Assembly (NCBI GenBank): GCA_963776795.1
Contig: CAVZNX010000017.1
Coordinates: 44,145 to 108,144 of the forward strand
DNA from: an uncultured Chloroflexia bacterium
GTDB lineage: Bacteria; Chloroflexota; Anaerolineae; Anaerolineales; UBA4823
Reading direction: 5' to 3'
DNA: 64,000 nucleotides
Made by a program: the position numbers and the translations under genes. Positions 1 to 64,000 of this stretch are shown piece by piece. Positions within the stretch are counted from its first letter, which is position 1, and each line of letters opens with the position of its first letter. The notes beneath the pieces were generated by a model. The model worked only from the letters and a program-made list of their open reading frames with translations, was not told the DNA's origin and did not search any database.

Positions 1-3000
1 GGCAGGATAGACATTGGTAGATCATCCATCGGTTGAGGATCAAATCGGTAGCTGGCTCGGGGGTATTCACCTGCAATGTCCCAAGGAGGTGATCCCAGAA
101 CACCCTGGTGCGTTCCAAAGCGGCTCCCACGTAAGCCGAATCATGGTATTTCCTGACCAGCCCAAGGGTATGTTCCTTATCGCTCCCTTGCCCCAGTACA
201 AAGTAGATCTCTTCAACCCCGCCTGGAAGTAAATCAATGTGAAGCTGGAGGACAGCGCAAGGATCCTCTCCGGGTGAAAGACGTGTTTCCAACCCAATGC
301 GATGCAGCGCTATCGGGAAAAGCTGGTGATCCACCCCGTCCTAAAAACTCCGTCCGGTCGGCTGTCAGTCCGTGGACGGGTTTGTTGGCGAGGAGGAAGG
401 CAACTCGCTCACCAAATTCAGCATTGTAGGGGTTGGTAGCCAATAAGCAGTACTCGGCTGCATCGTATTCTGGAATGATATATGGCATTGAGGCGGCATG
501 GGTCATACCTAGCACCCATTCGATGTATTGGGTGGCTGTAATCCGGCGGTTGTGATTCCAGGTGTTTTCAACCCGCAAGTGGATAATTTTAACCGGGTCC
601 TCGGGGCTGGCGAAAAGTGTCAGGCGCTGGCGAAGACCGTGAGAATTATGCTCAAAGATGGTATAACCCGCCCCGTGTGTAACTCTATAGGGTTGGCCTG
701 CTCCAGCAGGGAGCGGTGTTGGGGTCCAAACGTCACCGGTTTCCTCATCTCGCAGATAGAGTGCCTCACCTGTAGGGTCGCGGACGGGGTCGTTCGACCA
801 GGGTGTAAGGCGGTTTTCTCCACTATTCCCCGCCCAGGTGCTCTGGCTGCCTGATTCGCTGACCATAAAACCGAAATTTGGATAACCGATTACATTTACC
901 CACGGGGCAGGAGTAGGCTTGCCGGGGGATAACTCAATGATATATTCGCGTCCATGCTTACTAAACCCGCCGTATCCGTTAAAAAACTGTAATGGTTCAG
1001 TGGGACGTAGGGGATCCTCTTCGGTTTGAATGGCAATATTTTCGGTAGATCTGGTTGGAATAAATTCGGGTAGATGATGAACCCTGATTGGGTAGGGTGG
1101 CATCTGATCATCCAGGGATCCATGATCTCCCCTAAAAATGAAGCGCCCGGCGGTGTGCAACAAGGTACGCTCCTCAGAATTGATCTGGTCGGCATAAAGT
1201 ATAAAGATACCCCCCCGGTTATTCAACCACTGCTCACCGTTCAGACGGCTGACCATGCGATAGAGCATCCCGTTTAACTCGGCCCCGTAATCGGTCTGTT
1301 GTAGGTTGAGTATGACGACATCCACCAAAAAGCGGCGGCTATGTAAGAACTCATGCACCTGTAAGACCTCACGGACCAAATCGATCTGTTTTGGATCCTC
1401 AATTTCTACAAGTAATACGGGAAAATCACCTGAAATGCCAAAGCGCCATAACCCGAACTGACCGAGTCGGTTTGAAGAGATCGTTTCCGGTGATGCTCGC
1501 ACCGCTTTGAACGGATATAGCAGTGCCGAAAGAACCTGCAAGGTATCTTTGAACGCTCGAGAGTCATAATTTTGCTTCCCCAACCAGGCTTGGGCAGCTA
1601 TGTTAGCTTGATGGAATGACCGCTCGATCAGAGACCAGCTGGAATATCGCTGGGCTAAGGTCAGGATCGCTTCCCGGCTATCTCCAGCCAAGTTCAGGTA
1701 CGCCAATTCTATACTTTCGTGCGGGTTAATTTGGAATTCATGTCCAAGTGCAAAAATCGGGTCAAGTGTGGCTCCGGTTGTTCCGGTGAGGTACTGTTCA
1801 GAAAGTAGCGCAACCGGGTTGAGGAGTGTGTGACCTCGACCGATGAAGCGATTGCGGTCTGCTTCATGCCGTACCACAGGCTGGTTATCATGGAATTCTC
1901 CTTTGCGGTCGACTACCAGCATGTGCCCCAGGAAGACAGGCTTTTCCTCGCTGGACCTGCTACGCCGGGTGAAAATTTGTAAATTTAGCTCAGGTACAAA
2001 TTCACTCTCAATAAATAGCTTGTTGAAAACTGGGTGGCGGCTATCTGCGGCTTGTTGGGTAAGGATCACTTCCCCATAGGAGGTCAAGCGCAGGTGGCGC
2101 AGCTGGTTACTTGCGTTGTGCAAATGGATGCGACGGATCTCAACCGGGTCATCAGGACAGACGGTGACCTCCATAGTCGAGGTAATATTATCCTCCGTGC
2201 GATGAAATACCGCCATATGAGCGAAGAAGGACACCTGCATATTTGCAGCATTCCCAGGGATGGGTTGGACCCCAGTTGACCAAAGCTTTCCAGCGGTTGC
2301 TTCCTCGCCTTGTGTAAGATTCAGATCCTGGATATAGATCCAGGTTCCCCACGGGTCGAGCACGCCATCGGCTTGCCAACGGGTCAGGTCAATATCTCGC
2401 CAGGTGCTGTACCCACTCCCCATATTGGAAATCAGCACACCATAATTACCATTTGAGAGGAGATTAACCTGCGGAATTGCGGTCTGAACCGGCACACTCC
2501 AGGGATCGATTTCAACTGGAGCTATCGTTATGCGTTGCAATCCTTTAATATCCTCAGCGTAGGGATTTTGGAGCGGAACTGCCAGTGGTATCTGCTCTTG
2601 TAAAAGTAGCTCGACACTCTGGATACGGGGGTCGCTGTGCATCCGGCGCACCATTACGTCCTTGAGAAAATAATTCGCCAAGGCCATCAAGATCATGCCC
2701 TGGTGATGGGCCATATACTCGTGCACGACTGTGGAAGTATCACCCACCGGTAACCGGTCGGCGGTGAAATCAATCGACTCATACATGCCGTACAATCCAA
2801 AGCAGTTATACCCCATCAGGTTGACCAGATTTTGGGCTACGGCATGGGGGTTGTAACTGATTGCCAGAAGTGAGGCATAAGGTGCAACGACCAGGTCGTC
2901 TCCCAACCCGCGTTTAAAGCCTAATCCTGGGACCCCAAAAGCGCGGTATTGGTAATTTTGATTGGCATCAAATAAGTAAAAGCCGGATTCAGAGATCCCC

Positions 3001-6000
3001 CATGGGACACCTTTTGTTTTTCCATATGTTATTTGATGGTGAACAGCTCCCTGAGCGCTCTCTGCTAACAATGTGCCAGGATAGGAGCGCAAGAAAAGCG
3101 GCGGCATGAGGTATTCAAACATGGTTGCGCTCCAAGAAAGAAGAACTGGCATTCCTTTTACCCTGGTTAACGGCCGGCTAAGCTGCAGCCAGTGGGACTG
3201 GGGCACCTCTCCCTTTGCTAGCGCGATGATGGATGCAATCCGTGCCTCTGAGGCTAGTAAATCATAGCAGTTATTGTCGAGCTGGCCAGTGTCTAGGTTA
3301 AAACCGTTGCGGAACACGCCTCTCTCTGGGTGATAAAGGAAACGGAAATCCATCTCTTCAACAAACCGCTCCGCTCGGCTTTCACTTTGAGAATACAAGT
3401 CCATCAAAAAACCAGCATTAGCTACAGCCTGAGCTAAAGCCTGGTCCATTGCATCCAACCATTCCATTGCTTTGCGTTCTTCACCAATATCAGGATTGGG
3501 AACTGGTTGATCTTTTCTGATCAGATTGCGTAATTCGGCGGTGCTGGTTAGGCCAGCAGTGGCGTAGGTCTGGATCTGACCGAGATGCGGGTTATAAGGT
3601 AATGTGGCTCTCAATCTGCTCAACCCTTGTTCAAATTGAGCGTCATGGAATAGTATGGGGACTTTTTCAAGCAAGTGAATCCAGGGCACCAATTCGGTAA
3701 GCGTTCGCTGAATGCCCTGGTGATGGCGTTCAACCTGGGCTGCGACTTCTTGCAATTTACGGAGCGCTTCCAAATCAAACGCAAGACGTCCGACCTTTAT
3801 GAGTTCAATCAAGCGTTTCGAGAGATCCGGCCAAAATAATCCATTGACAGTCTGAAAAAGTGCATACCACTGGTTTGGATCTGTCCGTACTGTCAGGATT
3901 TTATTTTTCATCTCGGTAATTCGGCGGTTGATCTCTTCTACCTGATGGTCAAATTCAACTATGCGCATTCCCTTTAAGATCTCGGATAGATTTGAAAGTG
4001 TATCCATATATCCTTGCCAGAGGAACCAACGAAAAATGCGTTCCTTCGGCATTCTCAGGCAGGCCTGAGCAATTATGATCAGGCTGGCAGCCAGGTTGCC
4101 GCTGTCCACAGTAGAAACGTAGCGAGGGTTGAGCGGCTGCAAGGTAAGTGTGTCATACCAATTTAAAAAATGGCCGCGGAATCGTTCCAGCTGGTCTAGC
4201 GTATCCATCGTCATGGAAAGGCGTGTTGCCAGTCCTAGCTGATCCAGATATCCAAGATCATAAGCAGCCAACGTTGAAGTGAACAGTAAGCCAATATTAG
4301 AGGGTGAAGTATGATGTGCGATTACCCCAACAGGTGTTTCCTGGAAGTGATCGGGCGGCAGCCAGTGATCTTCCGGGCCAACAAAGTGCTCAAAGAAACC
4401 CCAGGTACGCCGGGCAACCTGACGAAAGAGGCCTGCATGTTCTTCGCTCAAAGGAATCGCACGCTTTACAATGGGTAGGCTGATCCATTGGTCGATGACA
4501 GGCGAAAATATCCAAAGCAGCAACATAGGTGTGGCAATGATCAAGGCTGGGGCTATCCCGCTATGCCCGGTAATTAAATATACAAGCTGGATTCCAGTGG
4601 TCAGCATCAGTGTGAATAAGGTCGATATGATCATTCTCAGCCAAACGGTATTCCGATAAACCTGCAAGCCAAAAAGATGGGCGGTTTGAGCGGCAGTGGT
4701 CCACTGTAACAAGTTGTGGTGACTGATCATAAGGCGATAGAGTGTAGTCAATATGGCATCCAGGGCGTTATAAGCCTCGTAGGGTAGGAAGACCACCGCA
4801 AACAGCCAGCGCAAGAGTGATGATTTTATAGGATGGAATACTGCGCCAATGTTTTCACCCCCCAGTGTTTGAAAAGCGCTCCTCGCCGCACTCGTAAGAA
4901 CAGGGACGCCCAGGGTAAGCAGGACAATTGAAATCCAAAGGCCTATCAGATCAGGCATGGAAAGCATTCCTAAAATGAATATAAACAGGAGAGCAGGAGC
5001 AAGCATTGAGCGAAGCAGGTTATCGATCAATTTCCAGCGATCAATTGAAGTGAGCTTAATTCCAAATTTCCGTGGATGAATCAACCACGGCAGGAGCTGC
5101 CAATCTCCACGGATCCAGCGTTGTTGGCGTTTTGCTTGGACATAATAATTCGATGGGTAATCCTCGATCATGGTGATATCAGTGACCAGACCAGCGCGTC
5201 CCATGATCCCCTCCAAAAGATCATGACTGAGAAGGCTGTTTTCTGGAATATGGCTTTCCACGCTACGCTCGAAAGCATCTATTTCATAAATACCTTTGCC
5301 AACGTAACTTCCCTCAGCAAACAAGTCCTGATAAGTGTCAGAGACCGCTCGTGTGTACAAATCCAGACCTGCATCCCCTGCAAAGATGCGGGTAAACCAC
5401 GAATAATTCGCACTTCGGGGATGGATCTCCATGCGAGGTTGCAGTACAGTGTAGCCGGAAAATACCCGCCCGGTTTTATCATCGAACTTGGCGTGGTTCA
5501 ATGGATGGGCCAGTGCGCCTACCAACCGTCTGGCTGCCCCGCGTGGCAGAATAGTATCTGCATCCAGGGTGATCACGAACCTGACAGATTGCAATTCAGC
5601 CCAATCCTGTGTTGTGCTGGTGATAGTAGAAAATGAGGTATCCTTACTGCCTCGCAGTAACCGGTTCAGTTCATGCAGTTTGCCACGTTTACGCTCCCAC
5701 CCCATCCACCTTCCTTCAGATTGATTCCATAACCGTTTACGATGAAATAAATAAAAATGCTGCGGACTTTCCACGTAGGCTTGCTCTATTAGGTCATCAT
5801 GCCCGAGATCCATGACCGCATCCAGCTGAACGGCACGGCTGTCAGCACTGAGGCTGCCATCCGGAACCGCGCGTCTATATTTTGCGTTCAAATTCTCAAT
5901 TGCGGCGACAGTATACCTGATCATTTCTTCGTCTTCAGGCATGGCTTCGTTGTCCGCATCACCAAAATCTGTTAGTAAAGCAAAAAGCAAGCCCTGCTCC

Positions 6001-7454
6001 TGGTTGCGCAGAAAATTCATTTCGAGCTGGCGGGTCAGGTTATTAATCTCCGAATGGCTGGTGATCAAAGCTGGGATAACTACCAGTGTCTTGTATGGTC
6101 CTGGAATCCCATCCATGAAGCTCATCTTTGGGAGGATACGCGGTTTTACTCTCAATGTGACCAACCAATTGACCAGGCTGCTGGATACCGTCAGGACGGG
6201 AATCAGTAATGAAATTGCGAGCACGAGTATCGTGATCCAGAGCAATGGAGTACCTGAGAGAAAAAACCCCGGCAGATTTATTACCCGCGAGATCACACCA
6301 AAGATAATCAGGCTAAGGAGAAAAATGCTTCCAAGGTACAAGACATTGGCATGTCGTGCTCCCCATCTTTTAAGCGCAGTTTTAATATCTGGATGATAAC
6401 CAATCCTATGCTCCAGCTTGAAGCGGTCTATCCCCAGCAAATAATCGCCGACATGGGGGAGCGGATCGTTGGGAGGACAATCATCCCTATTTGTTCCTGG
6501 ATCTGTTCCGGTGGATATTGGTTTTTCTACGTTGCTTTCACGGGCTAAGTCGAGGATGATTCTGGCAATCTCATTTTCTTCCTGACCACTTGCAAACGAG
6601 AGCGACTCAATTTCTTTTCGATACAGATCACGGGTTTTAAAGTCCATTGATGAGTAGATACCAGCTGGGTCTTTACGTAGCATAAGCTCCAGGTTGCTGG
6701 CTGCCTCAAAAAAATCGCTCCAATTTTGTTCGGAAATAGTTCGTAAGCTGAGGATGATATTAGCCACAACCCCACCAGCTAATGTATCGCCTGCAGAGGT
6801 ATGGTTTGCTGTAAAAGGATTACCAGCCCCAATAAGCTGTTGAGGGAAGACAGGCAAATCTGGAAAGGGCTGGGAATGAATGATCTTATCGAGTGCGTAT
6901 GCCAGGATTTCTATCAGGCTATAGCGCAGGAAAATCGGTAAAGCCCATAATTCGCCAATCGTCAGCGGTACATGTTCTTGAATCTGAATCAGGATGGTTT
7001 GCAGGTCGATCGTATTCAATAAATAATTTTGGAAGGAAAGCACGGCTCGCCCAATCGCATATATGCGTGGTAAGCCTTTCGATGGTCCTGTGGTCAATTT
7101 GGGCAACTGCTGATAATACCCTGGGGATAAATCTTCTCTAATTTGCAGGATAGCCTGCCGGATGATGTAGTAATTGTCCAGCACCCATTCTGCGGCCAGG
7201 GTTAGCGCTAACTCCCGATTCAATGCCTCCCGGAAATAGGAGTGTACCTTTTCCAACCAATCTTCATACACTTTTAGGTCGCGTCCGCCCAGAACGGTCT
7301 GCTTGCCGGTATACGCGGGAACACGGCTTATCTCCTGATAATTACTTACCAGAAAATTGACCAGCTCCTCTATTTGTTCAGTTTTAGATGAATATGAATT
7401 TTCCGAGACAGGAAAACCCTGTTCTCGGTTTTTATTATCTTGGTCATCCGGCAT
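1..7454 (-). CDS. giant cyclic beta-1,2-glucan synthase-like protein (TM regions + GT84-type glycosyltransferase + GH94 phosphorylase-like C-terminal part); reading frame broken near 300-330, 3' end beyond window
   Basis: ORF 234..7622; best start is ATG 7454 (MPDDQ.., 2 nt after the upstream stop). ITLDADT and QQRWIRGDW glycosyltransferase motifs, several TM runs, FLGRGG GH94-like segment. After the stop at 234 the +1 frame stays open to position 1 (ALHRIGLE..GEDPCAVLQLHIDLLPGG..NRWMIYQCLSC). Confidence 0.8.
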
Positions 7455-7456
7455 AC

Positions 7457-8485
7457 TTATCGTCTCCCGGATTTTTCTGCGGCAATCTCTGCAGCGGTTG
7501 GTCCCACTTGAGAACGCGGCACGTCTTGGATAACTAGAACAGGTTTGGTGCCATGTTCGATGTAATTGCGCGTAACAGTCCCATAAGGCCAGGCAACATT
7601 CCCAGAATAACCGTGCGCGCAAAGGATTACAATGTCGATATCTTCTTGCTCGACTAATTTTTGTATTGCCGAAGGCACATTGGTACTTTCAACTACACAG
7701 GTATCACAATTCACCGGTAAACGCTCTTTCATCTCATAAAGGTATCGGTCAACAGCCTGGTGGCTCAGGTACAACAATTTTTCTGTGAGCTGACTAATTT
7801 CGATCGGGTAGGGTTCTGGAATCGGCAGTTCGGGTGGCCTAAGCACGGCCGCTAAGAAGAGTGTTGATTTATCACTAGCGGCTCCTGGGGTGCTATCCTT
7901 GGGGCTTTCTCCTCGCGCTAACTCAATCCCGGCAGTAAGCGAACACTCAGCCCGTCGTGAGCAGTCGATCGGAATAAGAATTCGGCGGTAACGAAAATTG
8001 CCTACGTCACTAATGGGTTGGCTAAAAGCGCGCACAATCAATACCGGCAGATAAATAAGGTTAATCACTTTGTGGGTGACGCTGCTTATGTTCCAACGAC
8101 TAAGTCCACTCGTGCCATGCGTGCAGATAACCAGCAGGTCGATATTCTCGGTATGCGCAAAGTCAATGATGTTTTCCGCAGCTTTTCCTTCTCGGATCAC
8201 GTACTCAACCCGTCGCTTTATCGTATCTTCACCTTTTCGGTTTTTTTTAACAATATTTTTCTGAATTCTGCGCGCGATGCCTTGCATATATGCTTCCGCT
8301 TCAGCTTTACGGAGCTGCCAGCGTAATGGGTCAACCGCATTTGGCATTTCTTGATAGGAAGTTGGGTCAAGGACTTGTAGAAGGATTATGGTTGACCCAA
8401 AGATGCGAGCAAACAGCTCAGCATGAGAAATCGCTCCTTCAGCAAGCGGTGATCCATCCAATGGCACCAGGATTCGGGTAAACAT
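7457..8485 (-). CDS. universal stress protein, tandem Usp domains
   Basis: 342-aa ORF with two Usp-like halves (ILVPLDGSPLAE.. and ILIPIDCSRRAE..; HGTSGLSRW / HGYSG nucleotide-binding-like motifs). SD GGAAGGAG before ATG 8485. Confidence 0.85.
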   Translation of the reverse strand: MFTRILVPLDGSPLAEGAISHAELFARIFGSTIILLQVLDPTSYQEMPNAVDPLRWQLRKAEAEAYMQGIARRIQKNIVKKNRKGEDTIKRRVEYVIREGKAAENIIDFAHTENIDLLVICTHGTSGLSRWNISSVTHKVINLIYLPVLIVRAFSQPISDVGNFRYRRILIPIDCSRRAECSLTAGIELARGESPKDSTPGAASDKSTLFLAAVLRPPELPIPEPYPIEISQLTEKLLYLSHQAVDRYLYEMKERLPVNCDTCVVESTNVPSAIQKLVEQEDIDIVILCAHGYSGNVAWPYGTVTRNYIEHGTKPVLVIQDVPRSQVGPTAAEIAAEKSGRR

Positions 8486-8871
8486 GATGGTAACTCCTTC
8501 CTATTAAATAAACCAAAATGACGAACGTTATGGATCGATTGCTTCTCCAGGCAGCCTACCGATGAGCATCATCGAAAGCTCACTCACCACAGGTGATAGG
8601 TCTCAGCAGGTAATGAAAATCACGCAAGCAATACTTGTGACGGGGTTAGCTAAGCAAATCCAGAAATCTGTGATGAAACAGAGTGGTTCGGATAAGATTT
8701 TGGCAACATCGCCTTAGGCTCGATGGCTAAAGCACAAGAAAGCCTAAGGTTCCCCGTGCTGGCCGGCTATCCTCACCTGAAATGAGGAGATCAGAAAAAA
8801 CAGAATTAATCAAACCGTCCAGCCTTTATTGTATCAGCATTAGAACGGATAGTGCTGCGGTGAATAAAATT

Positions 8872-8905
8872 CCGACTTGGTGGCCTGGTTGGGAAACCAA
8901 GTCGG
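8872..8905 (-). terminator. hairpin, probable intrinsic terminator of the small ORF at 8947..9060
   Basis: Perfect 10-bp stem ccgacttggt/accaagtcgg. On the minus strand it is followed by AATTTTATT and lies about 40 nt after the stop at 8947. Confidence 0.45.
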
Positions 8906-8946
8906 TGTTCATTCTACCTAGAATGTGTGGGTGAGAAGCAGATCGG

Positions 8947-9060
8947 CTATTTCTGAATCGGACCGGTCTTGCCTGCTTCTTGTTTCTGCCGCCGTATGTG
9001 CGTACGCTGCCCTTTGGAGAGTCTTTTCTTCTTACTTATTTTTTTCGTTTTGTCTACCAT
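8947..9060 (-). CDS. 37-aa highly basic small protein (below the ORF-track cutoff)
   Basis: ATG 9060 with AAGGAG 8 nt upstream. Translation MVDKTKKISKKKRLSKGQRTHIRRQKQEAGKTGPIQK, stop TAG at 8947-8949, hairpin downstream. Confidence 0.4.
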   Translation of the reverse strand: MVDKTKKISKKKRLSKGQRTHIRRQKQEAGKTGPIQK

Positions 9061-9302
9061 CGGTATAACTCCTTTTAATTTGATTATGATGCACTCCCTG
9101 GCGTTGGCTCACTGACCATGACCGCCAGAACATGCCGCTGGATACGAATTTGCAGCGGTCCTTCTCCCAACGCCAGACCATCCGCCATGACCGGCATGGC
9201 TGGGTTGGTGTCGATATCGACGCTATGCACGTGGTAGTGTTGGATGCGGTCGTCTTCCGACCCAACCCCAGCTCGGGCGTTTTGGATTTCTTGTACTCAA
9301 CT

Positions 9303-9572
9303 CTATTCTTTACCCCAATATTCATCAGCCTCTTTTTCCATTTTTGCCAGGCGCGTGTAATAATCGGGAAATTCATTGAGGTGGGCTGAGGCAATCTTGC
9401 CAGTGAGAAGAAGGTCATCATTGGTTACATTCGTTTTTGGATCTCTCGTTCCATGCTCAAGCTCCACTTCGAGCCCCATCTGAAATTGCTCGACATTAAA
9501 CTTCTTCCAATCTATGCCCAAAGAGTCACCAATTTGCTTGGCATTATCGTAACTAATCCGTTTTTCTTTCAT
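9303..9572 (-). CDS. DUF5661-like small protein
   Basis: 89-aa ORF with GGAGG SD. Motif ELEHG..TNVTNDD..GKIA.AHL.EFPDYYTRL.KMEKE matches my memory of DUF5661. Confidence 0.65.
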   Translation of the reverse strand: MKEKRISYDNAKQIGDSLGIDWKKFNVEQFQMGLEVELEHGTRDPKTNVTNDDLLLTGKIASAHLNEFPDYYTRLAKMEKEADEYWGKE

Positions 9573-9652
9573 ATATCAATCCTCCGTTTTATATCTCAAT
9601 CAAAATATTAAATAATACCTTTCTACGATTTTGTTGATTGGCGTCAAGATTA

Positions 9653-10877
9653 TTAATCGGCTATGTTTGTGCTGATACTTCCAGGTGTTGTCGTTTCGGC
9701 TAGTAAGCCAGCTTGCAGAATTGGTTCAGCTTTCTCGATTAGGTGGGTGAGGCGCTCCATGCTGCTGGTCACTAATGGCAAGGGAGGTTCATCCATCTCC
9801 TTAATTTCAGCCCACACCATTGCTTGCCGCTCCTTGAGGTCTGATACCTGAGCTGCGGCCCCTGATACAGCACGGCGGCTGACCAGGCGTCTCCAAAGGA
9901 TTTGGCAAACAACAGATAAAAGTGGTGCTAGGATGATGCCGATAAGTCCAAAAGCGGTTGCCAGAAAAATGAGCAGAACAACTGTAAGAATGGGATTATC
10001 CCATCTGCGGTTGAAAAGCCGTGGCTTGACCCATATTCCCAAGACAATCAAAATAACGACGGCGTAAAGAGTTGTTAATCAGGCTAAGCTGAACACTGGT
10101 GAGCAGCCCCACTAAAAACACTGGGATGATCACCAAGACTGTTCCAACCACGGGTATCAGGCATGCCAGAGCGCCAGCCAGCCCCAAGAGTGCAGGGTAA
10201 GGAGATCCGAGCGCCCAGTAACCCAGACCTAATAGCAGGCCGGCCAGGAGACTTTGGATTAACTGCCCGCGTGTGTAAGATCCGATTTCAGGCTCGACTG
10301 TCCGCCAAATGCCACGTGCTTGTTTACGCTGACCAGATGGAAGGAGCGAGAGCCAAAGTCGCTCAAAATGAATTTGATTGATGCTCCAATAGAGGCTCAG
10401 GAACAGGATCACGATCGCAGCACTGACGATGCTGCCAATGCCCTGCGTGAATCCGAGTATAGCTGGCAGTATGAGCTGCCCCTGGCTGCCGGTAACTGCT
10501 TCGAAGAGCCTACTCGGCGGTGGCAGTCTTGATAAAAGAACCTGTTGGAATGAGCTGCCCTGCAGCCATAATGGTAGCACCCACTTATCCTGCACCGCCA
10601 CAGAATGAGCCAGCTGTTGAATTTCGTGTATCGCAGTATTGCCGATGACGATCAGGAAGAAGACGAAACTCCCCACCACCACCAGGTACAGTAATATCCA
10701 AGCCACCCGCACCGCAAGACTTCGTCCGAGCAATCGGCTAAACAAAGGACGTATGGTTGCAGCGAGTGTTAGTGATATCAGAACATAAACAACGGCAATC
10801 CGGAGCTGCCATAGTACCACCAGCGCAGTTAATGTGGTCATAACCGCCAAGGCGTACAAAATCAGTCGCTTTGTCAT
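9653..10877 (-). CDS. AI-2E family (PerM-like) transporter, split by an apparent 1-nt insertion near 10070-10080
   Basis: ORFs 9996..10877 and 9653..10051 are consecutive parts of one AI-2E protein. The TM helix ..LLTSVQLSLI continues as TTLYAVVILIVLGIWVKPRLF.. in the +1 frame. ATGA overlap with the upstream paralogue. Confidence 0.75.
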
Positions 10878-12148
10878 GGTGTACCAGATGTATGGACCTC
10901 AGCCAGCAGAGAGTCAAGGTCGGTAGTTATGGTCTCAATCTCATCCAAAACCCGATCGATCTGCTTGACCTTTAAATCCGAGCCCCCCTTTTTGAGGCGT
11001 GCCTGCCTGCGCAGATCTTGAGCAAGGTCCTGTGCTTCATAGCGTAGCCGGCTGGCATAATCGCGACCTGTCGAGACTTCCGACTCCATTGTTGCTGGAT
11101 GAAAAACAAAGCGATCGAGCAGGATTTGAATGATAGCCGCCATGGGAATCGCCATGAGCGCACCAGCAATACCGAATAAAGAGGTAAAAGCAAAAAGCGA
11201 TAGCAGGGACACGAACGGATTAATCCCCACCGCTTTTCGCATGACGCGCGGGACCAATAAGCTGTTTTCGATTTGCTGAATAACTATCGTAGCGACAATC
11301 ACCCAGATCAACTTGGAAGGCGCTATGGTTAGGGCAACCAGCCCTGCAGGGATGGCACCAAGTAGCGGTCCAATCATTGGTACGGCCTCCATGACACCAG
11401 CCAAGAGTGCCAGGACCAGGACATTAGGCAGTCCGATGAGCAAATAGGCAACCAGTGCCATGACGCCGATAACCAGGCAAAGGAAACCTTGTCCGGCAAG
11501 GTAGAAACCAACCTTGGATTCCATCGACGTGATCAGTTCGCGGCTGCTCTCGCGGTGTTCCTTCGGAATCAGCTGTACCAAGGATTGAATGGTCCGGGGT
11601 CCATCGAGCGCCCAGTGAAAAGCCAGTAGCAGAATTGCTGCGAGTATAAAGATGACTTTTGCTGCTGATGCCAAATAACTCAACGCCTGCACTGCGGAAG
11701 CTAGCATCTGTTGAACTGTTTGCTGGATGGGCACCAGCCCTGGTAGTGTCACTGGGAGGAACTCACTTAAACGCACAATCAGCTGATTGGGATTATTAGC
11801 CATTGCCCCTCGCAGGCTTTGGTAGTAATTAGGCACCTCGGCAGCGATTGCTGTACCTTGATCAACGATCAAAGGGAACAACAATAGAACGAAGCTGATA
11901 AGCAGGGCGAGCATCAGTAGATAAACAAGAATTGCCCCCGCTATCCGTGGAAGCCCTCGCCGGTGCAACCAGGTTACCGCCGGCCTGATCACCGTGCCCA
12001 TCACGATGGCGATAAACACGATGAAAACGACGTTGTAAAAACGGGAAAGAAGATAGAACCCCAGGACTACTAAAACCAGGGCGAGCGTCGTACCCATGAC
12101 GCGCCGAAAAGTCCATTGGTACGGTGGGGGAGGAGAATTGAGTTCCAT
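10874..12148 (-). CDS. AI-2E family transporter
   Basis: 424-aa multi-TM ORF with the typical AI-2E layout (..QQIENSLLVPRVM.. segment and a charged C-terminal tail). Confidence 0.85.
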   Translation of the reverse strand: MELNSPPPPYQWTFRRVMGTTLALVLVVLGFYLLSRFYNVVFIVFIAIVMGTVIRPAVTWLHRRGLPRIAGAILVYLLMLALLISFVLLLFPLIVDQGTAIAAEVPNYYQSLRGAMANNPNQLIVRLSEFLPVTLPGLVPIQQTVQQMLASAVQALSYLASAAKVIFILAAILLLAFHWALDGPRTIQSLVQLIPKEHRESSRELITSMESKVGFYLAGQGFLCLVIGVMALVAYLLIGLPNVLVLALLAGVMEAVPMIGPLLGAIPAGLVALTIAPSKLIWVIVATIVIQQIENSLLVPRVMRKAVGINPFVSLLSLFAFTSLFGIAGALMAIPMAAIIQILLDRFVFHPATMESEVSTGRDYASRLRYEAQDLAQDLRRQARLKKGGSDLKVKQIDRVLDEIETITTDLDSLLAEVHTSGTP

Positions 12149-12290
12149 GCTTTCCCTATTCGATTAAATATTCAAATACATGCACATCTGGATAAACGAG
12201 GCAATCAGTGCTCAAAGCTTATCCCTGTGCCTCATCGCCAGAGTTGAAAGGCAAGGTTCAGACCAGCGCAAAAGCAAGCTGGTGAGCGCT

Positions 12291-12458
12291 TTACAACAAT
12301 CCAAGTAGGCGCAATATGATGAGTATGATGGCAATTACGATCAGAGTGTGGATCCAATTGCCGGTCTTCGGGAAGCTTGAAGATACGTTCCGACCGAAAA
12401 AGCCTGCTAACCATAGAACTACCAGAACGATGATAACAATCCATAATAGTGTGCCCAT
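12291..12458 (-). CDS. lmo0937-family small membrane protein (55 aa)
   Basis: ATG 12458 with AGGAG 7 nt upstream. MGTLLWIVIIVLVVLWLAGFF....NWIHTLIVIAIILIILRLLGLL, two TM segments with the LW..L..LWL.G ... IH.L.VIA pattern. Not in the ORF track (<60 aa). Confidence 0.6.
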   Translation of the reverse strand: MGTLLWIVIIVLVVLWLAGFFGRNVSSSFPKTGNWIHTLIVIAIILIILRLLGLL

Positions 12459-12547
12459 GAAATTTCTCCTTTTTTGAATGTACTTATGATTTAATGTCAG
12501 TCACCTGGTCCTGGTGGACCAAGAAACAGTTAACCTGACAGTCGTAG

Positions 12548-12706
12548 CTAACGGCCGATTAGAATGAAGATACCGGCCGCGATTGCCAGAATGCCCATAA
12601 TTATCCCAAGCCCATTAAAGCTTAAGCTGAATAATGCAATCAGCCCGTACAGGATGAGCCAGATGGCCAGCAAGAGCATGCCGATGTTTTTCTTGAATCT
12701 TTTCAT
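12548..12706 (-). CDS. 52-aa two-TM small membrane protein
   Basis: ATG 12706, weak SD AAAGGA. MKRFKKNIGMLLLAIWLILYGLIALFSLSFNGLGIIMGILAIAAGIFILIGR, stop TAG at 12548. Confidence 0.45.
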   Translation of the reverse strand: MKRFKKNIGMLLLAIWLILYGLIALFSLSFNGLGIIMGILAIAAGIFILIGR

Positions 12707-12791
12707 GGAAGGAATCCTTTTTTATCAGGTTTAGCGAACGGTATCATGCGAAGGGTTTGCACCCTTCGCATGTCCGTTTCAATTAGGTGGA

Positions 12792-12929
12792 TTAACTCTC
12801 ATCAGAGTTAGAAACCTTGACCAGTGCTGGTTTATGGCTCCACCCGCTTTCTGTCGTTACGATCCGGCTGGCAAACCAGCCTATAACAGCCCCAGCACTG
12901 AGCCACAAAATGAATTTAATTAATTCCAT
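12792..12929 (-). CDS. 45-aa single-TM small protein (GlsB-like N-terminal helix)
   Basis: ATG 12929 with AAGGAG 6 nt upstream. MELIKFILWLSAGAVIGWFASRIV.., stop TAA at 12792. Confidence 0.4.
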   Translation of the reverse strand: MELIKFILWLSAGAVIGWFASRIVTTESGWSHKPALVKVSNSDES

Positions 12930-13136
12930 ACTTATCTCCTTTCAAGGTGTTTCTCAACCCTGGCATTTCAATCGTTGCATGACAAGAGCGTTATTATGTG
13001 CCTTCCCCATGATCATGAGGAACCCCCGATTTGGGTATTCGTACTTTCGGTGATGGTACATTGATTGCCGTCAGTGAGTGATCGAGTTGTAATCAATTTT
13101 ATTACTGGCCTTCGCCATGAATGTGTTTGGGGTGAC

Positions 13137-13355
13137 TCAAGCACTCTTAACTTTCTTCTCAACATCGTTAATCCGCCGATTGAATTCCTCTTCGGCAGCT
13201 TCGCGGGTATAGCCATACTTCTGCTGGAGCAAGCCGACGATTTGTTCAGCATTGCCACCCGCCTGTTCCAGTTCATCATCGGTGAGCTTACCCCACCACT
13301 CTTTCATCTGGCCGTGCATTTGCTTCCACTTGCCTTCAACAATATCCTTGTTCAT
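13137..13355 (-). CDS. CsbD-family general stress protein
   Basis: 72 aa. GKWKQMHGQMKEWWGKLTDDELEQAGGNAEQIVGLLQQKYGYTREAAEEE is the classic CsbD pattern. Confidence 0.85.
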   Translation of the reverse strand: MNKDIVEGKWKQMHGQMKEWWGKLTDDELEQAGGNAEQIVGLLQQKYGYTREAAEEEFNRRINDVEKKVKSA

Positions 13356-13399
13356 TTTGTGCTCCTTTTTCCCGTATGTACCTTTTTTTTACGTCTGTT

Positions 13400-13651
13400 T
13401 TATCTTCTTCTGATCAGGCGCAATACCAGAAGCAAGATTACCGCCCCGATAAACGCAATCAGGATCGACCCCAGGTTGATCCCCGTCATACTGCCGATAT
13501 GCAGCAAATTGACAGAAATCCAGCCTCCCAACAATCCGCCAACCACGCCTACGATGATGTCGCCAATCAATCCGAAGCCTCCGCCTTTAACGACCAATCC
13601 GGCCAAAAAACCAGCGATCAAACCAACCACAAGCCAGGATAATATTGTCAT
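13400..13651 (-). CDS. GlsB/YeaQ/YmgE-family stress membrane protein
   Basis: 83 aa. ILSWLVVGLIAGFLAG..GGGFGLIGDIIVGVVGGLLGGW.. glycine-zipper TM pattern. Confidence 0.85.
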   Translation of the reverse strand: MTILSWLVVGLIAGFLAGLVVKGGGFGLIGDIIVGVVGGLLGGWISVNLLHIGSMTGINLGSILIAFIGAVILLLVLRLIRRR

Positions 13652-13741
13652 TCTTTTCTCCGTTTCTTATGTTTTTAATATCTTTATATATTGTCATCCG
13701 ATGGGACAAACCCATTCGCCTGACCCATTCGACAAGAAGAT

Positions 13742-14131
13742 TTAGCTCTTCTTGGTGTTGCTGGAATTTACTGTCCACTCGAAGAGTAACTCCTGGTTGG
13801 GAGGGAGTGGTGTTGGCTGGGCGAATTGCTCATACCCAGCCAGGTTGATACCGTGCAGCTCTTGCAGTTTCTCCCGATACCAGACGTCAAACGGCAGATC
13901 TGAGGCAATGATCTGCCCCAACGACTGAGCTACATCGGGAGCTTCTAGCGTGGTTACTGCAGTCGCTCCAAAAGCAGTTTCAACCAACGACAACCGTTCG
14001 CGCGTGATGCCTAACCGCTGGCGTGACGATTCGTAAGGCTTGCGTCGAAAACCGCATAACTCCTGGCAAAATCGCCGCCAGGCTTCCACCTTACCATCCA
14101 GGATGGGGAATGTTAGAACAATGCCAGACAT
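13742..14131 (-). CDS. hypothetical protein (about 129 aa), divergent from the SARP regulator
   Basis: ORF 13742..14134 (TTG) with ATG at 14131. No family recognised. Confidence 0.55.
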   Translation of the reverse strand: MSGIVLTFPILDGKVEAWRRFCQELCGFRRKPYESSRQRLGITRERLSLVETAFGATAVTTLEAPDVAQSLGQIIASDLPFDVWYREKLQELHGINLAGYEQFAQPTPLPPNQELLFEWTVNSSNTKKS

Positions 14132-14217
14132 CAAGGGCCTTCTTCCAAGATACCTCTTTCGCTAATCAAATCTTTAGATTCTTCAACTTTCTAGTAATCA
14201 TTATCCTAAGTATAATT

Positions 14218-16650
14218 ATGGAGAGTCTCAAAATCGTCACAAGGGGTTTTGCATTGGCTGACCAAGCAATACCATTACATATCTATGCATTGGGACCACC
14301 CGAAGTCCGTCTGGGCGAACACATGGTGAGCTTTCCCACTCGCAAGACACTGGCACTTCTTATCTTTCTGGCGATCGAGTCAGACCCACAACCGCGTGAG
14401 ACTTTGGCTGCCCTGCTGTGGCCGGAAGCCAGTCCTGAACACAGCCATGGATCACTGCGCAACACCCTCGATCATCTACAAACAGCTTTACGCCAGGCCA
14501 GTGGTCAGGCTCAAACCTCCTATCTTCTCGTGACACATAATTCGCTGAGCCTGAATCCAGAGGCGAATATCGACTTTGACTTGAAAACGGTGGAACGGGC
14601 GTACACTCAGGCGCGTGCCGATCGTTCAAGCCGGACGCTACCGGAGGGTTCAGCCAACCTGCCTTTATTACAATCTGCAGCAGCCTGCCAGCGGGGTGAT
14701 TTTATGGCTGGGTTTTCACTGGGCGATGCACCTGACTTTGATGATTGGGTCGCTATTCAGCGTGAGGTCTGGAATCGCCGGTTGGGTTTGATCCTCGACC
14801 GTCTATCCGAAATCCAATTTGCGCATGGTGAGTTTGCTGGAGCCACAGAGACGGCTTCGCATTGGATTGCACTGGATGCGCTGAACGAAATTTCGTATCG
14901 CCGCAAGATGCGGGCACACTTCGCGGCAGGCGAGCGCGGGCAAGCATTGGAGACATACGAGGGATGTCGTGCCATCCTCGCAACCGAATTGGGTATTGAA
15001 CCAGAACCAGATACGGTTGCCTTAGCGGAGCGTATTCGCATGCAAGCTCCCCTCGCTCCTCCTCATGTCCGTAAGAGCTTCCATCAGCCAAGCCAGCCAG
15101 ATACCTCAATCAATTTCCTGGGCAGCTTATTTACCGGACGCAACCGGGAGTACCAGGCGCTGATAAATTGTTATGAAGCTGCCACTGAAGGCCAGCCCCA
15201 ACTGGTGGTGATGCGCGGTGAGGTTGGGATTGGCAAGTCTCGCCTGGCCAATAAATTTATCAATTGGGCCAGTATGCAGGGAGCTGAATTGCTGCTGGGG
15301 AGCGCTTTTGAGAGTGGCAGCCATTTGCCATTTCATCCGCTGGTGGAAGCACTCCGGCTGCGACTGGCGGTTGACAACTCGTTAACAGACAAAGTAGATG
15401 AGATCTGGTTATCACCGCTAAGCCAGTTGCTCCCTGAATTGCGCCAACACCACCCCGATTTATCCCCCCCTCCTGTGGATTCTTTTAACCTGGATCCAGA
15501 AGGCAACCAGGCGCAGCTGTACGAACCGCTGGTGCAAAGTATGTTAGTCCTGGCCGAACAGGCACCATTGGTACTTTTTATTGACGATTTGCAATGGGCG
15601 GACAGTGCCACATTAGACCTTTTGCAATATGCCGTTCGACGCTGGCAAGATAAAGCTGCACAGATCTTGTTTTTGGCCAGCCTGCGGTCAGATGCTTTGC
15701 ACCCAATGACTCAGCCCCAGCCAGCCGGCAACCCGCAAGGCTTGAGCCTATGGCTGGAGCGGATAGCCCGAGAGGTAACCCCGGTTCATATCGAGCTGGA
15801 GCCCCTCGATGAACACGAGACAGTGCAGATGATGCTGTCCATCCTGTCGCCGCCCGATGCTGACTTCGCTCAGTGGTTATATACTGAAACGCATGGGCAA
15901 CCTTTCTACCTGGTTGAGACACTCAAGGATTTACTCGAACGGCGGATTCTGAAACCCAAACGGAAGGCGGATGGACAATGGAGCTTCACGGTGGACGCTG
16001 AACACGATCTTGGGCAGACGGTGCGCGTCCCGTCCACCGTGCATACGGTGATTCGCTCACGCCTGAATCGACTCAGCCCAAACGCCTTCAACCTTTTGTC
16101 AAGCGGAGCCGTGCTCGAGCATCAGATCACCTTCGAGCGGATGTGCGTCATCTCCAGTCTCAGTGAAGACCAGGCCTTACCCGCCCTGGATGAATTGATC
16201 AGTGGGCGGCTCTTGTTGGAAACAGCTCAACCGGGCGTAGCCAGTGCTTATACATTTACCAACGACATGCTGCGCGATGTGGTGTATACCGAGGCTGGCG
16301 ATGCGCGGCGGCGTCTTTTTCATCGACGGGCACTGGAAGTCCTCGAAAAGAGTGGGGAGTCAGCGGCCATATTGGCCTACCATGCGCTGGCTGCCGGGAT
16401 AACACAGGCTACCTTCCACTACAGCCTGGCTGCTGGGCGAGAAGCTCTGCGTCTGTCGGCAGTGAGTGAAGCTGTTGTCAATCTTGAGCGTGCCCGCCAG
16501 ATCGTACAGGAGACTACACCACCCGAAATGCCAGATGAGGCGGATTTACGGGAATTGTATACGCAGCTGTGTTCGGTCTATAGGCTAGGAGGTCAGACAG
16601 AAAAGCTTTTGATTGTTGAGGCTGAACGAGAAAGATTTATACTGGATTGA
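14218..16650 (+). CDS. SARP/AfsR-type transcriptional regulator (winged-helix + BTAD + P-loop ATPase + helical repeats)
   Basis: ATG 14218 inside ORF 14023..16650. N-terminus LGPPEVRLGEHMVSFPTRKTLALLIFLA..LLWPE..LRNTLDHLQ (OmpR-like/SARP), BTAD-like region, Walker A GEVGIGKSRL. Confidence 0.8.
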   Translation: MESLKIVTRGFALADQAIPLHIYALGPPEVRLGEHMVSFPTRKTLALLIFLAIESDPQPRETLAALLWPEASPEHSHGSLRNTLDHLQTALRQASGQAQTSYLLVTHNSLSLNPEANIDFDLKTVERAYTQARADRSSRTLPEGSANLPLLQSAAACQRGDFMAGFSLGDAPDFDDWVAIQREVWNRRLGLILDRLSEIQFAHGEFAGATETASHWIALDALNEISYRRKMRAHFAAGERGQALETYEGCRAILATELGIEPEPDTVALAERIRMQAPLAPPHVRKSFHQPSQPDTSINFLGSLFTGRNREYQALINCYEAATEGQPQLVVMRGEVGIGKSRLANKFINWASMQGAELLLGSAFESGSHLPFHPLVEALRLRLAVDNSLTDKVDEIWLSPLSQLLPELRQHHPDLSPPPVDSFNLDPEGNQAQLYEPLVQSMLVLAEQAPLVLFIDDLQWADSATLDLLQYAVRRWQDKAAQILFLASLRSDALHPMTQPQPAGNPQGLSLWLERIAREVTPVHIELEPLDEHETVQMMLSILSPPDADFAQWLYTETHGQPFYLVETLKDLLERRILKPKRKADGQWSFTVDAEHDLGQTVRVPSTVHTVIRSRLNRLSPNAFNLLSSGAVLEHQITFERMCVISSLSEDQALPALDELISGRLLLETAQPGVASAYTFTNDMLRDVVYTEAGDARRRLFHRRALEVLEKSGESAAILAYHALAAGITQATFHYSLAAGREALRLSAVSEAVVNLERARQIVQETTPPEMPDEADLRELYTQLCSVYRLGGQTEKLLIVEAERERFILD

Positions 16651-17119
16651 AAATCGTCAATAAATAGCTTTTGGAGCTTGCTGGGTAATAGTCAATCAGT
16701 TAGAACGGTTTTCTTCTTCATCGGATCGTGATTTGCAACAGTTTATTTCTCCCCGCTTCTCCTGGTGTACCCTGATACCATCCTGTTAATTCCAAAAATT
16801 GTGTGTGTTTGATTGGACTCAGCTGCCCGATCCAGGCGATTAAATATTCGGGTTAGCTGGGGTGCGTCTTCAAGGGATATGCCACTAGCATGTCTATTGA
16901 CACGGGCATCACCAGCGACCTTCATAACGCTGCCATCTGCATTCCTGAGCCTTGGTAAAACCCTCAACACTATCAGCGTAGCAGGCATCGTAGCGGGAGT
17001 TAACCTAAGCAGTGCCTGGGGACTACTTGGAGTGCTTTTCGACGGAAATGGTTGAATGGGATCTGGTAAAACGTACGAGGTTGCGCCGTATCGTGTGGGT
17101 TGCTAATCTGATAAACACA

Positions 17120-17298
17120 ACCGTGTGACGTTTTGAGACGCTTTTGAGACGCTTTATCACTATACTTTGATTAATTGAACGGATGATAGAATTCCTCCAG
17201 ATGGTCATTAGAGATAAGCCTCTTAGTGAACCATCAGGTGATCTGCTGTTCGGTCAGCAGATCAAGTTGCAGGGAAGCTAATAATGAGGAGGCGTTTT
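17120..17298 (+). promoter_or_regulatory. conserved upstream/leader region of the duplicated stress module (copy 1)
   Basis: Alignable by eye with 22690-22861. Contains TATACT, CCTCC (17194-17198), hairpin 17240-17263 (gatctgctg/cagcagatc) and SD GGAGG 17288-17292. A tandem ttttgagacgc duplication occurs only in this copy. Confidence 0.4.
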
Positions 17299-17859
17299 AT
17301 GGATACAACCACAATTGTCATCGTCATTGTGGTATTGGTGATCGTAGGTGTCATATTAGGTCTGGTTTTTTCTCGCCGTAATCGTTCGAAACAGCTGCAT
17401 GAAAAATTTGGACCTGAGTACGATCACGCAGTAGAGGCCAAGGGAAGCGAGAAGAAAGCCCAAGCCGAGCTTATAGAACGGCAGAAGCATGTTGAGACAT
17501 TGGAAATTCGTCCACTTACAGTAAGTGAGCACGACCGGTATCTGGCTGAATGGACCGCTGTACAATCCAAATTTGTCGATGAACCGGGACAGGCGATTGT
17601 TGATGCAGATCGTCTGATCATGGAAGTCATGCAGCTTCGTGGATATCCAGTCTCTGATTTTGATCAACGGGCAGCCGATATCTCGGTAAATTATCCTGCT
17701 TTGGTGACCAATTACCGTGGTGCGCGGGAGATCGCAGACAAAAATAAGCTGGGACAGGCAAATACTGAAGAAATGAGGCAGGCAATGATCTATTACCGGT
17801 CTCTATTCGAGGAACTCCTCAAAACAGAGCCTGTCGTTGGAGAGGGAATAAAAGGATGA
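17299..17859 (+). CDS. membrane-anchored protein of an uncharacterised conserved family (LHEKFGPEYD ... FVDEP motifs), copy 1
   Basis: ATG 17299 follows GAGGAGG, and the paralogue starts at the equivalent MDTT. N-terminal TM, then a helical domain with W..VQSKFVDEPGQAIVDADRLI. Confidence 0.75.
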   Translation: MDTTTIVIVIVVLVIVGVILGLVFSRRNRSKQLHEKFGPEYDHAVEAKGSEKKAQAELIERQKHVETLEIRPLTVSEHDRYLAEWTAVQSKFVDEPGQAIVDADRLIMEVMQLRGYPVSDFDQRAADISVNYPALVTNYRGAREIADKNKLGQANTEEMRQAMIYYRSLFEELLKTEPVVGEGIKG

Positions 17860-18452
17860 ATGATCAATATAATAACTCAGGTATGGTTGAGAGGACCGAT
17901 AAGGAAATGAACAATCCGGATGTAACCTCAGATCCTTTTGTTGATAATGTTCAGGTGGATGCGTCTCTTGTGCACGAGGCGTCATGGGGCGAGACGGATA
18001 TCCACGAAACGCTGAAGGAAGAGAAGGTTGGCCAGGAGATGCCGATGGGCGAGACGATAGTCCATGAAACGCCGATGGACGTGACGAATGCCCACAAGAC
18101 GCCGATGGGTGAGACGATTGTCCACGAGAATCTAGTGAGTGAGACGACCGCCCATGAAGCCCCAGTAGAAACGAATATTGCTGCATCGGCATCCCTGCTT
18201 AACCGAGAGGAATCAGAGCATTTTCGCACCCGCTGGAATGAGATCCAGGGCAAGTTTGTTGACGAACCGCGGGCAGCTGTTGAACAGGCGGATGAGCTGG
18301 TGTTTGAGGTGATCGAGCTTATCACTGAGATGTTTAACAACGAACATAGGTCGCTGGAAGCTCTGTGGAATAAAGGCAATGATGTCTCTACAGAAGATCT
18401 CCGTATAGTCTTGCAGCGCTACCACTCCTTCTTTAATAGCCTGGTGGTTTGA
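17856..18452 (+). CDS. acidic protein with a 10-aa His-containing periodic region and a C-terminal FVDEP-motif domain, copy 1
   Basis: 198 aa, ATGA overlap with the upstream gene. C-terminal RWNEIQGKFVDEPRAAVEQADELV resembles the upstream protein. Confidence 0.75.
   Translation: MNDQYNNSGMVERTDKEMNNPDVTSDPFVDNVQVDASLVHEASWGETDIHETLKEEKVGQEMPMGETIVHETPMDVTNAHKTPMGETIVHENLVSETTAHEAPVETNIAASASLLNREESEHFRTRWNEIQGKFVDEPRAAVEQADELVFEVIELITEMFNNEHRSLEALWNKGNDVSTEDLRIVLQRYHSFFNSLVV
17988..18197 (+). repeat. seven degenerate in-frame 30-nt units (consensus GETIVHETPM)
   Basis: GETDIHETLK EEKVGQEMPM GETIVHETPM DVTNAHKTPM GETIVHENLV SETTAHEAPV ETNIAASASL. The same periodic block is in the paralogue at 23551-23760. 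Confidence 0.7.
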
Positions 18453-18560
18453 AAGCAAAAGAGATAAACAAAGGCCAATAAATATTCGCGGTTGCAAAGT
18501 AATCTGACCCGCGAGATCAAAATATCAGCATATTTTAAGAAGAATCAAAAGGAGAATCTC

Positions 18561-18755
18561 ATGGCTTTTACATACAAAAATTCTAAGGGTGTCACCTATA
18601 TTCTGCACGGAAAAAACCGCGTCACATCCACTGGTAAAAAAGCAACTCTTTACTACTTCGCTAAAGTTAAAAAGGAAGGCGCATTGGATGATCTGCCAGC
18701 TGGATACAAAGTATTCGAAACCACCAATGGCCTGTTGGTGCTGAAGAAAAAATAG
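18561..18755 (+). CDS. 64-aa hypothetical protein
   Basis: ATG 18561 with AAAGGAG SD inside ORF 18492..18755. MAFTYKNSKGVTYILHGK...LYYFAK..GAL..LPAGYKV.E resembles a widespread small uncharacterised family. Confidence 0.55.
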   Translation: MAFTYKNSKGVTYILHGKNRVTSTGKKATLYYFAKVKKEGALDDLPAGYKVFETTNGLLVLKKK

Positions 18756-19014
18756 ATTATTGTTTTGGGGAGTCGGTTGGCTTCGCTCGCCGAATTCACT
18801 TGACATCCCTTCCAGATGTTTTGCATTTCGGAGTATGTTTCAATCAAAGAGTATGCCGGTCTGAGAGTGGTATCTGCTCAGTAGTTGCAAGGGGTGGCAT
18901 TAATTCTAGATGCAATCGAGGCTGGATACCGAGCCTCGAGATCCGATAGAAGGAGATTTTACTCTCCACATCCAAAGTATCTTTAGGCCTCAACCAATCG
19001 AAAGGAGTTCGAAA

Positions 19015-19221
19015 ATGTCTGTCGCACGGGTTACTGAAATTAAAGCCTCCTCTACCAAGGGTTTCGATGACGCCATTAAAGCAGGGATTGCGCGCGCCCA
19101 AAAAACTCTTACCCATGTCAGAGGTGCCTGGATCGAGAATCAGGAAGTGGTCATCGATGAAAATGGACAAATCACCGAATATCGTGTCCAGATGAAGGTC
19201 ACCTTTATTCTCGAAGACTAA
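19015..19221 (+). CDS. dodecin-family flavin-binding protein
   Basis: ATG 19015 with AAAGGAG SD. MSVARVTEIKASSTKGFDDAIKAGIARAQKTL..V.GAWI......IDENGQITEYRVQMKVTFILED. Confidence 0.8.
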   Translation: MSVARVTEIKASSTKGFDDAIKAGIARAQKTLTHVRGAWIENQEVVIDENGQITEYRVQMKVTFILED

Positions 19222-19308
19222 AACCATAAAATCACACCTTCTGTCCGCCTTGAGGGTTATCATCATAAAGTCAATGAAACTTGCGTTTTCAATTTAAGGA
19301 GGAACAAG

Positions 19309-19482
19309 ATGAAGCTATCTCCACCGAAAGTGATTACCTGGGTCATCGCCCTGATACTGCTGGTGCTCGCCCTGCTTGGTCATTTAACATCCACCGTTTC
19401 TATACTCACCCAGTATGATTTCTGGCTGGCCGCGGTTTCAGCCGCCCTCATGCTGATTGCCACCATCGTCAAAGGTCTCTAA
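19309..19482 (+). CDS. 57-aa two-TM small membrane protein
   Basis: ATG 19309 with AAGGAGG 6 nt upstream. MKLSPPKVITWVIALILLVLALLGHL...FWLAAVSAALMLIATIVKGL, stop TAA 19480-19482. Confidence 0.45.
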   Translation: MKLSPPKVITWVIALILLVLALLGHLTSTVSILTQYDFWLAAVSAALMLIATIVKGL

Positions 19483-19645
19483 TTCAACCCTGATTGCGGG
19501 ATTGTTGGAGGCGGATGGCCATGTGGTTTTGGGGAGAGGTTTCTATTTTAATTAGTAAAGTTCCAAATGTTACAGCAGGACACATTGCAGTTAGCGACCA
19601 ACACTTACGTTGCATTTGCACTTATCTTCTGGCATAATAATACAA

Positions 19646-20257
19646 ATGACCATCGATATCAATGAAACTAAACTAAAACGCCATGAATTTGGCCTCTGGC
19701 TTGCTTGGACTTTCGCCACTGCGCTCGGTATGCTTGTTGGCTATCTGCTCCTTGCTCTCCTGGTCGGCTCGCTTGACCTCGGCGTTGCCCGTGTCATCGT
19801 CCCAATTATCTCTGGCATCTTTCTTGGCCTGGCTCAATGGCTGGTTCTCCGTCCCTATATCTCGAAATCCTATGATTGGATCCTTAACCACGCCGTTGGA
19901 TGGGTGGTAGGCTACACGCTCGGTTTGTATGTCGTGCAGCTCCTGTCAAAAACTCCACTCGGTATGCTTGTCGGTTTCATCTCCTTTGGAGTGATCATCG
20001 CCTTATTCCAATATCCAGCCCTTCGCCGTGAAATCCCTCACCTAGCAACCTGGATTCTTGCCAATGTCGCCGGTTGGACCTTAGGCGCCTACCTCAGCCT
20101 GCTGGCGGCTGGAGTTTTCTTCCAAAACAAGGTACCTACTACATTCGCCAGCGTACTCGTCGCTGTTGGCATCACCGGCCTGGTCGCCGGGGCAATCACC
20201 GGCCTGGCGCTTATCTGGATTGTCCGCCAGCCTGACCGGCTTGCGGTAAAAGCTTGA
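19646..20257 (+). CDS. polytopic membrane protein, unknown function
   Basis: ORF 19610..20257 with first ATG at 19646. Several hydrophobic helices. Confidence 0.6.
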   Translation: MTIDINETKLKRHEFGLWLAWTFATALGMLVGYLLLALLVGSLDLGVARVIVPIISGIFLGLAQWLVLRPYISKSYDWILNHAVGWVVGYTLGLYVVQLLSKTPLGMLVGFISFGVIIALFQYPALRREIPHLATWILANVAGWTLGAYLSLLAAGVFFQNKVPTTFASVLVAVGITGLVAGAITGLALIWIVRQPDRLAVKA

Positions 20258-20302
20258 GTAATTAAGGAAGGGAATATATGAACTCGTAGAAGTGGCAGCG
20301 GT

Positions 20303-21088
20303 TTGGTTGTGAGGCTTGTGTTGGGTGCTGTCCTGGTCGTCATTTCCCTTATCACCTATTTCAGCTCGCAGTCCACCAACCCCGTCACCAATGACGTCCA
20401 GCACATCAGTATGAGCCCAGATCAAGAGATCGCCATGGGACTGCAGGCTGCTCCTGAATTGTCCGCCGAGTTTGGTGGCCTTGACTCCAGCCAGTCTGAC
20501 CAGCAACGAGTCCAGGATATCGGGCTGCGCATCGTCCAGGATTCTCCCGCCAGTACTACCCCCTACCAATATGCCTACCACCTGCTTGCTGATCCGCAGA
20601 CCGTCAATGCTTTCGCTCTACCCGGCGGGCAGATCTTCATCACTCGCGGCCTTTACGATCTACTGCTAACAGACGGCGAACTGGCTGGTGTTCTTAGTCA
20701 CGAAACCGGGCACGTTGTTGCGCGCCACTCGGCCGAACAGATCGCCAAATCCCAGCTCACTCAGGGCATCACTGGTGCCGCCGTCATCGCGGCCTGTGAC
20801 CCCAACAACCCCAACGGCTGCATCGCTGCTTCCGAGCTGGCTGCAGTTGTCGGAAACCTCATTGACATGAAATACAGCCGTTCTGACGAAACCGAAGCCG
20901 ACTGGTTGGGAGTTTGTTTCATGAACGACAGCGGTTATGACACCCAAGACATGGTCAAGGTCATGCAGATCCTGGATTCACTTAGCCAGGGACAGCAACC
21001 CCCCGAATTCCTCAGCTCCCACCCCGATCCCGGAAACCGTATCCTTGCGATACAGGACGATATCCAAAACATAGATCAGTGCCCGTAG
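20303..21088 (+). CDS. M48-family zinc metalloprotease
   Basis: 261 aa, N-terminal TM/signal. HETGHVVARH (HExxH) followed by E.EAD and SSHP motifs. Start is TTG/uncertain. Confidence 0.85.
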   Translation: MVVRLVLGAVLVVISLITYFSSQSTNPVTNDVQHISMSPDQEIAMGLQAAPELSAEFGGLDSSQSDQQRVQDIGLRIVQDSPASTTPYQYAYHLLADPQTVNAFALPGGQIFITRGLYDLLLTDGELAGVLSHETGHVVARHSAEQIAKSQLTQGITGAAVIAACDPNNPNGCIAASELAAVVGNLIDMKYSRSDETEADWLGVCFMNDSGYDTQDMVKVMQILDSLSQGQQPPEFLSSHPDPGNRILAIQDDIQNIDQCP

Positions 21089-21381
21089 ATACATCCGTAT
21101 TGGGATGTAATCACCCCTCGTGCTAGAATTTGATATGTACCCGCAGCGCCGCTCATGCTAACCATTTGGCTGCAGTGTTCCATAAGATATTAAGCCACCA
21201 GACCACAGCTAACCACTTCGTTTCGGTTAGCCAATTTGGTCAGTCCTCTTCAGGAGGTAAATCGGTTTTAGGCGAAAGTTGGGAATCAGGGCAGACGGAT
21301 TGTCAATAATTCGGCAATTGCTATAGAGTCAATGCAATTGACGTTATTGGTCTCGGGTAATCATGAATAAGAATAGCATCA

Positions 21382-22290
21382 ATGACTAGACTATTTCGAG
21401 TAGCTAGGTTTCAATTCTTGATCTGCGGGATGGCGCTTTTCGCGTTTGGGGCTCTATGGGCAGTTTTAATAGGAGCGCCTGTTTATCTGTCAAGGATTCT
21501 GCTTGGTTACCTGGTTCTGCTACCGGCCCATCTTTCCATTTCCTACAGCAATGACTATTTCGACGTTGAAGTAGACAAGTACGACAAACCCACTCTCTTC
21601 AGCGGAGGGAGTGGTGTTCTGGTGGATGATCCAGGATTGAGAAAACCTGCTAAATGGATTGCGATAACATTGATCTTGTGCTCCCTGGCACTCGGAATTA
21701 TGTTCCAAATTCTGTACTCATTTCCGATCTGGTTCTTGGGTATTGTTTTATTGGGCAATCTATTAGGCTGGTTTTACTCGGCGCCACCCTTAAGGCTTGC
21801 GTATCACGGTTTAGGCGAATTGTCGATGGCTGTTTCCATCGGTCTGCTGATCCCGGGATTTGGATATCTGGTTACCAGTGGACAGCTGAATGGGGATGGA
21901 TTGCTTTTTATCATTCCACTGACGCTATATGGTTTAGCATTCATTCTTAACGTTGAGATACCGGATATGGAATCAGACCGTTTGGGTAACAAGCGGACAT
22001 GGGTAGCTCGAAAGGGTCGGGTCTTTGGCTTCACTTTGATCGCTGCGTCATTTTTCCTGGCAACATTATTCTTCTTGTGTTTTCCATGGCTTACCTCCCG
22101 GAGTTATCCATTGGATTTTCGTTTTATGAGTATCCTGTCTTTACTGCCTCTTACAGCTGGTTGCATTGGTATGCTCAGGAGACCTGTTGCGAAACAACAG
22201 GCTACCCAGGTTGTTAATGGGATCATGATCGCTATTGCAGCTTTCTGTTTCTTGGTAGATGGGTATTTTGCTTATCTGGTCTTCAGTTAA
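21382..22290 (+). CDS. UbiA-family prenyltransferase
   Basis: 302 aa, about 8-9 TM. Asp-rich YSNDYFDVEVD motif. Confidence 0.85.
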   Translation: MTRLFRVARFQFLICGMALFAFGALWAVLIGAPVYLSRILLGYLVLLPAHLSISYSNDYFDVEVDKYDKPTLFSGGSGVLVDDPGLRKPAKWIAITLILCSLALGIMFQILYSFPIWFLGIVLLGNLLGWFYSAPPLRLAYHGLGELSMAVSIGLLIPGFGYLVTSGQLNGDGLLFIIPLTLYGLAFILNVEIPDMESDRLGNKRTWVARKGRVFGFTLIAASFFLATLFFLCFPWLTSRSYPLDFRFMSILSLLPLTAGCIGMLRRPVAKQQATQVVNGIMIAIAAFCFLVDGYFAYLVFS

Positions 22291-22689
22291 ATATGCCAGT
22301 GAGGATTAGGCGAAAGATAGTATCTTGCCTTGCGGATTTTTGCAACATAAGAGTCTCCCTTTCAATTGTCCTTACACACCACCGACAGGGAGATATAGTT
22401 CGAAATGTTGCGCTGGTCTATAACTCCTGAATGTTGTAAATAATATATCCTACGGGAGAAGCGGTGCTTAACGTTATCCGTAATCTTCGCGGATGATTCC
22501 TCCCAGGATATTTATTCTACGAATCGATCGCCTGGTATTCCCTACAGTTGAGAAATAGAAAATCCCTGGCTCATACTCAGGTGTTCCGGGGCAAAGTCAA
22601 AGAATTTAAAATATTCTTTTAGAAAATGGAGAAAGTGTTCTCCTTGTTGTTTGAAGATCCACCAACAACCCGCCAGAACCAGACATTGA

Positions 22690-22861
22690 AGATTTTGTGA
22701 CGCTTTTGAGACTCTAAGTCACTATACTTGGATTAATTGAACGGAGGAAAGAAATCCTCCAGATGGTCATAAGAGATAAGCCTCTTAGTGAACCTTCAGG
22801 TCAGCTGCTGTTCGGTCAGCAGATCAAGTTGCAGGGAAGCTAATAATAGAGGAGGCGTTTT
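22690..22861 (+). promoter_or_regulatory. conserved upstream/leader region of the duplicated stress module (copy 2)
   Basis: Alignable with 17120-17298. TATACT, CCTCC 22756-22760, hairpin core ctgctg/cagcag 22805-22822, SD GGAGG 22851-22855. Confidence 0.4.
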
Positions 22862-23422
22862 ATGGATACTACATTAATTATCATCGTCGTTTTGGTGGTC
22901 GTGATAGTAGGTGTGATATTAGGTCTGATTTTCTCTCGCCGTAATCGGTCGAAACAGCTTCATGAAAAATTCGGACCTGAGTATGATCGCACCGTGCAAA
23001 CCATGGGTGGGGAGAAGAAAGCACAATCTGAGCTGAGTGAACGACAGAAGCATGTTGAGACATTGGATATTCGGCCACTTTCAGTTAGTGAGCACGATCG
23101 TTATCTGGCTGAATGGACCGCTGTACAATCCAAGTTTGTCGACGAACCAGGACAGGCGATCGTTGATGCTGACCGTCTGATCATGGAAGTCATGCAGATT
23201 CGTGGTTATCCATTATCTGATTTTGAGCAGCGGGCAGCCGATATCTCGGTTAATTATCCTGCTTTAGTGACCAATTACCGCGGTGCTCGTGAGATCGCGG
23301 GTAAAAATAAACAGGGACAGGCAAATACTGAAGAATTAAGGCAGGCAATGATTTATTACCGGTCCCTATTCGAGGAACTCCTCAAAATAGAGACGGTCGT
23401 TGGAGAGGAGAAAAAGGTATGA
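22862..23422 (+). CDS. paralogue of 17299..17859 (copy 2)
   Basis: 186 aa; most residues identical to copy 1 by eye. Confidence 0.75.
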   Translation: MDTTLIIIVVLVVVIVGVILGLIFSRRNRSKQLHEKFGPEYDRTVQTMGGEKKAQSELSERQKHVETLDIRPLSVSEHDRYLAEWTAVQSKFVDEPGQAIVDADRLIMEVMQIRGYPLSDFEQRAADISVNYPALVTNYRGAREIAGKNKQGQANTEELRQAMIYYRSLFEELLKIETVVGEEKKV

Positions 23423-24015
23423 ATGAACAATATGATAACCAAGCTATGTTTGAGAGAATCGATCAAGAAATGAACAATCCGAATGTAAATTCAGATCCTT
23501 TTACTGGTAATGTTCAGGTGGAACCGTCTCTTATCCACGCGGCGTCATGGGGTGAGACGGATATCCACGAAACGCCGAAGGAAGAGAAGGTTGTCCAAGA
23601 GATGCCGATGGGCGAGACTATTGTCCTTGAAACGCCGATTGAAGTGACGATTGTCCACGAGACGCCGATGGGTGAGACGATTGTCCACGAGACGCTACTG
23701 AGTGAGACGATTGTCCATGAAGCCCCAGTCGTCACGAATGTCGCTTCATCGGCATCTCTGCTTAACCGAGAGGAATCAGAGCTTTTACGAACGCGTTGGA
23801 ATGAGATCCAGGGCAAGTTTGTGGATGAGCCGCGCACAGCTGTACAGCTGGCCGATGGATTGGTGTCTGAGGTGGTCGAAAAAATCACCCAGATGTTTGC
23901 CCAAGAGCATAGCTCCCTGGAGAATCAGTGGAAGAAAGGCGATGATGTCTCTACTGAAGACCTTCGCAAAACCTTGCAGCACTACCACTCATTCTTTAAC
24001 CGGCTGGTGGGCTGA
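23419..24015 (+). CDS. paralogue of 17856..18452 (copy 2)
   Basis: 198 aa, ATGA overlap, same 10-aa periodic block (23551-23760) and same C-terminal domain. Confidence 0.75.
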   Translation: MNEQYDNQAMFERIDQEMNNPNVNSDPFTGNVQVEPSLIHAASWGETDIHETPKEEKVVQEMPMGETIVLETPIEVTIVHETPMGETIVHETLLSETIVHEAPVVTNVASSASLLNREESELLRTRWNEIQGKFVDEPRTAVQLADGLVSEVVEKITQMFAQEHSSLENQWKKGDDVSTEDLRKTLQHYHSFFNRLVG

Positions 24016-24059
24016 CAGTAGAAGCGTTAAGTAAACATTTTTGTAAATCTGATTGCAAA

Positions 24060-24094
24060 ATGACCTGACCCTCTCGTATTACGGGTCAGGTCAT
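24060..24094 (+). terminator. probable intrinsic terminator after the copy-2 module
   Basis: Perfect 12-bp stem atgacctgaccc/gggtcaggtcat with an 11-nt loop, followed by TTTCT. Lies 45 nt after the stop at 24015. Confidence 0.55.
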
Positions 24095-24264
24095 TTCTAG
24101 GGTCGCTTTTATTAAATGATAATGGCAGTAGTGCCATGGAGGACTGTAAACGTATCCACAAAACTTACACAAATATATCGTGTTCTTTGTGGATATTTTT
24201 ATTCAAATTTCCAGTAACGGATTTTTGATATGATCTTGTAATGTTTACCAAAAGGAGTAGTGCT

Positions 24265-24723
24265 ATGAATGATAACCAACTTTGGGAGTTCACCTGTAAA
24301 ACATGTGGTGATCATAAATTGAATGTCACCCGCATTTGGACCATACTTGCAGGTCCGGTCAGTGAACGCTGGCAGGAATGGGGACCGCTCGATGCTGACC
24401 ATCGCTGGCATTTTGAATTTAAAGAAAGAGTGGAGGAAACACCAGAGAAAGAAGCTGAGCTAGGGGATTTCGGCGAATTTACTGAAGATGACTCTGCTTC
24501 TGAACCGGAGGAGTATGAAATATTCGAGCAGGAGAATGATGAGGAGAGTGACGAGTTTTATGTGAATTGCGCAAACTGCGATCGTGAGATTGAATTTGGC
24601 TGGGGACAGCCCAACCGGGGTGGGCGAATATTTCCCGTAGAATGTTCAGACTTCGTTCCAGGGTTATACTGGCCGGAGCCCAGGTATTTGGAATCTTGGA
24701 AGCAGAAACGTTGGCTCCGATAA
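24265..24723 (+). CDS. hypothetical protein with two CxxC pairs (zinc-ribbon-like) and an acidic linker
   Basis: ATG 24265 with AAAAGGAG SD inside ORF 24241..24723. CKTCG ... CANCD. No family recognised. Confidence 0.6.
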   Translation: MNDNQLWEFTCKTCGDHKLNVTRIWTILAGPVSERWQEWGPLDADHRWHFEFKERVEETPEKEAELGDFGEFTEDDSASEPEEYEIFEQENDEESDEFYVNCANCDREIEFGWGQPNRGGRIFPVECSDFVPGLYWPEPRYLESWKQKRWLR

Positions 24724-24880
24724 TGAGATGACCAGATATAATCAATACCCTCATTGCTGTTCTCCGCGGTAATTATGCGCAATTCCATACGACCATCTCT
24801 CGCATATGTGCGACGTTTTTGCTTAAAGGTTAAATGATCAAGCCCAGGGGTTTTTAATCCTGGGCATTCCTGGAGGTTCC

Positions 24881-25126
24881 ATGTCTGAAAATAAAACTGT
24901 AGTCGAAGTGCATGGCTGCATCGTATGTGCCAGAATCTTCAACATCCTTGCCGTATATACCCCAGATGGCAAGCTGGTGGATTGTACCGTGACCAGCCCA
25001 GGCGGTCACTGCGTGGCGGATGAACAACGACCGCTGGTTGCCTGCGATACCCACACGCCAGGGGAAATTGAGACTGCATATAAAAAGTGGAAGTCCAGGA
25101 AGGTCGAAGAGTTAGACAATGAATAA
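24881..25126 (+). CDS. 81-aa Cys-containing hypothetical protein
   Basis: ATG 24881 with GGAGG SD. Lies immediately upstream of the J-protein gene. Confidence 0.55.
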   Translation: MSENKTVVEVHGCIVCARIFNILAVYTPDGKLVDCTVTSPGGHCVADEQRPLVACDTHTPGEIETAYKKWKSRKVEELDNE

Positions 25127-25151
25127 AGCTAGACGAATGAGACGGTGACCA

Positions 25152-26097
25152 ATGGACTTTAAGGATTATTATGAAATATTAGGTGTACCGCCGAACGCTG
25201 AAAAGAAGGTTATAAAGCAGACCTACCGCGAGTTAGCAAAAAAGTATCACCCTGATGTGAACCCAGGTAATAAAGAAGCGGAAGAGAAATTCAAGACGAT
25301 TAACGAGGCTTACCAGGTTCTATCGGATGCGGAAAAGCGCAAGAAGTATGATGAGTTGCGGGGTCAATACCAGCAATGGCAGCAGACTGGAGGTCGCCAA
25401 CAGGATTTCGACTGGCAAAACTGGTCAGCCCAACCCGGTCAAGGTGTACACGTCCAATACGCCAGTCCCGAAGACCTGGAAGATCTCTTTGGGAGCGCAT
25501 CACCATATTCTGACTTCTTCAACAATATCTTTGGCCAGGTTCGTGGGCGTGGCAGAGGCACCGCACCCAAGCCGCGCACGCGGACGGAATGTCGAGTTTG
25601 AACTCGATCTCAGCCTCGAAGAAGCATATCATGGTACAGATCGCTTGCTGGAAATTGATGGGCATCGCATCCAAGCTACCATTCCACCTGGTGTGCGGAC
25701 TGGTTCGCGAGTTCGTCTGTCAGGTCAGGGCGAACCGGGTCACAACAATGGACCGGCTGGAGACCTGTATTTGATCGTGCACATCTTACCCAATGAAACC
25801 TTTGAGCGTGAAGGTGATGACTTGCACATTGACGTGCCGGTCGATATGTTCACCGCCATTGCGGGTGGTGAAACCCGCATACCCACCCTGGATAAACCGG
25901 TAATATTGAAAATCCCACCCCGAACCAATGCCAGGCGGAGCTTCCGCCTGCGCGGTAAGGGTATGCCCCACCTGGGTGATCCCAAAACGCACGGTGACTT
26001 GTTTGCCTTGGTCAGGCTAGTGCTGCCCGAACCTTTGTCAGATAAGGAGGTCAATAGCATCCGCGAGCTGGCCTCCTCACGGTCAAAACATTCATAA
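25152..26097 (+). CDS. cbpA: CbpA-type J-domain co-chaperone (DnaJ class II, no Zn-finger region), split by an apparent 1-nt insertion near 25560-25590
   Basis: J domain DYYEILGV...KKYHPDVN in ORF 25152..25601. The C-terminal substrate-binding domains ([19 protein letters not shown]...GDLYL...) are in the +1 frame ORF 25327..26097. Confidence 0.8.
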
Positions 26098-26121
26098 TTG
26101 CAACCCAAATGAGGTATTGGA

Positions 26122-26403
26122 ATGATTCCCGGATATTTATCCCCAAAACGGTATTGGTATGATCCTTACGAAGACTATGAATCGCGCATTAAGCGCCGAT
26201 TACAGGACGACCTGGGTGTTGATGATGCTGCTGCTGAGACGATTATACGCCTGCGCAGTCAGGTCATTGAATTACAGTCTCAGATTCGCCAGCTGGAAGC
26301 CGAGCTCGCCGCTCAGTATGCCAGCCAGCATATGCGTCTGTCTCGTTACCGAGAAGTCTATTTCGAGGCTACCTGGATCGAAGTGGAAGTTACGGAAGGA
26401 TAA
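26122..26403 (+). CDS. CbpM-like chaperone modulator (tentative)
   Basis: 93 aa directly downstream of cbpA. Coiled-coil IIRLRSQVIELQSQIRQLEAEL. Assignment rests mostly on position plus weak resemblance. Confidence 0.45.
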   Translation: MIPGYLSPKRYWYDPYEDYESRIKRRLQDDLGVDDAAAETIIRLRSQVIELQSQIRQLEAELAAQYASQHMRLSRYREVYFEATWIEVEVTEG

Positions 26404-27458
26404 CCACCTAGCAACATTTATTAGAAAACATCTAACTTCTAACCCATTCGAACACTTATTGATTCAAAAATATCTCCCCATGCTTCTTTAAGGTTACATC
26501 CTTCCTCGCTAACCAAGATGGTATCAGTATGTATCGTTTTCAGTAACACCATCCAAAATTGCATTCCTATTTGATCATATTTGAAATATGCGATTAAACT
26601 TGCCTGCCGCACGGGACAGGTTTGTGGGTCACCTTTCCATGCTTCATACCGAGTGCAGATCGGGTGCAGTTCGGTAGCAAATATCCCGATACAGTATGGT
26701 GATCGTGGACTTAATAGACTTATCAAACATCAATTTACTCGCTAATTCATACTTTGTACGATTAAATTCTAATTCTGGACTTAATGGATAGTCATTTTAT
26801 CTAGTCATTTTTGACTGCGGATCAAGTAGTTATTCCCCCTTTGGACAGTACTGCAGGCTGCCTTTCCTCGTTGAGAATATAATTTGGGTCACACGCTTTT
26901 ATCCCGGAATGGCGCAGTTATGGTGCAGTTGGGATATTAAACAGTGGACTCATGGACATGTTGGATAAATTTCTCCCCAAATACGGGATATTATGGAAAT
27001 TAAAATACTATATATACAATATCGATATCCGTGACCACAACTCTTAATCGTTAGGATAGGCGTTCGATCCGACTCCGGGTCATCAAATGGCATGATGAGA
27101 AGCTATACCGGATTGTTGTTAAGCTTCTGGTGTTTTAATGGGGGAGGGTGGCTAACGCTGGATTGTAATCATCTGCTTAATCCAATCCTCATCATCGCAT
27201 TAAAGCAAGCGGAGCTCAGCCCAGCGTACCACAGTTGTGACTGCCAGGTAAAAAAATCTTCCCATCGATGCGTATTTACTGAATGGAAACGGTAATTGAC
27301 TAACTTAGTCATGAGATCTTCTTACCTTAAAGATATCTAAGATCTATATTCTTCCAGGTCCATTTATATGTGTAACCCTTGATCGGCAAAATCCGTACCC
27401 AAGCTAAGTGTCAAAATATATTAAGGCAAAATACTGAACATAGAGTTTGTGTAAACGG

Positions 27459-30216
27459 ATGACTGATCAGGATCCAATCCTTCTGCAAACCAAGCTCCAT
27501 CAACCCCTGATACCACGGGCCTTGATCGATCGTCCGCGGTTGTCCGAGCAACTCAATGCTTGCATTGACTACCCGCTGACCTTGATCTGCGCACCGGCTG
27601 GTTATGGTAAAACCACCCTGGTATGCGCCTGGCTTAATCGAATTTCCGCTGAAAGAAGTGGCGAGGGATCACCCCTACCTTCAGCATGGCTCTCCTTGGA
27701 TGAAGAAGAAAGCGACCTCAGCCAATTTTTACGCTATTTTATCGCCGCATTACGTTCGATTTTTCCGCATGCATGTGAAGCGACCCTGATGTTGCTTCAA
27801 GCAAGCAGGCAACCTCCACTGAATGCTTTCTATACGACATTCTGTAATGACCTTGATAATCTTCCCGGAGAAGCCCTTCTCGTTTTGGACGACTACCAGT
27901 TCATCCGAGGAAAAGAGGTGCATGATCTACTCGGTGAGCTGGTCCGCCATTGGCCAAAACCATTGCATCTGGTGCTGATCTCGCGAATTGATCCACCCCT
28001 TCCGCTAACCAGCCTGCGCGCAAAGAAAAAGATCCTTGAAATACGCACCCAAGACCTGCGTTTTTCACCGCAGGAGACTTCTCTCTATCTGGATCGGTCG
28101 CTTTTTATTCATTTAGACGAGGTTACCTTAAGCCTTGTAAATGAACGCTTCGAAGGCTGGCCCACCGGTTTGCACCTGGCTGCCCTATCTTTACGTTCCA
28201 TAGGCAGTCAAGAAACCGTTCAATTGGCTTTATCAAGCGAGGATGCCAATATTACCGGATACCTGCTGGATGAGGTTCTGACCCACCAATTTCCAGCAAT
28301 CCACTCGTTCCTATTGAAGACCTCCATTCTGGATCGCTTTTGTGCTCCATTATGTGAAGCCGTCATTGGAGAGATCGATCGCACATGGAATGTGCGTGCC
28401 TGCCTGGATTGGATTGAACACTCTGAGCTGTTCCTTTCACCCCTTGACAGCCGACGGGAATGGTACCGCTACCACCACTTATTTCAAGAATTGCTGCAGC
28501 AAAGATTATCCACCGAGATTTCCCCTGATCAAGTGAACGACCTCCATTGCCGGGCATCAGCCTGGTTTGAAGCACACGGACTGTTGGATGAAGCCATACA
28601 CCATGCCCAAGCAGCGGGAGATTACAGCCTGGCTGCACGCCAGATCAGTGCCGGCTTGCGCGATGTGATCAACCGCGAGGACCGACTGACCCTGGAACGC
28701 TGGCTGCGCATGTTACCGGAGGAGCTGATCCAACGACAACCGCAGTTATTAATGATTAAGGCCTGGGCGCTCCAGTTTTCGTGGAGATTGGACCTGCAAG
28801 CGCAAGTGCTCACGCAGATAGAAGACCTGTTGGATGCGGATGAAGTTGCAGCGTTACCAGCGGATGACCTTCAAATCTTACGCGCGCAGATCCTGCTGTT
28901 CAAAGCTCAGCAAGCATATTTGCGTAATCAGCCGATGTTAACAATCGATTTATGCCATCAGGCATTGGCGCTCCTGCCCTTATCATGGAAATTAGGCCGC
29001 GGTGCGGCGATGCTTTACCTGGGCTTTTCTATGCAAGCCAGCGGCCAGGCTCAGGCTGCCGAACGATTGTTGCTCCAGGAATATGAGTCTTATGGGGATA
29101 AGGCGGATACGTATGCCCTGTTAGTCTTGGAATCACTGTGTTTCATCTACCAGAATAACGGGCAGCTTGAGCAGACCAGGCAAATTGCACAGCTGCTGGT
29201 TCAAGGAGCAACCCAGGGTGGGATTGCCTTCATGAGGAACTTGGGAAACTGGTACCTAGGCATGGTGTGTTATCAGTTCAATGAGCTGGAGGCTGCTGAG
29301 CGATACTTTACCCAGATCGTGGAAAACCGTTATACAGTTCTGGTAACTACCTATCGTGATGCAGTTGCAGGTTTGGCGCTGATCTATCAGATCCTTGGGA
29401 AGACTTCCGAATCCTGGCAGATGCTGGAGTCTATTAGCCAGTATGACCTGGAGCAGAGCGGGAGCGAAGATATCCGAACACGCTCCCTGCGTGCCAGGCT
29501 AATGCTCATCGCAAGGAAATCTGGAAGATGCTGGCCGGTGGGTTGACACGTTAACCGATCCGCCACCCGACCAGCCTCTAATGTGGCTGGAAGAACCGCA
29601 AGTGACCAGAGTGGACATCCTTTTGACCAGAGGCAAAGCTGCTGACCTGCGTTTGGCAACAGAAATCTTGGATACTCTGGAAGAGATCGCGGATCGAACC
29701 TATAACACCCGTTATAAGATCAAGATTCTAGCACTACGCGCCTTAGTGCTAGATGCCCTGGGGAAAACTGACCAGGCTAACGCTGTACTGGAACAGGCGG
29801 TAGAGCTCGGAAAACCCGGCGGTTTCATACGAGCTTTTGTCGACCTGGGGAAACCCATGCAATCAATCCTACTGCGGCTCGCCAACCAAGGTTACCTGGT
29901 GGAGACCATCCATCGCATCCTGGTGGCGTTTCCCGAAGATGTAACAACTCGGATGGGTAGCGAAAGCCCAGGCAAACCAGCAGCAAGTCCATCAGCTGAA
30001 ATTTCGTCATTGCTTGAGCCACTGACCCGCAGGGAGCTTGAGGTCCTCACCTTATTACAAGGGCCGTCAAGCATCAAGGAAATTGCGCAAAAACTCAATA
30101 TTTCATATGCAACAGCCAAAGAGTACACGATTAATATCTACAGTAAACTGGGCGTCAACCGGCGCTGGGATGCTGTAGCCAGAGCAGAAGAATTGAATAT
30201 TCTTCCCCCGCACTAA
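27459..30216 (+). CDS. MalT-like LuxR-family regulator (P-loop NTPase + helical repeats + C-terminal LuxR HTH), copy A, split by an apparent 1-nt insertion near 29510-29520
   Basis: Walker A CAPAGYGKTT; C-terminal LTRRELEVL..IKEIA..L.IS..T.K.....IY.KLGV. ORF 27447..29546 ends ..RARLMLIARKSGRCWPVG, while the +1 frame reads GNLEDAGRWVDTLTDPPPDQPLMWLEEPQVTR, matching copy B. Confidence 0.85.
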
Positions 30217-30331
30217 ACTCGTTTTACCCGTGTAAACGCGACAATCTTTAATAATACTACCCTCCTTAATCCCACCTAAATCCCTCCTTTAGGTGGTTTA
30301 TTTTCACGGGAAAGCCCTGTATGCTATAAGC

Positions 30332-30604
30332 ATGGTGAACATACAGCATAAGATTGCAATCCCTTTCGATCGTCCCGCATTTTACCAAATCGATGTCCAG
30401 GGCAGTATCGATCCAAAATGGATTGATCGGATGACAGGAATGAAGATCCGCAATTCTTTAGAGCAGGCGTCTCCCCCGGTAACAACATTGGAAGGCGAGG
30501 TAAGTGATCAGGCTGCCCTGCTCGGAGTGCTGAACTCGCTATACGAGCTACATCTGCCGATCATTTCAGTGGTTATCCTACCTTACCCACATGGAGAAGA
30601 GTGA
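30332..30604 (+). CDS. about 90-aa protein with a conserved ..SDQAAL.GVLN.LYELHL..SV C-terminus, copy A
   Basis: ATG 30332 inside ORF 30293..30604. Paralogue at 54966..55223 in the same position after the regulator. Confidence 0.6.
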   Translation: MVNIQHKIAIPFDRPAFYQIDVQGSIDPKWIDRMTGMKIRNSLEQASPPVTTLEGEVSDQAALLGVLNSLYELHLPIISVVILPYPHGEE

Positions 30605-30918
30605 TCCCTGGATGAATGAATCAAAAAAACTCAAAATCCTAAAAGACAAGGAGTAAGCAGCATAAAATCAAATCCCACGAATTTACATTAATTAATCTTC
30701 ACCGAAATGCCTGGCTGTTCCTGCCAGTAACTGTGTACGTTGACGAGATGGCCAATTGAAGCCACTTAGCTACCGGGTAAATGACTTATGTGTGTATGTC
30801 AGCTGATGATTACTACGCCCAGCTTCATGGTTGAATCATGGAGATTCTTCGGGAATTACCGGAATAATGGCGATATTTGACAATCTCAATCAAAAAAGTA
30901 CCGAGAGGAAAACAACTG

Positions 30919-31188
30919 ATGAAATATGTATTGAGCTTCGTTTTTGGCACAGTCTTTGGCGCACTTGCAGGTGCAACCGTAGCATTGCTTTTTGCCCCTT
31001 CATCCGGTGAAGAACTCCGATCAAACATCAAGATCAAAGCGGACGCTGAATATATCAAATTACAGGATGATTGGCAGAAAAGCCGTCAGGAGATGCAGAA
31101 CCGGATAGATAAAATGAGCAACGAGCTGCAGAAATTATCAAGCCGCTCCAAAGAGGCAATTGAACCAGTCTCGACAACTGCCGAGTAA
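30919..31188 (+). CDS. YtxH-domain protein
   Basis: ATG 30919 inside ORF 30877..31188. FGALAGATVALLFAPSSGEELR then a coiled coil. Confidence 0.75.
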   Translation: MKYVLSFVFGTVFGALAGATVALLFAPSSGEELRSNIKIKADAEYIKLQDDWQKSRQEMQNRIDKMSNELQKLSSRSKEAIEPVSTTAE

Positions 31189-31341
31189 AAAAGGATTCTG
31201 ACTATGATATATTGATGATCCTGGCAATGCCTGTGTGTATCGACGAGATGGCTGACAGTGACAGAATAAACTCACCGTCGAAATTAATGGAGATTCCTGA
31301 AATCGATATCATCAAAGAAAAACTAAATAGGAGAGAATAAT

Positions 31342-31659
31342 ATGCCTTGTCTATTTGCACTATTTGCTGGAATATTCCCACGTTTGGCGGATATTTTCAT
31401 CTGGATAGCCCGCCCGACCCAATTCATGAATGCTTTCAATGATAGATGGTTGGTGGCAGTCCTTGGGATCATCTTCCTACCGTTCACCACACTGATGTAT
31501 GCCATCATGTCGTGGGGCGGGGCAATGGTAACTGGTTGGGATTGGCTGTGGATCGCCCTGGCAGTCTTCCTTGATATTTCACACTATGCCCATACCGTTT
31601 ACAATAACCGGAATGCCCTCCCCGGTAATACACCAGCTCCCACCCAACCAGCTGCGTAA
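31342..31659 (+). CDS. 105-aa three-TM membrane protein, copy A
   Basis: MPCLFALFAGIFPRLADIFIWIARP... Near-identical paralogue at 57348..57665. Confidence 0.7.
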   Translation: MPCLFALFAGIFPRLADIFIWIARPTQFMNAFNDRWLVAVLGIIFLPFTTLMYAIMSWGGAMVTGWDWLWIALAVFLDISHYAHTVYNNRNALPGNTPAPTQPAA

Positions 31660-31843
31660 ATCTAGATAGGATTGGATTTCACCCATAAAAAGTCCAGATG
31701 GCTGTTAAAGAATAAACCGAAGTGGAGAGAGTCTCTTCGATATGAATAAGATCTGGGATGGAAGTGGAGTCCTGACCGCTTCACTTCCCCATTCACCGCA
31801 AATCAATATCGGATACAATTATTTTATGGAAGGAGATTGAACC

Positions 31844-32284
31844 ATGACGTACGGTCCAATAGATATTCTAGCCTTAGAATTTAAAACCGAGAAACTCAAA
31901 GGAGAGATCATACCGGAGCTGCTCGAGTTGGTCAAAAACAAGGTCGTGCGGATAATCGATCTCGTAATGATCCAGAAATATGAAGATGGACATTACGAGG
32001 CGGCCGAAATGCAGCAGTTGGCACATGACGTCCTTGCGCTCTTCGATCCGCTGGAGGTCGAAACGACAGGGATCATTCAAGTCGAAGATATCGCTAATGT
32101 AGCTGATACAATGGAGAACGGCACCAACGCGGCAATATTGATGTTTGAAAACCTGTGGGCAGTCAAGTTCAAAGATGCAGTGCTCAGGGCGGACGGCCGG
32201 TTGTTGGGACAGGACCGAATTCCACACGAGGTTGTGGAGGAAGCCTTGGAGACATTTGCTAAAGCTGAATCAGCCACGAAGTGA
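31844..32284 (+). CDS. DUF6325-like protein, copy A
   Basis: MTYGPIDILALEFK..K..GEI.PEL.ELV....VRIIDLV.I.K..DG... Family name from memory. SD GGAAGGAG. Confidence 0.6.
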   Translation: MTYGPIDILALEFKTEKLKGEIIPELLELVKNKVVRIIDLVMIQKYEDGHYEAAEMQQLAHDVLALFDPLEVETTGIIQVEDIANVADTMENGTNAAILMFENLWAVKFKDAVLRADGRLLGQDRIPHEVVEEALETFAKAESATK

Positions 32285-32338
32285 GCCGCTAAATCAGGCC
32301 AGATTTGAAACCTAAACCCAAAGAAACAGGAGGTTTAT

Positions 32339-32695
32339 ATGTTACGCAGAAGAGCAATGATGAGAAGACCAGTAGCTCGCTTGGGCGCCGCCGCCGTCGG
32401 TACGGCGGTCGTAGTGGGCACGGCCGGTGCCGTGCACCACCACCAGCAAAAGAAGTATGCGCAGCAAAATGCGCAAGCGCAGCAGCAGTATGACCAGGCG
32501 TATCAACAAGGTGTAGCGGATGCGGCTGCACAGCAGCAATCTACGCCACCGCCCCCGCAGTACGCAGCTCCGGTAGAGCAGGCTCCTGCGGATGATCTGA
32601 CCGCCAAACTCAAGGAGCTGGGCGATCTGCATGCCTCGGGTGTTCTGACCGATGAAGAGTTTGCTGCAGCCAAACAAAAACTGCTGGCAGGCTGA
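32339..32695 (+). CDS. SHOCT-domain protein with Arg-rich N-terminus, Gly-zipper segment and Q-rich linker, copy A
   Basis: C-terminal LKELGDLHASGVLTDEEFAAAKQKLLAG is the SHOCT motif. Confidence 0.75.
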   Translation: MLRRRAMMRRPVARLGAAAVGTAVVVGTAGAVHHHQQKKYAQQNAQAQQQYDQAYQQGVADAAAQQQSTPPPPQYAAPVEQAPADDLTAKLKELGDLHASGVLTDEEFAAAKQKLLAG

Positions 32696-32809
32696 TTGCT
32701 AACCCTGATAGGAGAAAGAGTACGGTTTCGGGTGAGCTAGCTCCACGCGGCTCACCCACCGTTTGATAATAGTTCGATGTCCTGAAACACAATGACGGAG
32801 TGTAATGTG

Positions 32810-33265
32810 ATGAATAAAAAAAATCAACTTGTCAAGTTACTTGCTACTCTCGGGATCGTTCTCTTTTTAGCTGCCTGCACGCAAGCCGCTACGCCAACCT
32901 CAGGTGATACAATCCAGGGCATTGTGTGGCAGTGGGAGAGTGTTACCAATAAAACAACGGGCGAGGTTACAACCGTTATGAACCCAGAGAATTACTCAAT
33001 CACCTTCAACACGGACGGCACACTGGTAGGCAAAGCGGATTGCAACAATTTCAACGGTACCTACTCGCAAGAGAACGGTTTTTCTATTAAAATTAATGCC
33101 TCCACAATGGCCTACTGTGGTGACACTTCTATGGATCAACAGTATCTGACACTACTGTCAAGCGTAGCTGCCGGCGGGCCTGATGGTAATGGAGGCCTGG
33201 CTTTGGAAACTGCAGGCGGTGAGCAACGCATGCTATTCAAAGATGGAGGACCTGCTAAGCAATGA
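32810..33265 (+). CDS. META-domain (HslJ-like) lipoprotein
   Basis: ATG 32810; lipobox FLAAC. WQWESV...Y.ITFNTDGTL.GKADCNNFNGTY......I....STMAYC pattern. Confidence 0.75.
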   Translation: MNKKNQLVKLLATLGIVLFLAACTQAATPTSGDTIQGIVWQWESVTNKTTGEVTTVMNPENYSITFNTDGTLVGKADCNNFNGTYSQENGFSIKINASTMAYCGDTSMDQQYLTLLSSVAAGGPDGNGGLALETAGGEQRMLFKDGGPAKQ

Positions 33266-33428
33266 CTGAGCGCGACCTTACAAACCGACACGTTTGATCA
33301 TTGTGGGTGTTGAGTAAGGAAATAGACGAGATAAAGAACGAGGCAAGTCTTTACAATTGGGCACTTAGCGTATCGCGTTGAACACGAGCAGGTGCCCCAA
33401 TTCGATAAACCAGGAGGTTTACAAGATA

Positions 33429-34568
33429 ATGAGTAACAATCCAATATCCATGCCGGTTCCAACATTTTTAGGCGGAACGAAGGCGATCACCTTCACTCCA
33501 GTCGTGGGTAAGCCACAACGGGAGTATGCTGAGGTGTTCATCCCCGGCGCCGAGGAGCTTGAAGATGGTGAGCTGCGAGTGATGGTCCTGGGGAGCGGCA
33601 ATCCCTGGAACACGCGCGCTCAAGCCTCGGCCAGCGTCATGGTCGAGGTCGGCAACCCAGAGCGCGACATCCTGGTTTTTGATCTCGGGAGTGGTTCCAC
33701 GGCAAATTACGCCAGTTTGAAACTGGCGGTCAACCAGCTTAACAAGGTGTTCTTCACCCACCTGCACGCTGACCACACCGGTGATTTGATGACACTCTCG
33801 GGCAGCTGGTCGAAGGTAGGACGGGCTGACGGACCGGTCTATGTGTGGGGACCCAGTGGGGATGAACCTCGCCTGGGCACCAAGCACTTCGTCGAAGGGA
33901 TCGAGGAAGCGCTTGCCTGGGACACTGCAGCCGGTCATGGCGCCATCAACCCAGAAAGTATGAAGATCGTGGTCTCCGAGTTCGACTTCAGCCAGACCCA
34001 GGTGGTCTATGACCAGAATGGCGTGAAGGTGACCTCGTTCCCGGTTGTGCATGCGTTGAGCGGCGCGGTTGGTTACCGCCTCGATTACGCCGGCTTGTCT
34101 TTCGGCTTCTCAGGCGACACGCGCGCCTGCTGGCCACTTGTGAACGCTTGCAAAGGCGTTGACCTGCTCATCCATGAGTGCTTCCCGCCCGCTGCAGCAC
34201 TGGCGGCCGCATCCGGTCTCTCCATCGAGCGGGCAACCATCGCGCTCAATGCTGCCCACACCTCTCCAAAAGCAGCTGGCAAGGTGTTTAACCTTGTAAA
34301 GCCGCGCGTGGCAGCCATGTACCACACGCTGCTCTCACCCCAGGTCATTAGCATGGTCTTCTCAGAGCTTGGCAGTGTGTATACTGGCCCGGTAGTCCAG
34401 ACCCAGGACCTCACGGTGTTCAATGTGACGAAGGGTGCAGTAGTCGCCCGCCAGGCTAAGCAATTTGACCAGCTACCTCCAACGCCGGGCAAGCAGCGCG
34501 TGGCATTCGCGCCTCGTAGCAGTAGCACCTCCCACTTGGTGGGCAGAGGCACTCATCCCACTCGATGA
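33429..34568 (+). CDS. MBL-fold metallo-hydrolase
   Basis: ATG 33429 with AGGAGG SD inside ORF 33378..34568. HLHADHTGD (HxHxDH) motif. The C-terminal about 20 codons are uncertain (see findings). Confidence 0.75.
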   Translation: MSNNPISMPVPTFLGGTKAITFTPVVGKPQREYAEVFIPGAEELEDGELRVMVLGSGNPWNTRAQASASVMVEVGNPERDILVFDLGSGSTANYASLKLAVNQLNKVFFTHLHADHTGDLMTLSGSWSKVGRADGPVYVWGPSGDEPRLGTKHFVEGIEEALAWDTAAGHGAINPESMKIVVSEFDFSQTQVVYDQNGVKVTSFPVVHALSGAVGYRLDYAGLSFGFSGDTRACWPLVNACKGVDLLIHECFPPAAALAAASGLSIERATIALNAAHTSPKAAGKVFNLVKPRVAAMYHTLLSPQVISMVFSELGSVYTGPVVQTQDLTVFNVTKGAVVARQAKQFDQLPPTPGKQRVAFAPRSSSTSHLVGRGTHPTR

Positions 34569-34684
34569 GGTATGACGATAATCTGACATTCGCTTTCCAT
34601 GGCTCTTTAATAATATAGCCTACTGCTTTCCAGATGCAATGTAGTTAATTGCTACAACCAATGGAAAGTTAATACGAAGAATGG

Positions 34685-34722
34685 TCCTGGCTCTACCCGG
34701 CCGAAAAAGGGTAGGGCCAGGA
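34685..34722 (+). terminator. strong hairpin, probable terminator after the MBL gene
   Basis: 14-bp stem tcctggctctaccc/gggtagggccagga (one G-U pair) with a 10-nt loop, followed by the AT-rich ATAAATTGCATTGTTTATTTATT. Confidence 0.5.
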
Positions 34723-34887
34723 ATAAATTGCATTGTTTATTTATTGAACACAGACTTTGCTTAAATAACTGTAAATTGGATGTAATACACCAGGTTTCAT
34801 AATTTAATCACCAGGAAGCGATACCGATGATCGATCCAGATTCCTGGTATGCACCTAACATATTACTAAAGGTTCAGAAGGTGAAAA

Positions 34888-36609
34888 ATGGTTACTCCTA
34901 CGTCCTCTTCCAACGGCATTAAACGCTTTATTCCGGGTCTAGCTTTGTTTCAGAAAGTGACACCCATACTACTTCGGACCGATTTTATTGTATCCATTAC
35001 AGTATTTGCGGTGCTCGTTCCCTCGTCAATGGCTTATGGAGATCTTGCTGGGGTTACACCGGTGGCAGGGTTGTATGTTGCACTTGGCGCCATGGTGATG
35101 TACGCACTATTTGGTACGTCCAAGCAGGTCATTATGGGATCTGAAGCGACGAGTGCCATCATGACCGCTGCAGCAGTTGCACCCCTGGCAGCTGGTGACC
35201 CGGCACGCTATGCCGCGCTGGCGGCAATGACCGCCATACTCGTCGGCATCATTTCGCTACTAGCGCGTGTTGCAAAGCTTGGATTCATTACCGATTTCCT
35301 ATCCAAGCCTATCCTCGTTGGTTATATATTTGGTGCCACGCTCATTGTGATCGGTAGCCAGTTGGGTAAGATGTTTGGGATTACGCTTGAGAGTGATAAA
35401 TTCTTTCAACAGGTCTTGGAGCTGATCAGCCGACTTGATGAAACACACCTGCTCACCTTCGTCATTGGTGTGATTTGTGTGGCGGCGCTGTTCATCATGC
35501 GTCGCATTAATCGCGCAATTCCTGGTCCGCTGGTTGTGGTTGTCTTTGCCATTATTGCTTCGGTTGTATTCGACCTGGAAGCCCAAGGTGTAAAGGTTGT
35601 AGGTGAGGTACCGGCTGGATTGCCCCATATAGCAATCCCGGCGGTCAGCGTGGCGGATATCTTTGCACTGCTGCCAGCGGCCCTGGCCCTGACAATCTTG
35701 ATCTATGCAGACGAAGTCCTGACCTCGCGCGTCTTTGCGGCGAAACACGGTCAAAAAGTTAACGCCAACCAAGAATTTGTCGCCATTGGCTTTGCCAATA
35801 TTGGAGCCGGGTTGTTAACCGGCTTCCCTGCTGCTCTAAGCGCATCCCGCACAGCGGTCTCAGACCAGATGGGCGGAAAAACACAGTGGGTTGGCATTTT
35901 CGCTGCAGCACTCACCATCATCTTTCTGCTCTTTTTCACACCCCTGCTGGCACCATTACCCACAGTCGCTTTAGGTGCAATCATCATCGTCGCTTCTCTC
36001 GGCTTAATCGACCTGGCTGCGTTTGGCTACTTACGGAAAGTACGCCGTTCAGAGTTCTGGCTGGCTGTGGTGACGGCTTTCGGTGTACTCACCATCGGGG
36101 TCCTGGCTGGTATTCTTTTTGCGGTGGTTCTGTCATTGATCAACGTTATTTATCATATTTCGCGACCCCACGATGCGCTGCTAGACGAAGTGGAAGCAGG
36201 CGGTGGTACGGTATATCGAGGTGTCACCGACGGAGAGACTCCGCTGACCGAGCCAGGTCTGATCGTTTACCGTTTCGATGCTCCGCTCGTATTTGCAAAT
36301 GCGGCATTCTTTACTGAACGTTTGGAAGAGCTCATTAACGACGCTGGTGATGGATTGAAATGCGTCATATTCGATGCGGAAGCGGTCACCGATTTCGATT
36401 CAACGGCTGCGGAAGCATTTGAAAATCTGGATAGAGATTTGGAACGGAGAAAGGTTGAATTATGGATCGCTCGGGCAAATACGCCTCTGCGTGAACTCTT
36501 TCAAGTGACGGGTTTAACAACCCGCATTGGTGAGGAGAATATCTACCCGTCCATCCGTGCTGCAGTGACGGCATATCATGAGCGTTTTAGTACAACAAAA
36601 TCAAATTAG
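34888..36609 (+). CDS. SulP-family anion transporter with C-terminal STAS domain (1 of 3)
   Basis: 573 aa, polytopic core plus a STAS-like tail (..VYRFDAPLVFANAAFF..). Confidence 0.85.
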   Translation: MVTPTSSSNGIKRFIPGLALFQKVTPILLRTDFIVSITVFAVLVPSSMAYGDLAGVTPVAGLYVALGAMVMYALFGTSKQVIMGSEATSAIMTAAAVAPLAAGDPARYAALAAMTAILVGIISLLARVAKLGFITDFLSKPILVGYIFGATLIVIGSQLGKMFGITLESDKFFQQVLELISRLDETHLLTFVIGVICVAALFIMRRINRAIPGPLVVVVFAIIASVVFDLEAQGVKVVGEVPAGLPHIAIPAVSVADIFALLPAALALTILIYADEVLTSRVFAAKHGQKVNANQEFVAIGFANIGAGLLTGFPAALSASRTAVSDQMGGKTQWVGIFAAALTIIFLLFFTPLLAPLPTVALGAIIIVASLGLIDLAAFGYLRKVRRSEFWLAVVTAFGVLTIGVLAGILFAVVLSLINVIYHISRPHDALLDEVEAGGGTVYRGVTDGETPLTEPGLIVYRFDAPLVFANAAFFTERLEELINDAGDGLKCVIFDAEAVTDFDSTAAEAFENLDRDLERRKVELWIARANTPLRELFQVTGLTTRIGEENIYPSIRAAVTAYHERFSTTKSN

Positions 36610-36841
36610 AGGAGAAAAATAGATATCATATTAATAAAGATGGAATCCCCATTTCCCAGAAGGACCACTCGCGCAAAATTGGACCTGCCCGGTGAGCTGA
36701 TCCGGGATAGTGAAGCGGATCTAAAGATCGCTGAGGCACTGCACTAAGTATAAACAGAGTTGCTGCTTCAAAGTGATCCGATCGTGAACCTAGCAACAAC
36801 CATCAATTTTTATGTGAAGCATCATCGGAAGGAGATGTTAA

Positions 36842-39205
36842 ATGGCACTAAAGATCTATAAAGAAGGAACCCCATTCACTGGCGTGATCGGACGGACCAC
36901 AGAGGAGTCCTCACCCGCCTGGCCGGAGGCACCCCGCCCCCCAGAGGGCGCACCCAACATCCTTTTCTGGGTGTTGGACGACGTTGGCTTTGGGCAGCTT
37001 TCCAGTTTCGGCGGGCTGGTTGAAACGCCGGTGTTGGACAGCCTGGCTGCCAACGGACTACGCTACACCAACATGCACACCACCGCCTTGTGCTCACCAT
37101 CGCGTGGCTGCATCCTGACCGGGCGCAATCACCACTCGATTGGGTTGGCATCGATCACTGAGACTTCCACTGGTTACCCTGGCTACAACGGCGTCCTGCC
37201 CTTTGACCGGGGTATGCTCAGTGAGATGCTGCTGCCAATGGGTTACAACACATTCTGTTTGGGGAAATGGCACCTGACCCCCCCTGAACACACTACAGCA
37301 GCCGGCCCCTATGACCGCTGGCCACTCGGGCGTGGTTTTGAGCGCTTCTACGGCTTCCTGGGCGGCGAAACCCACCAGTGGTACCCTGAATTAGTGTATG
37401 ACAACCATGAAGTCAAGCAGCCCAAACTCCCGGAAGAGGGCTACCACCTGAGCATCGACCTAGCCGACAAAGCCATCGAGTTCATCCAGGATGCGCAAGT
37501 CAACGCCCCGGATAAGCCGTTTTTCCTGTATTACGCAACAGGTGCCGGGCACGCACCGCACCATGTGCCTAAGGAGTGGGCCGATAAGTACAAGGGCAAA
37601 TTCGACATGGGCTGGGACAAGTACCGCGAGCTGGTCCACAAGCGCCAGCTCGAGATGGGCATCATCCCTGCAGGCACCGAGCTTTCGGCACATGACCCCG
37701 ACGTGCCAGTCTGGGATACGCTGCCGGCAGAAGTCAAGCGGCTGTATGCCCGGTTCATGGAGGTGTATGCTGGATTCATGAGCTTCACTGATTATCACTT
37801 TGGGCGCATCCTCGATTTCTTGAAAGAGATCGGCGAGCTGGATAATACCCTGATCATAGTCATCTCCGACAATGGTGCCAGCTCTGAAGGTGGTCCTGTG
37901 GGCTCGCTCAATGAGATGTTCTTTTTCAATAACGTCAAGGAACTATTGGAAGATAATCTAAAGATGATTGACGAGTTGGGCAGTGTCGAGACTCTCAACC
38001 ACTACCCCTGGGGTTGGACCAATGCCGGTAACACACCCTTCCGACGCTGGAAGCGTGAGACTTACCGGGGCGGCACTACGGACCCATGCATCGTATCATG
38101 GCCAAAGGGTATCCAGGCGCGTGGTGAGGTGCGGACGCAGTATGCGCACATCATCGATTTCGTCCCGACGGTTTTGGAAGCCCTGGGTGTCGAGGCGCCG
38201 GAGAGCATCCGCGGTGTGCATCAGGCACCGATCGATGGAGTAAGCTTCGCCCATACCTTCAACCAGGCAGAAGCACCCACAAATCACCATACCCAGTACT
38301 TCGAGATGTTCGGACATCGCTCACTCTACCACGACGGCTGGCGGGCAGTTTGCCCGTGGCCAGGCCCGAGCTTCACCGAGGCTGCCAAGAAAGGTCGCCA
38401 ATTTGGATCGCCTATTCCGAATGAGGTGCTGGTGGATATCGAAGCCAACGATTGGGAGCTGTACCACATCGATGAGGACTATTCCGAATGCCATAACCTG
38501 GCTGCTGAGCACCGTGCCAAAGTGATCGATATGGTCGGTCGCTGGTGGGCCGAGGCAGGCAAGTACCAGGTGCTGCCGATCGATGGCGACGTCCGCAGCC
38601 GCCTTGTTGTGGAGCGCCCGACGATCGCTAAACCGAGGAACAAGTATGTCCTTTATCCGGGTGGGTCGTCGATCCCATTTTCTGCTACCCCCAAGCTTTA
38701 CAACCGACCCTGGAGTATCACGGCAGACGTGGTGATCCCGAAGGGTGGGGCAGAGGGTGTGTTACTGGCCCAGGGTGGTCGTACTGGTGGTTATACCTTC
38801 TTTGTTAAAGATAACCGGCTCCATTTCTTGTACAACTTCCTCGGTCGCGACAAGTTCTGGGTGCATTCCAGCGAGACGGTTCCGGAGGGAGAGGTTGAGC
38901 TGCGCTACGAATTCGAGCCGACCGGCAAGCCCAATCCTGCTGAGGGTCTGGGAGTGCCTGCGCGCAGCCAGCTCTACATCAATCGCAAGCTGGTTGGCAG
39001 CATCGACATGCCTTACTCGATCCTATTCATATTTGGGACGCAGGGACTGTCCTGTGGCTATGATAGCGCCGATCCTGCCGCGCCAGGCGAGTACACTGAT
39101 GAGTTCCGCTTTACCGGTACGATCAAGCGCGTCACGATCGACCTTTCCGGCGAGCTGATCACGGACAGCGCAATGGATATGAAGATCGCCATGGCGCGTC
39201 AATAG
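36842..39205 (+). CDS. arylsulfatase (Cys-type, formylglycine-dependent)
   Basis: 787 aa. NILFWVLDDVGFG metal-site region and the sulfatase signature ALCSPSRGCILTGR. Confidence 0.85.
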   Translation: MALKIYKEGTPFTGVIGRTTEESSPAWPEAPRPPEGAPNILFWVLDDVGFGQLSSFGGLVETPVLDSLAANGLRYTNMHTTALCSPSRGCILTGRNHHSIGLASITETSTGYPGYNGVLPFDRGMLSEMLLPMGYNTFCLGKWHLTPPEHTTAAGPYDRWPLGRGFERFYGFLGGETHQWYPELVYDNHEVKQPKLPEEGYHLSIDLADKAIEFIQDAQVNAPDKPFFLYYATGAGHAPHHVPKEWADKYKGKFDMGWDKYRELVHKRQLEMGIIPAGTELSAHDPDVPVWDTLPAEVKRLYARFMEVYAGFMSFTDYHFGRILDFLKEIGELDNTLIIVISDNGASSEGGPVGSLNEMFFFNNVKELLEDNLKMIDELGSVETLNHYPWGWTNAGNTPFRRWKRETYRGGTTDPCIVSWPKGIQARGEVRTQYAHIIDFVPTVLEALGVEAPESIRGVHQAPIDGVSFAHTFNQAEAPTNHHTQYFEMFGHRSLYHDGWRAVCPWPGPSFTEAAKKGRQFGSPIPNEVLVDIEANDWELYHIDEDYSECHNLAAEHRAKVIDMVGRWWAEAGKYQVLPIDGDVRSRLVVERPTIAKPRNKYVLYPGGSSIPFSATPKLYNRPWSITADVVIPKGGAEGVLLAQGGRTGGYTFFVKDNRLHFLYNFLGRDKFWVHSSETVPEGEVELRYEFEPTGKPNPAEGLGVPARSQLYINRKLVGSIDMPYSILFIFGTQGLSCGYDSADPAAPGEYTDEFRFTGTIKRVTIDLSGELITDSAMDMKIAMARQ

Positions 39206-39231
39206 AATTTGAAGAGACAGTAGTCAATTAC

Positions 39232-39260
39232 CCCCGAAGGGTTCTAAGAACCCTTCGGGG
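39232..39260 (+). terminator. perfect 13-bp palindromic hairpin after the arylsulfatase gene
   Basis: ccccgaagggttc-taa-gaacccttcgggg, 27 nt after the stop. No U-tract follows, so terminator function is uncertain. Confidence 0.4.
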
Positions 39261-39281
39261 CATCACCAAAGGAGGTAGACC

Positions 39282-39707
39282 ATGTTTGATCTTCCACTGG
39301 AATATGCCTTGATAGGATTCAAGGATCCTAAGTTCTCAGGCAAGATCGTTCCCGAGCTGCTTGATCTGGCGCAGCGTGGCATCGTACGTATTGTGGACAT
39401 TGTTTTCATTCAAAAGGAGCAAGACGGTAATGTACGCACGCTCGAACTCAACGATCTCGATCCTGTAATGTATGAAATGTTCGTCCCATTGGGCGAGCAC
39501 GTTTCAAGCCTTTTCACGACCGATGACCTGCTGATCGCAGCGAACAAGCTCCCCAACAATTCAGCGGCGACGCTTTTCTTGTGGGAAAACCTGTGGGTAG
39601 CCAATCTCCGCCAGGCCATCCAGGATGCTGGTGGTGAATTGGTTGAGCGAGCGCAGATTGCTCCTGAAGTAGTGGAGCAATTCAAGAAAGAACTGGGCGC
39701 GGAATAG
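39282..39707 (+). CDS. DUF6325-like protein, third copy
   Basis: MFDLPLEYALIGFKDPKFSGKIVPELLDLAQRGIVRIVDIVFIQKEQDGN.. aligns with 31844 and 57846 products. SD AAAGGAGG. Confidence 0.6.
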   Translation: MFDLPLEYALIGFKDPKFSGKIVPELLDLAQRGIVRIVDIVFIQKEQDGNVRTLELNDLDPVMYEMFVPLGEHVSSLFTTDDLLIAANKLPNNSAATLFLWENLWVANLRQAIQDAGGELVERAQIAPEVVEQFKKELGAE

Positions 39708-39745
39708 CGCCATCAATATTTACCCTGTGAGAGGAGGTAGTTATT

Positions 39746-39982
39746 ATGAGCCCAAGAAGAGGACCTAATCCCCCCGGACCGGTAGGCGGAGTTGGCCGGG
39801 GTCCGAACCCGCCTGGCCCGGTGGGCGGGGTTGGCCGGGGACCAAACCCCCCCGGACCTGTAGGCGGAGTTGGCCGTGGACCAAATCCCCCTGGTCCCGT
39901 CGGCGGAGTTGGCCGTGGACCAAATCCACTAGGACCCGTTGGTGGGGTTGGCAGGCGTAACGGCCCTGGACTTTTACGGTAA
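39746..39982 (+). CDS. 78-aa Gly/Pro-rich repeat protein, MSPRR-(GPNPPGPVGGVGR)x5-RNGPGLLR
   Basis: ATG 39746 with GAGGAGG 8 nt upstream, 38 nt after the preceding gene. Units differ only at third codon positions. Confidence 0.6.
   Translation: MSPRRGPNPPGPVGGVGRGPNPPGPVGGVGRGPNPPGPVGGVGRGPNPPGPVGGVGRGPNPLGPVGGVGRRNGPGLLR
39761..39955 (+). repeat. five head-to-tail 39-nt units
   Basis: Units at 39761, 39800, 39839, 39878 and 39917. Units 1-4 encode identical peptides with up to 8/39 nucleotide differences. Confidence 0.95.
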
Positions 39983-40237
39983 TCAGAGTACCGCAACCTG
40001 CCGATGGTCGATACTGAGAGAAGTCGGATCGAATTAAGGATCGCAGGTTGACGCAGAAGGTCAGATAAGAATACATCTCTATGGGTGGCGGTATCCTCAA
40101 AGGAAACCGCCACCCCGTGAGAAAGCTGACGGTGAGATGTACTTGATTACACATACAGTAGGCAAAGGCGAGGTCACGAACACTGAGAAGACATGAGTAT
40201 ATAAGCCTGGATATTTAGGTAAGGATTATTAATAATA

Positions 40238-40900
40238 ATGGCAGATACACAACGAGTGAATCGTTATGAACGCCAATGGCCCGTCGCCATCACAATTCTG
40301 GTGGTGATCGGGTTATTGGCGCTGCTGCCCGGGCGGATTAAATTATTCGCAGACTGGGTCCCATATGCGATCGGGGTCCTGGTAATCACACCCATCATTG
40401 CGGTTGAGTTGACCAAAGACAATGCTCACTGGATCCGTTTTGAGCGTATCGTCACAATATTCTTCATGTTCTTCATCGTGCCTGGCATGCTAATAATCCT
40501 GGCGAGTTTGATCCAGAAAATGATCCAACAATCCACCGAAATCGGCGGTCTGCAGCTTTTCGCATCAAGTATTGCTGTCTGGACAACCAACATCCTGGCC
40601 TTCTCCATGTTGTATTGGCAGATCGATAGCGATGGACCTGAAGCCCGTATGAATGCTTCAGGAAAGCGCCCTGATTTTCTCTTTTCTCAACAAAGTGCGC
40701 CTGCAGAGGCTGTGCCACCCAATTGGCGACCGAATTTTGTCGACTACCTGTACCTGAGCTTTACGACCGCCACGGCGTTTAGTCCTACAGATGTCTTACC
40801 GATGACATCGCGTGGCAAATTGCTGATGATGCTCAACAGCTCAATATCGCTGTTAACACTGGTCGTGGTCGCGGCACGAGCGATAAATATCTTGGGCTAA
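40238..40900 (+). CDS. DUF1345-like polytopic membrane protein
   Basis: 220 aa. ..FVDYLYLSFTTATAFSPTDV.. resembles the DUF1345 signature (from memory). Confidence 0.5.
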   Translation: MADTQRVNRYERQWPVAITILVVIGLLALLPGRIKLFADWVPYAIGVLVITPIIAVELTKDNAHWIRFERIVTIFFMFFIVPGMLIILASLIQKMIQQSTEIGGLQLFASSIAVWTTNILAFSMLYWQIDSDGPEARMNASGKRPDFLFSQQSAPAEAVPPNWRPNFVDYLYLSFTTATAFSPTDVLPMTSRGKLLMMLNSSISLLTLVVVAARAINILG

Positions 40901-41110
40901 CGAGGGAGATTAATGAGGATGTCATTTACACGTTCATCATATAATTATGGAAGCCTAAGCATGCTTACCCCGAGAGCGAATTGTAGGATTGTCGAAAAAT
41001 TTGCTTCCTGTGAGGCATCATCGATCGGCACAGACATTTTTTTCTTGCATATAAGAACTGAGATCAATAATTTTAGTTAAAATCCATTGGGAAAACCAAG
41101 GAGCAAAACG

Positions 41111-41794
41111 ATGAACCAGCCTTCGACCGTAGTTCGACCTAGTTTGACTTCACCACGGGCAGCAGCAATTGCCGGGATATTATTTTCTGTGTTGCTCCTC
41201 ACAAGCTTGATCCTCGTGCGGGTTTCGGTACCGTCCGATCTGCAGGATGCAGGAACCTGGCTTTCCGGCAATTGGAAAACAGTTGGTTTTGCATTAAATC
41301 TGCTGCCATTCGCAGGGATCGCATTTTTGTGGTTCATCGGTGTGGTGCGTGATCGTCTTGGAAACAGTGAAGACCGCCTCTTTGCCACAGTATTCCTGGG
41401 CAGTGGGCTCCTGTACCTGGCTATGCTGTTCTCCTCTGCAGCGGTAGCTGGTGTAATTATAAATATCTATGGGACTACCCCAAATCTTCTGATCTCGTCG
41501 GGTATCTACACTTTTGGCCGTACATTGACTTACGAGATCATTACGGTTTATACAATGAAAATGGCTGGAGTATTCATGATCACCACCTGCACCCTATCAC
41601 TGCGTACTGGGATCATCCCGCGCTGGATGGCATATCTTGGACTCGTGCTGGCATTGCTCCTGTTGCTTACGGTCAGCTTGTTTTACTGGGCCCCATTGGT
41701 ATTCCCGCTCTGGGTTCTGTTGATCAGCGTGCATATCTTGCTGACAAACCTACGCAAGCCTAAAAACGAACCAATCCCGGTTTCCCAGGGTTAA
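41111..41794 (+). CDS. polytopic membrane protein, unknown function
   Basis: ATG 41111 with AAGGAG SD inside ORF 41087..41794. Confidence 0.6.
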   Translation: MNQPSTVVRPSLTSPRAAAIAGILFSVLLLTSLILVRVSVPSDLQDAGTWLSGNWKTVGFALNLLPFAGIAFLWFIGVVRDRLGNSEDRLFATVFLGSGLLYLAMLFSSAAVAGVIINIYGTTPNLLISSGIYTFGRTLTYEIITVYTMKMAGVFMITTCTLSLRTGIIPRWMAYLGLVLALLLLLTVSLFYWAPLVFPLWVLLISVHILLTNLRKPKNEPIPVSQG

Positions 41795-41899
41795 AATGTC
41801 TGATATGGGCATCAGGGAGACAATTCTGCCAGGACATCCCCATTTTTCATGGCGAATTCTCAATGAGATAATGAAGAGAAATTAATCAGGAGGATTTTT

Positions 41900-42729
41900 A
41901 TGGAACAAGCAGCGGCTGCCCCTCGCCCAAAAAGCAATTCTTACACCATTTTTATCTTTGTCCTGACCATCATCTCCCTGGCCGTGATGGTGGTGATGTT
42001 GATACCAGGACTCGATGATGAAACCGTTCAAGGTGCTCGCATTCTACGACAATATTATCTGTGTTATTTTCCTGATCGACTTTTTCAACAACCTGAGGAA
42101 CTCTCCCAAGAAATCCGACTATTTTATCAAGGACCGCGGCTGGTTAGATCTGCTGGGCTCGATTCCTTCGCTAGGGCTTTTTACCAACGCGGGCAAATAT
42201 GCCGGCCTCTTCCGCCTGGCGCGGCTGAGTCGCCTGGCACGCATTGCACGACTGATGAAAGGTGGGGGAAAGGAAGCGTTAATCAAGGATGTGCTGGCGA
42301 ACCGAAGCCGCTACACTGGATTTATCACAATCCTAATGACCCTCATCGTCCTGACAACTTGCAGCGTGCTCGTATTGCAATTTGAAAGCAAGTCCCTGAT
42401 GCCAATATCACAAACTGGTTGGGATGCACTTTGGTATGCCGTTGTGACCATCACCACAGTGGGTTACGGTGACTTTTATCCCAAGACAGTGCTAGGTAGA
42501 ATTGCGGGAATGTTCATCATGTTTGCGGGCGTCGGCATCATCGGTGTATTGGCCAGCATTTTATCCAGCTTATTGGTTGGCGCGCCATCTACCCCTGCAG
42601 AGGAAGAAGCACCCGCAGCTAGTACCAGCAGTTGTGGCAAATGATGAGCTGGCTGAAATTAAAAATGAGCTGGCTGAGATGCGCCAGCTGTTAGAAAAAA
42701 TTGCTGTAGAAAAAGATCTGAAGGAGTAA
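41900..42729 (+). CDS. voltage-gated-type (6TM) K+ channel, interrupted by two apparent 1-nt insertions (about 42005-42040 and 42565-42640)
   Basis: S1 ([21 protein letters not shown]) is in ORF 41900... S2-S6 are in ORF 42015..42644 with S4 [18 protein letters not shown] and the selectivity filter TTVGYGD. The coiled-coil tail [21 protein letters not shown] is in ORF 42502..42729. Confidence 0.8.
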
Positions 42730-42774
42730 ACTGGAACTCGATTACCTTGCTTACCAGAGCTAATGGAGGAAAGC

Positions 42775-44061
42775 ATGATTGACCCACACGCAAAACTAAT
42801 ATCCTATCTTCGATTGATGTTATTGGTAGCTATTCTTGGGGCGGTCAGTGCAGTGATCACCTTTGTATTTATTGCCCTTGTGAACGTCATTACTGACCTG
42901 GTATGGAAACAAGCTCCAACCGCACTTGGGATAGACACCCGATTGTTCACCTTTGTGGTCTGTGCACTTGGTGGTTTGCTGGTGGGCTGGCTGGTGAAGA
43001 TCTTCGGAGATCATAATGCCATCTTTGCTGAGCTGATGCAAGAATTCGGGAAAACTGGGCGCTTTGACTACCGCCATGCACCCGGGATCGTGATCACTGC
43101 CTTTGTCTCTCTTATCTCGGGTGGCAGCCTCGGGCCTGAAGCACCACTGGCGGATGCCTGCGGTGGGATGGGGACATTGGCTGCGGAAAAGCTCAAGCTC
43201 GACGAGCAGCAGACGCGCACATTGGGTTATGGTGGTTTAAGTGCCATGCTGGGTGCTTTTGTCACCAATCCGTTTGGCGGGGCATTATTAAGTTTAGAGT
43301 CAGCCCAAGGTGGAGCGACGGGTGCTATGCTCTATTTTTGGACGCTCTTTCCCGCCCTGCTTGCATCGGCAGTGGCTACGATGGTCTTTGTTGGATTAAC
43401 AGGGAGCTTTATGGGTGTGTTATTCTCTTTTCCTGATTATGTGCCGGTGGTTAAAGATCTGATCATAGCTATCCCATACAGCCTGGTGGGAGGCCTGGCG
43501 GGTGTGCTGTTTATGCTCATGTTTAAATGGCTGCGGAAGCTGATGCAGCCCATGAAGAGCCATGTGGTGTGGCGCGGGTTGATCGGTGGTTTGGGTATGG
43601 GGATCATCGGCGTGTTGTTACCGCTGACCCTGTTTTCAGGGGAAGAACAAACTGGCGAGATGATCGAACAAGCGGCTGAGATCGGTGTGATTATGCTGAT
43701 CGTACTGGCGATTGCAAAAATATTTTCCACCTCCCTCCTGCTGGCAACCGGATGGAAAGGTGGCTATATCTTCCCGATCATGTTCGCCGGGGTCGCGCTG
43801 GGAATGGCAGGCCACCTGCTATTTCCTGCAACTCCAGTTGCAGTGACTGTGGCGGCCACATTGGCAGGTGCCCTGGTGGCCTCCTTGAAAGCGCCATTGT
43901 TTGCAGCGCTCTTCACCCTGGCACTGGTGCAGGCAGAAACAGCACCGGTGGTTGCAGTCGCCGTGATCATTAGCGCGTTAATGGTCGCAATTCTAGGAAT
44001 GCGCGAAGCCCGGGCACAAGCCCAGGCACAGGCTGAAGTAAAGACAGCCGATATTTCATAA
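42775..44061 (+). CDS. ClC-family chloride channel/transporter
   Basis: ORF from 42763; the ATG at 42775 has the GGAGGAAAGC SD. GGSLGPEAP and GGYIFP ClC motifs. Confidence 0.85.
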   Translation: MIDPHAKLISYLRLMLLVAILGAVSAVITFVFIALVNVITDLVWKQAPTALGIDTRLFTFVVCALGGLLVGWLVKIFGDHNAIFAELMQEFGKTGRFDYRHAPGIVITAFVSLISGGSLGPEAPLADACGGMGTLAAEKLKLDEQQTRTLGYGGLSAMLGAFVTNPFGGALLSLESAQGGATGAMLYFWTLFPALLASAVATMVFVGLTGSFMGVLFSFPDYVPVVKDLIIAIPYSLVGGLAGVLFMLMFKWLRKLMQPMKSHVVWRGLIGGLGMGIIGVLLPLTLFSGEEQTGEMIEQAAEIGVIMLIVLAIAKIFSTSLLLATGWKGGYIFPIMFAGVALGMAGHLLFPATPVAVTVAATLAGALVASLKAPLFAALFTLALVQAETAPVVAVAVIISALMVAILGMREARAQAQAQAEVKTADIS

Positions 44062-44076
44062 TCAGGATAAGGTGAT

Positions 44077-45831
44077 ATGGCAACCCAATCAATCGGAGAC
44101 CCAAAAGCTGCAAGTAAATTAAGCCGGTTCATACCCATCCTGGCATGGCTGCCGCGTTACAACCGGACATGGCTGGTGGCTGACATCATTGCTGGCCTGA
44201 CGCTATGGGGCTTGGTTGTTCCAGAAGGCATGGCCTATGCGGGGGTGGCTGGCTTGCCTGCGCAAGCAGGCTTATATACGCTGGTCGCTTCCCTGTTCAT
44301 CTATGCCTTGTTCGGTTCCTCGCGCCATCTATCCGTTGGAGCGACCTCTGCCACAGCGGCTTTGATCGCCTCCACCGTGATTGCCCTAGGCGCAACCACA
44401 GCGGATATGACAACCTACTATGCCTATGCTGTGGCCCTTGTCCTGGTCGTGGGTTTGGTTTTCCTGGTGGCAGGTGTAGCGCGCCTGGGCTGGGTGACCC
44501 AGTTCCTGTCCAAACCGGTCATGGATGGATTCGTCACCGGCTTAGCGATCTTCGTGGCAGTGGGGCAGCTTAACAAATTATTTGGGGTTGAAAAAGGCGA
44601 AGGGAATGTCTTTGAGAAGTTTTTCTATATCATCAAGCAGCTCCCCGAAGCCAATTGGATGACATTTGCAGTGGGGGCTATAGCCCTGGCACTATTGTTT
44701 GTGCTGCCACGCTGGAATAAGAAGATCCCAGCCGGTTTGGTGGTGCTATTCGCTTCTATTGCAGTAAGCTCTATCTTCAAGCTGAATGCGAATTATGGAG
44801 TAGCAGTGGCAGGAGTGCTACCCCAGGGCTTGCCAAGCCTGGCATTTCCGAAGGTGCCACTGAATACCATGTTGGAAATGATCCTGCCCGCGATTGGAAT
44901 TTTCCTTGTAGCCTACAGCGAGGCCCTGGGCGTGGCGCGCGAGTTCGGTGAAAAACACCATTATGATGTCGACCCGAACCAGGAGCTGAATGCCCACGCA
45001 ATTACCAATATAGCCAGTGGCATGTTCGGCGGCATGATCGCGGCTGGGAGCATGTCTTGCTCTGCTGTTAAGGAAGGGGCAGGCGGGCGGTCACAAATCA
45101 CCAATCTTGTCGCCTGGGTAGTGACCCTGGTGACACTACTTTTCCTGACCCCCTTATTTACCAACCTGCCCGAGGCGGTACTGGCGGCATTGATCATCCA
45201 CGCCATCTGGCACATCATCGCGGCACGAAAATTGGCAAAGATCCAATTGGTTTCACGGACGGAGTTCTGGTTAGGGCTGCTCACCCTAGCGGGCGTGCTT
45301 TTTATCGATGTCTTGCAAGGCATGATCATTGGCCTGGTAGCTTCTATATTATTGGTCATCTACCAATCAAGCCGGCCACACGTGGCTTCTCTTGGCCGAG
45401 TACCGGGAATTCCAGGTGCTTACTCAGACCTAAACCGTCACCCTGAGAACCTCAGGATCCCGGGTATCTTAATAGTGCGTCTGGATGCACCGATATACTA
45501 CGCAAACGCCTTGACAGTACGGGAGTCGGTTAAGAATATGGTTGCTGAAACCCAGCCTGCACCTTACGCGGTGGTGATGGATGCTGCCGGGCAGGACTCT
45601 CTGGATATCACCAGTGCAGAAGCGTTGAAAGGACTTTTTGGTGAGCTGAGAGAAAAGGGAATTGAGTATTATATTGCTGAGGTGCACGCACCGGTACTAG
45701 AATCCGGTAAGCGGTTGGGCATGGTTGAGTTGATCGGTGAAGATCACATATTCCCAACGGTTGAGACCGCGATACGTTTCATTGAAAAGAAGGATAAGCC
45801 TGTCCAAGAAAGACCGGCTGAGTCAATTTGA
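44077..45831 (+). CDS. SulP-family anion transporter with STAS domain (2 of 3)
   Basis: 584 aa; same architecture as 34888..36609. Confidence 0.85.
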   Translation: MATQSIGDPKAASKLSRFIPILAWLPRYNRTWLVADIIAGLTLWGLVVPEGMAYAGVAGLPAQAGLYTLVASLFIYALFGSSRHLSVGATSATAALIASTVIALGATTADMTTYYAYAVALVLVVGLVFLVAGVARLGWVTQFLSKPVMDGFVTGLAIFVAVGQLNKLFGVEKGEGNVFEKFFYIIKQLPEANWMTFAVGAIALALLFVLPRWNKKIPAGLVVLFASIAVSSIFKLNANYGVAVAGVLPQGLPSLAFPKVPLNTMLEMILPAIGIFLVAYSEALGVAREFGEKHHYDVDPNQELNAHAITNIASGMFGGMIAAGSMSCSAVKEGAGGRSQITNLVAWVVTLVTLLFLTPLFTNLPEAVLAALIIHAIWHIIAARKLAKIQLVSRTEFWLGLLTLAGVLFIDVLQGMIIGLVASILLVIYQSSRPHVASLGRVPGIPGAYSDLNRHPENLRIPGILIVRLDAPIYYANALTVRESVKNMVAETQPAPYAVVMDAAGQDSLDITSAEALKGLFGELREKGIEYYIAEVHAPVLESGKRLGMVELIGEDHIFPTVETAIRFIEKKDKPVQERPAESI

Positions 45832-45862
45832 TCCAATCATACCGGCACATGGAGAAAACTGA

Positions 45863-46972
45863 ATGGAAAATATAAAAGGACGGGGTGTCGTTTATTTGGT
45901 AGCATTTGCCAGTATCTTTATTGTTTTGTTCGGTATCCGCGCCTCGGCTTCAATCCTAAATCCGATCCTGCTTGCTGCGGTGATCACCGTCACCGTTCTA
46001 CCAATCCCTGGCCGTCTAAAAAAGCGCGGCTTACCGGGTTGGCTCTCCCTGGTGCTGAGCATCCTGCTGGTCGTTGCGATCTTGTTACTGGTCATCGGTA
46101 CGATCTTCTTTTCAGTCGCCAAGCTATCCACTGAGCTTCCGGCATTACTGGCGGACGGTTCGGAGCAGGCTGCTGAAGACCTTTCCTCGACTGGAACTAC
46201 GACAATACAGATAGAGCAGGTGACCACATCGATTGGCCCGATCGCGCAGGGCGCGTTGACGGCGGTGATGAATATTTTAGTGACATTCGGATTAGCTCTG
46301 GTGATATTCTTCTTTATGATCAGTGCTGCTTTGGCCTTGCCTACCCCATCCCGTATGGGCCTGGATCCGGGTTCGTCGATCATCAGCCGCATCTCTGAGC
46401 TCACCGAAGATGTACGCAAGTATATGACCGTCCTGACCGGGATAAATTTCCTGGTGGGATTGGGGGATACGATATTTCTTCTCATCATGGGAGTACCATA
46501 CGCGTTATTATGGGGATTGCTGGCGTGGTTCATGGGTTATATCCCATCGATCGGGTTCTTGATCGCCTTAATACCACCCGTCCTGATGGCTTATGCGTTG
46601 TATGGTTTTCAGACTGCCTTGATCGTCGCGATCGGATATATCTTGATCAATGGTGGAATACAAAACTTTATTCAACCAAAGATCATGGGGGACAAGCTTA
46701 ATGTCTCACCATTGATCGTTTTTATTGGATTGTTCATTTGGGGCTACCTGCTGGGGGGGATCGGCGCCATCCTGGCCGTCCCCATGACCATGCTGGTGAT
46801 CATCATCATGGAAAATTTCCCAGCTACGCGCCCGGTCGCGATCTTGATGCGCTACACGGGTGAGGACAAAAAAGAAGAGAGGGAAGAGGCGGCAGAACAT
46901 GTAAAAAGCCTGTGGGGAAAGGCAAAAGAAACGTTACACGCCGACCGTGAGTCGAAGGATATACCAAAGTGA
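45863..46972 (+). CDS. AI-2E family transporter (third in window)
   Basis: 369 aa. ..INGGIQNFIQPKIMGDKLNVSPL.. segment. Confidence 0.85.
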   Translation: MENIKGRGVVYLVAFASIFIVLFGIRASASILNPILLAAVITVTVLPIPGRLKKRGLPGWLSLVLSILLVVAILLLVIGTIFFSVAKLSTELPALLADGSEQAAEDLSSTGTTTIQIEQVTTSIGPIAQGALTAVMNILVTFGLALVIFFFMISAALALPTPSRMGLDPGSSIISRISELTEDVRKYMTVLTGINFLVGLGDTIFLLIMGVPYALLWGLLAWFMGYIPSIGFLIALIPPVLMAYALYGFQTALIVAIGYILINGGIQNFIQPKIMGDKLNVSPLIVFIGLFIWGYLLGGIGAILAVPMTMLVIIIMENFPATRPVAILMRYTGEDKKEEREEAAEHVKSLWGKAKETLHADRESKDIPK

Positions 46973-47211
46973 CCCACTCAATACGTTCAGCCTGGCTCTG
47001 CATTTGGAAAAAAGCAGAAGGGTTGGGCTTTTATCCATACACAATAGCACCGGTTTTGCTGTTGTATACTGACAACCAGGTAGCGCCTGTGATCTTTACA
47101 AGGTAAGCGTTGGTTGTCTGAGTTAAATTCATATTTCAATATTTGGGAGCACAGAGCTGGACATAATATTAAAGGTTTCAAACTGAGCATTGGCTGCCCA
47201 AGGAGAGTGAT

Positions 47212-48561
47212 ATGAAAACACGGAAGATGAGAAGAGTGGCTGCCCGATACCGATGGGATCGGATGAAGGTGAGTTTTTGGTTTGCTCCAGTGGTCATGTC
47301 GATCGGAGCTGTTCTGCTTGCATGGTTAATGTATGAAATTGATAGTTTAATCCCTAATGATCAATTAGCGAACAGCCACTTCATCCTTTCCGGTATGCCA
47401 GGTGAGTTGCGTACTGTACTGATAGGCATGGCAACCACCATCCTGGCAACCGCCGGTGTGGTATTTACATTGCTCACACTGCCCCTTTCAACGGTCGCTG
47501 CCCAATACGGCTCACGCTTATTAAGGGTTTTCCTGGGCGATCGCACCACTCAGCTCGTCTTGGGAACGTTTGTGGCAACATTTGTTTATTGCCTGGCAGC
47601 AGCCCTATCCATTCTTCCAACGATGGTAGAGCCATACGCTCCTCAGCTTACTGTAACGGTCGGTCTGTTCTTGACGCTGGCATCATTTGGCTCGCTGATC
47701 TTGTTGGTTCAACACATCAGCACAATGCTCCAAGCGCCGAATATTGCCGCGGCTGCGGGTAGTGAATTGCGGGATGTTGTCCTGGCAGAGGTACCCGTAC
47801 AGGTCATCCCCGGTGATAATTGCATGGAAGGGTCAAAGCTTACCGATGAAACGCTGGTCGAAACGGCAGGCTATCCCATCTGTGTAAGGCAGTCAGGCTC
47901 CATCCAATATATTGATCCAGAATACATCATCGAACTTGCGAGGGAACATAACCTGGTCATCCGGCTGCTACGTAAACCTGGCGATATCGTGTGGCGTGAT
48001 GATCGGGTCGCTTTAGTGTGGCCGGCTAAGCATGTCGATGAGGACCTGGAGCATCAAATCCGGAATGCATTCCGGATCGGGAACGGTCGCACACCTACCC
48101 AGGATGTCGTTTATGCCTTCAACCAGCTTGTCGAAATGGCAGTGCGTGCCATGTCCCCAGCAATCAACGACCCATTTACAGCGATGACCTGCCTGAATTA
48201 TATCGGTGAGGGGCTGGCGCTATTTATTAAACAGGGTGAGAAAAGCCCATGTTTATATGACCAGGATCATCAGCTGCGCCTGATCCTACAACCGGTCACC
48301 TTCACAGAACTGCTCGACAATGCATTCACGATGATCCGCCATGCCAGCTGCGACAATGCGACCGTCTTGCTGCATATGTTGGAGGTGATCCAAACAATTG
48401 GTCTGGATGTGAATTCAACAGGACCGAAACTTGAATTACTTCGTCACTTAGACCTGATCCGAGAAGAGACAACAGCTGGATCGATTGTAGGCTCGGATCG
48501 GGAGCAAATTTATCAGCGATGCACGGATTTGGCCAGCTCACTTAAAGCCAATATATCCTGA
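47212..48561 (+). CDS. DUF2254-like membrane protein
   Basis: 449 aa with four N-terminal TM segments and a large soluble C-terminal domain. Family name from memory. Confidence 0.55.
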   Translation: MKTRKMRRVAARYRWDRMKVSFWFAPVVMSIGAVLLAWLMYEIDSLIPNDQLANSHFILSGMPGELRTVLIGMATTILATAGVVFTLLTLPLSTVAAQYGSRLLRVFLGDRTTQLVLGTFVATFVYCLAAALSILPTMVEPYAPQLTVTVGLFLTLASFGSLILLVQHISTMLQAPNIAAAAGSELRDVVLAEVPVQVIPGDNCMEGSKLTDETLVETAGYPICVRQSGSIQYIDPEYIIELAREHNLVIRLLRKPGDIVWRDDRVALVWPAKHVDEDLEHQIRNAFRIGNGRTPTQDVVYAFNQLVEMAVRAMSPAINDPFTAMTCLNYIGEGLALFIKQGEKSPCLYDQDHQLRLILQPVTFTELLDNAFTMIRHASCDNATVLLHMLEVIQTIGLDVNSTGPKLELLRHLDLIREETTAGSIVGSDREQIYQRCTDLASSLKANIS

Positions 48562-48634
48562 AGGAATATTTTAATACTTATACCGGCTGACAATGTGATC
48601 GTTCATAAAATACCTCTATCCTATCAGGGATAGT

Positions 48635-50356
48635 GTGTATATTAATTCGAAAGGAAAACTGGATACTGTGAAGATTAATAGATCCAATTTACCCAATGAT
48701 ATCGTTGCCGGCCTGACGTTTGCCCTGGTGAATATTCCGCAGTCCATGGCGCATGCATTGTTGGCGGCTGTTAATCCTGTATTTGGCCTATACACCCTCA
48801 TGCTGGCAACCCCGATCGGGGCGCTCTTTACCAGCGCGATATTCATGAATATTTCGACGACCAGCGCATTGGCAGTGGCTGCTGGTGATACGATGATCAA
48901 TTACCCAGAAAGCTCACAGATAACGGTCCTGGCGACCTTGGTGGTCATGATCGGTATATTCCAGGTTCTGATGGGGGTATTCCGCCTGGGATGGATCACA
49001 CGTTTTATCCCGTTTTCGGTGATGACTGGTTTTATGACCGGGGTTGCGGTGATGATCATTATTGGCCAGCTCGGTGACTTCACTGGATATTACAGCTCTT
49101 ACTCAGGCAAGATCGTCCAATTAGCTGATCTGATCGTAAATTGGCAATCCATCGCATGGTCAACTTTAGCGATCGGCCTGATAACCATCTTGCTGATCTA
49201 TGGACTGGGGAAAACGCGCCTCTCCAAGTTTTCGCTGATCCTGGCCCTGGTGTTGGCTTCCGGCATAGCGATCCTTCTGAATTACGCTTTCGCGGCCGAT
49301 ATAAGGCTGGTAAAAGATATTTCCGAAGTTCCACGTTCCCTTCCCAGCCTGGTCTTACCATCCCCTTCACTCATCGCGGCTCTGATCATTCCGGCGATCG
49401 CGGTCGGTATCATTGGTCTGGTGCAGGGCGCAGGCGTGAGCCAGACCTTTCCCAACCCGGATGGCAAATTTTCAAATGTATCGCGTGATTTTCTGGGTCA
49501 GGGTGCAGCGAATATCGCTGCAGGCTTCTTTGGTGGTATCCCAGCCGGTGGATCCAGCTCAGGATCAGCGCTCATGGTTAGCGCAGGAGCCCGCTCACGT
49601 TGGGCAAACATCTTTGGCGGTATCGCGGTGGCCCTGGTGGTTTTATTGTTCGCCGACGTGGTCGAGCTGGTTGCCATGCCTGCCCTGGCTGGATTAGTTA
49701 TTGTAGCAGGTATCCAGATGATAAATATGAATGCCATCCAAACGGTATGGCAGACGAACAACGTTTCTCGATGGATCATGTTAATCACATTGGGCTCGAC
49801 GCTGATCATGCCATTGCAGTATGCGGTTCTGTTGGGTGTAGCGATCTCGATCCTGCTTTTTGTTTTTCAGCAGTCGAATAAGATCCGGGTCGTTGAATGG
49901 GTTGTAGGAGAAACCGGCTGGCCGGTTGAACGCACTGTGCCGAAGAAATTAAAATCCGAAAAAGTGACCGTGTTGTTTGTTTATGGAAATCTTTTTTACG
50001 CGGCTGCCGATACCTTCGAAAAAAGCCTCCCCGCAATTGAAAACGCTCGTCGTCCGGTTGTGATCCTGCTGCTGCGCGGCTATGAAGATATTGGCAGTAC
50101 CGTGGCTGAAGTATTACGGCGTTATACACAGGCCCTACAAGCCAATCAGGGCAAGCTGATGCTGGCTGGAGTATCCAAGGTCTTACGTGCTCAGCTGCAG
50201 CGTACCGGGATGCTGGAGCTGATCGGCAAGGAAAACATCTTCCCAGAAACCAAAACCATTGGCGAATCAGGCAATGCTGCACTGAAGGCAGCCACAGATT
50301 GGTTGAATGTGACAACAATTGAGAGCAAAACACCGCCTGGTCAGGAAGAGGTGTGA
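48635..50356 (+). CDS. SulP-family anion transporter with STAS domain (3 of 3)
   Basis: 573-aa ORF; GTG start uncertain (alternative GTG at 48668). Confidence 0.8.
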   Translation: MYINSKGKLDTVKINRSNLPNDIVAGLTFALVNIPQSMAHALLAAVNPVFGLYTLMLATPIGALFTSAIFMNISTTSALAVAAGDTMINYPESSQITVLATLVVMIGIFQVLMGVFRLGWITRFIPFSVMTGFMTGVAVMIIIGQLGDFTGYYSSYSGKIVQLADLIVNWQSIAWSTLAIGLITILLIYGLGKTRLSKFSLILALVLASGIAILLNYAFAADIRLVKDISEVPRSLPSLVLPSPSLIAALIIPAIAVGIIGLVQGAGVSQTFPNPDGKFSNVSRDFLGQGAANIAAGFFGGIPAGGSSSGSALMVSAGARSRWANIFGGIAVALVVLLFADVVELVAMPALAGLVIVAGIQMINMNAIQTVWQTNNVSRWIMLITLGSTLIMPLQYAVLLGVAISILLFVFQQSNKIRVVEWVVGETGWPVERTVPKKLKSEKVTVLFVYGNLFYAAADTFEKSLPAIENARRPVVILLLRGYEDIGSTVAEVLRRYTQALQANQGKLMLAGVSKVLRAQLQRTGMLELIGKENIFPETKTIGESGNAALKAATDWLNVTTIESKTPPGQEEV

Positions 50357-51216
50357 TGGATAGACGACCTTCGCTGATCGAGTTTGGTAAAGAAGTATAT
50401 AAAATCTGGGTGACTGAAAAGCCCAATCAACTGGCAGCGGCATTGGCGTATTTTGGGATGTTCTCATTTGCTGCAGTGATCTATATCGCCTTTCGGTTAG
50501 CCGGCATTTTTATTGATGAAGCTGCTGCTGCGGAACGTTTTTATACCCGCATTGCGACCGTCCTGGGTACGGAGACCGCAACCTTCATCCAGAATTCGGT
50601 CGTGGCATTGTCATCAACTAATACAGGCAGCTCTCCCCTTGTGACCATCGTGAGTCTGGTATCGCTTCTGCTTGCTGCAATGGGGTTGTTCCTGCAGCTT
50701 AAATATGTCTTGAACAGGATTTGGCAGGTTCCGCTCATTCAGAGCGGACAGAGGTTCGCCCTCATCCGGCGTTATTTCTTCGCATTTATCGTTGTCATCG
50801 CTTTGGGCTTATTGATCATCCTGGGGACAGTCTTAAGTGCGGTCCTGGCCTGGTTCGGCTCTGTCGCTAGCCAGTATATAAGCGGGAGCTACTGGTTATT
50901 GGTTTTGGAAATACTGGCCTTAATTGGTGTGAATGTCTTAGCCAATGCTTTCATGTACAAAGTGCTACCGGATGTGAAACTATCGTGGCGAGATGTCTGG
51001 TTAGGATCTGTCATCGCTACGCTCCTGTTTGTTATTGGAGGGGTGGTAATCGGGTTATATTTTAAGATCGCCGGGGTCGGCTCAGCTTTTGAAGCAGCTG
51101 GGGCGTTTGCCGTTGTGTTGATCGCGATCTACTATTTCGCACAAATATTCTTAATGGGTGCTTTGATCACCCGGGTCTATGCTCGCAGGTACGGCTCGCT
51201 GCGCGAGTCGATGTAA
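50356..51216 (+). CDS. YihY/BrkB-family membrane protein
   Basis: ATG 50356 overlaps the SulP stop (TGATG). LAAALAYFGMFSFAAVIYI.. pattern, 6 TM. Confidence 0.8.
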   Translation: MDRRPSLIEFGKEVYKIWVTEKPNQLAAALAYFGMFSFAAVIYIAFRLAGIFIDEAAAAERFYTRIATVLGTETATFIQNSVVALSSTNTGSSPLVTIVSLVSLLLAAMGLFLQLKYVLNRIWQVPLIQSGQRFALIRRYFFAFIVVIALGLLIILGTVLSAVLAWFGSVASQYISGSYWLLVLEILALIGVNVLANAFMYKVLPDVKLSWRDVWLGSVIATLLFVIGGVVIGLYFKIAGVGSAFEAAGAFAVVLIAIYYFAQIFLMGALITRVYARRYGSLRESM

Positions 51217-51287
51217 TTCTCGATAGCCATGATGAGCTGGTCCTGAATATTTCTACCAGACGGAAAAGATCGTAAAGGAGAATCGAA

Positions 51288-51674
51288 ATGAAGAATCAAC
51301 GGAGTACCTTATTGATTGTAATCATACTTATGCTCATTTTATCAGGTTGCGGGCGTGACCTTTCCACACCATCGAACCGACTGGTTGGGCATTGGGTAGC
51401 AGATACAGCCATAAAAACAGAATATTATTACAGCGAGATCGATGCTAAGACCAAGGTCGGAACCCTGACAGAGTATGATCCGCGCAGTGGTACGGAGATT
51501 GTTTGTAAGTATGACTTTTTTACCGAAGTGCCGAATGGAGAAAATGTATCTCTGGAGGAAGCCTGTCCAGGAGATATTGCTGCGATTGTTGAATATGTTG
51601 TCAAAGAAGATGGCACCAGTGCATTGAGGGCGTCAACCAGATTAAATTACGTTGATGATAAAACCAAACCATAA
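51288..51674 (+). CDS. small lipoprotein, unknown function
   Basis: Signal peptide with lipobox LSGC. SD AAAGGAG. Confidence 0.65.
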   Translation: MKNQRSTLLIVIILMLILSGCGRDLSTPSNRLVGHWVADTAIKTEYYYSEIDAKTKVGTLTEYDPRSGTEIVCKYDFFTEVPNGENVSLEEACPGDIAAIVEYVVKEDGTSALRASTRLNYVDDKTKP

Positions 51675-51919
51675 GCTTGTGCGGCTCAGAATAGACGCGG
51701 AAGAAATTCGTAGCTTAATTGCCTTGGCTATAGATGTAAATTTCCCGTTTATTCAGAATTGACAAATAACACATCGACCAAACAGGTTTACCAAAGAAGT
51801 TCTTTGGATGAGTGAAACACCCAAGCAAGGTTTCTTGACTAGGGGATAGAAAGAGATAAAAATCGATAATATTATTTTTGGTGGCAATCGTTGCACCAAG
51901 TCCCCCATTGAACAGGGTT

Positions 51920-52027
51920 ATGGAACGCCGCCCCTTGCTTTATAAGATCGTGGATCAGGTGCTTTCTGAGCAAATTTCCCGCAACAATTTGGCAATCGGG
52001 GATTTATTGGCCAATTATTCAGTGTAA
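51920..52027 (+). pseudogene. possible relic of a GntR-family regulator N-terminus (35 codons)
   Basis: MERRPLLYKIVDQVLSEQISRNNLAIGDLLANYSV* resembles the PLY.QI...L...I..G.L..GD.LP start of GntR HTH domains and then stops. No SD. Confidence 0.3.
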
Positions 52028-52058
52028 TTCTTTTGTAGCTTATTCTATGATTAGTGTA

Positions 52059-52087
52059 TTGAGCCAGTAAGTGATTTAAGGTAAAAT
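52059..52087 (+). promoter_or_regulatory. candidate sigma70-type promoter for LuxR copy B
   Basis: TTGAGC-17 nt-TAAAAT, ending 27 nt before ATG 52114. The TTAAGG(C/T)AAAATA(C/T)TG stretch is also present before copy A (about 27420-27436). Confidence 0.3.
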
Positions 52088-52113
52088 ATTGTGCTGTAGT
52101 TCATTCAAACACC

Positions 52114-54862
52114 ATGTCCAACCAAAATCAAATCCTCCTGCAGACCAAGCTACACCGACCACGCCTGCCGCGTAATCTGATCGTACGCGAACGGCTGAAG
52201 GGAGAGTTCAACCAGGTACTTGACCACCAGCTTACCCTGGTCTGTGCACCAGCTGGATTTGGTAAAACCACCCTGGTGTGCACCTGGCTCGAGCGGATGG
52301 AATACTGGTAACGCTATGGCAGATGGCGAAAAATCCGCTGCCTGGCTGTCGCTGGATGAGAGCGATAGCGATCTCCACCTTTTTATACGCTATTTCATTG
52401 CCGCACTGCGCACAATCTTCAAGGAAGCCTGTGTGGAAACCCTGGCTTTACTACAGGCGCGGCAGCAACCACCCGAGGCAGCCCTTTACGCCACGCTCAG
52501 TAATGAGCTTGCAGCGCTTTCCGAAGAGGCGATCCTCGTCCTGGATGACTACCACACTATTCGCGGCACCCAGGTGCACAATCTGCTGATCGAATTGGCG
52601 CGGCACTGGCCAAGACCGCTGCATATGGTGCTGATCTCACGCATTGAGCCGCCATTACCGCTCCCCAGTTTACGAGCCAAGGGGATGCTGCATGAGATTC
52701 GCACACAGAATCTGCGCTTTACCCCAGAGGAGACCGCTGCCTATCTGAACCGGTCGGAATTAACCCTACATAGCCAGAAGGACTTGCACCTCGTGGAAGA
52801 GCGCTTCGAAGGATGGCCGGCTGGCTTGCATCTGGCAGCCCTTTCATTGCGTTCTGCCGACAGCCGGGAAGCTGTTCTGTCGGTTTTGTCCGGCGAGAAT
52901 CCTAACGTCACCGGTTACCTGATCGATGAGGTACTATCCCACCAGTTTCAGGCCATCAACTCGTTTTTGATCCACACGTCCATCCTGGATCGCTTTTGTG
53001 CTCCGCTATGCGAAGCCATCCTGGGGGAGGTCGACCCCGCCTGGAATGCGCGCGCCTGCCTGGATTGGATCGAACGCGCTGAGCTGTTCATCACTCCCCT
53101 GGACGAGCGCCGGGAATGGTACCGCTATCACCATCTATTCCAGGAATCGCTGCAACAAAGATTGTCAGCTGAGATGAGACCTGACCAGGTGTCGGACTTA
53201 CATTGCCGGGCTTCAGTCTGGTTCGAAAAACATGGGCTTATCGATGACGCTTTGCATCACGCCCTGGTAGCTGGGGACCTGGATCTGGCTGCGCGCCAGA
53301 TGAATGCCGGATTGCGCGAGGTGATCAACCGTGAGGATTGGCCGACACTGGATCGCTGGCTGCGCCAGCTACCTGAAGAGTTGATCAAGCAGCACCCAGA
53401 ACTATTAATCATACGAGCCTGGATATTAAATTTTTTATGGAGACTTGATCTTCAAGCCCAGGTTGTCCAGCACATCGTTGAATTACTCGATTCAGAAGTC
53501 GGTGCAAAGTTACCGGCGGAAGACCAGCAAATCTTGCGCGGTCAAGTCCTCATGCTCAGGGCTCAGTTTGCTTATTTTGGCAATCAGGTCGAAGATGCAT
53601 TGGTTCTGTCAAAGGAATCGTTAGCACTCCTACCTAATTCGTGGACATTTGCTCGCGGCGCAGCGATATTGTATCTGGGGTTATCCTTGCAAGCCAATGG
53701 GCAGATACACGAAGCTGAAAAGCTATTGCTCGATGAATATGAGGCTTGCAGCGATAAGACAGACATCTATCCCCTGGTCATCCTGCAGACCTTGGGATAC
53801 ATCTATCTCTGGACATGCCAGCATGAGAAAGCCAGGCAAATTGGGCAGGTGCTGATCCAAGGGGCAACCAGTAGCGGGATTATAACCATGAAGAATTGGG
53901 GGGAATATTATCTTGGTATGGTGTGTTATCAAAGTAATGATTTGGAAGCGGCGAACCAGTACTTTACCGAGATAGTTAAAAATCGATTTATAGCCCATGC
54001 GGCTGCGTACCGCGATGCCGTCGCCGGTCTGGCGTTAATCCACCAGATCAGAGGGGAGCATTCTGAAGCCTACCAGATGATTGAGACAATCAGCCAGACT
54101 GACTTTGAGGAGACAGGCACTGAAACCAGCCAAACAAGCGCGCTGCGTGCCAGGCTGATGCTGTTGGGAGGCGATCTCGAGAGCGCTCACCGCTGGGTTG
54201 ACACCTTCAACGATCCACCACCGAACCAACCTATCATCTGGCTGGAAGAACCACAGGTGACCCGGGCACATATCCTGGTGGCGATTGGTACAGATGCCGA
54301 TGTGCACCAGGCGTTACAAATATTGGACGTCCTGTTTGAGATCACCGAGCGGACCCATAACACGCGTTACAAGATTGAGATCCTGGCATTGCGCGCCCTG
54401 GCGCTGGATACGCAAGGGGAAACCAGCCAGGCGGAATCCACTTTGATCGAGGCGGTAAACCTGGCCCGAGCGGGGGGTCTCATCCGGGTTTTCGTTGACA
54501 TGGGGGAACCCATGCGGAAGATCCTCTACCGGCTTAAAAAACCAGACCATGCCTTGGGATTTATTCGCAGCATCCTGGCGGCATTTCCGGTGAATGAGAA
54601 ATTTCTAGCCAGCTACGAGAGGGTAAAGCGTCCACCAGCGGCCGGCAACTTAACTTTAGCTCAACCATTGACTCCCCGTGAGCTGGAAGTGCTGAACTTA
54701 TTGCGCGGGCCAATGAGCATCAAAGAGATCGCCCTCACACTCAATATTTCCTCTGAAACTGTCAAACGCCATACAGCCAATATCTATGGGAAGCTAGGCG
54801 TCAACCAACGCAGGAATGCAGTGGCAAGGGCTGAAGAATTGGACATTTTATCTCCACGCTGA
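52114..54862 (+). CDS. MalT-like LuxR-family regulator, copy B, split by an apparent 1-nt insertion near 52295-52311
   Basis: ORF 52114..52311 carries ..CAPAGFGKTTLVCTWLERM and stops. The +1 frame ORF continues NAMADGEKSAAWLSLDESDSD.., collinear with copy A. LuxR HTH at the C-terminus. Confidence 0.85.
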
Positions 54863-54965
54863 GCTCTTTTCCCGGTCTATAACTCCAAGGTTCTACACAT
54901 TAACTACATACTAATTACTACTTTAGGGGGTGTTTTTGCACGCCACAATAGACTATCATCTCTTT

Positions 54966-55223
54966 ATGATGAGCATACAAACCAAAAAACCCATCCCCTT
55001 TGATATCCCTGCTCGCTACCGGATTACCGTGCAAGGCCGGATTGACACAGCCATGTCTGATTTTCTGGGAGGTATGGCGATCTCCCCGGCAACGACAGAA
55101 GCAGGTCACACGGTCACAACATTATCTGGCGAGCTTAGTGACCAGGCTGCCCTGGCTGGTGTGCTCAACATGCTCTATGAGCTGCATTTAACAGTACTTT
55201 CGGTGAAGCGCCTGGATAGTTGA
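54966..55223 (+). CDS. DQAAL-motif small protein, copy B
   Basis: MMSIQTKKPIPFDIPARYRITVQG...LSGELSDQAALAGVLNMLYELHLTVLSV parallels 30332..30604. Confidence 0.6.
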   Translation: MMSIQTKKPIPFDIPARYRITVQGRIDTAMSDFLGGMAISPATTEAGHTVTTLSGELSDQAALAGVLNMLYELHLTVLSVKRLDS

Positions 55224-55346
55224 TCGTTTTATGCGTAAATTTGATCAACGCCATCATCCTGGTCTATATCATGCTGCCTGGCGTTAGCATGAATCCGATG
55301 TAGACTGCTATCAGCGAACATAAACACATAAGAAAGGAGAAATTTC

Positions 55347-55670
55347 ATGAGACGAGGAAGAGGAATAGGCGGCCCTGGAAGGGGCCCTGGAAGAAGGATG
55401 GTCGTGCGCAGGCATCGCCGGATGCGCCGGCGCATGCGCCGAAGAATGATCATCGGCGGTGCAGTGCTAGTTGCTGCGGGTACCAGTGCGGTCAAATTAA
55501 GCCAGAGTGAAGTACAACAGATCGAACAATCCACCGGTCAGAAGGCTGAGAATCTGTCTGAAGAACAACTGGATGCTGCCATGAACGATCTCGGCATCGA
55601 AGGCCAGGAGCCGACCGACCAGGAAATTGCTGCGCTTGAAGCGGAAGAAGATAAGAACCCCTCCGTCTGA
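55347..55670 (+). CDS. 107-aa protein with an Arg-rich N-terminus, a Gly-zipper hydrophobic segment and an acidic tail
   Basis: SD AAAGGAG. MRRGRGIGGPGRGPGRRMVVRRHRRMRRRMRRRMIIGGAVLVAAGTSAV.. has the same N-terminal architecture as the SHOCT proteins. Confidence 0.6.
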   Translation: MRRGRGIGGPGRGPGRRMVVRRHRRMRRRMRRRMIIGGAVLVAAGTSAVKLSQSEVQQIEQSTGQKAENLSEEQLDAAMNDLGIEGQEPTDQEIAALEAEEDKNPSV

Positions 55671-55699
55671 AGCAAAAAAACGGATAACTAGGAGAAATT

Positions 55700-57217
55700 A
55701 TGAAAAGGAAGCAACAAACAAAACACGGGTTATTGGTATTTAGCCTGGTGATCATCGGAGTCTTGATTTTGAGCTCCTGTGCTCCGGCACCGACACCCAC
55801 AGCAGCACCCACGCAAGATGTGGCACTGATCCAGACCCAGTCAGCTCAAACCGTGGTGGCAGATCTTACCCAGAGTGCCCCACCCGCGACACAGGTCCCT
55901 CCCCCAACGGCAGCGCCAACCGAAACACCGGCACCTCCTGGCCCTACCCCCGATCCAAGTATCCCGGTGGCTGTGATCCCAACCCCTGCCTCTGGTGAAC
56001 CAGCTGCGATTGCCAACTACAATACGGTGATCTTCAGTGGTCCGGGAACCAATTATGTGGTTTACGCTGCCCTCCTGGGCGGTAAGACCGCCAAAGTAGT
56101 CGGGAAGAGCGAAGATGGCCTGTGGTGGGCGATCAGTGTACCTGTTGCCCCGACGGGATCAGGCTGGGTGAGTTCTGGCTGGGTGACCGTGAGCGGTGTA
56201 GATGGTGTGCCTGTGCTCCCCACCCCTCCAGTGCCGCCCACGACCGAGCTGGTCCCACCCGGTCCATCGGACCCGCAAGCATTGGTGCTTGCCAACGCGT
56301 ACGTACGCACCGGCCCAGCGATCAATTATCCAGCTTACGGTATAGCCCAGGCAGGCGCTACCGGCCGTGTCATCGGTAAAAGCGAGGATGGATTATGGTG
56401 GGTGGTAAGGCTCGATCCGGCGAAGATCGGCGCTGGCTATGGCTGGATAGATGGCGCATATACCCAGGCCAGCAATGTGGATAACGTCCAGACCATTGCC
56501 AACCCAACCGGATACCAGACTGCCCCACCCCCGCCTCCACCTACCGGTACGAGTGGACCTACTGCGACGGCCATCGACTATGTGAATGTACGCAGCGGCC
56601 CAGGGACCAATTACACCATTTTGGTCGTAGCACCACCAAATTCCACCGGCGAGGTAACTGGCAAGAGCTCGGATGGTCTCTGGTGGCAGGTCAAGATCTC
56701 CACCACCTACTCAGCCGATGGTTTAGGCTGGGTTTCGGCAGACTGGGTGATCACCCAAAATACGTCGAATGTACCGGTTGTAGCTGCACCTCCGCCTCCG
56801 CCAACCCCTCCACCTTCAGCGGCCACGCCGCCCCCAACCTCGGCAGCTCCAACGGCAGTACCACCGCCAGCTACTGGCATACCAAGCTGTGTGCTCGTAT
56901 CGCAGGATCCCGCGGATGGCACCGTCTTCAGCCCTGGAACAAGCTTCAACACCACCTGGGTGCTGCAGAACACGGGTACTGGCAACTGGGATATGGGTGA
57001 GGTCGATATCCGCTACATTGCGGCACAGAATAACATCCTGTTGCACCAGGGCTCCGATATCTACGATCTGACCAGCACCGTTGCACCCGGCCAGACCTAC
57101 AATTTCACCGTCCCGATGATCTCTCCGTTCGACCCGGGTTCTTATGGTGAGCTGTGGCAGGTCGCATGGGGCGGAAGCCTGTTATGTGAGTTCTATGTGT
57201 ACATCACTGTGCCTTAA
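55700..57217 (+). CDS. lipoprotein with Pro/Thr-rich linkers, repeated bacterial SH3-like domains and a C-terminal Ig-like (NBR1-like) domain
   Basis: Lipobox LSSC. Three to four units of the type N(Y/V)R.GPG..Y.......G....V.GKSEDGLWW.V. Domain names by resemblance only. Confidence 0.65.
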   Translation: MKRKQQTKHGLLVFSLVIIGVLILSSCAPAPTPTAAPTQDVALIQTQSAQTVVADLTQSAPPATQVPPPTAAPTETPAPPGPTPDPSIPVAVIPTPASGEPAAIANYNTVIFSGPGTNYVVYAALLGGKTAKVVGKSEDGLWWAISVPVAPTGSGWVSSGWVTVSGVDGVPVLPTPPVPPTTELVPPGPSDPQALVLANAYVRTGPAINYPAYGIAQAGATGRVIGKSEDGLWWVVRLDPAKIGAGYGWIDGAYTQASNVDNVQTIANPTGYQTAPPPPPPTGTSGPTATAIDYVNVRSGPGTNYTILVVAPPNSTGEVTGKSSDGLWWQVKISTTYSADGLGWVSADWVITQNTSNVPVVAAPPPPPTPPPSAATPPPTSAAPTAVPPPATGIPSCVLVSQDPADGTVFSPGTSFNTTWVLQNTGTGNWDMGEVDIRYIAAQNNILLHQGSDIYDLTSTVAPGQTYNFTVPMISPFDPGSYGELWQVAWGGSLLCEFYVYITVP

Positions 57218-57240
57218 CCAGGCCAGCGATTGAGTTCAAG

Positions 57241-57275
57241 ATGACCATTGAGATCTGACCGACCTCAATGGTCAT
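57241..57275 (+). terminator. hairpin after the SH3 lipoprotein gene
   Basis: 11-bp perfect stem atgaccattga/tcaatggtcat with a 13-nt loop, 24 nt after the stop. No U-tract. A second hairpin lies at 57283-57303. Confidence 0.35.
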
Positions 57276-57347
57276 CCATCGGGAATGCCAGGCTCTGGCA
57301 TTCAAAAGAGTAAATCATAACGAATTTGGTTTTGAGGAGAGAATATA

Positions 57348-57665
57348 ATGCCTTGTCTATTTGCACTCTTTGCTGGAATGTTCCCACGTTTGGCAGACAT
57401 CTTTATCTGGATCGCCCGCCCAACCATGTTCATGAATGCATTCAACGATAAATGGTGGTGGCCAGTGCTGGGGATCATCTTCTTGCCGTTCACCACGCTG
57501 ATGTACGCCATCATGGCATGGGGCGGGTCAATGGTAACGGGTTGGGACTGGCTGTGGATCATCCTGGCAGTATTCCTTGATCTTTCACACTATGCCCACA
57601 CCGCCTACAAAAACCGAGAAGCAATTCCCGGCTACACACCTGCTCCTACCCAGCCGGCAGCGTAA
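57348..57665 (+). CDS. 105-aa three-TM membrane protein, copy B
   Basis: Near-identical to the 31342..31659 product. Confidence 0.7.
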   Translation: MPCLFALFAGMFPRLADIFIWIARPTMFMNAFNDKWWWPVLGIIFLPFTTLMYAIMAWGGSMVTGWDWLWIILAVFLDLSHYAHTAYKNREAIPGYTPAPTQPAA

Positions 57666-57845
57666 TTCATCCGAGAATTCGGGCATATTTACTGTAATGT
57701 GCATTGCGGACAGAGGATAGATTTCGGTGGATAAAGTCCGATCGCCAGGCGTGAAACTTGAGCCGAGTGGTTGGGCTTTACCACCTCCCATCCCAATCAC
57801 CTTACTCCAATATCAGAAGTAGTTTTTACCAAAAGGAGAAATCCA

Positions 57846-58274
57846 ATGACATACGGTCCAATTGACTTTCTAGCCTTGGAATTCAAAGGCAACAAGTTTT
57901 CAGGTGAGATCCTCCCAGCTCTGCGAGAGCTGGTGGATAACAAGATCGTGCGGGTGATCGATTTAGTGATCATTAGGGTTGAGAATGGCAAATATCAAAC
58001 ACTCGAGCTGCAGCAGATGGATTCGGCCACGATCGCCATCTTCGACCCACTCCAGATCGAAGTCAATGGCATGATCCAGGTCGAAGATATCGAGATGATC
58101 AGCCAGGAGCTGGAAGACAACACCACGGCAGCCTTGCTGATGGTCGAAAACCTGTGGGCGATCAAGTTCGGCGAAGCTGTGCTCAGGGCGAATGGCCGGA
58201 TGGTGATGCATGAACGTATCCCCATGGAGACGGTCAATGAAGTCATGGAGATATTTGCCAAGGCTGAAGGATAA
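57846..58274 (+). CDS. DUF6325-like protein, copy B
   Basis: ATG 57846 with AAAAGGAG SD inside ORF 57771..58274. MTYGPIDFLALEFKGNKFSGEILPALRELV... Confidence 0.6.
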   Translation: MTYGPIDFLALEFKGNKFSGEILPALRELVDNKIVRVIDLVIIRVENGKYQTLELQQMDSATIAIFDPLQIEVNGMIQVEDIEMISQELEDNTTAALLMVENLWAIKFGEAVLRANGRMVMHERIPMETVNEVMEIFAKAEG

Positions 58275-58320
58275 CCAGTTTTTTTTATTTTTAGATAGAA
58301 ATATTGACCAGGAGGTCAAA

Positions 58321-58664
58321 ATGATGCGAAGACGTATGGTAGGAAGAAGTGTAGCACGAGTTGCGGTGGGTACGGCGGTCGTAGCGGGTACAGCCGGAGC
58401 GGTCCACCACCACCAGCAACAGAAATATGCCCAGCAAGATGCCGCGGCGCAACAACAGTATGACCAGGCTTATCAGCAGGGTGCAGCCGATGCGGCTGCA
58501 CAGCAGCCAGTTGCACCACCATCCCGCAGTATGCAGCTCCAGTAGCGCAGGCTCCTGCGGATGACTTGACTGCCAAATTACAGCAGCTGGCTGAGCTGCA
58601 CACAGCGGGTGTGCTGACCGATGAAGAGTTCACGGCTGCCAAGCAAAAATTGCTGGCAGGATGA
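58321..58664 (+). CDS. SHOCT-domain protein, copy B, interrupted by an apparent 1-nt deletion near 58515-58526
   Basis: ATG 58321 (SD GGAGG). ORF stops at 58545 (..PVAPPSRSMQLQ*), but the -1 frame reads ..PQYAAPVAQAPADDLTAKLQQLAELHTAGVLTDEEFTAAKQKLLAG* ending at 58664, collinear with copy A. Copy A has ccccc where B has tccc. Confidence 0.75.
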
Positions 58665-58690
58665 TCATTACCATAGAGAGGTTTAAGAAT

Positions 58691-60395
58691 ATGAAGGTCA
58701 TTATTGTTGGTGGAGTAGCTGGCGGCGCCTCGTGTGCCGCCCGCTTGCGTAGGTTAGATGAAAATGCAGAGATCCTGATGGTGGAGCGTGGCCCGTACGT
58801 ATCCTACGCGAACTGCGGTCTACCTTACCATGTCGGAGGCTCGATCGAAAAAGAGTGCGAGCCTCCTGGTGGCTACTGAGCAGACGTTCCGTGAACAGTT
58901 CGCAATCGATTGCCGCACGCGCTGTGAAGTGATCGGCATCTCAGCAGCAGAAAAGACCGTGCAACTCAAGAATCACGCAACCGGTGAGGTAACCACAGAG
59001 CACTACGATAAACTGGTGCTGTCGCCAGGAGCTGCTCCGATTCGACCCCCACTGCCTGGTATCGACCTCCCAGGAATCTTCTCCGTGAGAACCGTGCCGG
59101 ATGCCAGGGTCATTCGCGAATGGCTTGACCGGGATCTTGCAGATCGAACTGGAATGAACTCTTACACCGGCTACCAGACGGTCGTGAAAGCGCAACGGGC
59201 GGTGGTGATCGGTGGTGGATTCATCGGTCTCGAAATGGTGGAAAACTTGATCCTGCGCGGGCTCGAAGTGACATTGATCGAGAAGCTCAATCAGGTCATG
59301 CCCCCACTCGATCCGGAAATGGCACACCTTGTCGAACGCTATATGGTTAAGCATGGCGTCCATCTCGAGCTCAATGACGGCGTGGCAGGATTCCAACAAG
59401 CTGCAGATGGCTCGCTGGAAGTACTTACAAGCTCCGGCAAAAAACATCCGGCGGATATCGTGATCCTCGCCATCGGCGTGCGACCCGAGACAGCCCTGGC
59501 GAAGATGGCTGGAATCGAGATCGGTCAGCGCGGCGGGATCCGTGTGGATGAACACATGCATACGAGCGACCCGGATATCTTTGCCGTCGGCGATGCCGTG
59601 GAGGTCAAAGATTTCGTCACTGGGCAGTGGTCGCTGGTCGCGCTGGCGGGGCCTGCAAACCGGCAGGGCCGCATCGCAGCTGACGTGATCGCTGGACGCG
59701 ACAGCCGTTTCAGGGGCACACAGGGCACCTCGATCTGCCAGATCTTCGAGGCTGCGATCGCCCAGACCGGCACAACAGAAAAAGTCCTTACCCAGCTTGG
59801 GGAGACGGATTTCGAGAAGATCTATCTCTACCCGAATTCACACGCCGGGTACTACCCGGGTGCCAAGTACATTGCGATGAAAGTCATCTTCAGAAAATCC
59901 GACGGACGCCTGCTTGGCGCCCAAGTGCTCGGCGAGGATGGTGTACCCAAGCGGATCGATTCCTTTGCAATGGCGATCCAGATGGGCTGTACCATTTACG
60001 ACCTGGAAGAAGCCGAGCTCAGTTATGCACCCCCGTTTGGAAGCGCGAAGGACCCGGTCAACTTTGCAGGGATGGTGGCTGCGGATATCCTGCGCAGCGA
60101 TATGCCGCTCTGTCACTGGAATTCTGAAGACAGCGGGTTCTTGCTCGATGTACGCAACCCTGCGGAGCTTGCCGTTGAGACTGTTCCGGGTGCAATCAAC
60201 ATCCCATTGCCACAGCTGCGGGCACGCCTTGCGGAACTTCCGCGTGACAAAGAGATACTCGTGATCTGCCGCTCCGGCCAACGCGCCTACTATGCAACGC
60301 GCGTCCTGTTACAGAATGGGTTCAAAGCCCGGACGATGGCAGGAGGTATGCTGTCACGCTCGATGCTGGTACAGAAGAGTGAAATGCTGGAGTAA
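58691..60395 (+). CDS. CoA-disulfide reductase / NAD(P)H persulfide-reductase-type flavoprotein with a C-terminal rhodanese domain, split by an apparent 1-nt insertion near 58845-58860
   Basis: MKVIIVGGVAGGASCA (FAD site) and SYANCGLPY (redox Cys) in ORF 58661..58879. The rest is in the +1 frame ORF 58788..60395 (VVIGGGFIGLEM NAD site; rhodanese CRSGQRA). The break is at an A5 run, 58848-58852. Confidence 0.8.
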
Positions 60396-60474
60396 GAATA
60401 CAGAAAGCACAGTGCGTTACCTCCGAGAATTGTTACAGCGATACGCGAATTAGTTGACCTTTAGAGGAGAAACC

Positions 60475-63216
60475 ATGGCAGGGCAAGAAATCGTCGACGT
60501 GACAGAACAGAAAAGGTTGAATGAAGCGCGCGAGGCGGGAATCCCGTGGAAGAAATGGGGACCTTACCTCAGTGAGAGGCAGTGGGGCACGGTCCGGGAG
60601 GACTATAGCGAAGGTGGTGATGCCTGGAATTACTTCAATCATGACCAGTCGCGCTCGCGGGCTTATCGCTGGGGTGAGGACGGCCTGGGGGGGATTAGCG
60701 ACGACAAGCAACGGCTATGCTTTGCACTTGCTTTGTGGAACGAGCATGATCCCATCCTGAAGGAACGCATGTTCGGGCTGACGAACAGTGAGGCCAACCA
60801 CGGTGAGGATGTGAAGGAGTACTACTTCTACATTGATAGTACTCCCACACACTCCTATATGAAGTATCTGTATAAGTATCCACAGCGTGAGTATCCTTAC
60901 CGAGACCTGATCGAGACAAACGGAAGCCGGTCACGAGAAGATTACGAGTACGAGCTGCTCGATACGGGTGTATTTGATGACGACCGGTACTTTGACGTGT
61001 TCGTGGAATACGCCAAGGCAGGTCCGGAAGATATACTCATCCGAATCACCGTTCATAACCGCGGGCCGGAAGCAGCCCGGCTTCGTATCCTGCCAACGCT
61101 GTGGTTCCGTAATACCTGGTCGTGGGGAGATGACGAGCCTAAGCCTTCTCTACGAGAATCGGGACATGGAGTCATTCAAGCCTCGCATCCTGAGCTAGGA
61201 GAGTATTGGCTGTATTGTGATGGAGAGCCAGAGTTGCTCTTCACCGAGAATGAGTCGAATACACAGCGCCTATGGGGTCAACCCAATACCTCTCCGTATG
61301 TGAAGGATGCATTCCACGCCTACATTGTCTCGGGACAGAGCGATGTGGTCAATCCCGCTAAACTGGGGACCAAGGCCGCGGCTAATTACGTGCTGGAAGT
61401 GCCCGGCAACGGCAGCCAAATTGTCCGTTTGCGACTCACAGCTGCCCAGGCAGACGACGCCTTCAACAGATTTGAGGGGATATTCGAAAACCGGATCATG
61501 GAGGCGGATGAATTCTATGAGCGAATCACGCCGAAATCTCTGAGTGAAGACGAGTACCGGGTCCACCGCCAGGCGCTGGCAGGAATGTTGTGGGGCAAAC
61601 AGTTCTACTATTTCGACCTGGAGCGTTGGTTGATGGAACACAAGAGTCATCCACTGCTCGAAACCACCCAGCAAGGTGTACGGAACACGGAATGGTTCCA
61701 CATGCTGAACGCCGATGTGATATCGATGCCGGACAAGTGGGAGTATCCGTGGTATGCGGCCTGGGACCTGGCATTCCACACCATCGCCCTGTCAGTAGTG
61801 GATTTCGATTTTGCCAAGGAGCAACTGCTGATGTTGCTGCGCAGCCTCTATTTCCACCCCAACGGGCAAATTCCCGCCTACGAGTGGAACTTCAGCGACG
61901 TCAATCCCCCGGTACATGCCTGGGCCACGCTGTGGCTTTATAAATACGAGCGGACACTAGGTCGGGCAGACTTGCGGTTCCTGGAGCGCTCATTCCAGGG
62001 ATTGATGCTTAACTTCAACTGGTGGGTTAACCGGAAGGATCCCGCTGGGCACAACGTCTTCGCCGGCGGCTTTCTCGGACTTGACAATATCGGCGTATTC
62101 GACCGCAGCGCACAGCTTCCCACCGGTGGATCGCTGGAGCAAGCGGATGGGACAGCCTGGATGGCGTTCTATTGCCAGTGCATGCTGGAGATGGCCTTAA
62201 TCCTGACCGAATACGACCCGATGTACGAAGAGATCGCCTTCAAGTTTGTACAGCATTTCATGTGGATTTCCTATGCCATGGACCGGATCGGCGAGCATCA
62301 CGACGAGATGTGGGACGAGCAGGATGGGTTCTTCTATGATCTGCTGCGGTTACCTGATGGCCAGGCCATGCGTTTAAAAGTACGCTCGTTGGTTGGACTT
62401 CTGCCGCTGTGCGCCTCCACGGTGTTCGAAGCGGATTCCGTGACGAAATATCCGAAATTCATGGAGATGGTTGCCCTCTTCCGGAAACGTCATCCGGAAC
62501 TGATTTCCCACGTATCCCCGACCGATGAGGGTTTCATCGGTTATAAGGGAAGACGGCTGTTATCGATCCTTAACAAAACGAAGCTGGAGCGGGTGCTTGG
62601 TTATCTACTAGACGAAAACGAGTTCCTTGGTCCACACGGCATCCGTTCTCTATCGCGCTATCATCTGGATCATCCGTTTACTTTTTGGGTGGGTGATCAG
62701 GAGTATAAGGTGCAGTACTTGCCAGCTGAATCGAATACTGGGATGTTCGGTGGGAACTCGAATTGGCGAGGACCAGTGTGGATGCCAGTCAATGGGCTGA
62801 TCGTTCGAGCGCTGTTGAATCTATACAGTTTTTACGGAGACGAATTCAAGGTCCAGTGTCCGACCGGTTCTGGACATTACATGACACTATTCGAAGTGGC
62901 TCAGGAAATCTCGAGCCGGCTGGCGGGTACTTTCCTGAGGGATGCTGAAGGACGCCGGCCTGTTTACGGAGGGATATCCAAGTTTCAACAAGATCCACAT
63001 TGGCGAGACCTGATCCTGTTTCATGAGTACTTCCACGGTGACAATGGAGCAGGGCTCGGAGCCAGCCACCAAACGGGTTGGACTGGTCTCATCGCCGTTC
63101 TGCTGGATATCTTTGGCCGTGTCGACGCCCAGAGACTGCTGGAGACCGAACGCTCTCGCCTGACTTCACGGCTTGTGAGAGAACAAGTGGGCGGGGATTC
63201 GGTGGGCGAGAATTAA
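60475..63216 (+). CDS. GH63-like (MGH1-like) glycoside hydrolase / glucosidase
   Basis: ATG 60475 (SD AGAGGAG) inside ORF 60454..63216. N-terminal WKKWGPYLSERQWGTVREDYS..GDAWNYF.HD.SRSRAYRWGEDGL and LKERMFGLTNSE.NHGEDVKEYYFY are characteristic of this family as I remember it. Confidence 0.7.
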   Translation: MAGQEIVDVTEQKRLNEAREAGIPWKKWGPYLSERQWGTVREDYSEGGDAWNYFNHDQSRSRAYRWGEDGLGGISDDKQRLCFALALWNEHDPILKERMFGLTNSEANHGEDVKEYYFYIDSTPTHSYMKYLYKYPQREYPYRDLIETNGSRSREDYEYELLDTGVFDDDRYFDVFVEYAKAGPEDILIRITVHNRGPEAARLRILPTLWFRNTWSWGDDEPKPSLRESGHGVIQASHPELGEYWLYCDGEPELLFTENESNTQRLWGQPNTSPYVKDAFHAYIVSGQSDVVNPAKLGTKAAANYVLEVPGNGSQIVRLRLTAAQADDAFNRFEGIFENRIMEADEFYERITPKSLSEDEYRVHRQALAGMLWGKQFYYFDLERWLMEHKSHPLLETTQQGVRNTEWFHMLNADVISMPDKWEYPWYAAWDLAFHTIALSVVDFDFAKEQLLMLLRSLYFHPNGQIPAYEWNFSDVNPPVHAWATLWLYKYERTLGRADLRFLERSFQGLMLNFNWWVNRKDPAGHNVFAGGFLGLDNIGVFDRSAQLPTGGSLEQADGTAWMAFYCQCMLEMALILTEYDPMYEEIAFKFVQHFMWISYAMDRIGEHHDEMWDEQDGFFYDLLRLPDGQAMRLKVRSLVGLLPLCASTVFEADSVTKYPKFMEMVALFRKRHPELISHVSPTDEGFIGYKGRRLLSILNKTKLERVLGYLLDENEFLGPHGIRSLSRYHLDHPFTFWVGDQEYKVQYLPAESNTGMFGGNSNWRGPVWMPVNGLIVRALLNLYSFYGDEFKVQCPTGSGHYMTLFEVAQEISSRLAGTFLRDAEGRRPVYGGISKFQQDPHWRDLILFHEYFHGDNGAGLGASHQTGWTGLIAVLLDIFGRVDAQRLLETERSRLTSRLVREQVGGDSVGEN

Positions 63217-63225
63217 GGAGGAAAT

Positions 63226-64000
63226 ATGTCCAACCATTTCTATCCTTCGCTGTACCAGATCAATACCCGCGTGTGGCTGACGGAGCTATCCCGGAAGCTT
63301 GATCGGGCAGCGACGCTGGATGACATCCCGGATGCCAAGCTTGACCAGCTAGAAGAGCTGGGATTCGACTGGGTCTGGTTTTTAAGTGTATGGCAAACCG
63401 GGGCAGTTGGACAGCGCATTTCCCGTGAAAACCGTGAATGGTTGAAGGAGTTTAAAGAAACACTCCCAGATCTGCAGGATGAGGATATCCGAGGTTCTGG
63501 TTTCGCGATCACGGCCTATACCGTCGCGCCTGAGATGGGCGGCGAGGCAGCCCTGATCCGCCTGCGTAAACGGATGGCTAAACGCGGGCTAAAGTTAATG
63601 CTCGACTTTGTTCCGAACCACATGGCGATCGATCACCCCTGGGTGAATGAGCACCCCGAATATTTCATCTCAGGCACACCAGAGCTGTTAGCCCGTGAAC
63701 CAGAAAACTATATCCGACTCAAAGGCAAAGATGGCGACGTGATCTTAGCTCACGGCCGGGATCCGTACTTCCCCGGCTGGCCGGATACCCTGCAGCTTGA
63801 TTACAGCAATGACTTCACCCAGGAAGCGATGCTCGGGGAGCTCAGAAAAATCGCAGCACAGTGCGATGGTGTGCGCTGTGATATGGCCATGTTAATCCTT
63901 CCTGAGGTATTTGAGCGAACATGGGGCAGGAAACCTGAACCGTTCTGGCCGCGCGCGATCAAGATCGCCCACGAATGGTCTCCTGACTTCTGCTTCATGG
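63226..64000 (+). CDS. GH13 alpha-amylase-family glycoside hydrolase, 5' part (continues beyond window)
   Basis: ATG 63226 with AAGGAGG SD. My translation MSNHFYPSLYQINTRVWL... contains LMLDFVPNHMAIDHPW (GH13 region I) and GVRCDMAM (region II). Open to the window end; not in the ORF track. Confidence 0.7.
   Translation, partial: MSNHFYPSLYQINTRVWLTELSRKLDRAATLDDIPDAKLDQLEELGFDWVWFLSVWQTGAVGQRISRENREWLKEFKETLPDLQDEDIRGSGFAITAYTVAPEMGGEAALIRLRKRMAKRGLKLMLDFVPNHMAIDHPWVNEHPEYFISGTPELLAREPENYIRLKGKDGDVILAHGRDPYFPGWPDTLQLDYSNDFTQEAMLGELRKIAAQCDGVRCDMAMLILPEVFERTWGRKPEPFWPRAIKIAHEWSPDFCFM

Follow-up and report, generated by a model that had tools for sequence, protein, structure and literature searches.

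The window, by which we mean the whole stretch of 64,000 nucleotides analyzed here, carries on its plus strand a small open reading frame (ORF) at 39746-39982 that comprises 78 codons plus a stop and reads MSPRR, then five tandem units, then RNGPGLLR before the stop (Table 1). Five head-to-tail 39-nt units had originally been described in this ORF, with units 1 to 4 encoding one peptide. Both Tandem Repeats Finder (period 39, 4.9 copies, 39761-39952) and translation confirmed this arrangement, and the 13-residue module of the predicted microprotein is G-P-N-P-P-G-P-V-G-G-V-G-R. The start codon at 39746 lies 38 nt past the stop of a DUF6325-type gene (39282-39707), and this short gap and the GAGGAGG motif 8 nt ahead of the ATG, both claimed previously, were found again in the sequence.

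Table 1. Features of the repeat locus and of the paralogous DUF6325 modules in the window
Feature	Position	Strand	Description or basis
Paralogous module: DUF6325 (31844-32284), then SHOCT protein (32339-32695)	31844..32695	+	Arg-rich, Gly/Ala/Val-rich N terminus
DUF6325-type partner gene	39282..39707	+	141 aa, acidic, pI 4.45; subtype directly upstream of the repeat ORF
Antisense ORF	39682..40113	-	143 aa, GTG start; same third positions as the repeat; not considered a gene
Shine-Dalgarno GAGGAGG	39731..39737	+	8 nt before ATG 39746; read from the sequence
Small ORF, Gly/Pro-rich tandem-repeat microprotein	39746..39982	+	Predicted basic, disordered; 78 codons plus stop
Basic N terminus MSPRR	39746..39760	+	Family pattern M-x-x-R-R/I; family sequences
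Five head-to-tail 39-nt units	39761..39955	+	Units 1-4 = GPNPPGPVGGVGR, unit 5 = GPNPLGPVGGVGR; Tandem Repeats Finder and codon-position analysis
C-terminal tail R-RNGPGLLR and TAA stop	39953..39982	+	Family pattern RRNG-x-GL-L/M-R-stop
GC-rich hairpin, 10-bp stem GGGTGGCGGT / ACCGCCACCC	40083..40115	+	Intergenic fold z-score -3.8
Second paralogous module: DUF6325 (57846-58274), then SHOCT-type partner (58321-58664)	57846..58664	+	Partner frameshift-split in the window

Across units 1 to 4, 10 columns were variable and all 10 were third codon positions, an outcome with a probability of about (1/3)^10 = 1.7e-5 under equal chance per position. The original prediction that these units differ exclusively at third positions therefore stood; its figure of up to 8 of 39 bases did not and was corrected to 9, because unit pairs differed at 4 to 9 of 39 bases, with the maximum of 9 reached in pairs 2/3 and 2/4. 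In unit 5, one further change falls at a second position (CCN to CTA, Pro to Leu) and another, which is synonymous, at a first position (CGG to AGG). The 15 nt encoding the basic N terminus were identical in the window and in four related loci (L083, L084, L024, and L081). The tail columns were invariant in family alignment A1, and the tail was present in nearly all complete family members.

Selection on the repeat units and the coding strand

Related loci were first gathered via the peptide itself, and because that set was ascertained by the peptide, a second set was collected via the neighboring gene. Within 59 distinct genes of the second set, 435 unit pairs differed 77 times at codon position 1, 68 times at position 2, and 2,025 times at position 3 (that is, 2,025 third-position differences versus 145 at the first and second positions). 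At the level of codons, 1,947 differences were synonymous and 134 nonsynonymous. The peptide-ascertained set exhibited the same third-position bias, and comparison of the window with its orthologue L083 in the plus frame gave 29 synonymous and 2 nonsynonymous differences. These counts uphold the proposal, made from the window alone, that the peptide repeat itself is under selection, and the substitution patterns show strong purifying selection on the putative small protein.

Units within a gene were mismatched at approximately 47% of third positions, compared with approximately 57% expected for independent draws (a hand estimate from codon frequencies). Most units are therefore old and have not been homogenized. 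Some genes hold near-identical units (e.g., units 3 to 5 of L024), so unit turnover continues. The unit peptide has remained fixed while synonymous sites are near saturation and unit number shifts between relatives. Selection for extra DNA divergence between units is unsupported, given that the observed mismatch was below the expected one. At first and second positions, the small ORF was mostly no more divergent than the well-conserved DUF6325 gene. Against L083, third-position divergence reached 39% in the repeat ORF versus 9.9% in DUF6325. Faster synonymous change in the repeat ORF was nonetheless rejected, since the ratio of third-position divergence between the two genes had a median of only 1.6 across 30 close locus pairs, which is explicable because Gly, Pro, Val, and Arg codons are four-fold degenerate. 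For the excess between the window and L083, shuffling or conversion of units is the better explanation.

An alternative is that the antisense ORF at 39682-40113 is the real gene, or that the array is simply a noncoding DNA repeat. The antisense frame reads PTPPTGPGGFGPR repeats, and the caveat raised at the outset, that it shares the third positions of the plus-strand units and repeats its own peptide with one Phe-to-Leu change, was correct; there is one Gly-to-Ser change besides. Also borne out was the caution that the substitution pattern alone does not fix the strand. The antisense frame stays open across the repeats, and its differences from the orthologue L083 are as predominantly synonymous as those of the plus frame (31 synonymous and 2 nonsynonymous). 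Because substitution patterns do not separate the strands, the decision for the plus strand came from translation signals and conserved ends.

Of the 56 related loci with a usable start region, 53 have a GGAG(G) Shine-Dalgarno sequence 6 to 8 nt ahead of an ATG, the other three being frameshifted assemblies, and the N terminus, tail, and stop were conserved. In the antisense frame, in contrast, an ATG was missing from 48 of 52 loci, and 4 of 52 lacked every kind of start codon. Because the plus-strand stop, C-TAG, is a palindrome, the open stretch of this frame upstream of the repeats was short (median, 13 codons), and conserved flanks or end points were not found for it across loci. What are Val-to-Ile changes on the plus strand would have to be read as Thr-to-Ile or Thr-to-Met in an antisense gene. 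An antisense gene was accordingly rejected on its start codons, stop codons, and unconserved flanks. As for a noncoding repeat, such an element would not put 93% of differences into one codon phase. The units lie head to tail in a single codon phase with no repeat-spacer architecture, and Rfam gave no match at gathering score anywhere in the window. We conclude from the comparison of loci that the predicted ORF at 39746-39982 is a genuine protein-coding gene on the plus strand, the strand favored from the start.

The microprotein family and its DUF6325 partner

Searches with the repeat unit and the full ORF found homologous repeat ORFs beside DUF6325 genes elsewhere. About 20 small proteins with one architecture were detected by protein search: M-x-x-R-R/I, followed by several units of G(P)NPPGPVGG(V/I)G-x and by RRNG-x-GLLR-stop. 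A back-translated unit pattern, applied to one genome per species, matched 71 stretches, most of them in Chloroflexota MAGs labeled Anaerolineae, Anaerolineales, Caldilineaceae, Ardenticatenaceae, or "Chloroflexia," some in MAGs labeled Actinomycetota, and a few under other labels. Several genomes hold two or three repeat-ORF loci. Four pattern matches did not belong to the family: three were secreted proteins of Obscuribacterales, and the fourth was a chance match in Gordonia.

Family members contain 1 to 6 units of 12 or 13 residues and span 25 to 92 aa, from 25 to 27 aa with a single unit to 87 to 92 aa at the long end. Frame-breaking unit lengths in orthologues had been named as a sign of a noncoding repeat; in assemblies without homopolymer frameshifts, the units were exclusively 36 or 39 nt and in phase. 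The frameshifts seen in P0003, P0004, P0005, P0015, P0022, and some MFD MAG loci fall in C homopolymers, from which we infer long-read assembly errors rather than decay.

A profile search of 1.84 billion representative proteins returned only 38 matches at E <= 0.001, about 16 of which look like family members. Most of the other matches, of the sequences read, were longer signal-peptide proteins that reuse NPPGPxGGxG, some with OmpA-like C-terminal domains. The small protein had no match in Pfam, NCBIfam, a PDB sequence search, or literature motif searches; for Pfam specifically, none was found for the 78-aa protein at E <= 0.01 or for two family members at E <= 0.1. The exact protein of the window does not occur in the protein collection, and the members present there are labeled only "hypothetical protein."

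The upstream gene scored 20.2 bits against PF19850 (DUF6325), below the cutoff of 23.4, whereas the two other DUF6325 paralogues in the window passed it (36.8 and 38.3 bits). Many homologues 79 to 89% identical to the partner protein carry a precomputed PF19850 match, and the partner aligned with the window paralogues at E = 4e-25 and 3e-23. Its homologues fell into 1,440 protein clusters. At family loci, the upstream DUF6325 gene is co-oriented with the repeat ORF, ends 20 to 150 nt before it, and is 62 to 91% identical to the window's partner, compared with approximately 33% for the window's other paralogues.

Wherever the upstream sequence was long enough, family loci carry the window subtype of DUF6325, with one exception, L058, a 1,192-nt contig with a META-domain gene directly upstream. 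In the reverse direction, the repeat ORF lies directly downstream in 76 of 80 metagenome loci found via DUF6325 only, and the remaining 4 contigs end within 155 nt. The co-occurrence with DUF6325 genes that was anticipated from the window was thus found from either gene, and the repeat ORF and one DUF6325 subtype are close to obligate genomic partners in both directions. No fused DUF6325-repeat protein was found among the listed homologues of either protein.

A literature search returned no paper that mentions DUF6325. Neither the microprotein family nor its DUF6325 gene pair has been described previously, and the family is largely missing from annotation. With about 70 genome loci for the family and about 130 loci of uncultured bacteria overall for the pair (one exception), it represents an overlooked, abundant, and strongly constrained family, and it illustrates that a small ORF of low complexity may well be a genuine gene. 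The pairing provides a first functional handle on DUF6325, namely, a near-obligate partner that can be synthesized for binding or structural work.

Beyond this pair, the neighborhood is variable. In a gene census covering about 3.5 kb on each side, DUF6325 alone was constant. The first downstream gene fell into many unrelated clusters, the largest with 8 members among 47 loci, including a membrane protein like that at 41087-41794 of the window, ClC, a K+ channel, AI-2E, DUF308, rhodanese, and a DUF6325 relative. Of these 47 first downstream ORFs, 11 were on the opposite strand, clearly real genes among them, and the next genes are convergent in several loci (e.g., L054, and a histidine kinase after L065). 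The gene preceding DUF6325 was a sulfatase in 15 of 43 loci and otherwise varied. Neighboring genes such as those for the sulfatase, SulP, ClC, the K+ channel, and rhodanese offer a hint of ion, sulfur, or envelope stress physiology.

Downstream of the ORF, hairpins of <= -18 kcal/mol were detected in 62% of 93 loci versus 20% of controls (Wilcoxon p = 3e-10), at positions ranging from 0 to 120 nt after the repeat-ORF stop. The window's hairpin at 40083-40115 is probably the end of the transcription unit. Since flanking genes vary and a hairpin follows, the two-gene pair is the conserved unit, and it usually appears to end its transcript.

Protein properties and proposed function

The predicted microprotein consists of 35% Gly, 27% Pro, 13% Val, and 12% Arg, with a pI of 12, a charge of +8.5, and no acidic residue. 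Its unit lacks Cys, Ser, Thr, Asp, Glu, Lys, Tyr, and Trp, and the window protein has four PPG motifs as well as GRG motifs. AF2 modeled it without secondary structure (pLDDT 53.6), and we predict that it is intrinsically disordered. A polyproline-II helical bundle is unsupported, because the AF2 model was low in confidence and unstructured. The absence of a signal peptide and of a transmembrane segment, noted originally, agrees with a highest 15-residue Kyte-Doolittle average of 0.08 and no hydrophobic stretch; no Sec or Tat signal peptide was found, and MSPRR runs straight into the repeats. The DUF6325 partner has a charge of -11.4 and was modeled by AF2 with an alpha/beta fold (pLDDT 77, pTM 0.73). 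Foldseek found no PDB structure that matched this model at E <= 0.001 (the best had E = 0.013 and TM 0.41), and the weak matches were ferredoxin-like or ACT-like folds. In the absence of a significant match, the DUF6325 fold points to no process.

The two paralogous modules of the window place a SHOCT protein where the repeat ORF stands beside the third DUF6325 gene. The SHOCT protein after 31844-32284 matched PF09851 at E = 4e-10, and this domain was not found in the 78-aa microprotein. The gene order at L072 is SHOCT, DUF6325, repeat ORF, META domain. The suggestion that the repeat ORF occupies the slot of an Arg-rich SHOCT protein is supported by the window paralogues and by L072. In some loci, a 209-aa DUF6325 relative with a Gly/Ala-rich insertion in its own chain follows the small ORF (hhalign probability, 98%). 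This would fit a loose rule that a DUF6325 domain operates together with a Gly-rich segment, present in its own chain or provided by another protein. We give this rule low weight.

Our best reading, which we consider somewhat probable, is that the microprotein would be a translated, multivalent, disordered DUF6325 partner in the slot that SHOCT proteins hold beside the other paralogues. That it binds DUF6325 at all is suggested by gene linkage, charge, and analogy. In this mechanism, the basic, disordered microprotein would bind the folded, acidic DUF6325. Each 13-residue module, with its NPPGP, would serve as a short linear motif rich in proline, and the two basic ends would be anchors. A single chain might in this way contact more than one DUF6325 subunit or site and function as a multivalent clamp, tether, or regulator, taking the role of the Arg-rich, Gly-rich SHOCT protein found beside other DUF6325 paralogues. 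The model is proposed because the microprotein is predicted to be disordered, DUF6325 folds confidently, and their charges are opposite (+8.5 versus -11.4); because the number of units varies from 1 to 6 with both ends kept, in the same slot as the SHOCT partner; and because a DUF6325 relative carries a Gly/Ala-rich segment in its own chain.

A more far-reaching version, which we regard as unlikely, is that a chain of 1 to 6 strictly conserved proline-rich motifs, its length tunable genetically, would serve as scaffold, molecular ruler, or condensate seed, assembling or cross-linking DUF6325 oligomers, and would thereby control ion, sulfate, or envelope stress functions; the pair would then be a hitherto unrecognized two-component module widespread in Chloroflexota, and NPPGPxGGxG, present in many secreted proteins as well, would be a new general recognition or structural repeat.

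Conservation in the family extends to every residue of every unit. This is stricter than a simple spacer or electrostatic binder needs, and in that respect it counts against the binding model.

The microprotein might instead be a regulatory leader or arrest peptide: PPG stalling would turn translation of the ORF into a sensor and, with the downstream hairpin, control read-through into the transporter or channel genes that follow. Without EF-P, ribosomes stall at PPG motifs, of which the window protein contains four; in most loci a strong hairpin lies after the ORF, and a membrane or channel gene in the same orientation is frequently next. An ordinary operon end would yield the same hairpin result, however, and the census of downstream genes disfavors a leader for any of them, as the downstream gene is not conserved, is convergent in several loci, and stands opposite the fixed partner, which is upstream. 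Furthermore, the position of the hairpin varies, the whole unit and tail are conserved rather than PPG alone, and single-unit versions exist. We judge this explanation improbable.

Of the two options offered for this ORF originally, a disordered DUF6325 partner and a multicopy peptide precursor, the former fits better. A RiPP-like or signaling precursor would be cut after each Arg to release 13-mers, possibly modified, with DUF6325 as recognition or processing factor. In its favor are the identical tandem units, each with a terminal Arg, their variable copy number, and the conservation of both chain ends, which recalls leader and follower sequences. A peptide-modifying enzyme had not been visible near the ORF, and across loci no conserved modifying enzyme, protease, or exporter was found within about 3.5 kb. 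Nor does the unit contain the usual modification residues listed above, the chain has no signal or leader peptide, and the DUF6325 model resembled no known enzyme or RiPP recognition element among its top PDB matches. Such a precursor is very improbable.

Comparably slight is the chance of a nucleic acid-binding or toxic basic peptide neutralized by acidic DUF6325, whether as a toxin-antidote or immunity-like pair or as a proline-rich antimicrobial-like peptide. The pI of 12, the GRG motifs, the acidic partner, the tight linkage of the two genes, and the presence of more than one copy in several genomes are features that such a pair would share. It would, however, lack an export signal, no mobile-element or defense genes were associated in the neighborhoods surveyed, and both genes are strongly conserved in many MAGs, which resembles a housekeeping-type constraint rather than that of an arms race. 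Neighborhood data and composition thus disfavor the leader, precursor, and toxin or nucleic acid-binder explanations, and the antisense-gene and noncoding readings are effectively excluded, with a probability close to nil.

Comparison with known systems

Some formal resemblances to described repeats were rejected. A collagen-like (Gly-X-Y)n organization is at odds with the positions of Gly in GPNPPGPVGGVGR (1, 6, 9, 10, and 12, not every third), and the RTX nonapeptide repeat (GGxGxDxUx) is at odds with a period of 12 or 13, no acidic residue, and no Pfam match. Elastin-like and resilin-like polypeptides (VPGXG) are Gly/Pro/Val-rich and disordered with P-x-G motifs, and in these respects they resemble the microprotein. 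Their period is 5, however, whereas the microprotein has a period of 12 or 13, one Arg per unit, 1 to 6 units, and specific conserved ends; it is also bacterial and apparently cytoplasmic, and no homology was detected.

Closer in sequence are the secreted NPPGPxGGxG-repeat proteins (P0158, P0163, P0171, and P0186), which have the tandem N-P-P-G-P-x-G-G-x-G core in common with the microprotein. These are proteins of 100 to 500 aa with signal peptides, other spacers (TNWE, SPDR), and, in some, OmpA-like C-terminal domains. Five that were checked had no Pfam match, and in the three loci examined (L020, L027, and L051) they were not beside DUF6325. EF-P-dependent PPG stalling leaders share with the microprotein gene a short ORF with repeated PPG, followed in the latter by a hairpin. 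Unlike those leaders, the repeat gene has a constant upstream neighbor and variable or convergent downstream genes, and the whole 13-residue unit is selected.

The strongest likeness is to the DUF6325 + SHOCT modules (PF19850 then PF09851), which match the repeat pair in upstream family, orientation, and short spacing. Like the repeat microprotein, the SHOCT partner has an Arg cluster at its start and then a Gly-rich stretch, and the flanking genes of the two kinds of module are interchangeable (e.g., a META-domain gene after the pair). Unlike the SHOCT partner, the repeat protein has no SHOCT domain or hydrophobic segment and is built from Pro/Gly repeats, and its DUF6325 partner is a distinct subtype, approximately 33% identical to the SHOCT-linked paralogues. 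The uncharacterized DUF6325 + SHOCT pair is the nearest catalogued analogue of the repeat pair.

Arrangement of the DUF6325 modules and their neighbors

The META-domain, SHOCT, DUF6325, and repeat-ORF genes occur in different orders at different loci, a case of module shuffling. In the window, positions 31844-33265 carry DUF6325, SHOCT, and META-domain genes in that order; at locus L072, recovered in the searches, the order is SHOCT, DUF6325, repeat ORF, and META domain. At another such locus, L058, a META-domain gene lies immediately 5′ of the repeat ORF, the sole exception to adjacency with DUF6325. Three further loci (L028, L045, and L055) encode, immediately 3′ of the small ORF, a 209-amino-acid (aa) DUF6325 relative (hhalign probability, 98%) whose two halves are separated by a Gly/Ala-rich insertion.

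In the window, the third DUF6325 paralogue has a SHOCT-type partner (58321-58664) that is divided over two reading frames: the N-terminal portion ends in a stop at 58545, and the SHOCT C terminus runs on to 58664 in a different frame. The split reflects either a pseudogenizing frameshift or an error in the assembly.

The window also has an extended same-orientation series of ion and anion transport genes, portions of which recur at related loci together with rhodanese genes. The two gene pairs that contain 30/60-nt arrays are paralogous, with one array in each. These arrays appear to be coding repeats of a kind distinct from the 39-nt array.

Other features of the window
Feature	Position	Content or context
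Very large ORF on the minus strand, 2462 aa	234-7622	
30/60-nt tandem repeat array	17987-18127	Within gene pair 17284-18452
30/60-nt tandem repeat array	23550-23717	Within gene pair 22862-24015
Transport gene run	34888-51216	Three SulP genes, sulfatase, DUF1345-like gene, K+ channel, ClC, AI-2E, DUF2254, BrkB/YihY

Codon usage and variants within the family

Across all family loci, Pro at codon 2 of the 13-residue unit is encoded by CCG in 68% of units, compared with 19-28% for the remaining three Pro columns. In the window, the biased codon is the CCN preceding each AAY (e.g., 39764-39766). The bias might arise from codon context or from avoidance of long C runs.

Four loci (L112, L121, L135, and L031) carry unusual variants of the microprotein: two genes have degenerate GVGGVGGPGG expansions mid-gene, and two are single-unit versions of just 25-27 aa. 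Frameshifts within the repeat ORF and neighboring genes were detected at L001-L004, L011, and several MFD MAG loci (L028, L037, L048, and L080). Their location in C homopolymers suggests that they arose as errors in long-read assembly and do not mark pseudogenes.

The NPPGPxGGxG motif in longer proteins

Tandem NPPGPxGGxG was also found in many longer signal-peptide proteins (P0158, P0163, P0167-P0176, and P0186; loci L020, L027, and L051), some of which have OmpA-like C-terminal domains. Because all five of the longer repeat proteins compared with Pfam lacked a match, these proteins suggest a broader, undescribed repeat class.
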